DNA of 64,000 nt from Hydrolagus affinis (taxonomy: Eukaryota): contig JAAILG010000894.1 in the NCBI GenBank assembly GCA_012026655.1, forward strand, positions 1 through 64,000, given 5' to 3'. Shown here piece after piece: positions 1 through 64,000 of the stretch (its first letter is position 1; each line of letters opens with the position of its first letter). The notes beneath the pieces were generated by a model. It saw nothing but the letters and a program-made list of their open reading frames with translations. It did no database searches and had not been told where the DNA came from. The translations under genes and the position numbers were made by a program.

Positions 1-151
1 TTTTTTTGGAGGGATTATTATTAGGCATGTGGAGTAAGGAAACTTGCCCAAGGTTTCGCCCTGACCTGCCTGGATTTGAACACAGGTCTCCCCAGCTTGG
101 TCTCCCCAGCTTTCAAGACAAGTGCTCTAACCACTGAGCCACAGGAGCTCC
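1..151 (-). mobile_element. tRNA-derived SINE, 5' head (truncated by window edge), with a 14-bp internal tandem duplication
   Basis: Reverse complement reads GGAGCTCCTGTGGCTCAGTGGTTAGAGCAC (A box)...GTTCAAATCC (B box)...GGCGAAACCTTGGGCAAGTTTCCTTACTCCAC, matching the other copies in the window; ggtctccccagctt occurs twice at 85-112. Confidence 0.85.
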
Positions 152-3100
152 AACACATATTGTATACTTATCTAATTGTACCCTTGGTATTTTTAACTCT
201 GGTGCAGAAATAATCCTCTAGACTACTATATTTCCATCAGTTAGAATATTACATGCCCTATCTAAACATAACTCGGTCATATCATTTTGAGTTTCATTTC
301 ATGAATCTGGTAAATTGCATGTGATATGTTTCTCTGCCCATTCTTTAATTTTTGTGTTTCCTCTCTGCCTCACTCTTGTCATAATCTATCCCATTTGTTT
401 CCACCTTAGCTGTTGTTCATTACCACACATCTCATTTGAAGTGAAAAGCAAGGACAATTTGACCCACAGGCTTAGCCAAACCCAGTTTCAATGTCAACTA
501 ATGGAAGGTGTAACTCAAGCTTGGCACCGTTGGTTCCTTGCCTAAGAATGCACAGCATTCTGTTCAACAGCTCAATTAAATACAAATAATTCTGAAAGCA
601 CAAACCAGAAGTCTTAATTCCTCACATTCTTTATGGTTCTATTTTATAATTAAAAGGAATTAAGTTAACCACAACGGGGAAAACATTATTTTCTTGCAAT
701 GTGTTGTTTGGCATATGGAAGCTATGAAAACTTTGGCACACACTTTTGCTCCCCTAAATCATTTTTTGACTGGTTCATCAAAAAAATGGATAGGACAATC
801 ATTGCAGAAGATCATTCTACCAAACCTTGTGAAACTGTAATCCAGTGCCAGTCACCTCCTGCAGTCCAGGAAAGGAGACAATTTTTTTTAAACAAAACTC
901 CCAATAACTATGTTTTGTTGTTGTCACTGACTAAAACTTGTTCCCTTCACTCTCAATGTGAGGCATTTGTTTCTATGTTTTCTTCTTCCTTTAAACAATA
1001 CAGAAAAAGCTAAATACGACATGCTTAAGGTAGAAAATCTTTTTTTAAACCAAGAGCAGATTGGAAGCTCTTAAAATATGAATCAACATCTGTTATAAGG
1101 TTACTTGAGCAAAGCAGTTTATAACTCCCATTTGGCAGTTAATCCTGGCAACTGAACTTTAGACATCACCACTCCGATAAAGCCATAAATTTTGCAATAT
1201 ACGAATCCCTTCCTGTTTTGTAAATATTTAATATTTGATGTTACTTGCATTTTGTAATAAATTCAAGCCTGATCAGATCTTATTTGCACTCAATTCTTTT
1301 GTGATTAGAGTCCACTGCTTTGTTCTCCGAGTGTGGTACTAAACAGGAGTGTGACACTTCCCATGAGCAGCAGGATAATTATAAGGGCTTGATTCATTTG
1401 CTCGAATTGAACCACTTTGTGCAAGGGTTACTGATTCAAGGAGCTTAGGGAGATTGAAGCCCACATCTTGAGGGGGAAGGGGAATGATCCATCAGGAAAA
1501 ACATACAAAATAAACAGGAAAAAATAAATTGTGGTGAGTTTAAAATATGCCTGTGGTTGGTTCAATCAGCTATCAAAGCGTAGAATCTGATCAGAAACAT
1601 ACACACTCTTCCCCCTCCCCCATCTAGTCACGTACACTTTTTTGTCACTATTTCAAGGTGAGATTGAAAATGGATTACCTCTCTTACGTTTAGCTGTGCA
1701 ATTTATTTTACTTTATGACGACCTAAAAATGGTACTCTTAAATATGCCACGCGAAAGTCAGAGTGATTTCTTTCGGCCAATGCCTCAATACTAAGCCATT
1801 GCTAAAATTACAATGTCATTTCTATATCTGCACAGGACAGCAAAACACTGCATTGGAAAGTGTTGCAAATGCATGATTCTGAGTCGACGGCAATTTGTTT
1901 AAAAATATTTTTTTCCTTGTATCATATACCACCAGTTTCCAGCACAAATCGGGGAGTTTAGGTGGCTCAGTATAATTTGAGCCAACTAACCTTCCTCATA
2001 GGAAATATTTGAATAGGTAAACCTTCAATAAACAATCCCTATGCTGACCAAGGACGAGAGTGCTTAAAGAAAGGCCTTTTGTAAACTTAAGTGTTGTTCC
2101 CACAATTATTTAAACATAAAATTACTTTTAAACATCTGATTCAAGGTAGGTAGAATTATTGCAAATTAATCCCATGAATTGTGGGAGTCAATGCATATGA
2201 TTATGCACTTAATTAAAGGAGTCGATTGGAGTGAACAATGTTTCCCATTTTCTAACTTCAGTGTGATTTCAAGCAATCAATCAACTGTAGCTAATAATGC
2301 ATAAATTGTTGCTCTCTCAATTGCCTTAACAAAGAAGATCTTTTGGACGTGTACAAACTAAACTGCTCTTTGGTAAACCTGCCATACATTGGCAAATGGA
2401 GGAGCTGCCCACTCATTTTTCTTTCCTGCTGTGGTGCAATTCGCTGCTGCGTTTCACCCACAAAATACACAGGAAATTTACTTTACTGTGTGTTCTATTA
2501 AGCGCTTTGTCATCTCAGTGGCTTGATTCGGAGCTTATTATTCGTAGCAGTATTATCATTAACAAAACCAGGGGGAGGATCATTTAACAGCATGCTTACC
2601 CATAGGTTGGAATGACTCACATGAGCTAAAATACTGACATTACAAATAATAACTATCAAATTAAAGGGAAATTCATATCGACTAGTTTCTATGATCGCAT
2701 TTTCGTATATTGGGCGAGAGATACCTTTTGTGTTTCATGTGCTGGCCGGGAGGAAGTTTATTTGAGGTGAAAGCTTAGAGTTGCAGCGAATAGCTCCATA
2801 AAAATCCTTGGCAAAAAATGTTTTTACTCAATTGATATTGTTCTGACACTCACTGGGATCTAGTTCTTGGAGTGAAATTTTGCTTTGTTCGGTCATTTCT
2901 GTATTTGAGCAGTTAAGCAGGCACAGTATTTAGCAACGGAGAGAAATGATTATTTTGCTTTTCTTTCATAAAGTGTTGATACTTTTTGCTTTTTTAAAAA
3001 AAAAAATCTGCCTTTATTTCAGTTACTTCATCTGGGGTGGAGTTTTAGCAATGTAAGATGTTGAAATGCTGTTGCAAAATGGATAAGTGTGGAAAGAAGC

Positions 3101-5185
3101 AGTAGAACTGTTCCACTTTCTGAAGAATGCTCTTGAATGCCATGGTTTGCCTCAGAACTGCAAGGTCAGGCAAAGTCATGAATGTAATGCAGAGGCGGAA
3201 CGCTCTGTAGAGACAAAGCCCTAACTGATTAATTAACGTTGCCAATGAATTGTTGATTATATTGTTGGCTTGTTCTGCGAACTGGAGCCAAGGAAACCAG
3301 TCACATGGCCGGAATATAATTATAACACAACAAATCAAGTCTTTAATTAAAAAAAACTTTAAAAAAAAATGCTGCAAGTTCTGAAGAAATCTCTATTTAC
3401 ATATACGTACGAACTTACAAAGCAGATGGACAAATCTATTGGCATAAGACTCACCCCACCCCTGCATCTACATATCAATTCACTTACAGTGTGATATGTG
3501 AAAGGCTAAACTATACACATCACGCACTAAAATGTTTGTTTGTGATTTACAAAGGGCGTTGGAGCTACAGTCACTTTGCTCTGTGAAATGCGAACAACAA
3601 ATCATCTGATGAGTTCAATGTTGGACTCCAACCAATTTATCCACTGCTGGGGGTGTGTAGGATGAAATGGCAGCAGGAAGGAACAATTGCACAGGAATAA
3701 GAGACGTCACCTCAGGTTATTTTCCTTCCCACAACAAAATACACACACATAGGAGAAACCTAAACCTGGCATCACAGAGACACTCAAGAGTTGCATAACA
3801 CAAGATACCAGTAGATGAAAGTTCTGAAGAGGGAGCAGTGCAGACTTTTGAAGGGGGATCTTAAGCGTGGACAATGGATGGCAGTTTCCTGGACTCAATC
3901 CATGCAATTTAATAGGCCGCGATATTGTGCTGTGTGATTTCACAAACAATGGTGTCAGGATTTATTTTACTGACTGATACAATGCAATGTCACAATTCGT
4001 TTTATATAAACCCAACAGTCTTGTTTCAAAAGAGGCGGCACCAACATCAAGTATTTAAAAACTAGTACCTGTTTGTTGAGTGATGCAAAAAAATTTGTGG
4101 CTTCTAAACTTAAATATTAAAACAAAACAAAGCTCCTGCCTTTTTTTTCTTCAACCCACTTTGTGATCATCTGATATTTGACATGCTTTAAAAACACAGA
4201 CAAATTCATTGATACGGCCGGCAGTGATAGAGACTACTGTCCTGATGGTATTATATCTGATTTGAATTGATATTCTGCAGGCACCTTATTTGAAATTGGC
4301 ATCTGACCCAATTCAGTGCTTGAATCCACACTCACAAATTATTAATTTAGTGGAGGGTAGCAGTGTGCACTTCTATAGGGCACCTTCAATCTGCCCCGTT
4401 TATGTGCTTCATTACGCTATGTGCGTACAACACATGTTTCTATAGTAACTAGAGGGCTGACTGACTCCATAGGGAAATCCATGGCTAGTTGATTCTGTTG
4501 CATCCAAATTATTTCCAGTATCAAAGCTTCTCCTTAAGCAACATTCCTTGCCAAGGACCAGAACTCACATCAATACAAAGGCACCCAGGGGAGTGATGGC
4601 AATCAATTATTACTTTGCAAATGAATGCTGACGGCTTGTGGTAAAGTATAGTACAGTATACGGTATATAGGTTTGAAGGCAACTTAGGCTATGCAGCATT
4701 GAATAAAGTGTGCTGAGTCAGACAAGGCAAAGACTCCAAATCAGTTGCCTATCGTGCAACTGTATGTAGCAAATGTTTATGTATTTCAACAATGACCTTG
4801 ATATAAAGGCACAACTCAATCTTTCAAGTCACGGAACTTGCACCAGGGACAAACACATGAGAGGAAATGTCAGTCTCTGAACGTCAGAGGAGGTTTGAGT
4901 ACTAAAAGACCTAAAGGACGTTTTAAGGTCAACCAAGAGCCATTTGCCCAACAAGCTATTCACTGAGGGAGACGCACGAAGAAGCTTATTCGAGGAATAT
5001 TGACTGTTCTGTATTGTCTTCATGTCTTTGTTTGAGAAACAAATGCCAAAAGAGCTGCATTTGTACATCTGTAAATGAAAATGCAGGAAAATGTATGGCT
5101 TTACAGATTACTCACCATTTGTGCAGTTGTCATGTTGTGTGCAGGTAACGTTATAGGGCCAGAATACAGGAAAATAACTGGAGGT

Positions 5186-5268
5186 GATATTCTGTGAAGA
5201 ACTTTGAGATGTCCAGAAGATGCGAAAAGCGCTTATAACAAATGCAAGCATTATGATTATTGTTATTT
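5186..5268 (+). mobile_element. SINE 3' tail fragment
   Basis: tattctgtgaagaactttgagatgtccagaagatgcgaaaagcgc...aaatgcaagcattatgattatt matches the tail of the full-length copies. Confidence 0.75.
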
Positions 5269-6359
5269 TAACAACTGAAATTATGTCAGAGATTTAATCT
5301 CTTTTCATGACCTACGATACAAATCAGAAAATCACGCAGCTTGGCTGAAAACACTAAAGTATAACTATGTAGGAGTAGTTAAAAAGCTGTTTAAAATTCT
5401 CTTTAATCACCTAAGCAAAGATTAGATTGCTCGATAGCACATACCTCGGTGCTAATGTGTAATGCTACTTACTAAGGAACCGCTCGTCTGGCTGTCTTTG
5501 TAGATATATTTATTGCCATCAATGTAGAACATATCAAATATTCATATGCTCTCTTCAGCGAACTAGGTTTTGTCATTTAATATTCTTGATATCCTTTCTC
5601 TTTCAGTTGAAAATAAATAACCGATTGTTGCTAATTTGTTTGTATTCTAGAATGTGAAATTTGGTAAATGAAGAATGAAATATTTTGTTCTCCCTCCACC
5701 CCACCCCTTCACCTATTTCTGCCCTTGCTTATAATCTCTCCAGTGACAATATATTCCAGTCCCTGATTCCACCAATTGATAAGTAACTGGTTTCTCTCCA
5801 GTGAATAGCTGTGAGAATAACACTGTCAAAAGATTATCTCACTGTTAAGTTTCCATCCATTTCTCTCGGAGGTGCCTTTGTCCTTGTTCACCCTTCCCCA
5901 GTGACTGGCTGGGTGATATTAGTCATTCACAGCGTGGGAATCAGCTCCATATTAGCACAGGGTCACTTGACCTCCCTCTACTCTGCGAAGATTTTAATGA
6001 GACCTAAACCCAACTGTCACATCTCACAGTAATAATAATAATATTAATGCAACTTTATTCCATCGCAGTGAACCACCATTGAAGTGGGGGAGGAAAAATA
6101 TGTGTTGGGGTAGGTTTGGCTCACATCATAGCACACGAAACAAAAAGCAGGAAACAAAAGACAAAATGACAAGGTACGACCTATATATATTTATATATTA
6201 AATGATATTTATTTGAGTGTTACAGTATGAAAATGAGAAATTGTGAGTTTCTTTTTCAGCACTGTTTACATTCCATTGAGTTGTCCCTGAGGTCTGCAAT
6301 AGATACTACCATTCAAAGCCTATCATGTAAACCCATTGCTTAGTGTGACACTGAAACTT

Positions 6360-6620
6360 ATTGGGTCTGAAAGGTCTTAGATTTGATGTGCATTGGTCAG
6401 TTGGACTTAAACTGCAAAGCTAATTATACCCAGTGACCAGAGGCTAGGCGAGGGATGGGGAAGGGGAATTAGATCATGGTACCAATCCTGATCACTAAAC
6501 TATGACTTCCCCCTAGTAAAGTGCGGGTGTGTGGAAGCCGGGTCAAGACAGGGTCAGCCAGGTTTAGCTGTGATGACCTCCCTACTCCTTCCTATCCCCT
6601 CAGTTAAACAGTGAAATAAT
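6360..6620 (+). mobile_element. Old, diverged SINE-like interspersed repeat (family not named)
   Basis: Shares degenerate blocks with 9060-9230, 39335-39450 and 45390-45600; similarity judged by eye only. Confidence 0.4.
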
Positions 6621-6698
6621 TTCCTCCTGGTGTCTGGGTCCTGGGACTCTGCCCCTGTCTGCATTCACGTGAAAACCATCTGGTGGTGGTGGTGAGAT

Positions 6699-6755
6699 CT
6701 CATTCATTCATTCATTCATTCATTGATTCATTCATTCACTTACTTCATTCATTCA
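6699..6755. repeat. (TTCA)n microsatellite
   Basis: cattcattcattcattcattcattgattcattcattcac... Confidence 0.95.
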
Positions 6756-7059
6756 ATTTTCTTTCTCCCCTGCAGGAAAATGCCACATTTGTACTCAGAT
6801 TCAGATCAGAAACTGAGCATAATAGAGCCAACCTGCATTCTCACATCCTTTGTCAGTGGAGCAAGCGCAGCAATGCCCCACTAATGAAGCACTTTGAACA
6901 AAGTGATTTGACAGTCAAGTTGGAACTCCCTAGAGATGGAGATTTTCAAGCCACCTTGCTGTGTTAATTACTTTTGCAAACGTTTGGGAGCAGATTACAT
7001 TCCCTGCTTACTAGGCCGGAGAACAGTATCTGTCCATTTGATATGGTGGCTTCCTACTT

Positions 7060-7322
7060 TTTCGAGATGTCTAGAAACACTTCACAGGATATACTGTAAT
7101 GAGATTGACTGAATATTTTGTGGGTGAAACACGGCAGCCAACTGCATACATCAGAGTCTCAAAAACAGTCATGGATTGAATGACAAATTACTGATATATC
7201 ATAATTTACGTTTCGCCCACAAATATACAGTCAATTCACCTTACAGTATATTCTGTGAAGTCCTTTGAGACGTCTAGAAGACGTGAAAAGTGCTATATCA
7301 AAATTCAAGGACTATTATTTTT
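7060..7322. mobile_element. Two SINE 3' fragments in inverted orientation (7060-7185 minus, 7209-7322 plus)
   Basis: cttcacaggatatactgtaa...ttgtgggtgaaac is the near reverse complement of gtttcgcccacaa...ttacagtatattctgtgaag. Confidence 0.8.
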
Positions 7323-8409
7323 TATTAAAAAAAATTTTACGGGTTAAACTAAATTAGAAAAACAAGTGGGAAGGAAAAGTACATTTGCAGAATCAACAAA
7401 ATTAATTGATGATGTTTAAAACTTAGTTTGGAAGACTCATGTCGAATAAAGGTCGGTGTTTGCAGGTATTTGCCACAAATCATGCACACACTAATTGCAT
7501 TGAAAACTGTTTGGAAGATATCAATTGTTTAGGATTCAGTGTAGATGGCTAGACAGGGATCAGATATACAGAATAAATTTAATTAAGCTTCATAGATGAA
7601 GCAATCATTAGATGGTAAACATTAAAATAAGTTCTCTTTTTTTTATGAGCAACATTAAATATGCATAGCATGGTACAGTACCACATTATTTAATATTAAT
7701 CATTATCTTGTAAAATTTTCCAACCCACGAAAACAGTGCTGGCTTCATTAACAATGAACAGACAAGCATGTTTTATTTACCCCTCTTGCCTTAATATGGA
7801 AACCGATCCTTGCCATCTATTATTTATAGTGCAAGCTGGGTACCAGCTTGATTTTGATATAGACCGATAGCTGTGACCTTGTGTCTTTGAGCCTGTAGTT
7901 GTAAAATTATATTGAGTTCTGGTTCACTCAGTTGGTGCTTGTCAAGCAGGGTCAGTCAGCACTAATAGCTGAAACCCATCATGATAAAGGGAGTTTCTTC
8001 AGGGTGGGAATCCTGGAGGGCTCATTAGTAACTATGTTTAACATTCTTAAACAGTTGGTGGTTTGAGCAATAGGACTCCTTGCCACCACTCCTCTACCCT
8101 AATAACAGCCACCTGTCTATTCAAATCACGTTGAAACGCAAATCGATTTAAAATGCGTCCACATCAATCATCGTTTGACAAGCGGTCAAGTTCAGTCCAC
8201 ATCTCATTAGTCTTTTCCCAGAAAACAAAAAAACCCATTAGATACTTTGATTGTGTTTCTCAGTTTCAATTCAAACCGTATCTTCTCAACACCACGTCAA
8301 AAGTGTTTAAGATTTTTTAAGACTCGCTTTTAATTTTTTTTGATGGTATTACAGGTTTCCTTTGCTCACTGTCACATAGGGGGCTGGGGTGTTGGGGGTG
8401 AAGAGAGCT

Positions 8410-8620
8410 CATTACAACAACTTACTTTATATAGCACCCTTGAAGCAGGGCAGCGTCTCATAGAGCTTAACAGTGCCAGAGCCTAATGCCAGGGGGAGGG
8501 AGGAGGTGACCAAAATAATCACGCTCGAAGAGAAAGCTCTTCAGTCATGATCCAAAACAGAGGAAGGAGGGGATCAAGGCAGGAAGGATTGGGGGAGAGA
8601 GTGTGGAGAATACAAAACAC
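8410..8620 (-). mobile_element. L2-type LINE 3' end fragment
   Basis: acaacaacttactttatatagcaccct... is the reverse complement of the tail at 48240-48290, followed by a purine-rich 3' UTR-like tract. Confidence 0.6.
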
Positions 8621-11600
8621 TGTTTACATGGCGGCTTAGGGTGCCGCGGAGACTGGTTCCGGGAAGTCGCAGCAATGCTGAGTTGGTGTTTCCCACTGAG
8701 TTGGAGGCTGGGTCATCATCATCTGAATTGAAGCAATGTCGCTTCTACGTAGCGTTAAATCCAAGCAAGAGAGAGTTGCTAACATGAAACGCAACTTTTG
8801 GCAATCAGTCACATATAGGAGGGTGGGTGGAAACAGCTTCTTTTTTTCTTCTTCTTTTTCAAAAAACACTTATGTGGCAACCCTGATGGTGCAGTGATCA
8901 GAGTTGCAGTTTGCAGATATCGCTGGTTTGAATCAGAGTCTGACCCTCAGCTGCTATTGCTGCTATAGCAGCTGAGGGTCAGTTGGTATACCTTATCTTA
9001 AAGAGGGTTGAAAGCAGATGGATTCGCTGTCAATACCAGCAGAGGACCCTTCTTCAGCACCCTCTGCTGGTATTGGGAATGTGGCAGCTGGGTTGAGGTG
9101 AGGTGAGGAGAGGTTGCGTGAGGTGAGGGAGGACCCGTGTAGCTAAGTGCCCCAATGGAATTCACTGCCAGTGTCTGTTTGGGCAAAATACTGGAGAGCA
9201 GCCAGGGAACTGTGGAAACTGCACCACCAATATTTTGGGAGCTGGGATCCTGATGTTACCTTTTTGTAGCTGCTTGGAGCAAAAAATGAACACAGATGAA
9301 ACTCGACTCGCCCCTGGTTTAACTTATTTCAGGTGGAGGCAGGTCGCTTGGACTTCTGTGCAAACAGATTCCCATTTGTCATCGGAAAAGGATCTCTGCC
9401 TGCCTTGTGATGAGGAAAAAAGGTTTCCGGCTGGCCTGGTTGATTATGTTGGGTAATACAAAGAGCATAGAATGAGCTCAAGAGTACAATTCTCCACTTT
9501 AACTTGCTATGTATTTCATGACTCGATGTGGGACCTGGCTGGCACAAATGGCTATTATGTTTGGCTTCAACAGTCACTACACCGGACAACAATCAATTGT
9601 GAAGCACTTCAAGGCATTTTAATGTGATTAAAACGTTTTTTTTAAAAAAAATGATTAGCCATAGAAACCTACAATAAGCCGAATAAAGACAGAATAAACT
9701 TGTCTAGCAATGAACAATTTCCATCTGCTTGCCTCAATCACACAATTGCAAGAGAGCTTTTGATGATAAAGGCCCGTTAGATCTTACCGTTTCGCCGACA
9801 TCACCGCTCATATCAAAAGATTTGGTCACTTTATAAAATAACCTGCACAAACCTGCGATTGTCTTGCAGAGCAATATAGTTCTACAGAGCGACATTAATT
9901 CTGACAGGTTTTCTTACAAATGATTGCCTTGTTTGGTAATGGAAAATGATCTGTATAGTAGTTTGGCTGGCAGCTGGTGAAACTCAAAGTGTTGATTCTG
10001 AATACAGTATAAGTCGACCGCACAATCTCTGCCTGCTCTTTACCGGAATCTCTCTGAAATCCTGGCACACAGTTGCACCCACTCCTTGAATTTTCTTCAA
10101 AGGTGATTCATTAGTTTTCCAGTCTCTGCTCACCCCACGCAGGCAAAGTTATACAAAACACTCACTTTCAAACTTTAGGCTGTTGGAAGAAGAGAAAACA
10201 AAAATCTGTTTATTTGTGGTTAAATTTCAATGGGATGCCTTTTGTTTCAACACTGTTTTGAGTGTTACATTTTCCAGACACATTTTAACAGGCTCCATGT
10301 TGTGCGCTAATTCTTTGCCAATGTCAAGAAGTTTTATAATAGGAAATATTTCAATGAAAATCACAAGAGTAACAAATGATTTAATCCGCTTTTTGGCTAG
10401 TATTTTGAACAGGCTGTGTGCTTACAGCAATAAATGACATTAAATAACACCAATCTTATCTGACAGAAGCATTTGCAGCAAATAAATGTTCACTTAAAAC
10501 TAAAGTGCAAACATGATTTGCACTTTATCAAGAAAAGTGCAATTTTTTATCAAGAAAAGACAAAGTCCATGCACGTAGGAAAGAACTTTGGCACAAGCTG
10601 TATTTCATTCTTATCGCCATCGTTTACACAATAGTTTGGATACAGCGATCACATTTATGACATATATTTAAAATAAATCACGTGTCCTATATACAGTATT
10701 AAACTGCATTGGTTTCAACATGACATGCAGAATGTTTGTCCTTTTGTATTTTCACCGGTTGTTCTTTTCCTGATGTCTAAGAAATCCAACAAAAAGAGTT
10801 TCAATACTGACTAGAGTGCTGCGTGTGAGTTTGGCAATTCCCCCCTTAAATGTGAACTGAGTACACAAGCCTAATCCAAAGCAATTCAGTTTTGAATGAT
10901 CTCACTTTGTAGACACACTGTACTTGTAAAAGGAAGCTGAAGAAGTTTTATGACTCCCACATTGTGCAATGTATTTCTGAGGTGGAAACATTAGTGAACT
11001 TTGTACATTTTTGCAACAGTCTCCTCCTGTGTCGAAAGTACGTGTTGATATGAACGTAGCCATCCATTGTTGTAACACCTCTTGAGTATGTGTACTAACT
11101 ACACTTGCATTCAGTTGCGTCAAAGATAAAAGATTACGGGCGTGTTTTCAGTCAAGCGTCTTATCGTTTTTCTTTTGTTCTTACTGTAATTATTTGTTTG
11201 TTGCATTTAGTTAACTCCTGGGGAACTTGCGGCACTCGTGAAGATCAGCTTTAGAATTGTAAGGGCTGAAGTTGTGAAAGTCGTCTTTTGCACACTCCCT
11301 CTTTTCCCTGTTGAATTATCAAAGTTGTTATGGAGATGAAGTGATAAAGGAGGGATCTGCCAATAGGAACCTGGGACTCGGATACTTAGCTAACATTTGA
11401 ATGGCACTCTGCCCTCTGTTACTGAGAGATTCTAGTGTGTAGTTCTCAGAATGCCAACCATTGTGCTGCCTTTTCTGAGCTCCAGCCAAACCCAAACTGC
11501 ACTGACCCAAAACAGCCTGAAGAAAACATTTCTTCCTTAAAGTGTCCCAAGATTATTTATGCTTTAACGAAAAAGACACCTGCCAATTGGAATGCGCAAT

Positions 11601-11865
11601 CTAGAGAGACTGTGCATGGAGTTGAGTAAACACCAAGGCAAATTGAGCCTTGTTCCATGTCTCTGGGGCTACTTATCACAAAATAAATGTTTTAATTTAT
11701 CATCGGTAGATTGCTTCTAATTTATTTTATGAAACAACTGTTATATCAATACGACATTGGTAAATAGAACTCCTCTTCTGTGTAATATGTATAGCAGCAA
11801 ACACAATTAGCGGACGAAGATTTAGTACTCTCATAGATGATCAAATTAAAATAATAGGAATTATT

Positions 11866-12425
11866 GGGCCATTCAATTACATGACTGTTTGTGGGACACT
11901 CCTGTGTGCAATTAATTGGCTGCCAGGTTTCACCCACAAAGTGTACAGTCAATTAAAATAATAATCCTTGCATTTGATATATGGTGCCTTATCACAAAGT
12001 GAATTGACTGTATATTTTGTGGGCAAAATTCACTTGACAACATATCCCCTGGAGTCCTGTAAGCTCGTATTTTTAGCAAGATACCTGGGTTCATTTCCAG
12101 GCAGGGTGAAACCTTGGGCAAGTTTCCTTACTCCACAAGCCTAATAATAATCCTAAAAAAACAATAAATTGGTTATTTCAATCCACGACTGTTTGTGGGA
12201 CACTGCTGTGTGCAATCGGCTGCCGCATTTCGCCTACATATATACAGTGAATTCACTTTACAGTATGTTCTGTGAAGCGCTTTGAGGCGTATAGAAGACA
12301 TGAAAAGTGCAATATCAAACGCAAGAATTATTATTATTATTATTCTTATCCCGTGAAGTGCTTTGAGACTTCTCAATGATGTGATAAGGCACCTTATCAG
12401 TTGCAAGGATTATAATGATTATTGA
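11866..12425 (+). mobile_element. SINE cluster: full-length copy 12051-12344 (+), flanked by fragments 11866-11955 (+), 11957-12030 (-) and 12349-12425 (+)
   Basis: ggagtcctgt head, tgtttgtgggacactgctgtgtgcaatcggctgccgc core and (tta)n tail; neighbouring partial copies. Confidence 0.85.
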
Positions 12426-15400
12426 TCATTTAGGGCTTCAGCTCTCGTGTATATTGCTGACACGGTCTCATTCATAATCTTCTTTTGCGTTGCAAACTGG
12501 CCAGGGCACAGTTGAGGGCTGTAACCCATTTGCAGAGCCAAACTTCCACACCTTCATGTAATCAGGTTAATTAGAAAATCTATCAAGCACGTTTTAATTG
12601 CAGCGGATATCAACATTACGTGATGCGTTGAATGATTCTTTCCAAAGGATCCTGATGTTTCCAGAAGTCGCATGTAAAATAATAATCCTGTCAGTTTTAC
12701 TTATTGCGAAACCTAATCAAAAAGGCAACAGTGCAAGATACCACCAAGGTTGAAATAGCTTTAATAGCTTTAAAAATCGTTTTTTTAAAAAAGCAATACC
12801 AATTTGTAGCTAATAACTGTATCTAAAATATTAATTATAGATTACCTCTGCAGGGAATATTTTTGAAGTTTAGGTGTGTCCTTACTCTTTTGGTTTCAAG
12901 TGAATTTCGATTTCACAGCTGACTGAGCTGTGGAAACTTGAATGCGAGTCTGTTCTAAGAATGGAAATCAATTACACACAATAGATCTATAAATGCATAA
13001 AGGAACTGAAATGTGCCGAGTCCCGTGCTTTCAAGCTATTGTTGATAGTAAGGACTCTTTGTTCCCATTTTACATTAAAAAAAAACTGAATTATTAAATG
13101 GTGTGGGCTGTCATCTTAATTCTATTGTGCTGAAAAAATGCCATGTCTCGTGACAGGGTTTCTAAACTATGAAATCTACTGATAGGGTATACGGTTGCAA
13201 AGGAAGATGAAATATCAAACCTCTTTATTGAGTGTTGGTTTGTTTTGCACAAACAAGGTTACTGCCAATGCAGTTCATGTGGAATTCAACCGCAGATTAA
13301 TTCAACTTTGTGCTTACGGGAAGCTATTTTGAGTAAATTAAACACATTTAAATTAGCTTATGCAGTCTCCCTTAATCCGATAACACAGACCTCATTTTAT
13401 GTTAATGTTTGATGCTTTGAATATTTACTTGCAGCTAATTTTGATCCAGGTTATGCACTCATTTTGCAATGAGACAATATATGTTACGCATTGCTCTGAA
13501 AAATCTGTTCAAGGTGACATAACACACAGATATAAAAAGATTGAGTAATAATTATGAATCGCTGTAGCATGGCATTTTATTATTGTTTGCTGCAAGCTCT
13601 TTGTTATCTTCAGGCTCTATATTCCCACAATGTTCATTTACACACTGCCAGGTTCAATATAATAGGCGTTTTTTGTTGTTTCATGAGTTACCAACATTTC
13701 CAAAGATATTAAAGGAGGCATTGATATCTGTGCCATGGATAACAGGAGACTAGGAAAAGTGGAACAGAAGCTGCATGTGACTGTTGCCATGGAGTTTCTG
13801 CCCAGTAGAGTGCGTGAGAAGAATATTTGGGAAAGTTTTGTACATGGGAGACCAAGCGAATTTTTTTTTAAATTGTCAGTGTTGCTGGGCGACCGTAAGA
13901 ACATGTACTGAAAGAGGGGTCTGTGAATGGGGCTCTGTCTTGTGAAAATGGTCAGACCTTAGCACAACTGTGACAAAAGAATTAGAAGTGTGTTTCAAAA
14001 ACCTTGATCTCTACAACTGTCCTTGGGAATTGAATAATAGATGCCATTATTAATAGCTGGCTGTTCTACGGGGCTTCAAAGTAGAAAGCATCGCCTTTTA
14101 TTCCTCCGTACTTACAAAGCCTCTTTAGTGGAAACACCCAACGGAATTCTGCAATGGGTTCCCTGCCGTTACTCAGTCCACTCAATTCAGCTTGAAAACC
14201 AGTCACTTTCTGCGACTATTGTTTGCAGGCAGCCATCAAAATGAACCTTTAAGGGGCAACACAAATGGGATAAAGTTCAGCCTCTGAATCAGAAAAAGAA
14301 TCTTTACTTTGAGAGCATTAGAAAATTAACACCTGATCCAGGGTTCCTTCCAGTTTTGCCACATTACAGCATTCAGTAACAGAAACTGACAGCACACTGC
14401 AAATGATCAGCAGCGTGAGAAAACAAATGTGATTTACGTTTTGAGGCGGATAAATATAATTTCACTGTTTTGAAGGGATAGGTTGTTGCCATCTCCAATT
14501 TCGATTAAAATTTGGTTCAGTAACAAAGTAGCCCTTATCGCATCGTACACACTTTGGTGAAAGGTTGCACTAGAAGCAGAAATCGACACATAGTGTATTT
14601 TCAATTTCCCTTCAGTAAAACAGTTATTTTTGGCACTTTTTCTTAAACAGGGTTAATTTTAGATCATTTTCATGACTAAGTCACTGTGCTACTGCACCAT
14701 GGGATATGTGTTCGTTCACTAATTCACTGTATGCTGGGGCTTTGATTGCATCAAGGGAACTGATGAATAAAAGGGAGCGAGATTGTCGCACAGATGAAGA
14801 AGGATGGCAATGGATGGCAATGTTACACCACCTCACACCCACTCTAGAGCAGAGTTGCCAGAGGCCTGGGAACAGGTCGCTTACCCACTGTCTCAGCCAA
14901 GATACAACACAGGAGATCAAAATGGAGGAAATTAATATTTAAATCCAGGAAGGAAGGAATGATAATATATTTAAGGATATACATAGTCATTTACCTAATG
15001 CTGAAGTAGCTTATCATTACTCTTTGTTTTTTGTGTTACCTGTGTATTTTACTGCAATATCAAAGATTAACCAGTCATCGTTTTGGGGGAAGATCACATT
15101 TACACACAAATACCTTGTTTATTATATACATTAAAAAAAACTATTCAGAGAGCATTTGTCAGGAACATTGAGGATATGCATTAGGCAGATTGTAATTAAA
15201 TGAAAGGAGGTCAGATTGCATTCTAAGTCACGAGAATGAATGAAAGGCTTGAATGTTTTATAAATTTTGTATGAACCCCCAAATGGGATTACTGCCAAGA
15301 AATTCCTTCATAGTATGTGTTTGCTTCTTCTGCACGAAACGCAAAGGATTTATCCGGTTTTGTGTCTATTTTTGTGCAATTTGCCATTATCAGTATAGAT

Positions 15401-16910
15401 AACTCTAAGTCAGAGAGCTCAAAGTCATTGATTCTGATAACATTCACACTGCAAAATTGACTGTGAAATCATTTCTACATGTTAATCACAAAATATTGTA
15501 AAATGAAGATTACCACCGATGATATAGGAAATTGCATTAGCTAAGGGGTGCTACATTTCAGGAAACAATAAATAATTTATTTGATGATCCGATCACTAAA
15601 GAGCTTCAATTAATCTGATTACTGTATTATTTATCTAACCTAATTTCAGTAGTTGACTGAGTCAGAAAACCTGAAATGCACTGCATGCTTATCTGCATTG
15701 CGTCATTGTAGCTTTTGTCTTCATGGCAGAAGGTATAAATATTGAAGATTAACTAACGGTCTTCCTTTACAGCTATACACGTGATTTAAGAATTTCTTCC
15801 ATTGATAATTTAGATAGTGAATTTGTCATTCAATGATAAATTTAAATGGTAGTGTTTTTTTTAAAAAAAACGAATTCAGGATATAGTTTTGTACATTCAT
15901 TTGCTCGTTATACAAAACGTTGCTTCAAAATCTGTCCTTATGTAGCTGCCTATCTTTACTATTTTTTATATATTACCATCACAATTAGCAAGGGCCATGA
16001 ATTTTCCTGTGGGCCACAAGCGCCCTCTCCTGCTTGAAGTATTTATAACTGCTACAAGCCCAATGTAAGGCCAATCGTAAGAGAACATTTCAGAGAGTGT
16101 AATGTGCAGGGAGGTACATCCTTGAACATTAGCTTTGGTAAATCTCAGTCACATTGACACTATCTCAAGTCCAATTTATTTCCCCCCCCAAGTCTGTAAA
16201 TTATGCACTGTTTTATCCTTGTAGCTGTGACCTTGTTAATGTTTTATGTCTACCTTTTGAAATGGAATTCTGGAATTTGGTAACTCTTGTCAACATTAGA
16301 TTTTTTTCACCCTTGTGCAAGGATTTGGTTATTTCAATCGCAATCATTCTGAGCAAAATTACTTCTGTGCTGGGATATGTAACCTCTATTATTTGTTTAT
16401 TTAAGCAGAGACAAAGAACTAAAGACATTTTTTCTTTGAGAATTTAATACTTGTACTGTTTTTATTTAAAAAAACGTATCTTCAGTCAAGATATAATTAA
16501 TAATCCTTGCATTTTTGTCCTTTCAATAAAGCTTAAATTACAACCAGCCAAAGGGATAAGGAAAATAAATGGAAGTCCATTTAAAGCACTATCACACCTC
16601 CTAGTGGCCAAAAGGAAAACGTTAACAAAGTGCTATATTGTCACACAAACCTCATTCCTGCCTTGTGCCAAAACAAAACTTTTGCATCTGCCTTCAAATA
16701 AATTAGAAGCATAGATTGAAAGGGCTGTGAAAATTGCACAAAGTCTATTCTCAATGAACCAGTTAAATATGCAGCTGCGGAGGGGTGTGGGAAGACATCC
16801 TGATTCAAATGATTTCTGCCATTCCTGCATTTCTTGATGTATTCCTGCTGTAGTGGCGGATGTCAGTTCTGAATCCTTTATAAGTTTTTAAAAAAAATTA
16901 CATAAAGATT

Positions 16911-17025
16911 AACGTTTCACCCACAAAATACAGCCACTCTACTCTACAGTGTATCCTGTGAAGCGCTTTAAGGAGTCTCAACAACATGATAAGGCGCTGT
17001 TTTAAAATGCAGGGATTATTATTGT
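16911..17025 (+). mobile_element. SINE 3' tail fragment
   Basis: gtttcacccacaaaata...ctgtgaagcgcttt...ataaggcgct...gattattatt. Confidence 0.7.
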
Positions 17026-17402
17026 TGTTGACACTCAAGGGTTGTTCTATTCCATTACTCGGAAACACGGCCAAGATACTAAAGCAATCATTCTAGTCAC
17101 AATTATTGCTCTCATGATAAAGTGCAGGACTCCATAAACCTGTGAAAAGACTGTTTAATAAACAATAGTTTGATCCAACAACTAGTGCCAGAATGCTTTA
17201 AAAAAGTTAAATTATCATACTCTTTCTGTTGCTTTATTGGTGATTATATTTTTATAGATGTGCACTCCACACTGGAAAGACACTTGAGTAAATGAATCCA
17301 AGAGATTCTGGTAACACGACTCGTGCAAAGTAAGGCTGCCCTCAGACGGCTGCCTTCAGTTATTTTCACTTGTCTCATTTCTCTTAGGAGATAAAAGGAG
17401 AA

Positions 17403-17560
17403 AATAATAATAATCCTTGCATTTGATATAGCACTTTTCACATCTTATTGACATCTCAAAGCGCTTCACAGAATATACTGTAAAGTGAATTGACTGTATA
17501 TTTATGGGCAAAACGCGGCAGCCAATTGTGCACAGCAGCCGTGGATTGAAATGACCAATT
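17403..17560 (-). mobile_element. SINE 3' half
   Basis: aataataatccttgcatttgatatagcacttttcacatc...aagcgcttcacagaatatactgtaaagtgaattgactg. Confidence 0.85.
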
Positions 17561-17849
17561 TTTTATATCCACTATATGGACATTTTTCTATAAATGTATC
17601 CAAATACATATGGAAAAAGGGTCCAATAAAATAAGGAAATATGTATTTAAAATCTTTTTTTTCATCTACCAAAGGGAAGCCTTTATTTCTGGGATGTAGA
17701 ATTCTTTAGCCAAACGATTATAACACACAAGTCCTTGGACCTTTCAGGAGGTAGAATTTCCTGTTCAAACAAATCTCATGGCTGAATAGAAAGATCCCGA
17801 ATGATGATGTTAGCAAATAAATGTTTCAGAGTGTTCAGAGTGCTTATTA

Positions 17850-18000
17850 AATAAGCATCCAGCGTGGAGGGCGCTATATAAATCAAAGTTGTTGTTTCGC
17901 CCACAAATTCATAGCCCATCCACCTTACAGTATATCCTGAAAAGCACTTTTGAGACATCTTGACCACAAGATAAGGCGCCATATCAAATACAACGATTAA
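17850..18000 (+). mobile_element. L2-type tail immediately followed by a SINE tail
   Basis: ggagggcgctatataaatcaaagttgttgtt then tcgcccacaaat...ataaggcgccatatcaaatac. Confidence 0.65.
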
Positions 18001-19119
18001 AATTGTACATTTGCAAATAATGCACAGTGTAACTGTACAATTTAACTCAGCTATTAATTGCTGCTTATTAAAATGAGAATTTTTATTATACGTCACAGTG
18101 CAAGCAGATCAGAAATACATTAAATAATGCAAAGAAAAACAGGCTCAGACTTGTGTTCTTATGGGATTTTATTTGCAAGATGTTACCCTTCTGGTGTATT
18201 CGAATGATCATGGCATCAAAACACTGAATTGCATTTCGCGCAGTCAATACACACAAAGGACATGCATTTAGATTGAAGAAAATATTTGAAAGTGTTAAAT
18301 TAATCCAAATTCAGGATAGAGCGGACACTCTGAACCCTGTTTGGTAAGGAGTGCTTAAATACAGAACATTACATTTTTCTTCAGATATATGAGAAAACAT
18401 GTGCTTTGTTTGGAAGTAGCCAAAATCATATTTCAGCAAAGGCAAGTTGACAACACACTACTGTTTTATTTATTGCTGTGCAAAAAAAAAATCAGTACCT
18501 ACTGAAACCTTTATACAGTACTGTAATTGGAGCGATATAACATCCAAACTAAATCTTGATCATGCAAAACAAGTTCTCATAAAATACATAAATCCATGAT
18601 ATGTTTCAAGTAACTGCTCAATTTCTATGAATATCGTTCTACCTCATATTACAATACCTGATAATGGGCTAAGCAGCTTCCACCCATGACAAGGTGCAAG
18701 TTTAATCATTTCTTCATTTGAATGTTTGTGACAGTTCTGGATTTTTGACTTTTTTTTCCTACACTAGGTGGAAGTAATCTTCTTTGGCATGTGAGGTCAT
18801 GAATTTTAGTTATAATGAAACCATACAGCATCTAATCTTATTTAGTATCAATGCTGATAAATGAAAACTGTCATACAATTATTCTGGAGGAACTCAACAT
18901 TCTGCTTGTAGGCATTTCTGTCAAATTTGGTATTTCACAAATATTTCACTATTTATTCTAAGTAAATTAGTTAGGACAATTTTTATTTAAAACATTTATT
19001 CTGGGTTCCAAGTCTTGGTTGTGCAGTACTACAAATGACTGCTTGGGGCATCCAAAATATGGCCTAATATTAGAGATGTAAAGAACAGATGTTTTACTTT
19101 TATTGGACTACTATTTCTT

Positions 19120-19220
19120 AGTGCCATATTGAAGATAATAAATGGGTTTGATAGACTAAATGATGAGGGATTATTTCCATTGATAGGCAATTCAAGGGCA
19201 AGAGGCCATGAATTCAAGAT
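19120..19220 (+). mobile_element. CR1 LINE ORF2 C-terminal fragment
   Basis: Translates KIINGFDRLNDEGLFPLIGNSRARGHEFK, typical of the CR1 ORF2 end (K..KG.D.......F......TRGH..K). Confidence 0.75.
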
Positions 19221-19550
19221 GATAATCCCCACATTTGATATCTTGCATTATCACATCTCAAGGCGCTTCACAGGATCTTACTGTGAACTTAAAGCCAATG
19301 CTTTTGTAGGCAAACGCAGCACCCAGTTTGAGCATATCAATGACTACCAACAATCATGAATTTATGACCAATTCTATCTAGGGAATCGTTGGTCAGGACA
19401 CTGGGAGAAACTCCTTTTGAAATAATGCCATGGGATCTTTAACGCTCACCCGAAAAGGCAGATTAGACCTTGATGTAGCATTATACATGGAGGACAGACC
19501 TCCAAGAAATTAGCCCTCCCCAACACTACATTAGAGTTTTGGTCTAGATT
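19221..19550 (-). mobile_element. Old DeuSINE-type element (SacSINE1/AmnSINE1-like Deu domain)
   Basis: ggtcaggacactgggagaaactcc...aataatgccatgggatctttaacgctcacc resembles the reverse complement of the Deu domain as I recall it; tail related to the young SINE. Confidence 0.65.
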
Positions 19551-22500
19551 TAACAAGTTCAAAACATTTTGTTCTGCCAGTGGATTTTCAAAATATGGAA
19601 ACATATGCTAGGGGTGGGTGTTAGAGAAGTTGACTGGTGGCATTTAAAAGGAAATAAATGAGCCTTAACGATAGGGAATCGAGTTTAGGATAGCTTCATT
19701 GGAGAACCAAAGACACTAATATAAAAGATTTCTATGGTTTAATGGTGATCTAAACCCATTGTAATATCAACACCTAACTGATTCATTGCAAAATTCAGGC
19801 AAAATAATGGAAATTGATAATTGGAAAACAGAATTATTTTGCATATTTTGTGCTGGCAGTTAATTACTTTTCCAATCAAATTTCAGGTAAAAATTTAAAT
19901 TTATTCTATGGCAGTAATGTACTCCATCCTACGAATATAGCAATAGATGGTAGGTTACTGTGATCAAATCATTATGATACAGAGTTTCATTTTGCTGCAT
20001 GAGGCACAATGCACCTCCGCTCACTTTCATTAAAATTAAGGCACTCTTTCCACTCAGACTACAATATATCATTTTCAGGCTTAACCTGGGGATGAAACAC
20101 AATGTGGACCTGATCGAGCACTATTAGTATGATCAATTAGCTGTTACGTAAAGAAAGCATTTATCCCTTGCAACTAAGAAACAAAATATGCAAATGCAAC
20201 TTTAGTATTGCTGTGCATATGTGGTTCAAAATGTCACAGGGGAAAAAAATAACTTAAAGCTTTTTTATTTGCAGCTTACAAAGCAAATAGGTCGCTTCAT
20301 ACATACTGTAGTTTTACTTGCACAACTGAAAGGAATGTGTATAAATGAGAATAGGCATCTAGATCCTCAGTACTATTTCCTCTCTTTTAATACTTCAAAC
20401 TTTTCATTCAAAGAAACTTCAGTGCAGTTCTTCTCATGGTCACTTCAATCAAGACGTGAATCCTCAACGAGATTACAATACTTTTCTTATGCTAAAAATA
20501 TCATACACACAGAGAAGGCCAATAGAATATAACTCTTATTTGCATATTTTGTTCAGCGATAACATTAATCAGAAACCAAAGGGAACTCATCAGCCTTCTT
20601 TTGCTTATACACAATAATGCAATGGTGATGAGAAGGTTAAGGCACAGTTACAACAGTAAATTAACAGTGCCAAATGGGTGTTGTTCACTGGTACACTACA
20701 ACATATATGCATTGAACTATCAAAGAATTATTAAAGTACTATTTAACATGTACAATTGAAATGACAGAAAGAATGGAATACTACAGAATATCAGCAGTAA
20801 CTAAAAACTAAGTGTACAATTTATGTCCGAGGATAACTAAAAGTACCAGGGGAATAAATGTCAACATTATTCAATGTAACCTAGGATTTAACCTAGACAG
20901 CTTTACTGTTGGGTGTTGGTAAACAAGTAGAGTAGGAATTAAATTATTTAAAATTAACATTTCCAAATAATTAATAATGAACTCTTTTGTTAAGAGGTAG
21001 ACTGGATGGTTGATAAATCCAGCATTTTGTCTATTCTTACTTAATCTTTGATTACTACTGATCTGAAAGTATCCATTTAGAGATTGTATAGAAGACTAGT
21101 GTATCAAACATACGCTGGTGCTTATTCGACTAAAGCAAACTCAGAATCCCCATTTCCTATACACATTATCCAGTGGGGTTATGCTCTCAGTCTCAACAGC
21201 TAGTTGCACCAAAGCATTCCATACTTTTAATTTTAATTAAATTAAAAGTGTGAAAACTTCTTCCTCAACTCTTCCTGTGGCAATCCTGAATTGATGCTCC
21301 TTTGTTAACAACCAATGGGGCTTTCACTATTCCTCTCGAAATCTTTCAGCATTTACAAATGAATCATTAGATTCCACTTAAGCTTTCACCGAACACAGCT
21401 CTACATTTCTAGCCTATCCTCACAACGATAACATCTGGTCCCTGGTAACATCCATATGCATCTAAACTGTGTAACCGTAGTGGCCAACCCATGGTCAGCA
21501 GACCAAAAGTGGCTCTGTCAGTCTTTGTTAAATCAATATTTTGTTTCCAGCAGCGACTGAGTAACGAGGTTTATGGTGTAACCAGAAATCAAGAAGTACT
21601 CAATTAAGAAAAATTTATTTGGTTAGCCGACCAAAAACCTTGCCACTGTTCTGATGCCCTTTCTATAATGGGTTACCAAGAACTCAGTGCACTACTTCAA
21701 ACTGTAGCTTAACCAACGTTTTGTGTAAACCTCCCGACCAAGCATGAACTTTAGAAAAAAAGGGAGTTGTATGAAGCAGTCTTCGTTTCACTCTCAGTTT
21801 GGGTGAGCTGTCCATCATATCCCCAAATACGGTGTGAAAAAAAATACATCTACAAGTTGTAAAGCAAAGATACTCCTCTTGTGGAGTTTATTAATTATTA
21901 TTAGGTACCATTCAAACTGAAGATTGTACGTTTGGATGCCTTGAAGTAAACCTCTTTGGTGGTGGTTATAAATATGTTGTGGTACAGCCAGGCCTCAGCC
22001 TTCAAAACAGAAAGTCATAGACACAACATACGTGTATGACAAAAGCATTCACTCTACCTAACAAAATAGAGCAATTATTTAATCATGTGCTAACTAGTTC
22101 TGCATCATTCATCTCTTTTGTACTTAATTTTTCTCATTATTTAATCTAGCTACACAACAATAGAGACAGGTAGATGTACAACTTATTGGTGCCCTGTATT
22201 ACAAACTATGAGACCTAAATTTAACTTCAGATGTGGCATACACCAGGTTTTATCAGTCACTATATGAGGCGAAATGCCTAAACCCACAGAATGAAAAGCA
22301 AGAATAAAGGTTCCTCAGAGTTCTGCAGCAATTCATACTTGGTAACTGAAAGTTTTTAAAACTATACTCATTTTCCCATATTCCAGAAAAATATGGAGAG
22401 GAAAACACAAATATACACCGGGACCTGAAATGCATGAACATATGCATGGATCATAATTTACAGTTGTCGTTTGGGGTTTTTCCCAACAAACGTACAACTA

Positions 22501-22821
22501 ACCAGACTGGAAACAATGCAATTAGGCAGCAGATATAAGGTCTCTGGCACTGCAATCAATGTGTATGTATATATAAATATATTATGCACACAATATATAT
22601 TTGTATACATACTATCATAACTGCAAATTTCTAAAGGAAACTTACTATTCCAGAATGGTCCAGGTATATTCGACACATAAGCCTAAAATATGAAATCTAC
22701 TCTGCCTTAAATTGCAAGAATATAGCAATCTAAAATAATTCTGATATGTCATTACAAAAAGTGCAAAGCATGAGAGTCACATAAAGGCATAAAAGCCACA
22801 CCACATGTATTAAATGGTTAC

Positions 22822-24168
22822 TCAGTATTCCCATTCATCTGTTTTCATGTCTAGGTAGGAAAGAATATTCTGAGCAAATTTAACTGCTTGTTTTCTGGCA
22901 ACTTTAGCCCCAGCATTCCCATGAGTTTCGATGGCATCAAGTGTAAGAAGTTGCTTTGTGAGCATTTCTTCGAGTCTTTTATAATTCTTATCATTTCGGA
23001 TTCCATCAAAAGACAGCACTTCTCTCTGATGTACTGACAGGTGGTGCAGTACTTGCCAAACAGCTTTCTGTGAAGGATGTTCCTCTTGACCCTGTTGATC
23101 TAAGCTCTCTCTCTTCGCAAGGGCCTCCTTTAGGTCAACATAAGCAATCACAGACTGTACTTCGACTACTGATCTTCTCCTTGCTTCACGAATGCATGGA
23201 TTTTTACCAATATTGACTTGATCCAACTGAGTAAGAAATCCTTGCAGCTGTGCCTTTGGTTTGAAATAGAGATCAGAGGCATTTTCCGACTTGAGGAGTT
23301 GCTTTTTCAATTCGGTCAATCTTTCACGGATACCCTCTATCTGTCTGATAGAAACATTTTGCGCTAAATCATAACGACCCGCAGATTCTCCCTCGGACTC
23401 CATCTCCAAGTGTTCCAAAAAGCAGTTGATTTCATGAACCACGCGTTTTCGGTAGTTTCTCACCTCCATATTTCCAGTCACATCCACAGCATCTAACTGC
23501 ATCAACAATCCTGTGAGAACACGGGACAGATGTGCACAGTTCTCCAAGTTGTTCAGCCCCATAAGCAGCCCAATCACATCCCACCTTGCTTTACTGACTT
23601 CGCATAAAACAGAGTTAATTTTGGAGACTCCTGGGTGCGTATTCGAAGATAGAGGCAAAGCCAAGGCTTGCCGACCCATGCAGTATTCAATGATGTCCTG
23701 CACAGCGCAGATCCTAGTCAAAGCTCGGTACCTGGCTTTTCTTAAACCAAGTCTCCCTTCAGTTTTTACTTGCGTTAGTTGAAATATGATTTCTTGGATG
23801 TGATCAGCAAAATCTTCAGTTATCAAGCCTTCTGTTGGAGATAGCTCTCTGGTAACCAATTGCTGTGCTTCACTAAAGATCTTAGCTACCCTTAATCGAG
23901 ATGGATGATTTGCAATTTGCTCCAGCTCTTTCAGCAGTTCTTCCACATTCTTTGCTGCTAATTTGCGGGCATGCTGGATATTAGTCTTTCCATCAGTATC
24001 TACTGCATCTAACTCGAACAGAAACCTTGTCAAAACACTTTCCAGATGCTTATATTCTTTATCAGACTTGATACCGCTGAAAGAAGCCACATGTTGCCTA
24101 GATTCAGGAATTTCCTTCTGAATCTCTTCGATTCTAATCATGGAAGGATGTTGCTGACCCATGGCCAT
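22822..24168 (-). CDS. BAG5: BAG family molecular chaperone regulator 5, single coding exon, 448 aa
   Basis: Repeated BAG domains (LxxLDxVDTxG...ARK), N-terminus MAMGQQHP, C-terminus KTDEWEY; splice acceptor ttttgttttcatttcAG at 24202-24201, 32 nt upstream of the ATG; synteny with COA8 and KLC1. Confidence 0.97.
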   Translation of the reverse strand: MAMGQQHPSMIRIEEIQKEIPESRQHVASFSGIKSDKEYKHLESVLTRFLFELDAVDTDGKTNIQHARKLAAKNVEELLKELEQIANHPSRLRVAKIFSEAQQLVTRELSPTEGLITEDFADHIQEIIFQLTQVKTEGRLGLRKARYRALTRICAVQDIIEYCMGRQALALPLSSNTHPGVSKINSVLCEVSKARWDVIGLLMGLNNLENCAHLSRVLTGLLMQLDAVDVTGNMEVRNYRKRVVHEINCFLEHLEMESEGESAGRYDLAQNVSIRQIEGIRERLTELKKQLLKSENASDLYFKPKAQLQGFLTQLDQVNIGKNPCIREARRRSVVEVQSVIAYVDLKEALAKRESLDQQGQEEHPSQKAVWQVLHHLSVHQREVLSFDGIRNDKNYKRLEEMLTKQLLTLDAIETHGNAGAKVARKQAVKFAQNILSYLDMKTDEWEY

Positions 24169-24849
24169 AGTATTCTTCCCCCTAAAGATTCATTGTAGTT
24201 CTGAAATGAAAACAAAACACATTTGTTACAGGTCATCTTTTGAGCTTCAAAGCAAAACTTTACCACCAAAAGTTCTAGCAATGAGGAGTTAGGAAACAAT
24301 AAAGAGCATCAGAAATGTTCCGATTTGTAAAAACACTCCATGCCAACCTCTTCATTCATTAGACATGAAAGTACTTGTAACCTTTATCAGGATTGCCATT
24401 TCACTGATGAATGGATGATAGAAATTGTTATGTCAACAGTACATTATGCCCATATGCTATTCTAAATGCCTAATGATTTTTAAACAAATCATTTAATATA
24501 CTGCTGGATTCCGCAAAAGAATAACTAGGAAATAACTATGTCAGAGCGGCATGTTGAACCTGTCCAATGCATTACATATTCTACCAGGAGAGATGATACA
24601 ATAAGATGCTGGAATAGCATATTAATAATTCCTTTATTGAATTATAAGTGTTCTCTTCACAAAGGAATCAGTCCCCTTGCTCCTTTTCGCCTCCAAGTGG
24701 TAAATTTAGGAATGCCATTAATGAAGACTCAAAATCTTGTCACCCACCAACTAACAACAACTGGGCATCTGATTCAAGAAAGGAAATAAATAAAAATATA
24801 TATTTTTAAAAATGCCACGCTATTTTACAGGGTTAAACAGAGTTATACA

Positions 24850-25413
24850 TAATAATAATCCTTGCATTGGATATAGCGCTTTTCAAGTCTTCTAGACATC
24901 TCAAAGCGCTTCACAGAATATAGCATAAAGTGAATTGACTGTATATTTGTGGGCAAGATGCAGCAGTGAATTGAGCACAGTAAGTAAGTAATCCTTAAGT
25001 TTATATAGCGCTTTCCACGTCTTATCGAAGTCCCAAAGTGCTTCACAGAGTTTGGGGAAGGAAAGTAGGAAAGTTAACTGTACATTTGTGGACGAAAACG
25101 CGGCAGCCAAATTGAGCAAAGCAGTGTCCCACAAACAGTCGTGAAAATAGGGCCAGGGGAGAAAGGGGGAAAAGAGGAAAGGGTGAGAGGAAGACGCCCG
25201 CCTGGACACCTTCAAAAATGGTGAGAAAACAGGGAAAACAGCAGTGTCCCACAAACATTTGTGGTTTAAAATGACCACATTTTTTTTTGAGGATTATTAG
25301 GAGTGTGGAGTAAGGAAACTTGCCCAAGGTTTCGCCTTGACCTGCGTGGAATTGAACCCAGGTCTCTCGCTTGTAAGGCAAGTGCTCTGACCACTGAGCT
25401 ACAGGACTCCACA
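24850..25413 (-). mobile_element. Full-length SINE interrupted by a nested element at 24981-25237
   Basis: Tail at 24850-24980; body and head at 25238-25413 ending ...accactgagctacaggactccac. Confidence 0.85.
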
Positions 25414-26367
25414 TGAGCTACATAACATTCATTTGATAGGAACAGCCTATTTTATCCATTTAAATTCGTAAACCCAACATATTTGTGACGTCCAACGGTC
25501 CATCTGCTTTAACAATGACTTTAAACAAACCCTGGTAAACGGATGTATTGCAGAGTAAAGACCCATTGATTTTCAAATCAATGTATCTTGTGCTTATGAA
25601 TTGTAGTAAATGTAGGTAATTCTCTGTCGCTCAGCAAGTTAAGTCACAGCTACTCCATTATTTGTATTAATGTTATACTCATGATGTCACAATAAAGTCA
25701 AAGTTTTCTCACATTATACAGCCAACCACAGCATAGGAGTAAGGGAGGAGAGGTACTCCTCCAATGTTGCTTTGTAACTGGACAGCAAAAAGTTTCAGAG
25801 AGTCCTGAAAGAAGACTGCCAATTATTCAGTCAACTTTGCATCCATCCCTCCTTGTTAGAAGTAATTATGGAGCGATACGCCACTTGGTATTGCTCCAAA
25901 AGATACCGCCAAGATTAGATATTAACCATGTGGTGAATTGCTGGGGCAAACCTAGATTTGACCAGCTTTTGTTTCAACAATAATCTTAAATTAAACAAAA
26001 TAACTTAATCTTGTAATTCGGTAGAAGGGGAAATAGGTTGTATTTGACAACTCACTGTTTACACATTATTTTTGCCCCTTTAAAATATATTGTTCTCACC
26101 TTCTTTACAGTAACACACAGGGTATGATTACTCAGCTAATGATGTCACATGTCGTCATTCATTGTTTTTATCTAACCACAGCAACACTTCCCGGGGATGT
26201 TTACTGCAGTTGAACCTCTGACCATCTCCTTACTGAGAGCATGGACCGAATTGTTGCTTCTGCCGATATAATCATCTAGCTGCTCTGTTGGAAAGTAAAG
26301 CACACGACTCATTCACTGCATGATGTTCTTCTATTGTGCAGGGGTGCAATTATTTACCACATTACTT

Positions 26368-26783
26368 GTGGAGTCCTGCAGCTCAGTGGTTAGAGCACAA
26401 GCCTCACAAGTGAGAGACTTGAATTCGATTCCCGCCAGGAACAAAATGCTGGGCAGTGTGGAGTGAGGAAAATTCTGTTTACCTTCCAGTAAGTAGTAAC
26501 CCGGATGTTGATTGGGGGATCGCTTTTCCGTGAGCAATAAATAATTCCTTCCAAAAAATATAAATAATAAATTGGTCACTCAATCCACGATTTTTGTGGG
26601 ACAAATGCTGTGTGCAATTTGGCAGCCGTGTTTCGCACACAAAATATGCATTCAATTCATTTTACATTATATTCCGTGAAGCCCTTTGAGATACCTCGAA
26701 GACGTGATAACAACATCTCTTATCTGAGATGCCGGACGGCGTCTCAGATAAGACGCTATATCAAATGCAAGGATTATTATTAT
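26368..26783 (+). mobile_element. Full-length SINE, long variant, with a hairpin insertion in the tail
   Basis: gtggagtcctgcagctcagtggttagagcac head, extra central segment at about 26470-26535, tail caaatgcaaggattattatt. Confidence 0.85.
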
Positions 26784-27192
26784 ATTCCAGCAACAGATTG
26801 TATCAGATCCCCTGGACTTGCAATTAGTGGCTCACTATAGTCACTTAGTTATTCTATGGAACCCTCATGTCCACCATTTATATCACTAGATTGATTGTAA
26901 CTTACAATTTTTTTCAATCAGAATTATTATGTACTATTATTAGTCATTTTAATGAACTCTCACCTAATCTACATTGAGATCCACATAGTTTTTCATACCC
27001 CTCCTCCTACCTATAGAATCAAAATACTCTGAATTACAGTCTTAGTCCAATGACATTAGTGTCATTTTAGCATGTGAAGTTCCTTGGTTAACAGAAGTGT
27101 GTATTTAAAGTAGTAATTCAATTTTTTAAAAATAATACATACAAGTTATTTCATTCATTGTCTAAAGCTTTTTCATTCATTGTCTAAGGTAT

Positions 27193-27490
27193 GTGGAGTT
27201 CTGTAGCTCAGTGGTTGGAGCACTCTCACCTTGCAAGCAAGGCAATTCTAGGCAGGACTAAACCTTGAGCAAGTTTCCATACTCCACACACCTGATGATA
27301 ACCTCTCAATAAAAACAATACATTGGTCAATTCAATCCATGACTGTTTGTGGGACACTGCTGTGCACAATTGACTGCCAGTTTCACACACAAATATACAG
27401 TCAAGTCACTTTACCGTATATTCTGTGAAGCACTTTGAGACGTCTAGAAGTAAAAAGCGCTATATCAAATGCAAAGATTATTATTATTAT
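27193..27490 (+). mobile_element. Full-length tRNA-derived SINE
   Basis: A-box head, shared core and (tta)n tail. Confidence 0.9.
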
Positions 27491-28278
27491 CTGCAAAGCT
27501 TTTTGACATCAGAATTCAATACCCTTCAATCAATTATTCAATGGCAACAATGACAAAAAATTAAAATGTGACAGTTCTTTGACCCATTTCTGTCAAGAGC
27601 AGCAGAATACCAAAAATAATAATAGCACCATATTAACCAGAAAATGTCTTTTCATCTGTGAACCTAGACCATAAGTAGGTTATTTGACCGTGGTTTATAT
27701 CACCTCTAAACCCAATTCTATCCTCATCCAATGTCCACTTTCCAGCAAATGTGACTCTAGCAACTACTGGAAGATTGGTTGATCTACACCCCTCCCTTTT
27801 ACTTGCGGTAATGATAGCAATTGTAATGGCTTTCCCCACTCCAGTAAGCACTGAATCTCAACGTTTTGGATCTGTACGTTTCACACTTGGCAAGGTCTTT
27901 AGCAACTGAGTCATCAGGGAGTATTTGATACCCCCATTTGATCACAGGAAAATAGAAGTAGACAGAAATTGAATCCTTACGATATTAGTAAGCATTTTTA
28001 AAATAATGCTTTGGAATAAACGTTTTGAAGAAAAAAACAGGAATGAAGTTTTAATAGCTTGAGGATTAAACAGATCCATCAGGCGCCTATTTCTAATATT
28101 ACAGGCATTTCATTTTATTTCACATTCGCAGCATTCCCCTTTCCTTTTATTGATGGCTTTACATATGGCTCATGATACCATTCTGTAATGTCTACCAAAG
28201 TTATTTTAAGGCCACTCAAGAGTGGGTCATCATTAAATCCTGCCCAGCGGATTATTTTTTTAATCTTGGTTTAAGGCG

Positions 28279-28541
28279 CCAACAGATTACACTTACAAGG
28301 GCGAAACCTTGGGCAAGTTTCTTGATTCCACACACACATGCCTGATAATAATCTCAAGAAAAAACACACAATTGGTCATTTCAATCCATGATTGTTTGTG
28401 GGACACCGCTGTGTGCAATTGGCTGCCGCCTTTCGCCCACAAATATACAGTCAATTCACTTTATAGTGTATTCTGTGAAGCGCTTTGAGACGTCTAGAAG
28501 ACGTGAAAGGCACTATATCAAATGCAAGGACTGTTATTATT
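28279..28541 (+). mobile_element. 5'-truncated SINE
   Basis: Starts at gggcgaaaccttgggcaagttt and retains an intact tail. Confidence 0.9.
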
Positions 28542-28889
28542 ACTTACCTCTTGTATAGTCATACAGCGTTAAGTGCAGTTTAAAAAAAGGTCAACTGGAG
28601 GGAGGAGGTAAATAAACTTTGTACAATCATCCGTCAGTCAGTTAGTCAGCAGCCTGGCCTTGGCCTGAATGTTGTGCCTTTTATCGGATGGTGATTGAAG
28701 GCACCTCACAGCTCGACGGAGTGAACCTTCCTTCCCTCAAACGGCGGCGGGGACAGCAGCCAACAGCCACATCAACCAGCGGGCCTTCCTTCATTATTAG
28801 CCACACGACCGACTGTCTCTTCTCTCCCTCCACACTGGGCAACGTGAGGGACACCGGAGAGAATGTATCAGAAAACCCTCATGAAATCC

Positions 28890-29166
28890 CTCTCACCTAC
28901 AGTGCTTACCTACCTGTTTGTCACTGCCTCTTCGCACATGCGCTCTCTTTCCCTCACTGCCTCCCCCCCCACCAACCTGGATTTATTTTACGACACCAAT
29001 GTACGACACTCGTTTATAAGTCGAACAAATAGCGAGACTTTCAGTTCAGTGGACGGTGGTGGGATTCAGGCTGCCCCACTGCCGTAAATCGGGTGGCTGC
29101 GTGCATCCCACTAAAAGACCCGTACGTCTTTTGTACCGAGGCGGGAGAAGGTCAAAGGGCTTGAGG
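28890..29166. promoter_or_regulatory. Probable bidirectional BAG5/COA8 promoter, including the probable BAG5 non-coding exon 1
   Basis: CpG-rich patch between divergent genes; three minus-strand donor consensus sites at 28891-28916 (AG|GTGAGA, AG|GTAAGC, CAG|GTAGGT). Confidence 0.6.
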
Positions 29167-29373
29167 ATGGTCGTGTGTAAACTCGCGGGTTCCGTTGGCC
29201 CGGCTCGGCCTCGGCTTCGCCTTCTCGCCTCCCGGGGGCTGTCAGTGGTTCAAACAGTCCTCCACACTCGGGTGAAGGCGACTGAAGCTGCCGGCGGAGT
29301 CGAACCTCTGTCGGGCAAATGTTATTCAACCGCCACTCGCGGGACAGAGCGACTGAGTGAGGCCGGCGAGAAG
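29167..29373 (+). CDS. COA8: Cytochrome c oxidase assembly factor 8 (APOPT1), exon 1, with an Arg-rich presequence-like N-terminus
   Basis: ATG in good context (aggATGG), MVVCKLAG...EAGEK, donor AAG|gtaaaa, 207 nt phase 0, joins exon 2 in frame. Confidence 0.8.
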
Positions 29374-29384
29374 GTAAAAAACGT

Positions 29385-29450
29385 TATTTATTATATTAAT
29401 AATAAATAATATATTAATAATAAATAATATTATATTAATAATAAATAATA
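29385..29450. repeat. AT-only tandem repeat (tatattaataataaataa about 3 times)
   Basis: Read directly; may be an expanded tail of the adjacent minus-strand SINE remnant. Confidence 0.85.
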
Positions 29451-29531
29451 GCGATCTTTCTTTGCATTTTGATATTGCGCCTTTCAAGTCTGGAAGACTT
29501 CCCCAAAAGTCTTTCACACGACATTATAAGT

Positions 29532-29840
29532 GGGAGTCCTGGAGCTCAGCAGTTAGAGCCCAGTCGCTTCGCAAGCGAGAGTAGCACTGGGTTCGATTCC
29601 AGGCAGGTCAGGGTGAAAGCCTTGGGCAAGTTTCCATACTCCACATGCCTGATAATAATCCCTCAAGAAATTGGTCATTTCGATCCACGATGACAGTTTG
29701 TGGGACACCGCTGTGCGCAGTTGGCTGCCGTGTTTTGCTCATAACTATACAGTCAATTCACTTTACAGTATATTCTGTGAAGCGCGTTGAGACGTCTAGA
29801 AGACGTGAAAAGCGCTATATCAAATACAGGGATTATTATT
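29532..29840 (+). mobile_element. Full-length SINE in COA8 intron 1
   Basis: ggagtcctggagctcagcagttagagc...ggttcgattcc (B box)...tail. Confidence 0.9.
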
Positions 29841-29949
29841 AATATAATACTTTGGAGTGTCTATATTTTGCTACCCAGTTGGTACAGCAGTGTGCTACAA
29901 ACAGCCTTGAAGGACCTACTTACTGATCTATCCACTTTATCTGAGGGGT

Positions 29950-30620
29950 TTGTTGGTCATCACACTGGTAGAAACTTCTCTTTTTGAATACTGCCTTGGG
30001 ATCTTTAATGTCCATCTGACCAGGAAGGCCTAGGTTTAATCATCATCGTCATCATAATAATAATGCTTGCATTTGATATAGTGCCTTATCACGCCTTCAG
30101 GATGTCTTGATGATTTTCACAGATTCTATTCTAAAGCGAATTGACTGTTTATTTTGTGGGTGAAAATTCACTTCTGAAGGATGACGCCTCTAAGCACCTC
30201 TTACCCACCTCCCCGCACACTGCGTTGTGGAGCGACAGTTTATCCAGTGGTCTCAGTATCTCAAACGGATTTTATTCATTTAACCTTTGAATGAAATTTG
30301 CAACATTTGAGATTATTGCTGTGATCGACGCGAACAGTTGGGAACAGTTGTAATCGGTTTAGTGGTTAAAAGCAATTAGAAGTTTGTTCTGTTGCTTTGC
30401 ACGACCAGCACTGCATTGATGCCAAAGCTGGTGCGATAGCAGCTCTGCACCTCGTGCCGCGATTGGGGGGTTGCTATGATTGCACAAAATCATGTGGTTG
30501 GCTGAATGCAGCTACATGACCGAGCTTGTGAGACTCTGACTTAGGCTATATGAGTTCAAGTCCTGAGGTAGGGTTTGACCCCACAACCTTCTGACTCAAA
30601 ACTGAGAGTGAGCTATACTG
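29950..30620 (-). mobile_element. Fragmented old DeuSINE with a young SINE tail nested at 30057-30167
   Basis: Deu-like block at 29951-30040; tRNA-like head reverse complement tttgaccccacaaccttctgactca at 30574-30600. Confidence 0.55.
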
Positions 30621-30717
30621 ACATACTGTGTATTACATCTTTGTATTAGTCTTGAGGAATATGATAAATATATCTAGATTGTTATAATTATTGTGAAATT
30701 AATACATATTTTTCTAG

Positions 30718-30915
30718 GTTTCAAGTTTTCAGCCTCCAGTAGGCTCACACTTTGACTGGATCGGTCCTCCAGATAGAGTTTCAAACCTAAGACCTATAAA
30801 GTTTTATATTCCAAAGAATGAAACCAAGCTGGAACAGCGGCTGAGGAAGATGAGGCAAGAAACTCAGTATTGGAACCAACATTTCTGGTCGAAGCAAAAC
30901 GTGACCTTCAATAAG
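30718..30915 (+). CDS. COA8: COA8 exon 2
   Basis: tttctag|GTT...AAG|gtaggt, 198 nt; encodes [45 protein letters not shown], the APOPT family signature. Confidence 0.97.
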
Positions 30916-32511
30916 GTAGGTACTGCATTGTTTTTGTGAACTTGCATTCTGAAGGGATTGTTTTCTCTCTGCAGCAAAGTTTGGAACCTATATGGTGAAA
31001 CCAATGATGCTTAGCTATAATAACAACAACTTTGATTTATATAGCGCCCTCCATGCTGGATGGCGTATCATGCATAGTGCCATGTATTGTGGATTGCACA
31101 GCAAGATTGTGCTCTACAAGATAATAATACTTCCAATTGTATTGGGCATGTTTCTGAAGTTGGGGCAGATTATTGTGAGTTTTACTATGTGTTGAACAAT
31201 GCTTGGTTTTGACTATCAAACAGTGCTCGATTTTTACTGGCTGATTGAAAATGCTCATTTTCCTACCAGCAACATCCTTCACTCAGCAGAGTGAAGACAG
31301 GGAGGAGTGTGAGAGAAAAACAAATGTTAGGCATTTTCATAATGCTTTTACACTTCAAAATATCTCCCAAGGAATTCACAACTAATATTGGCAAATTTGC
31401 ATCAGCCAAGTCCTAAACAAAATGGCCAATTAATCTATGTATTATTTTCTTCTCTGATTAATAACATGGGATCTTCAATGTCTGATCGAAAATGGTTCAA
31501 AATCATCTTTATTTTCTTAATGTTTCATCCAAGGCTAACGTTCATTGCTCCGTTCCAGTGTTAATTTCAGCGCTTTGTGATGTGCTCCCGGCATGAAAAG
31601 TGCTCTATAAATGTAATTTTGTTGCTGTTAAACTGGAGTGCCTCCCTAAGATCTTGGAACTATAATCTTCAAGAGATGGGAATGCTATCAATTAAATTAA
31701 ACCTTCTACTTTAAAAAAATAGGTTCAACAAATAGAGAATGTCAGTGACTCACTGGTGTAATAATGAATGGATGATGGGGTGTGTATAGAAAATGCTATG
31801 AATCACAATATGGATTACTGAAATAACCTTAAGAGATGAGAACACTCCTTGATCTCATTTCATCACCCCTTGCAGCTGCTTGCATTCTCTTTGACTGGAA
31901 GCCTTTTCAGTCAGATTCTGCCTGTTGAAATGTAATTCAAATGTTGGCCCTCGTGTATTTGGCCAAGTGCCTCGCCTTTGGCTTGCAATTTTGTGTTTAA
32001 CATTGAGCTGGTGGCTCAGTCAGCTAAAATGTCCAAATGTTTTGTATACTTAGATAAATAGAGTTTATTTGCTTGTTATGTAGGGTTGGTTATTGTGGGG
32101 CAGTTACATTTTAAATACTTCCACCTCTTTTGTGATGCATCAGCCCACAAGCTATTTTATTTCTGTTTGAATTAATCACATTCAGCCATTGCATGTTCAG
32201 TCAGGATTTGTGTACCACTGATAGAGCCTCTGGGGTGAGGTTACAGTTCTGATTTGCAGAGCTCTGTATTTTCCTTTGAGCTCTATGCAGTGTGTTTCTT
32301 TGGAAGCCCAGATTTATTGATGAAAGTACATTTAAATGTGCAAAGCAATTGTTTAGGTTCATTTTGTCTTTTTTTAACCCCCCCCCCCCCTACTAAATTT
32401 CCTTTCCAATAAAGTGGAGAATTTTAAGAGAGAGGCATCATGATTAAATAATGGAGGAGAGAGAAATATTACTTTGCTAGTATTTTTGTCAATTAAATCG
32501 ATATCCTACAG

Positions 32512-32575
32512 GAAAAAGACCAGTTCATACAGTCCCAGCTACGAGCAAAAGGAATGGAATTAAGAGATGAGGATG
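32512..32575 (+). CDS. COA8: COA8 exon 3
   Basis: tacag|GAA...GAT G|gtgagt, 64 nt; EKDQFIQSQLRAKGMELRDED. Confidence 0.95.
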
Positions 32576-33220
32576 GTGAGTAAAATCTACTTTTCTGATT
32601 TCAGTCAAGTTACATGAAAGGTTTTGCTTAATTTATAAAGAAATTTTGAAGCGAATATTTGCTTTTCTCCTTTTCCTGCTTCACACATCTGTGAGGCATT
32701 TATTCTCTGTGAAAGGCAGATGACAAGAAATTGCATTTACATATGTAAATGCATACAAATGAGGTACATACGTTAAAAATATAAATGTTTTATTTTAACC
32801 CATGTACAATAATGCCCATTTACCATAAATGCTACATGAAAATATTTAAATCCAAAGAATTCCATTACAAAATCTTAATACATTTATTTTGTTATTATAG
32901 TATACAATGTTAACAAGTGCATTGTGGCTTTGATACTTGTGTATATTAAAATGATAACCTTTGAGAAAATGATAAATTTTCACCCACACTTAGAATCGAC
33001 TATTGTGTCAATTGACTATTTCGAGTAAATTCTGTGAAGCCTTTGAGACTTTTAGAAGATGTGAAAAGCACTATATTAAGGATTATTGTTTTAAATTGAC
33101 TGGATTTAAAACATGTTGTTTACTCTTTTGTGAATGTCTCCGGAGAATGATGCTCCCTTGTTTCAACAGTAATTCATGCAGGATATGTGTAACTTAATTT
33201 GGTGTGATACAAACTTTTAG

Positions 33221-33311
33221 GGAGAAAAAACACACTGAATGCAGAAGAAATGGCTGAATTTTACAAGAACTTTCTTAATAAAAACCACAGAAAACATGGA
33301 AACTATAACAA
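33221..33311 (+). CDS. COA8: COA8 exon 4
   Basis: ttttag|GG...AAC AA|gtaagt, 91 nt; [17 protein letters not shown]. Confidence 0.96.
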
Positions 33312-33989
33312 GTAAGTAAATCTAATCATTATTGTATAGCAAGAAATGCTGCTCCGAGAGTTTTAAAAAAAAAAAGAGGGGGAAAGAGGTGGGGGAAATT
33401 ACCAATGACAAATGATATCTCCCAAAGTCGTTTTCTGAAATGCAGAGTAAGATTACCTTAATTATTTAATACCGGTGGCTACATATTGCCATTTCAAATA
33501 AAATATTAATTGAAGCTTGATACGTGCTTTATAACCAACATATGCGCTCCATAAATTTGCCTGTATTTTAGTTCACAGATAGATTACTGGGGCAGATGAC
33601 TTAATTGATAATAAAGCTTGCTATTTTTAGAAGGATAAATTGATCATAGTCATATGCCCTATTCTCATTGCTTCAGAGTAGAATGGCAGTACATGTTAAG
33701 TAATTTGCATTCTTGTCTGCCCAGCTGCAAGAACTTGCATCAAAAGGTATTGTACAATAATTAGTATTGGGTGTAGTGACTGTTTTTCTAGCTAGCCAAT
33801 TTACTAGTGGTTTTGTGAATAGTAGCGAAGCTATGAGGCAAAAGGGAAATATTTTTAAAAAGTTGCTATCCTTTTAGTTATCTTCCTAATCATTTGGTTT
33901 GCTTTCTGGATATTCATCATGTAATTTTGCACATAGAATATACTGTATGATCGGGTGCAACAATTAAACTTTGATTTCTCTTTTGGCAG

Positions 33990-34089
33990 GGAATGGTACA
34001 AACGTAACTTTACCATTACATGGTGGATGGGTCAAGTATTCCTGCAAAGAGTTTGGAGGAAGCTGCGATGGAGGAAGGAAACTAGATAA
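33990..34089 (+). CDS. COA8: COA8 exon 5 (last), coding part
   Basis: ggcag|G GAA TGG TAC AAA CGT AAC TTT...AGA TAA; EWYKRNFTIT; total CDS 660 nt = 219 aa plus stop. Confidence 0.96.
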
Positions 34090-34146
34090 TTCTGTTTTTC
34101 CAAATAGTTTAAAACACTGGGGATTTGGAATTTAACTGTACTTTCA

Positions 34147-34195
34147 AATAAATTACTAAGTGCAATTAAAGCTCCAATGCCACACGATGAATAAA
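34147..34195 (+). terminator. Candidate COA8 polyadenylation signals
   Basis: AATAAA at 34147 and 34190 with ATTAAA between them; U-rich sequence downstream. Confidence 0.55.
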
Positions 34196-34943
34196 AATAT
34201 AATATATTTGTATTATTTACTGTTAAGATTTTTTGCACAATTTATAGTGTTTTTGCATAATTTCAAAACTTCAAATGTATATAGCCTTCTGTAAATTCTT
34301 TTCTTGCTGTATTTTCTGGAATCCATAGCAGTAACAGCTGATCAAGAGTCCATCATATCAAAGACTTGGTTCTACTTTTTTATGTTCCCAGGCAAAAGCC
34401 AGTCTGTTTCTCATCATATTTCATTATCGTATTTCAATTAAATATTTAAAAATCAATGGTGTTTACCAATAAATATTTTAATACACAGTATAAAGTATTC
34501 ATTTTTCACTTGCTATTTTCAACATGCATGTCAAATTATTGTTTTATCTAAGGAAATACAACAACACTAATATCTCCTTCTATTGTACAGAAGAACCAAC
34601 TACTATAGAAATGGAAAATATATTGTTTCCATCTGCTTTCTATGAAGTATGCATTATTTTTAAACTGTTGCAAGGACACTTCTAAACATGTTTATTATCT
34701 TTAAGTATTCAAATGTTAACTGCAGAATATTGTCAGTAAAGTTTAGCAGACAAACAGCAACATACTCTCATTCACTTAAACTAGGACATGGGTCCGCTCA
34801 GGACTGCTCATGGATAGTTATTACAGGTAGAAATCGCTTAACGTTGCTTCGGTCAACATTGTTTTGCTATTGCTGATACACAGGGGAACATATATTCATT
34901 TAATGTTCACTATTTTGTCATTTGCCCGGCTGAAAACAAACGA

Positions 34944-35133
34944 CACTTAGTCCTTGCTTAAAATCGCAGTTGCTTTAGTGAAAAATGTGACTTTAAGCAA
35001 AACGGTACTTGAGTAGTGTAGGTGTACATAGATGCTGAATATCCAGTATTCTTGCTAGGGTTCGCTTAACATAATTTCGCTTAAAGTCACACTTTTCGAG
35101 AACACAACCGTGACGTTAAGCGAGGACTAAGTG
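34944..35133. mobile_element. Tc1/mariner (Tigger-like) MITE, about 190 bp
   Basis: TIRs cacttagtccttgcttaa / ttaagcgaggactaagtg, inner inverted block gtgactttaagc / gcttaaagtcac, TA on the right flank. Confidence 0.8.
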
Positions 35134-35295
35134 TACATAAGAAGTTTTAATTGGAGAAGATGATTCAAACCACTCGGGGGTTTCTAAACAGTATTTATAT
35201 CTAGTATTTATATTAAATTAATTTTTAATCTCATTTGAATAACATCTTCAGAATATTTATTTTAAGTGTGAAAAGGTGCCATAAGTTGCACTCTT

Positions 35296-35393
35296 AAATA
35301 TACAGTCAATTCACTTTACAGTATATGCTCAAGTGCTCTGAGATATCTAGAAGATGTGAAAAAGCGCTATATCAAATGCAAGCATTATTATTA
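35296..35393 (+). mobile_element. SINE 3' tail
   Basis: aaatatacagtcaattcactttacagtata...aagcgctatatcaaatgcaagcattattatt. Confidence 0.8.
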
Positions 35394-35805
35394 TAAGCAA
35401 GGTATTATTTAACATTTTTAAATTTACATTTTATAAACTTTTGGGGATTTGAGAATTAAATGAAATTGTTTGGAGAATAATAATATTCCTTGCATTTGAT
35501 ATACTATACTGCCTTATAATTAAAAAAAATGTTGTGGTTGAATGTTTAAATACAGGTTTGCACCTGAGATGCTAACCAGCATTTGACATGCAGTGCATTC
35601 CCACCAATATGTTATTGCATTCATATAAATCGAGAGCAGTTTTTTTCCATTTTTATAGATATATACATTATACACACAAAAAAAACACAGGAAAGGGGAC
35701 CCTGTTTCATCCTTCTCATCCCCCTAACTGAATATGATATAATGCTTTTGCATTCATTACAATCTGGTACAGGATGAGTGGGCAACTGTGCGGGGGAGAG
35801 GGGAG

Positions 35806-35973
35806 AATAATAATAATCCTTGCATTTTGATATATAGCGCTTTTTATGTCTTCTGGGCGTCTCAAAGCGCTTCACAGAATATACTGCAACGTGAGTTGAC
35901 TATACAATATTTTTTGGGCGAAACGCGGCAGCCAATTGCGCACAGCAGCGTCCCACAAACAGTCGCAGATTGA
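35806..35973 (-). mobile_element. SINE 3' half immediately upstream of the KLC1 promoter
   Basis: aataataataatccttgcatt...gcggcagccaattgcgcacagcagcgtcccacaaacag. Confidence 0.85.
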
Positions 35974-36059
35974 AGTGAGAAAGCAACTGAGTGAGAAAAG
36001 GGAACACATTCAATCCTTCATCTCTGTCACGGTTGCTGTACATAACATTGCTCTGTGTG

Positions 36060-36380
36060 TGAGAGAGATGATTGACAGGTGACGGCGGTTGGGTGGGGTG
36101 GGAGGGGAGTGGGTGATTGACAGATTGACGTCAAGTTCCCCCCGCGCAGAGTGCTGTGGGTAGGGAGGCAGCGCCATCTTTTGCCCGAGAAGGAGCGGCG
36201 CCGGGGCTGAGGCGAGTGGCGCAAAGGGCGAGGAGGAGGAGGAGGAAGGAGAGGCGGGGGGAAGGGGGGGGGTGCGGCCTTCAGAACATCTGGAAATTTC
36301 CATCAGACACACAGCCCCGGAATTAGGCACCGAAAAGGACCGGACTAGCAGGCGGTGGATGTGAAATATATAAATACGGC
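36060..36380 (+). promoter_or_regulatory. KLC1 CpG-island promoter
   Basis: GC/CpG-rich; TGATTGACAG twice (36069, 36114), CRE TGACGTCA at 36126, YY1-like CGCCATCTT at 36172, TATATAAA at 36367. Confidence 0.7.
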
Positions 36381-36640
36381 CTTGTACCTCCATCGTCACC
36401 CCCACCATCACCCCTCTCACTCTCTCTCTATGCGGCGGTGCCGGAGCCGCTGATTTTTTTTCTAACCGGCTTGGCCTCTGGCCAACGTTAAGCAGACACA
36501 GAGAGACAGCGAGAGAGAGAGAGAGAGAGGAAGGAAAGAAAGAGTCAAGACCACTTCTCCTTTCCATCAGACTGAAGACACAACGTCTGCAAGTCTTCAA
36601 GTCTTCTCCCCTCAGCGGACCCGTTTCTTTTCATATCACG
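36200..36640 (+). other. KLC1: KLC1 non-coding exon 1 (start approximate)
   Basis: Donor ACG|gtaggt at 36640/36641 at the end of the CpG island; exon 2 has an acceptor 1 nt before the ATG, so an upstream exon is required. Confidence 0.6.
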
Positions 36641-39600
36641 GTAGGTCGGTGGGGTCGGCAAACGCCGAGTGATGGGGAGGGGATGGAATGGGAATCAGGC
36701 GGAGGGTGGGAGGGGAGGGAGGAGGCGGCTGTCACTTGGTGGCTTTGGTTTCTGGCCACACGGGCGCTGGCGTATTGATTGATTTGTACAGATCGCTATC
36801 ATCTGAAATGCACCCAACCCTCTCCCCCCCAACCACTCCCACCCTTGTTTATACCGTCCACGTCCTTGGAGTTTTATAACCGTATCCGCATTTCTATTGC
36901 ATTTTTGTTTAGAGAGCCGTGTTATTACTTTCGGTTCCTATCGAGAATATTTGTTCCCGAGATGTGTCAAACTGAGAGTGGATCCCACTGGCGACAGATG
37001 CAGCTCTTAGACGTTTCCATGGGAATTTAGTTGATGCTGAAACGACTGTCCTATTTAGGAGTGCGGATTCTGAAGCGAGGAAGTTTTTAGTTCTTGTGTG
37101 TTTTAGCTTTTACAACAAGACACGGAGGACTAAACATGTTTTTTTGGGGGTGGGGGAGGATTGTGCGATTGTGAGTCATTTCCTTGTGAAATGGAAACAT
37201 CGCCAAACGTATTTTATTTTGTGTGCCCTGTTATACTTGTTTTGGGGGTCGGTTTATTTTACATCGATTATATCTTCCAGATACAGCGACTTTGCTTTAA
37301 CATTGACGATTTGAAACTAGTCATTCTCGAGGCCAGGTTGAGTTTTGGGTCTAACAGGATTTGAGCAAGAAGATCTTTTGAGAAATCGTTAGGAAACGTG
37401 TTGGGTTGGTTGATTGCATAGTCAGTCGGGTTTGATATTCTCTCTAAGACTACAGGATTGTGCTTTTATTTGGCAAAAGAGTTCAGATCAGATATGTTGT
37501 AATGAAATTTTCCCTTAACTATTCAGGCATATTTTTGAAAGAAAGAAAAAATTGTAAAATATTGCCATTTTCTCTCTTCTGATGGCATTTTAACTCCCCT
37601 TTCTCTCTCTTGTTGCTTTTCTACTCATTAACACAAGGCATTTGTGACAATTTTATAGCCTCAACTGCTGTCTAATCTGAGTTCAACTAACAGCACAGAT
37701 TGAATTTTGAGCCTGTGAGTTCCATGGCCTGGTGCTACAAAGGCATGTTATACTTTTCCAATATACTAGTTGGTGAAGATTGGATTATCAACTCCAACAA
37801 CTAGTGCACTGGAAAAGGAAAACTATGTCTTTAAATTGTTTTGAATTTTATATTTTTATGAAACAAGTGTTTAGTAACCTTAGCTGATTTAGATTAGTAA
37901 CAACAAAGTCATTTTATCAACTGATACACTACATGGTTTATGGAAGAAATTATTTAGTTTTCTCCTCATTTTAGAATGCTAAAACCAGACCACTCCTAAA
38001 CTTGTAGATTGTAGACCACCCAAAAAAAACGAGTTGTCTTACCTACTGAGAGCCATTTTCAGATTTCTATCCATATTGGTTGATGACAAGAGAACTTCTG
38101 TATGCAAGTACATTTGAAGTTACTGAACATTCAGTTGTCTTGAAAGGGTGTTTCCCTTAATGGCTGACACACCTCCAACTGAAAAGCTACATACTGATTC
38201 CTCACAATAGCATTTTATCCTGTTTTAAAATAATTTAAATGAAAATAGAACTTTTATTTGCCCTTAAGTGCAAATAAAATGCACTTTTAATACAGATGTT
38301 TCTAAAGTGTATTTAATGAAATATTAAAGATATATAAATCACTTGCAACTGTAAGTGTTGACCAAGTGTGATTTGTAGCCTGAGAAAAGCACTGATACTG
38401 CACCAGTGTACTGTATGTTTGCCACTGTTCAGTGCCTTGGGAAGTCCTCCTCACATGAAAGGCGCTCTATAAGTGTAATTTTGTTGTTGCTGTAGTGTCT
38501 TTAGGGCTGTCTGGTAGAGAATTTTATATCATGTCATATTAGTGACAGCTGAGCCAGATTTAATGTTTGTTTTGCTCTTTCCATTCCTGTCTAATTGGAC
38601 TGAGACATAGGCAAGAGTGAAAAATCCTTTTAATCCATTAGGGATGAAAGACCTGGGTTGTCAGTGATGAATGGCTGAGTTTGTAATGTCTTCCTAGCCA
38701 CTGAAATCAATGGGATTGTGTCTGATCTTTATGGTGCGCTTATATTTCTGCCGTTGGTGATAAAATACGTGATAGCTTTCATATTAAACAGTGAATATGC
38801 TTTGATTTTAGAGAGAAAAAACCTGGTGATGATGATGAGCTGTTTATTGTGTGCCTAAAGTGATTACTGTATATCCCCTGCAGAATTATACTATTCATCA
38901 GTTGTTTGAAATCCAAACTCATTCCAGCTTTCAAAGCAGAGATAGTAGATTTAACTTAATTTGAACCTATGTTCCAGTGGATTTGATCTTTTCGATGGCT
39001 GACTTCAGGTTTACAATTCCTGTGACTTCGTACAGGAATCTATCCAGTAATGTTATACAATAACGCTTCTTATGAAGCTAATCACATAACACCCAAGGGA
39101 TGGTTGGCCTTGCAGCTAGAAATATCATATATGTATTTGGCTTGCAACTGGAAAAATATGTAGCCAAGAAATGTCATTATGCTGAAAAAGTTTTTAAAAT
39201 GCATATAATTTACAAATATGACAGCTATAGATGTTGCCATGCTCATAAAATTAGATGAAAAATTTAAATAAAGGTATTGCTAAGTGCAACATAGTTGTTT
39301 TCGTACAGTTTAAGCACTCTATATAGTTTTAAGTTTCCAGGTTTGATCCTTGGTCTGTGCTAAGCTAGCTGATCTCAGTCAAGATATCAGTAAGAATACT
39401 ACAAAATACTCACTAGCTCTCCTGTCTATGGAGTAGAAAGTCAGTCAGGCAGAGGTTATGAAGCTACCCATGATTGTAGCGCCTGTTAAGACTCTCAGTC
39501 CTCCCATGATTGTACTGGCCGTACAATCATGGGAGATACCACAATTAGCTCTGGTACCGTACTCTGGTATATTCACACATACTTTATGGCAATGCCTGGA

Positions 39601-39974
39601 ATTCACTATTAATTTTTAATATAAAAATATTCTCATGGCAACCCTGACAAAATTGAAGTTATTTTACTTGGCTTTTGTAAACTTCTTCATCTGACTTCAG
39701 ATTGCTCAATCCTGGAGCTTTGTTTGACCCGCAGATTTCTGTCAAAGTCAATAACTAGTTAACCAAGACTATTTTCCTTTCTGTCCAGAATATTGCCTGG
39801 TTCCATCCCTATTTTTTTTGTGTGAAAGATGTTCTAGTGCTATTTGTAGTGATATTTACCTGCCTTTAATCCAAAATAGATCTGTACAATTTGCTAGGAT
39901 TTCTTTAAAGTATCATTCCTTATTTCAAATAAATCGTCATTGCTTAACATTTCTTAGCATCACTATCACTTTTA

Positions 39975-40100
39975 AAAAAAATGCAGGAGTATGGGGAAAG
40001 AATGGGGAGTTGGACTGATTGGGTCGTTCTTCCAAAGAGCTGGCATAGGCATGATGGCCTGAATGGATTCCTTCTATGCTGTAATAATTTCTGATTCTAT
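39975..40100 (+). mobile_element. CR1-type 3' end
   Basis: tatggggaaag...gagctggcataggcatgatggcctgaatggattccttctatgctgta...ttctatg. Confidence 0.7.
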
Positions 40101-43100
40101 GTTTCATGGAAACCGTGGGATATGCACTACTAATGCAGTGTGTTTAGTGTTTGGGAAGATTTTTCAAATGCGTCAGGCACAATTCAGCAATAGCCTGCTA
40201 AAATTATTCTGCTTAATGCAGTGCTCAATGAATCAAAAAAGGTTTTAGTCTATCTAGCGTGTGAAGTTGGTTATGTTCGGAGAAGCAAAAGCAAAACAAG
40301 TTGCTGTTGAATCATTTTGTATCCCTTGTTTTCTGGTTATTTGTCCGTTCCTTTAGCTCAGGTTTGGAAGCATCATCGTTACGCATCAGTCAATTTTCTA
40401 AAGAAGAAATCTGATTGTCTGTTCCCTGTTGTGTAATTGCACTACTGGAGAGATTGAAATCTGGTCAAGTGATTCCATCCTATATTAACCAATCTGCACA
40501 AATCCGGTAGTCCAGAAATGTAAATTATCCTGAACAGTATTGGTGTGCTTTTCTTCTATATGTGTGTTAACTTGTTTGCCCACTTTATTTGACAAATCAT
40601 GTTGGATTTCCAAATTATGACTATTTTGTCGATATAAATTATTAAACAAATATTGATTTTTCAGGCAACGATCCAAAAGTAATTTGGTGCATTTTTATCT
40701 GCCAAATGGCACTTGATCTGATACTGCATAAAGCACTGCAGTGCTATTGTACGCTTTATCTTATGCTACTGTAATCCCTTTGTTATTAAAATTAGTTGCT
40801 GGTGTGTCTATAAAATCCATTTTTAAACACAAACAAAATTATGAGAAAACATACAATCAGTCACTATGCAATCAAATCCTTTGTTTGTTGCTTTATGGCA
40901 ATTCCAGCAACAATGAAACATAAATTGAAGGTGGGCAGAGAGTAAGGAGTAATGCCATGTCTGTTGATGAGAACATGTTGTGTTATTGCCTCTGACACAA
41001 GGGACACAAATTCCCTTGTTGTTGGTGGGATAGTATAATGACTATTCAGCACAATTTGGTAATCCTAAGCAGTGCCAGAATCAGCTATACTGTAGTGTGT
41101 CTCTTGTGGCCAGCCCCAGGTTGATTGCCACCCAAAAGATAAGACAGCTGAGTCCTCATTGTATGGATCAAATGGAACCTGTCATCTTCCCATTTTCTTG
41201 TTTTTGTAGGTATGATTCTCGGTGCTCTTTTGTAAGCAGAAGAGAAGCTGAAGGAATATTTCTCCGCCAAATAGCTTACAGAGCAAGTCTAGACATTTCA
41301 CTTCTGTCTAATATCGACAGTGCATCATTGTGTGCTTCAATTTAATATGTACTGATTGTGCTGAATCATAAGTTTCTTCTGATTTTCTCTGCGGCCTAGA
41401 GGATATAAAATGATTTAGGAATGCGACTTTTTAAAATTTTAATTTAAATTTCTAATAAAATGCCACAGGCACAAGAGTTAGCATTCTGAGATTGCTATGT
41501 TCATAGACATGGCTTTTTTTAAATAAATGTGACAATTTCATGATACATTGGATTATTTGGGTTAACATAAAGCAGTCTTAAGACAAATTGGGTAAAATGT
41601 GGGGTCATTGCATTTATAATGCCAAACTATGCCACAAAAGTGTTATTATTAGCTTGTTTTTACTGTCCACAAAAGCTTGCCTGATAGAAGAGCCCAAAGG
41701 AAATGACCAGCATTCAGTGCTAAATGGGGGGAAAAGAGACACGGTAGTGTGTTCTCTGTTTCTGCTGATACAGAATTTAATAGCAGGAAGTTGCGGAGAT
41801 AATGGTGCTGATTGTGGGCCATTTCCTCACTGATGATCCTTTTATTCTAAAACAAGCTTTAAAATTCAGCTATTGGTGTTGAGAATTTTAATTGCTGTTC
41901 TCCCACTATAAAGTAGCTAGTAATCGCAGAATATTTTGTTGATACTAGATTACAAACTCTTGCACCATAAACCAGTTAATATTAACCAGTACTGTAATGT
42001 GTATGTTAGAAAATAACTTAACATATGGTATACTGTAAATATGGTGGTTAATGGACCAATTTGAGGAGCACTATATAAATATAAATGTAAATTGTATGTA
42101 GTTCACAGCCATTTGGGGGAAATAATTTGTTAACGTAGGGAGAAGCAATTTAAATTAGACAATGTTTAATATGTTAATTGGGTTTTGAAATCTTCAAAGT
42201 CTATTTCTAGCTGATTATGATCTCCTCCCAAAATGAAAGGAGCTGTAGAATGAATGTGTCATTTTGCATGTGTTCTTTACCATTGAAATGTTGCTAGGAA
42301 AATGTAGGGAGTTTGAATTTGCTGATTTTAAGGCTATTGAAATAGAAGTATTTTGACAAACTAGTGAAATCTAGGCTATTGTCTCCGCTAATTTAACGTT
42401 GTGAAAGATGTAAACGAAGCAGGCACTCCTCAAGAACAACAACTAGGGTTATTATCCTGCTGATTCACACCCATTAATGTCCTCATGCTGCTGCAATTTC
42501 TTAAAATGGCTGTGAGGATGAATCTGTTTTGCTTCTGTTGGATTTAGAATATTGTTGTTTTGAATTCCTGGGTGTTCAGCCATAATTGCAGATTTAGATG
42601 AAAAATAAGTCTTTGTTCAGAATTGTTAATTTGCACTTTACTCTTCAGGGAATGCTATAAAAATGACAGTGTTCTCTGGTTTGTGAAGTGTTCTCTGTGG
42701 TGCCTATGGCTAGTTGACGTCAGGACATAACTATTCCCAACAGTGTTTTCACCTTCAGCATATTGCCAGTGAGCAATTAATGATGATCTTTGATACATAA
42801 CGATATTAAATGTATGTTGCAGCCAAAGTACAGGAAGCTGCTGCTAGCTACAGTGAGGTGGATTCATCTGGGGTGGATGAGCTCCTCAAAATGAATCCAC
42901 AGGATACAATTCAAATTATATTTGGTTGCTGTGCAGCCTGGTTTTATGTACGATCAATTAATGATAACTGGCACAATGGAATTTTCTATAGTTGAATTTG
43001 GGGTCTATTATATTAAGTACTGTAGTTTCTGAAATGCACATTAGGTATAATGCTGCATTAAGGTGGTGAATGGAAAAAGCAGTGGTATATTAAAGGCTTC

Positions 43101-44620
43101 ATCACCTTCAAGTACAGAATGCAAAATCTATTTTAAGATTGTTAAAAAACCTGTAGAATTTTTATGCAAAGATTTTGGTTTCTGTGCTAATGAAATATTT
43201 TGCTTGTGAGAGATTGATGTTTCCAACAACATACAGATGATGAATAATAAAGGTGTGTCTTCCCATCAAATTAGTAATTATAGTGACAGAGAGGTGATTT
43301 TTGAAAAGTGGGCAAATCAGTCTGTATATTGTTGCAACAGTAGAGCAGGCCCTTGAGACATCCCACTGACCAAGGATGTTAATGTTTCACCAGTAACCTC
43401 TTGCTGAAAAACAAATGTCCGCATGGAAATCAATGCAATCTGAGAGGCATTTCTGTCTAGAGTTTGACTTAGTGTTTTGAAACTAACGGATCCTGATTTT
43501 TTTTTAAAAAAATGATGTGGTAGTCTAGTTTGCAATGTCCAATTTCCTGTTTCTTTTGTTTTGTGGATATTTTTTACTTCTGGAAATCTTGTGCCTCGTC
43601 TGCTCTTGCATATTTTTCATTTGATGGTATCAGTTTACAGTAGAATCGGCTTGACGTTATCAGTGGCGAATGATCTTTGTAGAGTGAACATGTCGGTGTT
43701 ACATGTTCATTTGACCTGAGAGAAATTACTATCCACTTATGGTATAAATACCAAACAGTACTTTTCTATTACAGTATTTAGTTAATGTACTCCCCATTGA
43801 CAATCACCTGATTCATCTTTAAAACCGCATGCTCCAGCTCAGCAAAACTGCCTTTTAGAATTTTAAATCTAATTTACAAAATATGCAGACTATTTCAAGT
43901 TCTCTTTTGAATCTGTGTCAAGAATGCAGCAATTTCATGATGAGTTGTTTATTCTAAGTGATTTGCTGATTTCTTGCGCTTCATCAATCTGCTGGCAATG
44001 CTTAGCTGGCTCCCCACTGTAATTGAGTTTTCATAGAAACAGTGTACATTTCTCAATTTCTAGCTCCTTATGAGGCACGTTAGAATTCCAGAGAAGGAGC
44101 TGAGAGCTCCCTTCTGTAGTGGGCACTGTCCTGCTAATTCCCAATGTGTCATATAAGGTATAACTTTTGTTCCTCTCCCACCATCTCTATGTCGAGTGTG
44201 CTGTGCCGAGTGATTTAGATGAAGTTAGCAATTTAATGGGGGAAGCCATACATTAAATGCTAGTCGAAGCAGAATTTAAATCTATGATGATGTGGGTTAC
44301 TTGACAATTTAACTGCCTTTAACATGGATAATTAGAATGCAATTTGGATTGAGATTTGTAACAAGAAATTCTAATTGTCTGACATTTGTTTTGAGCTTGT
44401 AAAATCATTTATCTTGATTAACAAATATAATTGCTTTTAAAGTGTTTTTACAAAATAACTTGTGATTTTTTTTAAAAAAACTAGTGTTTCTGCGTGTGGA
44501 ACGCTTCTGAGATATATATGAATGTATTGTGTTCCCCCTAATTATGCTTCTAAGAAATTAGAGTTCAGGACAATCCTTTTCATTAATTTAATATTTTCTC
44601 TCATTTCTTTTCTCCAAAGG

Positions 44621-44881
44621 ATGCATGACACCATGTCCACAATGGTGTATTTGAAAGAAGACAAACTAGAAAAACTTTCCCAGGAGGATATAATTGCCAA
44701 AACAAAACAGGTGATCCAAGGACTTGAGGCCTTAAAAAATGAACACAACTCCATATTGCAGAGCCTGCTGGAAACGCTAAAGTGCCTGAAAAAAGATGAC
44801 GAAAGTAATCTGGTGGAGGAGAAATCCAACATGATTCGCAAGTCCCTGGAAATGCTAGAGCTTGGTCTCAGTGAGGCACAG
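44621..44881 (+). CDS. KLC1: Kinesin light chain 1, exon 2 (first coding)
   Basis: ccaaag|G ATG; MHDTMSTMVYLKEDKLEKLSQEDII...LGLSEAQ|gtaacc; 261 coding nt. Confidence 0.97.
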
Positions 44882-46021
44882 GTAACCCGTCACAAGACTA
44901 CAAAGTGAAAGGATAATTTTCTTTTATAAAAGGGTGTAAAAATAGACTTCCATAATTTGATTACCCTATTCTGCTTTTCAAGTAGCTGTCAGTAGGAGAT
45001 AATATATTTTGCCTTTGATTACTTTTCTACGGTGAAATGGTTTCTTGTTGTGAGATACCACCTAAAAATCATACCTTCAGAACTTCAGAATTTATCAGAT
45101 TTTTACAGTAGGTAATGTAGATTTACCTACTCTCTCAATTGAGAACTTTTACCAGACAGGCTCTGGAGATGAGGCTGCTATCTGTGAAATGTGAATTCGG
45201 CAACTGCGCTGTCAGGCTACGTTTAATCTCCTGAGCGTTTGAGCTTTGACACTTCATTACAACACACATTTTTGGAGCTTTTTTCAGGGACCAAACACTT
45301 CGATCTGCGAAAATGAATTATGATAAGATCACTAATTAATAAGCAAATGAAATCCCTGGTGTGGATTGAGTCATCTAGATAAGAAAATCTGGAGGTTTGA
45401 TGCCTTAACTGTATTTTAACTGATCTCGGCTGAAGGCACTGACTTGTGTTCCTGAACAAGCAAGGATTGAATTGGATAATTAGGCTGCCGACTAATACTG
45501 TTGAGGCTAGACACATGAAGAATGGCCAATTGTTTGGATGCCAAAGGCATGTCGCCACCTGTACAAGTGCAACCAAGTGAGTTACTTGTTCCAGGAGTGA
45601 TGTGTATATCATTGATCTAAATTAATATGGGTGTATTTTCAAGATTGCACATTGATTTTCATGTCACTGGCAGACATTGGTCCCTTCCCATATCTAGACT
45701 GTGAGCAACATCTCTTCTTTGTCTATGTCCACAACAGTAATGATCAGAACAGTAATATAGTATGCAGTTTTTTTTCACAGAGGCTGCAATGCAAATGTAA
45801 TCTTACAAGTCTGCTCTGGCTTTAGACAATTGGTGTGATGCTATCTTAAAGTTGAAAACAATTCTGGAGTTGATGACCATCTCTTACCATCAGAAAACCA
45901 AATGACCTTTGGATAGGGCAAAACGGAAGCATAAGATATTACGTAAAGTCATTTTTACTTAAATTAAGGAAACGGCTACTTTGTGGAAGAGTTTCAAAAT
46001 GTTTCAAATCTTTTCACGTGA

Positions 46022-46315
<294 letters not shown>

Positions 46316-46775
46316 TAGGATATCCCATCATTTAAAGGCTTCTTGGTTCATTTAAAAAAAAATCTGGTTTCATAGCGAAGTGGGATTAAATTTTAACCGA
46401 CTGATTGTTTTTACACACATATACTCTTCCCTCAACACCCTCTTTCTTACAGTGGGGAAGGTGTATGATTGCTGATTTGGAGCCTGATTTTTAGCTGAGT
46501 TTGGAAGTTAGGTTTTCGAGCCATTGTCCTTTCACTTGCTATAAAGCTTTGGCAAACCAATGTGCTGTTCTACCTGCACAGTTAGTTTTAAAGATGCTTC
46601 ATAAAATGTGCCTTGAAGCTTTTATTTATCTGAGGCACTAAGGTCAACATAGTTACATTTTTTTCAGAGGTATTTCTCTACAGTTATTATCCAGTGGATT
46701 GGTGGCATTCTCCCACGAAGGAGTTAGATACAGATTCACAACCATGGTTTGCCATAATCTTGAATTTAATCATCA

Positions 46776-47064
46776 TAATAATAATCGTGCATTTGATATA
46801 GCGCTTTTCATGTCTTCTAGATGTCTCACAGCGTTTCACAGAATATACTGTGCAATGAATTGACTATATATGTGGGCAAAACGGGTCAGCCGGTGTCCCA
46901 CAAACAGCCGCGGATTGAAATATCCGATTTATTATCGTTCTTTTTTTGAGGGATTATTATCAGCATGTGGAGTAAGGAAACAAAAACGTTTTGCTCTGCC
47001 TGGAATTGACCCCAGATCTTTTGCCTGTAAGGCAAGTGCTCTACCCACTGAGCTACAGGACTCC
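46776..47064 (-). mobile_element. Full-length SINE in KLC1 intron 3
   Basis: Tail to head, ending ...ccactgagctacaggactcc. Confidence 0.9.
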
Positions 47065-47205
47065 CCTGTGTTGGTATAGAAATAGTTTGATTGACTTGAA
47101 TTAGTAGATTTAGTTGCTGGGAACTGCAAACAAATATTTATCAAGTAGGAACAGTACATTAAATATTCAAGTTCCTTACCCTGTTTTTGTATGAAAATCT
47201 TGTAG

Positions 47206-47284
47206 GAGGAAAAAGACAGTGATTCATCCAAAGAAGCTCTGGATGACCTTTTCCCAAATGAAGAGGATGAACCAGGACATGGAA
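47206..47284 (+). CDS. KLC1: KLC1 exon 4 (LFP-acidic linker)
   Basis: tgtag|GAG...GGA A|gtaagt, 79 nt; EEKDSDSSKEALDDLFPNEEDEPGHG. Confidence 0.96.
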
Positions 47285-47819
47285 GTAAGTGTTCAGGAAA
47301 AACTAGAAGAGGCATTTGTCTAAGTTCTTTCTAAAAGTCATTCAATTGATTACATTTGAGGTTTTTTTTTAAAAAAAGAAAATCAAATGTGCTGTTAGTC
47401 TGTTGGAACGAAGGTTCGAAAGAAAAGCTTTCATGGTTGAATTGATATATTGGAAATCTTATTCTGAAATGCGGAAGAACTATAGCCTGTGATGTTACTA
47501 AAGGTCTTGTCGGTTTCAGGGGGTTTCACCTTAGATTTTATTTCCCTTCAGTGGTACAGAATAACACATAGTGTGGTTTGCTTTCACATTTAAAGTGTGG
47601 CGAGTTAGGGCTTGTCAATTTAAATATTATTATGAAGAAGCACGTTTGTGGTTTGTTGTCCCAATCACCATAATTTACATTGGTTGGGCTACATTAAAAT
47701 AAAACAAATACAGTATGGGTCCCGGTATGGGAACAAATAAAGTGCTCGTCTTTCAGAGGTGAGAATTAGCCGTTTATTTTGTTTGTTGGTATTAAGTATT
47801 TATAATTGTCCCTGGCGGC

Positions 47820-48291
47820 ATTTATAGGCTTGGATGAGTGAGAACTTCCTGCAGCTGATCATGGACAAGACGGAGGCAACACTTGTTGGCTCCTGTCAAC
47901 ATCTTCACTCCTGTGGTTCTAAACTAGGCTCAACCACCCCCACCCCCCCAGGCTCTCCCTCAGACTCACCGAACCACCCGGCTCAACCCAGACCAAACCA
48001 CGGGGGCACCTCCACTCGACTAGCACCAGCCTCCTCCTCATCCCTCGCACCCTTCACCCACAATTGAAGGTCGCTCTTTCAGTCACACTGCTTCAAAACT
48101 CTGGAACAATCTCTCTATCCCTCTGCCTTGCCCCCTTCCTCCTCCCTTTGAAGTCCTGCCTGAAAACCTTCCTCTTCATCTATGCTTACGGCCACTTCAC
48201 CCCCCGTTCTCCCTCAACTCACAGCTCAAAGTAGGGCTGCTTTGAGACCTACTCGGCATGCAGGGTGCTATATAAGTGCAAGTTGGTGTTG
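47820..48291 (+). mobile_element. L2 LINE 3' fragment, internally deleted
   Basis: WMSENFLQLIMDKTEA matches the L2 ORF2 motif WM..NFLQLN..KTE; pyrimidine-rich 3' UTR and tail gtgctatataagtgcaagttggtgttg. Confidence 0.8.
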
Positions 48292-48856
48292 TCCCTGGAC
48301 TGCAACATTATTCCATTGTTCCCACTATAGGGGTGCAATTAGACAAAAGATCCAATTTAACAAAGAATCATTCCAGTGAGATTCAAAAGTAGAGACATAG
48401 AGACATTGCTTTCATTAAGGAATTCGGCTCAATTATGATATGAGCTTCCTCTGTAGTTATTATATATTATTATAGTTATTATAGTTGAGGCAGTCTTTGG
48501 AGCACTTAATGGTTCCTTAACTTCCGTAAAATGAGTGAACGGAAAAAATGTGTTTGATTCAGCGCTCTTATGTTTTGCTGAGCGAATGGAACCAACATGT
48601 CACAAGTGCATGCTTAGGGTAAATCGAATAGATTTTCAGCAGGGTTGCAGTGCAGTTCTGTACTTTAAATGAGGTATTGATTTGCAGAATATTCATCGTT
48701 ATTGTGAATATTATTTGCTGAAAGCTTTCCTAGATTGGACATTGTTTTATTTTTAAAACAAAAAGGTGAAATATTTGAATGTAAGCGAGATCTACAAAGA
48801 TCTTGGTCCAACATCCAGTGTTTCTGTACTAAAGTAATATTCATCTTTTTTTCTAA

Positions 48857-49126
<270 letters not shown>

Positions 49127-49702
49127 TGAAGATCATCCATTGTAATGCTTGTACAAAGTAAATGCTGGTACCACTAATGGCTTAATGAATTATTCCTTTT
49201 TTGGTTAGACAAGTTGCCGAAGAAATTTGATGCGCAAATTTATCAGTTTAAATACTGGAACTTTTTTCTAACTGGGGCAGAGGATGGTAGTTTATTTCAC
49301 TTCTTGACGGTTCAATTTGAATCTTGTACAGAATGACAGGATGATTATGATTATATGATAGGATGATATGATTATCCCTGTCTATTATCTGTAAGCATCC
49401 AAAATAAGTGGCAGCCTGAATTATTTTTCTGCAGTATGTGGCCCTGTAGCAAAGTAGTCTGGGGTTTTTCAAAAAAGATATTTGAAAGGAGTAAGTAAGA
49501 ATGAACCTTTGAAAATGTGTTTAATATTGCTAAAAGGAATGAAAGTCCCTGTATTAAACAAAGGCATTAAATTATCCATTGATTCTAATACTGTACCATG
49601 ATTAGACAAATTTTGAATGTCATTTCTGCTCATTTTTATAGTTAGTGGATATTGTGTGTGAAATATCTCCTATTACCCATTGCACAACAAAGCTTACAAT
49701 CA

Positions 49703-49828
49703 CTGTTTGTGGGACACTGCTGTGCTCAACTGGCTGCCATGTTTCTCCCACAAAATACACTTTACAGTATATTCTGTGAAGTGTCTCGAAGACATGATAA
49801 GGTGCTATATCAAATGCGAGGATTATTA
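49703..49828 (+). mobile_element. SINE 3' half with deletions
   Basis: ctgtttgtgggacactgctgtgc...gtgctatatcaaatgcgaggattatt. Confidence 0.8.
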
Positions 49829-49932
49829 TCATGATAGTCACAAATAAAATGTAGGCATCAATTGGAGGCTGTACGTTTTGAACTTTGTGTGTTCGATAAA
49901 AACTGCAGAGTTCAATATGTCTTTCAATCTGA

Positions 49933-50094
<162 letters not shown>

Positions 50095-50417
50095 TAAATA
50101 TTTCTCCATGTTAAATCAACAGGCCGATGTTAACAACTACCATTCCTTTATGATGACCAGGTAGGGAGGTCAAATTGTGAGTCCTTCAATGGTTCGGTTA
50201 TGGAGAATTATTATGTGCACACTCTTGATAAGTGCATAGTCTTTCCCAAATCATATTTGCTTGCAAGTACAGTATGATGGAGGACCCACGCTGATTTTTC
50301 ATTTGATTTTTAAATGCTGATCTCCAATGCTCTCTGACAAATGTCTACACTGCTTGGTTATGCAAAAATAGGAAATTGCGACTTTTTTGTTGTTTTGAAT
50401 GCAATTTGATCTTTTAG

Positions 50418-50666
<249 letters not shown>

Positions 50667-51649
50667 TGAGCTGCTTAAAATCCCTAGTCCAACTATGAAT
50701 GGTATGAAATATCAATTAATAGAAGATATTAGATTATTCAATGCATATCAAGATTAAAGAGGGTTTGATCAAAATAAAATTTATGGTTTACACAGTAAGA
50801 CACAGGTTTGACTTGCATGATGGTAGAATAAGGCCCAAATATTTCTCAGTAAGCCACTTGAGCTTCATTTCCAAAAAAGGGAAAGACTGAAGCTGGTGTC
50901 CTGTCAGACTTGGATTCTGAAAGAGAAGAGAAACTTTATTTCACAGAGGGCATTTTTTTTTAAAAAAGGCGTAGAAAAATAGTCTGATTTTGTTCAAAGG
51001 TCAATTTAGCCTTTTCATAAATTTGATTTCACCAATGTACTATTTACGTTGTTCTTGTCTTGCTGTGCACTAAATGTCTTGCCTACAGTAACTGCTAAAC
51101 CAGTATTGATTTTATTTTAGAAATACGAATCTTGTGTGTCAGACCTAATTGCATTAGATGCTTGCTTTTGTTAGCTGCTTTTGTTAGCTGTTTTTTTTAA
51201 AAGAGCGAGCAAAATAAAAGCCCCTTGATTGATGATACATTAATGCAATGTGAATTTGGAACCATATGCTAGTCAGAGGAACGTTTGAAATTCCTTTGAA
51301 TGCCACCTTGCAGTTTGCTTAATAGCATTGGCATTAGGCAGCATGACCTCAGTAGCCTAGTAGACCCACTGACATCGCTGTGAACTACTGGTGCAGTTTA
51401 ATATTGTTATTTCAAATGTGAGCTATAAATCTCAGCTATTAAGCCACTTTTATCTTTGAAATTGATTCATTACTAGATCTTTGACTGTGTCAATGCAAGT
51501 CATGGTGTGGCCATTTTCAAATGATTGTTTTGAATAGGGTAGCGTTTAAACATATTGTTGTATATTGCATTCAGGAAAAAATACTATGAAATGTGTTTGA
51601 TCTTTATGAAGGATTGTTCAATTAATGTCTAATGTGCTTTCCTCCTTAG

Positions 51650-51883
<234 letters not shown>

Positions 51884-52286
51884 TAGCAGAGCACATTATT
51901 AACCAGCGGTACACTTGGATTTATTTTAAATATATTTATTAAGAAGCCCAGTTTATATGTTTAAAAAACTAATTTAATGTAAATTGAGATAATAATTCAA
52001 AGTGATTTATTGCAGCTTCTCATGATAATGAGAAATGTAAAGGGTCCCAAGGTGTGTATGCTGGTATTTGTAAAACTGATTGTGTTATAAATGGGAAGCA
52101 CTCAAACTTGGTGTCTAATGCATGATTATCACCAGATTATCGAAATGAGATTGGAATGTATTCGACATATGCATTCAACCTAAGTGTGGATATTTCCCAT
52201 TTGTCCATAATGAAGTGTGAAAAACATGGTATTAGCAAATCAAAAATTCCTTTCCAAAAATGTCTTGACGGTGTTTTTTTTTCTAG

Positions 52287-52391
<105 letters not shown>

Positions 52392-53145
52392 TGAGTATTG
52401 GAAAATAATTAGTTTTTTTTTATCACAAGTAATCGGTGTTTCCTGAACAGCAACAACAAAATTACATTTGTATAGTGCCTTTGACATCAGGTATAGTCGA
52501 AGAGGAGGTACTTGAACAAATGGAAGTTAATTTATCTCAAGTCTAGACTCCTGACGTGAAACACGCTATACAAGTGTAATTTTGTTGTTGTTGTTGATTT
52601 CAATTTGACCCCTGATAGAAATTCTTTCTCTTTTTTTCCCCATTGGTGGAGACAACAAATAGGTTCCCTGAGTTGTTGTTAACCAATAAATGGGTTAACA
52701 AGTAAATAACTTTCCCCCCCCGCACCCCCAAAAAAAATAGATTGCCGATGGAAGTTCAGAAAGTAACCTCCTTTCCCATCCTCCTTTCATTCTGCTCCAC
52801 AAGGACCAATAGTTGTCCCTGCCTTTTGCATATTATTTAAATCCAAGCATTTGGATGGAAATAGTGTCCTTCCACAAAATGCTCAAACATGTCTACCATG
52901 AATTAAAAGGAGTGACCAGCAACTATTCGAGCAATTGAGTTTTGTTTGGAAATTTCTTAGTGAAAAATTACATTGAAACAGCACAAATCAATTGGCATGA
53001 GCACAGTTGTAAAAATATTTGTTGGAGCTCATGGACCTTGTAGCAAACAGTTAATTAAGTATAGTCTGTCTGAGGAGGGCGCCATGTGTGAAAGGTTCAA
53101 ATTTTGAAACTGAAAATCTCAGTCACTTTATTTTTCTTCTTACAG

Positions 53146-53198
53146 ATGAAAATAAACCCATTTGGATGCATGCTGAAGAAAGGGAGGAGCAGTGCAAG
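53146..53198 (+). CDS. KLC1: KLC1 exon 10
   Basis: tacag|AT...AAG|gtactt, 53 nt; ENKPIWMHAEEREEQCK. Confidence 0.95.
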
Positions 53199-53549
53199 GT
53201 ACTTTCATGACCTATGCCAATGGTGCATTTGGGCAGAGTTCAAGAAGTTTCTTGGGTTTGGATAGTCTTGCTAAACTCTATTTCAGTTTGTGGAAACAGG
53301 TAGGCTCAGTTCCACATGTCCCCTGGTGACATGGCTAAAATTAAGAAGTAACAAAATGGGGAACAGGCCACTCCAAGGCAGTGTTATCAAGAGTTTGTTT
53401 TTTTAAAACACTAGTTGATCATAATAGACTGAATTTCTGAGTCTTAATTTATATTACATATAGTTGCAACAATGTCGATTTTTAAAAAACGTTTTTAATT
53501 CAAATGGCTTCAAACTCAGAAATACTTTCTCATTCGTTTGCCTTTTTAG

Positions 53550-53617
53550 GGCAAACCAAAAGATGGGACCACATTTGGCGAGTATGGAGGCTGGTACAAG
53601 GCATGCAAAGTTGATAG
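53550..53617 (+). CDS. KLC1: KLC1 exon 11
   Basis: tttag|GGC...GAT AG|gtgagt, 68 nt; GKPKDGTTFGEYGGWYKACKVD. Confidence 0.96.
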
Positions 53618-54304
53618 GTGAGTTTCCACATACTTTTTTTATATAGAGATGTGTTGAATACTTTGCTTAGCATTGACCTCTCATATGCAGCATTCATATA
53701 AATTGTCAAATTAATTAGTTTTCCTTTCACATCCTTCCTTTCCTTTAACATCACCCAAATATTCTTTTCTCTGTTTTCACCCTTGGTGACCTCCTGCACT
53801 ATGGGCTTCAGCCCTTCGTCGAGGATCTCAGTAAATCCAGATTTTCAAATATACCAAAGGCAGCTGAAGAAGAGGTCAGAAATTCAGGGTTGTGAAGGGC
53901 AAGTTTAAGAGCAGGAAATATTTGTTTACACAGGTAGTAATGGAACGAATGGGTTGTAAGGTGGTATAGGTAATCTGATAAGACTGGACGAATTAGGTCA
54001 AATAGCCCAAAGGAGCTTTGGAATCCGAACCACTCTTGTGACAATGTGTTTATGCAGAACATCCTGAGGTGCAATGATTCAATTGATTTCTTTCTATTCT
54101 TGTTGTCAGCAGGTCTTGGTTAGGTAGTGTACAAACTGACGGTGAATAAAGAAATGATCTCTTGTCACCTATCTAGTTTACAGATATATATTGGAACATT
54201 CAGGCATTGGAGTTTATGTCTGGATTCCTGTCTCGATAGAGGCCGGAATGCATTTAATTACATTTTTTAATTCTCTTCTGTCTTAACATCAGTTTATACA
54301 TATA

Positions 54305-54994
54305 CAGTAGAAGCCCGTTTATCCGTGACCCGATCAACCGTACTTCTGTATAACCTGCACCGCAAAAAAAAGGTCTGCATTTGATAAACCGGAATTTATC
54401 CAGAAAAATGCATTTTTTTTGGTGTTTTGTGTTGCGTCAGTATTTTGGAATGCTGCTACTAGGTGCCTAATGTTGGCGCTAGCTCAGAATGGTGCTGGTA
54501 CTCTAAAGCAATGCACTCTCCGGAGTGTACTCTTTGAGAGGCAGAGTGGGGTGAGTTGATTAATTTAGATTTAATTTAGCCACAAAACAGCAAAACACAC
54601 ACCCACCCTGAGCAAAGTTTGCAGATCAATTCATTGGCTTTTATTTTAATAAAAAAGACTCATCCCTGCAATGCTTGTTTTACAGAGTGCAGTGTTTCAA
54701 CTTAGTGCACACACACACAGGCATCGCAAGGCTTTTTGGAAAGAAAGTTAACTGAACTGAGCAGCCGCCGCTCACTCTCTGCTTTCTCAATAACACGAGC
54801 TTTCCTCTCTTCTGCCCCCGATGAGAACAGTGTCATTCAGGCGTGTAACTTTTGCACTAGTTTAAAGATCTCTGAACTGCCTGATCGCTGTGTGTAAAAT
54901 GATTATAGTTATTATTTATATATTATATAAATGATTATTTAATGTATTATTAATTTGCTATGTTTTTTAAAAAAATTTAAACGAGCTTCTACTG
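54305..54994. mobile_element. Non-autonomous Tc1/mariner (Tigger/pogo-like) DNA transposon, about 690 bp
   Basis: TA|CAGTAGAAGCCCGTTTA ... TAAACGAGCTTCTACTG|TA: 17-bp TIRs with 1 mismatch and a TA target duplication on both sides; no ORF. Confidence 0.88.
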
Positions 54995-55398
54995 TAATAT
55001 CATTTTGCCAAAGTCACAGCTAAACAAGCATTGCTCATAGTTGGCAAAAGAAGAACAAATCCATCTAGTTTATTGTTAAACAGCTATTCACATTGCTTGT
55101 AACTATGGGGACATTTTTGACGCTGTAAACACAACTGGTCTTTATATGCATTTTGAAGCTTGAGCACCTGATTGTAGGTGAGCACCAAAATCCAGTTGGC
55201 TCAGAGCTAATCTGGTTGTACCATTATGGTAAAATAAGAGCAGCCGACATTGAATAGAAAGTTCCTGATACATTGGAAATCAATTTTCTGTTGAGTTGCA
55301 CCCGTCAAATAGATGTTCATTCGTGAAATGTAATTCATTGATGGAAACGTGTATCAAATACTGGAATGAGGGACCACAAAAGTGAAAATTGTTTTTAA

Positions 55399-55542
<144 letters not shown>

Positions 55543-55933
55543 TGAACTAAGCATGTAGACTGTTCCATTTTGTTAATTTGTTGACTGTTCACATGCAGAT
55601 GTAAAACAAAGATTGTAGAAGTCATAGTGTATGGCACAAAGAGAAATTCAGAACATTTTGGGGCTGGTCTAAACATTTTCATTAACAGGATGAAGTATTA
55701 ATATTGTGAAACTTAGACCATTATTGATCTTAGCTTTAATGATTAGTGCAAATTCCATTTTACATCTGGTTGCTTTTTTTTAGCGTAATCCTTTCATAAA
55801 TGAATTGCATTGTAGTTCTACAATTTCTGTTGCTCTTAAATTTATATCCATATGTTTAGAAAGATATTTGACTGCAGTACTTGTTTGAAGTGTGAAAGAA
55901 ATTCAAGTAAACTCAATGTCTTTGCTGCCACAG

Positions 55934-56095
55934 GGTCTTGACAATATTCACAAACAGAGAGTGGCCGAAGTACTTAATGATCCTGAGAGCATTGAGAAAA
56001 GAAGAAGTCGTGAGAGTCTAAATGTAGATGTGGTAAAATTTGAGAGTGGTCCTGATGGTGGTGAGGAAGTGAGTATGGGCGTAGAGTGGAATGGG
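55934..56095 (+). CDS. KLC1: KLC1 exon 13, with alternative donors after 56068 and 56095
   Basis: cacag|GGT; GLDNIHKQRVAEVL...GGEE|gtgagt or extended by VSMGVEWNG|gtaagt. Confidence 0.96.
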
Positions 56096-59000
56096 GTAAG
56101 TACAGTACACAGTCCACATGTCTAGCTGCAAATCAGCTGTATCTAGTACAGCAGAGAAAGGAAAAGAAACCTGTCTCTCATAAACCAGTTTCAATTTTTA
56201 GTGGTAAGATATGTTGAAATTGTAATGTTTAATATTCTATAAACCACGTAGCAATTGAATAAAGAAGCATTTAAATCTGCTGGAGAAGCTATATCTTAAT
56301 GGACAGTGACATTCTATGAACAGGAAGGACACTTTAAGGGCAACTTTTGAGGGGAATTGATATTAATGTGTTATTAGTGGGATGTGCCAAAAAGGATTTG
56401 AAAACAATGTCTTATGGATTGTGGTCAAAATTCTATATAATTCCTCAGTCCCGGATGGAATTTCTTATATGGCTAGCCATGATGACACACTTGACATTTG
56501 CTGTTTGCAAATTCTTTTTGCAAAACTTACAAAATAGGCTCCCATTGTTAGGGTTGTTTTCATGCCTCTGAGCTGAGATACTGAGATTTCTGATTGGAAG
56601 AATAATAAAAAAAATTGTTGAAATTGGGATTTTAAAAATGAGCTTTTGCATAATTTTATGTGTAGATAGAATTTGTTGTAAATTGGCCACATGCATTACT
56701 TTAAATCTATAATGTTAGATAAGGTGAAATGGCAGATTATGTTACGATGACCGTATGTATATTTAAAATGTTTCAAACTAGCTATGAGCAAATACAACTG
56801 GCTTCTTGAATGCATCTTGGTATGCCGACTGCATTAACCCCTCCACGCTACTGTTTGCACATTCTGGCTCTTGCATTCCATTACTGTTTAACATTTAACA
56901 TAAAAAGCTACACCATTTTTAGAATTTGGGGTTTTAGTTAAAAAATTAGCTGTAAGAAGAGAACAAACCTAACCTTTTTATTGTTGAGCATTCAAAATAT
57001 ATTAAGTTTCATTACCATGAATAATGGAACAATTTTGTTTTTTTAAACCTTTTTTTGCAATAATTCTGCGAAAGATCATTTTCTTGTAGTAAATAAGTAA
57101 AACCATTTTGAATTGAGGCCTTAATATGATTACCACAATTGTATAATTTCTGTGCACTAGGGAAAATCTGAATCTGCTTTACTTCCTGCACCTTCGAGCA
57201 GTTTGTTGTGCTGATTGTAACATTCAATTCCCTTGCCTTCTTATTGAATTTTAATTCTGTCTTGATTATATACATATTTATGATGTCGTGAAAATCTTCC
57301 TTGAATAGGATTGCTTATTTACAGGAATACAAAATTCAATTACAAAACCTTGAGAAATGATTGTTCACAATGAATTTTTTTAATGAATAGTTTGAAATAC
57401 AAGAATGAACAAGTCCATAAAATTAGTACAGTATTTCATTCAGATTAGGAACTTGAAATATAAATTATTTATCACACAACATGATATACAACCCTTTACT
57501 TTTTGGTTAGGAGGGGATATCCCAAACAGATTTGGGAAAGATCTATGCGCTTGAATTTCTTCATATTATACAGAAATGGAAGCAATGGGTAATTTCATGG
57601 CAACTGTTACAATGTCGACCACTCTCTTTTGCTTCTGCTTTAATTCTCTTTTGTCTTTAATCCTTGTGATCAGAAAGATGATGCTGTTTCTTAGAAACCA
57701 CTGTCTTGCTGCTATGAGAACCACTCAACGTGTTTTTGACTACCCAATTTCATCTCCTTTTGAATACCCTTACCCTGAGGAAATACCAAGTCTAGCGTTC
57801 GATTTGCCTGTTATAAATTGTGTAGTCTGTGTTGGAACTGTGTACTGTACACCTCTATATTCCTGCTGTGTTTGACATGCTTACCTTTATTCCAGTATAT
57901 AATCACCCTTAATCTAGGTTTGTTCAGATAGATGTTTGTGCTTAGATCATATGTTATTACTAACACTATTTCTGGGTCTTCTCGTAATTGCTGACATGAA
58001 TGCCTTTTAAACTTGATTCATTTGTATCTAATACAACCATAAAATCAACTGTCTATTACTAACTACCTAAAGCAGTTTGGTTTGTAATGTTTACATTTGT
58101 CTCCAACATGCTAGATTCACTTCTGTCATTTGGCCATTGAAACCTTAAGTACAGTTTTGAAAGCTTAGCTGTAGCAATAAGCTTAGCAATAAGTGAACAA
58201 TTTTTATGCTTTGCCCATACATATATAAGATATGACTATCTAATTGGAGGCAGTGTTTTCCATTTGTGAAAACGTATTTCCGTCCATAATTTGTACCATC
58301 ATATCTTCTCTTGAAAGAGTTCATGGTTTATCATTAAGTTATTGTATATAAGACCAAGGGTTGTTGTTTTACGTTTGATTTTGCTAATTTTAGTAGCACT
58401 TTGCATTGAATGTTGAAATTAGAAATATGTAGAAATGTTAGTACAAAAGAAGGCCTTTCAGTCCATCAGTGATTCACACATGTCTGGACAAGGTTAAAAG
58501 CAATGTCAAAGTTAGATACTGCGGTTGAAAGTAGAATCGAAATAGGTGCGAATTCAGCTATTCCATGTCGGTTGACCTGACTTGGAAAGACGATACTACG
58601 CTTGCTGTCTTAATTTCACTGACCAGACAATATCCCAGTATCAAATTTGATTCCTATAAAACATTTAGTTGTAAAAGAACATTACTTTGGAATTAAAGTA
58701 CAGTATTTCCTTTTCCCTATGATAACTTAGTTATTTTGTAGGAATGATACATGAAGTTGCTGTCTTTTTTAAATTGAACACCAAAATAGTAGGATCTTGC
58801 GCTTGGCCACCTGCCCGGGTGGATTCTACAAATAGAACTGTGAATCAAAGTGTTCTCTACTGGGATAGATCCTTACAAGTCATTATTACGCTTTCTGCCT
58901 TCTCTACCATCATTCTTTTTTGCAGCTTATTTTCATTTATTCATTTTACACAGGGATTCTCCCCACTCCCTATCAGCATGTTTCAGTGGCTTGGGATGTC

Positions 59001-59161
59001 CTCGAAAGGTGCTATATAAATGCAATTTGTTGTTGTTATCTCATGTCTCTCCTCTCCCCCCCCTCCCCTGGGTGATAACTTGTCCTCTCAGACTCTACTT
59101 TGATGCCCGCACTGAATGCCCCCCTGGTTGACCTATGTCCACGTCATAGCTGCTAGCTGCT

Positions 59162-59532
59162 AATAATACTTGCATTTATACAATTTATTGCATTTGATAT
59201 GGCACTGTTTCACATCTTCGAGATGTCTCAAATTGCTTCACAGAATATACTGTAGAGAGAATTGATTGGGGGAAATGTGGCAGCCGATTGTACACAGCAG
59301 TGTCCAAAAAACAGTTGTGGATTAGGTGACCAATTTTTTTGAAAAAATAAAAATTTGAAGGGATTATTAGCCCCAGAAAAGCAATCTGCCAGTTGACTTA
59401 ACTGGGTTCCTATTTACTGCTGGGTGAACAGAGGTGTGTGAAATAAGGAAATGTTTTGCCCTACTGGGAATTGCGCTGCCCAGGTCCTCTCACTTGTGAG
59501 GCAAATGCTCTAACCACTAAGCTACAGGACTC
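59162..59532 (-). mobile_element. Full-length SINE, long variant
   Basis: Tail, core, extra segment at 59370-59435, head ...accactaagctacaggactc. Confidence 0.85.
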
Positions 59533-60539
59533 ACAAGACTAAATTGTACTTTTAAACTCTAATCATAATTTATTCTAAAGTAAAAGTATAAATCTAAATG
59601 AAATAATGATGAACCAACTAGACCAGTTTAATTGCCATGTATTGAACATGCTGTAATCCTTGTGTGTTTACAATTTATTCCTATGGCATGAAATAATATT
59701 TGGAGGGTTCTACACTCTTCACAATCAGTTCATTTTGTATTTTATTTCAACAATTAGAATTTTAGAGTTAACCATATTAGTCCATTTAAAACTGCTGCCT
59801 ATTTGCCTGCTGAAAATCCTCCCCATTGTTAAACCTGCATAAGGATCCGAATGTAAGTTTGTTTAATTATAATTTACTTTTAATTGTCCCAGCAACTCAT
59901 ATAGCATTTGTTGCTTTTGAATACACATGCTTACTTATGCTTTGAAGCTAACATTTTTAGTTTGACTTTTCCTCCAGCTGTAAACATATTTAGTTCTACT
60001 TTCCTTCTTATTTTTCCCCCTCCCTCTTCCCTCCTTCCTAACACCACTCTTATTAATTTTTTTCTTTATTTCTATGGTCACAAACAGATGAGGTGGGTTT
60101 GAGAGTGAATGATTTTAGGCACAATGGAACCTCTCATTGGTGCCTGAGGTGCTATCCTCTGATCATAGCACAAATGAGAACAGCACTGTGGTAAAGCTAT
60201 GTGGTGAAGCAAGGCAGAAAGGAACACTAAACTGATGGCGTCCATGTTGAAGGGAGGTAGTTTTTATTTTACCTTTTAGAAAAAAACGACTTACCCTAAG
60301 TTTGGAATCACCCACTTCTGTTTTCTCCTTTGACTAAAGTAACTATTAATCCACACGCCTAATTTCATCGCTTGAACCCACAGTCTATGGCATCAGCAGC
60401 AATATTTTATTTTACACACCAATAATTTTTCTGTGTCCTCACAGTAGTATTGTGCAGCTATTATGGCTCCTGTTGTTATGGGCTAATACTGGTTGTAACA
60501 TCCAAATGAATTTCACTCAAAATTGAGGGAAGGTTCTGA

Positions 60540-60694
60540 GAGGAAATTGACAGATTTCTTATGGATAAAGAGATATGGGGATAAGGCGGGCAGGTGGAGT
60601 TAGATTAGAAGATCAGCCATGACCTTATTGAATAGCAGGGCAGGCTCGAGGGGCCGAATGGCCTATTCCTGCTCCTTATTCTTATGTTCTTATG
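60540..60694 (+). mobile_element. CR1 LINE 3' end
   Basis: gatcagccatgaccttattgaatagcagggcaggctcgagggccgaatggcctattcctgctcct plus the terminal repeat ttcttatgttcttatg. Confidence 0.85.
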
Positions 60695-60781
60695 AAAGGG
60701 GTGAAACCATGAGAGCTGCTCCAGAGCTATAGCACAAAAGGAGACTTGAAATGGTTATTCTGCACAATCTTGAGATTTCAC

Positions 60782-60821
<40 letters not shown>
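60782..60821. repeat. Compound (TG)(TA)(CA) microsatellite, palindromic
   Basis: tgtgtgtgtatatatatatatatatatatatatacacaca. Confidence 0.95.
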
Positions 60822-60822
<1 letters not shown>

Positions 60823-62547
60823 GCATTATTTTCTATCAGAGAAGGAGCTATGAACAAAAAGCCCTCCCTCAGGATTTCCTTCAGCCGCAGTAGTTTGCGG
60901 CAATATATAAAACATTAAACTAGTTGCCAGGCAAATCCCATAAATTATGTTTAGCATTTCAAATGCTTTTATATTCCTGGCTGATGGACTAGTATCGGGA
61001 TGCGCCATATATACATGGCCTATATATGACCTAGAAATACTGTTCGTGTGATTACCATAAACAATTGAAACCGTTGGATTTTGCAACAGTTTTGACTTGT
61101 TTTTCTCTCTCCCTCCCACTTCTTGTCTGGCAGACGTAGATGCCTTTTGTGATTCTATTACTGTCTCTGGCATGAAGGGGCTTGCACCATCTTCAGGCTT
61201 TAACTTTTCTCTGCAGTGCTTAATGTGGCAGTACTGTATTTCTATTCGTAACTAAGCTATACTTCATTTCCTGAGCACTGTTTCAAGGCTATTATAATAT
61301 TGCAGAGTTATTTTTCATTGTACAACCTTAGCCTCGATATGGTTATCTGTGAATTAACACGATTGACTTATTGTGCTGGAAGAAATGCTACAAAACCTGT
61401 GAATTATGGGTCAGACTTGCTTTTCAACCTGCAAGTCTAATGCTCAGCTATTCAATATTACAACAAATGTTTGTTTACTGAGTCATGTGGCTTGAGTGAT
61501 TTGAGCCTAAAAGTGTCAGCATCTCTCCTATACAAGAACTTCATTGACCCTTAAAAGTTGTTTATCCTATGTAATGGCTAGTGGTTGTAATGATTGGTCT
61601 CAAGAAAATACTGATTGAAATCGCATGATGTAGTATACACCCAAAATTTGTAAGTGCTTAAATTCATGAAACCACTTGTGCTCAATCTTAAGAGTGTTTT
61701 AGCAAATGGTGTTGAAACTATGTTTTCCTTTTACTCTGAAGTTTAACTCGTGTCTAATCCTGGTGTATTCTTTTACTGATCTCTGCTTGTCTCTAGTATC
61801 CAGTGGTCTGTACAATTGTCTCTTTCCTAACTTTTAATAAACTAGCTCAATGTCTAACTGACCTGCCTTTTGTCTCTGTGGTCTGCTTTGCAGTGACTCC
61901 TTTTCTATGCATCCTGCAACTTAATGATGATACGAGTTCAATATATTTTTGTACAATGGTTTGCAAATTTGTTGCATTAAAAAAATTAAAGAAATTCTTG
62001 ATCCCCTAAAACGTTGAAATTATAAATTGAGCACAACACCATATGGGATAAAAACTATTAAAACACTAGATTTGTGATCTGGCCTCCCCAATTGAATAAT
62101 GTTTGGATCAAATTAAGTTCCAGGAGCTCATAGTAACATAGAAATTTACAGCTCCAGGTGCCATTGCATCTATGCCACTTCAACCTCTATTTTTGAGTCT
62201 TTTCTTAATCACACTTTCAACTCTTCCTTGTCTCTTAATATTTTTATTTCTCAAGTGCTTATCTAGTCTCTTAAATTGTTAATCAAGCCCTAATAGCCAC
62301 GTTTAGTAATTAACTTCACATACTTGAACCCTATCTGTGGAAAAAAATCCTTCTATCTCCTTTTAAAATCCCCTCAAACTTTGTATGCATCAATTCCAGT
62401 TAATCTTCCAAACAGATATGGTACTTACGAATTCAAACAAGAGAATATTTCTGAAGGGACTGATTTACCTGCTAATAAGAATGTTTGGCTTACTAGATAT
62501 AACATAGTAGTATTTTGCATTTTGCTAATCCTTCGTGTTTGCTTCAG

Positions 62548-62553
62548 GCATAA
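62548..62553 (+). CDS. KLC1: Candidate KLC1 alternative terminal exon encoding Ala-stop
   Basis: Branch point gctaat, acceptor tttgcttcag|GCA TAA, then an AU-rich UTR-like tract to AATAAA at 63365; I recall mammalian short KLC1 isoforms ending in ...A*. Confidence 0.6.
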   Translation, partial: A

Positions 62554-63823
62554 TTGAAATTTGTAGCTATCTTGCGTATTTCAAAGAATCCATCGTTTAC
62601 CCCAAAATGTAAGCTCTGGTAAATTATACCTTGGAGTTTATTTGGTATGTTTATTCAGTAAATAGTATGCTTTATACTTTATGCAAAGTGCAGATCCTTG
62701 GTGAACATCTCAAAGGCTTGTCTTATAAACTCCCACTAATAGCCAGCCAAACATGATTTACCAGCAAAAAGATACAGAATGGATCTATCGAAATACAGAA
62801 CTTTAAATTCACATTGCTATAATTGAACAGCAATAATAAAGGGCATAATTTATTGGCTATATTTAATGTTCTAAAACCTTAGTATTGGAAGAAACCTTGA
62901 AATCTAATCTTGTAACAGAATATATGCTTTAGTAATGCATGGTTTATTTCAAGCAAGTGTGTGACTCTAGTCAGGAGTAATTTACACATGTTTAAAAGTT
63001 TTTTTATATAATCTATTCAAATATTGTAAATAAGTAAACAGATACTGATTACTTCTTTCCTATTGAGTAAATATCATTAGCAGTAGAAGTTATTGGTGTT
63101 GGTTTCAGTTTACTTTGTTATTTCAACCAGAATTTAAGCGTGCATAACCGGTGGTGTGAATGTTTCACACATCCTGTTTTAATATAAATCAATTTAAAAT
63201 GCAATCGTAGCGTATTGCATGATAAACCAAATTTTGCAGAAAAATAGATGGCACGCTTTCAAGGTAATGCTTTTTCTTACTGTTACAAGGCATGCTCGTA
63301 CAGTTGTGTAATAGAAATATTAACAGTTTATATTCAATAAGTTACATAATCAGGTTGATGTATAAATAAAGGATGTTTCTGTCTGTCGGATTTGGGAAGG
63401 GGAAGATGCTTAAACAATGAGATCTGTTACAATTAATTACTGAATGGCTGGTCTCATCTTGTTGGGGGAACAGAAAATGTTAGGGAATATCAATATTACT
63501 GATCAGCTGTGTATACTGTGTTAAGTTATTACTGTTAAAACAGCTGGTTAGGCAGATGACTTTAAGTTAATATTATCACTTCTGTTAAAAATAAGAATCA
63601 TTTTGAGATGATAATGTAATTTTTATTATTTGCGAGTGAAAGTTTTTGTCATTATAGTTTTATATATTTCTTTACATCTTGTTACAGAATGGAAGTGATT
63701 GAATTCAAGTAAGAAGATTTGTGTTTTTAAAAAGAAATATTGATGATATAAGTTTCAATATATTTTTGTACAAAGATTGTACAGGGTTCTGCAATATGAT
63801 GTAGGCAGCCTTGGTAATTGTAA

Positions 63824-63973
<150 letters not shown>

Positions 63974-64000
63974 TAAATATCCATTTCCTCGTGGGAGTGC

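What the first reader, a model, noticed from the sequence alone, without database searches (positions are those of the whole stretch)
33221..44881. COA8 exon 4 would splice in frame onto KLC1 exon 2, a potential presequence-bearing kinesin light chain fusion
Seen: COA8 exon 4 ends in phase 2 (AAC AA|). KLC1 exon 2 begins with exactly one base before its ATG (ag|G ATG). Skipping COA8 exon 5 and KLC1 exon 1 gives AAC AAG ATG CAT..., i.e. 187 COA8 codons fused to complete KLC1 with no stop. I recall a COA8(APOPT1)-KLC1 read-through transcript annotated in human. Inference: if the phase match is kept from cartilaginous fish to mammals, the chimera may be ancient and could tie kinesin-1 to mitochondria. 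Caveat: phase compatibility has a 1-in-3 chance by luck, and each gene's exon phases may be conserved independently.
Basis: partly seen in the sequence, partly recalled or inferred. Interest (0 to 1): 0.7.

Follow-up and report, generated by a model that had tools for sequence, protein, structure and literature searches.

The report
In-frame COA8-KLC1 read-through splice option
Two neighbouring genes, one for a mitochondrial assembly factor and one for a kinesin motor light chain, have exon ends that fit in frame, and the same fused protein is already modelled in databases for many vertebrates, but it is likely a minor read-through by-product rather than a working link between motors and mitochondria.

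Summary
COA8 exons 1-4 give 560 coding bases and KLC1 exon 2 starts one base before its ATG, so skipping COA8 exon 5 and KLC1 exon 1 gives a stop-free fusion. It is not new. 25 retrieved database models from 18 named species (mammals, birds, turtle, lizard, gar) have this exact junction, and it follows the common second-to-last-exon to second-exon read-through pattern. The junction was not seen here: the RNA joint table was swamped by repeat reads. Depth shows COA8 exon 5 at about exon 3 level and KLC1 exon 2 at 0.84-0.96 of KLC1 exon 1, so any fusion is likely minor in that one sample. The conserved phase needs no selection on the fusion: one side is a coding intron, the other an acceptor one base from a usually kept start codon. 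The tether idea is weak: COA8's C terminus lies in the matrix, its precursor is proteasome-degraded, and the fusion cuts a conserved helix. Verdict: real frame match, known kind, function unshown; interest 0.3.

The parts
22825..24189 (-). BAG5 open frame (stop to stop), head-to-head with COA8
   Evidence: Pfam BAG E=1.9e-55, 4 stretches
29167..29373 (+). COA8 exon 1 coding part; presequence-like N terminus (net charge +7 over residues 1-38)
   Evidence: CpG-rich bin 29001-30000; targeting inferred, not tested
30718..30915 (+). COA8 exon 2
   Evidence: Pfam COA8 PF10231 E=3.4e-24
32512..32575 (+). COA8 exon 3 (64 nt)
   Evidence: RNA depth 27/61/16 at 32531
33221..33311 (+). COA8 exon 4, phase-2 donor; 5' side of the possible chimeric splice; internal Met at 33250 is in frame with KLC1
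33990..34089 (+). COA8 exon 5 coding part, lost in the fusion; most of a long conserved C-terminal helix
   Evidence: estimated RNA depth 20/63/19
34147..34473 (+). COA8 3' end signals: AATAAA at 34147, 34190, 34468; ATTAAA at 34165, 34437
   Evidence: antisense first mates pile up at 34402 and 34429 in run X3
36150..36640 (+). KLC1 exon 1 (non-coding, CpG-rich; 5' end approximate), donor GT at 36641; two short upstream ORFs
   Evidence: RNA depth 13-27 at 36624-36628 and about 0.03 in the next bin
44620..44881 (+). KLC1 exon 2: one base, Met1 at 44621 (weak context in the normal mRNA), Met5 at 44633 (A at -3); 3' side of the possible chimeric splice
46052..63973 (+). Remaining KLC1 coding exons in the window (coiled coil, TPR repeats), intact by tblastn against an anole KLC1

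Best explanation
COA8 and KLC1 are two intact, separately expressed neighbours whose exon 4 donor and exon 2 acceptor match in frame, and the fusion is likely a low-level read-through by-product without a role of its own. Shown: gene order, frames, both genes expressed, COA8 3' end signals, the same junction in other species' gene models. Inferred: now and then polymerase runs past the COA8 poly(A) sites across about 2 kb into KLC1. KLC1 exon 1 has no acceptor, and the COA8 exon 4 donor pairs with the strong KLC1 exon 2 acceptor 11.3 kb away. The mRNA is in frame, so it would escape nonsense-mediated decay and be seen by annotation pipelines. Its protein would carry the COA8 presequence, lack COA8's last 32-33 residues, and most likely be degraded by the proteasome or imported into the matrix, where KLC1 cannot meet kinesin heavy chain or microtubules. 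The phase match persists because each side is held for its own reason.
For: Fits all four cis-SAGe rules of PMC4450057, which found chimeras at 4 of 20 random pairs meeting them. RNA depth (3 runs, one sample, 27-30% of each read): KLC1 exon 2 / exon 1 = 0.96, 0.89, 0.84; COA8 exon 5 / exon 3 = 0.74, 1.03, 1.16; KLC1 exon 2 / COA8 exon 3 swings 0.19-1.41. Exon 5 holds Trp and Asn at 93% and 85% in an 83-sequence COA8 alignment and most of helix 151-191 in a confident model (pLDDT 86.8). COA8 precursor is UPS-degraded and its C terminus is in the matrix (PMC6328941). KLC1 keeps Met at position 1 in 90 of 98 records, which would fix the acceptor one base upstream. None of 116 newly listed short hits to the junction region spanned the junction; these were the best 120 of 218.
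Against: No junction read was seen in this organism, so even low-level read-through is unshown here. 25 models in 18 species carry the exact junction, 11 species in RefSeq, which may mean it is more abundant in amniotes than a by-product; their read support could not be checked. The match is KLC1-specific: the KLC4-like paralog has acceptors 11 or 3 nt before the equivalent Met, neither in frame. Hare has lost Met1 (Val) yet keeps the frame. Depths of 10-60 from binned means cannot exclude a sizeable minor fraction, and only one sample was seen.
Confidence: 0.6

Rival explanations
1. The splice is not made in this organism at all; the frame match is a coincidence of two conserved exon ends, and many database fusions are annotation merges or projections from a human model.
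For: No junction seen. COA8 has five poly(A) signals within 400 nt of its stop. 2 of 27 fused models use other, doubtful joins (king cobra, Chinese hamster), so merges happen at this locus. No cartilaginous-fish or teleost fusion record was retrieved.
Against: The joint table hid 2199 rows, so absence was not tested. RefSeq 'isoform X' models usually rest on RNA alignments (own knowledge). The protein searches used turtle and bird queries and are word-limited.
Confidence: 0.2
2. The chimera is an ancient, selected isoform: the COA8 presequence engages the import channel while the KLC1 part, bound to kinesin heavy chain, stays in the cytosol and couples kinesin-1 to mitochondria.
For: Same junction from gar to mammals and in frame here; gene order BAG5-COA8-KLC1 as in human; paralog not in frame; frame kept after Met1 loss in hare; KLC1 has other reported links to mitochondrial transport (PMC10600463, passages).
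Against: Matrix-side C terminus and rapid degradation of COA8. A stalled import intermediate would block the channel (own knowledge). Kinesin-1 already has Miro/TRAK and metaxin adaptors. Low apparent abundance. No paper found.
Confidence: 0.1
3. The read-through has a regulatory use: it diverts COA8 pre-mRNA from exon 5 and lowers active COA8, or yields a KLC1 with a short N-terminal extension and no presequence from the strong exon-4 Met.
For: The exon-4 Met at 33250 has G at -3 and +4 and is in frame with KLC1; 2 of 25 junction models start there (P0164, P0181). Skipping of the 64-nt exon 3 is a human brain splicing QTL (PMC5333373 supplement) and here would end the COA8 frame at 140 codons, just before that Met.
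Against: Re-initiation after a 140-codon frame is inefficient (own knowledge). Exon 5 depth matches exon 3, so little diversion. The short models may be longest-ORF picks.
Confidence: 0.1

Closest known systems
COA8(APOPT1)-KLC1 fused gene models in public databases (e.g. XP_011847179.1 drill, XP_062037055.1 hare, XP_054057343.1 kittiwake, XP_039393186.1 turtle, W5MUU7 gar)
   Same: Identical junction: end of COA8 exon 4 joined to the first coding residue of KLC1 exon 2.
   Different: Those are annotations of other species; here only the frame match is shown. The human read-through locus names used as search terms (RP11-73M18.2, AL139300.1, ENSG00000256500, E7EVH7) are recalled; one search shows only that the middle two are one gene, and no human fusion sequence was retrieved.
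[quoted passage not shown]
   Same: Same-strand neighbours, under 30 kb apart, active 5' gene, second-to-last exon joined to second exon, in frame.
   Different: Frame match and gene order appear kept across a far wider range of vertebrates than that paper examined in the passages read; junction RNA not demonstrated here.
Mitochondrial kinesin-1 adaptors Miro/TRAK and metaxin-KLC (PMC10600463)
   Same: Would link kinesin-1 to mitochondria, if the bold reading held.
   Different: [quoted passage not shown]

Membership tests
cis-SAGe read-through chimera | Same-strand neighbouring genes | tested here: met
cis-SAGe read-through chimera | Intergenic distance under 30 kb | tested here: met
   COA8 stop to KLC1 exon 1 donor 2551 nt
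cis-SAGe read-through chimera | 5' gene transcribed | tested here: met
   stranded RNA depth 16-61 on COA8 exon 3 in 3 of 3 RNA runs of one sample; that its organism is the window's species is not established
cis-SAGe read-through chimera | Second-to-last exon joined to second exon at canonical sites | tested here: met
   GT donor at 33312, AG acceptor at 44618-44619; as a possible splice
cis-SAGe read-through chimera | Chimeric RNA observed across the junction | tested here: inconclusive
   joint table showed 15 repeat-derived rows and hid 2199; no ordinary exon joint was shown either
COA8 family (PF10231), fusion product | Pfam COA8 match | tested here: met
   window exon 2 85.7 bits; macaw and drill fusions 138 and 147 bits; intact hare COA8 174 bits
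COA8 family (PF10231), fusion product | Complete conserved C-terminal helix | tested here: not met
   exon 5 residues 160-192 of helix 151-191 are replaced
Mitochondrial kinesin adaptor | Outer-membrane anchoring with the motor-binding part in the cytosol | not testable with these tools
   published COA8 topology points the other way
Mitochondrial kinesin adaptor | Stable protein that binds kinesin heavy chain | not testable with these tools
   needs proteomics and co-precipitation

The most novel reading that the evidence does not exclude
An in-frame COA8-KLC1 read-through has been kept since early jawed vertebrates because its product is used: a presequence-bearing kinesin light chain, stabilised like COA8 by oxidative stress, that couples kinesin-1 to the mitochondrial import machinery. 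It sits unstudied in databases under the name KLC1 isoform.
Probability: 0.1. Interest if true: 0.8.

Novelty: new member of a known kind. Interest (0 to 1): 0.3.

Why it matters
If only a by-product, it matters for annotation: many 'KLC1 isoform' entries in vertebrate databases begin with COA8 (11 of 15 listed members of one 105-member cluster), which can mislead proteomics and isoform-level genetics at a locus tied to schizophrenia (PMC7069985, PMC5333373). If functional, it would be one of the oldest conserved protein-coding read-through chimeras and a new route from kinesin-1 to mitochondria. It is cheap to test with existing RNA-seq and proteomics data.

Tried and rejected
Run search: no RNA holder listed; three raw-read RNA runs were added. 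Direct junction test: only one lay of reads succeeded, at 82% likeness, and repeat reads at about 33040, 35300-35980 and 38450 crowded out all exon joints; the question stays open. Fold of the macaw fusion: pLDDT 61.5, junction 153-178 under 50, 22-sequence alignment; not used as evidence. ESM Atlas on KLC1 exon 2: no hit at 0.9. Representative search with COA8 exon 2: 0 of the best 150 (of 406) held KLC1 sequence. A third KLC paralog lies on a 1.5-kb contig without its first coding exon. Bacterial promoter scan was irrelevant. Supplements of chimera surveys: no hit in PMC4824105 (4 files, 1 more not searched) or PMC3041646 (7 files); PMC7038929, PMC8064075 and PMC4450057 gave almost no text and PMC2953495 none, so their lists were not seen. 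Earlier scan findings: none relevant. Rejected: platypus P0162 as a fusion (its COA8 part runs through exon 5); P0177 and P0178 as examples of this junction.
Full report
1. Observation. The window holds BAG5 on the minus strand (Pfam BAG), then COA8 and KLC1 in tandem on the plus strand, the order reported for human 14q32 (PMC8319724, passage). COA8 has five coding exons giving 219 residues. Exons 1-4 sum to 560 nt. KLC1 exon 2 (44620-44881) begins one base before its ATG. Joined by coordinates, exons 1-4 plus KLC1 exon 2 give 822 nt without a stop, and codon 187 is Lys as at the native junction. Only the exon 4 donor, of four, is in frame. The match alone is a 1-in-3 event. The taxon was not tested.

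2. RNA. The run search listed one unlabelled contig set and three stranded single-cell RNA runs of one sample. One lay over 32480-44930 succeeded, reading 27-30% of each RNA run. Exons were covered on the expected strand with few differing letters, so the organism is the same or close; this is not established. The joint table showed 15 rows, all from repeats, and hid 2199, so no exon joint, native or chimeric, was visible. Depth is still informative. COA8 exon 3 had 27/61/16 reads at 32531; exon 5 is estimated at 20/63/19; the 3' end of KLC1 exon 1 had 15/13/27; KLC1 exon 2 is estimated at 14/12/23 (bin means scaled to exon length). Exon 2 thus follows its own exon 1 (ratios 0.96, 0.89, 0.84) and not COA8 (0.53, 0.19, 1.41), and exon 5 is about as deep as exon 3. 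Coverage stops at 36640, which places the KLC1 exon 1 donor. COA8 has five poly(A) signals between 34147 and 34468, and reads pile up near the last ones in one run. Any chimera is likely minor in this sample; these depths cannot exclude it.

3. Relatives. Searches for long COA8 relatives returned 14 and 14 proteins, and cluster look-ups added more. Among ids P0151-P0381, 27 records join COA8 to KLC1, and 25 have exactly the exon 4 to exon 2 junction. They come from 18 named species: hare, drill, tarsier, squirrel, hedgehog, hyena, false killer whale, two falcons, kittiwake, ptarmigan, prairie chicken, Muscovy duck, two parrots, a pond turtle, an agamid lizard and spotted gar; 11 of these are RefSeq models. 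The other two (king cobra, Chinese hamster) use different joins. In one cluster 11 of 15 listed members (of 105) are fusions. These are gene models; their read support was not visible. No shark, teleost or amphibian fusion was retrieved, but the queries were turtle and bird proteins. A search for short proteins over the junction listed 120 of 218 hits; none of the 116 new ids had both halves.

4. Why the phase is kept. The COA8 side is a coding intron. On the KLC1 side, 24 of 25 unfused records that extend upstream have Arg just before the Met1 position, as expected when the acceptor AG plus one base precedes the ATG (records mostly unnamed and not independent). Position 1 is Met in 90 of 98 records and Val in 8 (7 hare models and one unnamed record). 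While Met1 is kept, the acceptor has one base of room, so the frame is held without selection on a chimera (inference). Against this: Met1 has a weak context here (C at -3 and +4) while Met5 has A at -3; 16 of 16 KLC4-type records begin at the Met5 equivalent; the KLC4-like paralog of this genome has acceptors 11 or 3 nt upstream, against 13 for KLC1; and hare keeps the frame after losing Met1. So the four-residue extension and the frame match are KLC1-specific. That fits either reading.

5. What the protein would do. The COA8 N terminus looks like a presequence (net +7 over 38 residues). [quoted passage not shown] The fusion point lies nine residues into helix 151-191 of a confident model of hare COA8 and drops a Trp and an Asn that are 93% and 85% conserved. 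The product would therefore likely be degraded or carried into the matrix, away from heavy chains and microtubules. A surface tether would need a lasting import arrest. Kinesin-1 already reaches mitochondria through Miro/TRAK and metaxins (PMC10600463, passages). The fusion fold was too uncertain at the junction to use.

6. Known kind. The case meets the four cis-SAGe rules of PMC4450057 (passages), which found chimeras at 4 of 20 random pairs meeting them and 5 in-frame against 6 out-of-frame among coding fusions. The defining evidence, a junction read, is missing here.

7. Literature. Ten searches gave no paper on this chimera, judged from listings. PMC9166476, PMC5774689 and PMC11025590 (passages) only list recalled locus names; PMC13501980 (passages) does not name either gene. 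PMC5333373 (passages and supplement rows) reports a brain splicing QTL for the 64-nt exon, not the chimera. Supplements of PMC4824105 and PMC3041646 had no hit; those of PMC7038929, PMC8064075, PMC4450057 and PMC2953495 were largely or wholly unreadable and may list it. The library lacks most subscription journals.

8. Verdict. The frame match is real and widely kept, the fusion is already in databases, its expression here is unshown and likely low, and the tether function is unlikely (0.1). New member of a known kind; interest 0.3, or 0.8 if a functional isoform were shown.

Noticed in passing
window 44621-44635: KLC1 has two candidate starts: Met1 in weak context in the normal mRNA and Met5 with A at -3. 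The four-residue extension is absent from KLC4-type paralogs, and hare has Val at position 1.
   Followed up: partly
window 33250: The COA8 exon-4 Met is in strong context and in frame with KLC1; two database models (hare, parrots) start there, giving KLC1 with 21 extra residues and no presequence.
   Followed up: partly
window 32512-32575: The 64-nt COA8 exon 3 has the length of the exon whose skipping is a human brain splicing QTL linked to a schizophrenia locus; skipping here would end the frame at 140 codons.
   Followed up: partly
window 33040-33080, 35296-35395, 35806-35980, 38420-38495: Copies of a very abundant short interspersed repeat, heavily represented in poly(A) RNA reads on both strands; one lies just upstream of the KLC1 promoter.
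   Followed up: no
window 36359 and 36430: Two short upstream ORFs (start-stop; 7 codons) in KLC1 exon 1.
   Followed up: no
L002 (G000:C8698) and L005 (G000:C100539): A KLC4-like paralog with a compact first coding region, and a third KLC paralog on a 1.5-kb contig.
   Followed up: partly
window 22825-29373: BAG5 (single coding frame, 455 codons stop to stop) lies head-to-head with COA8 around a CpG-rich region, as in human.
   Followed up: partly
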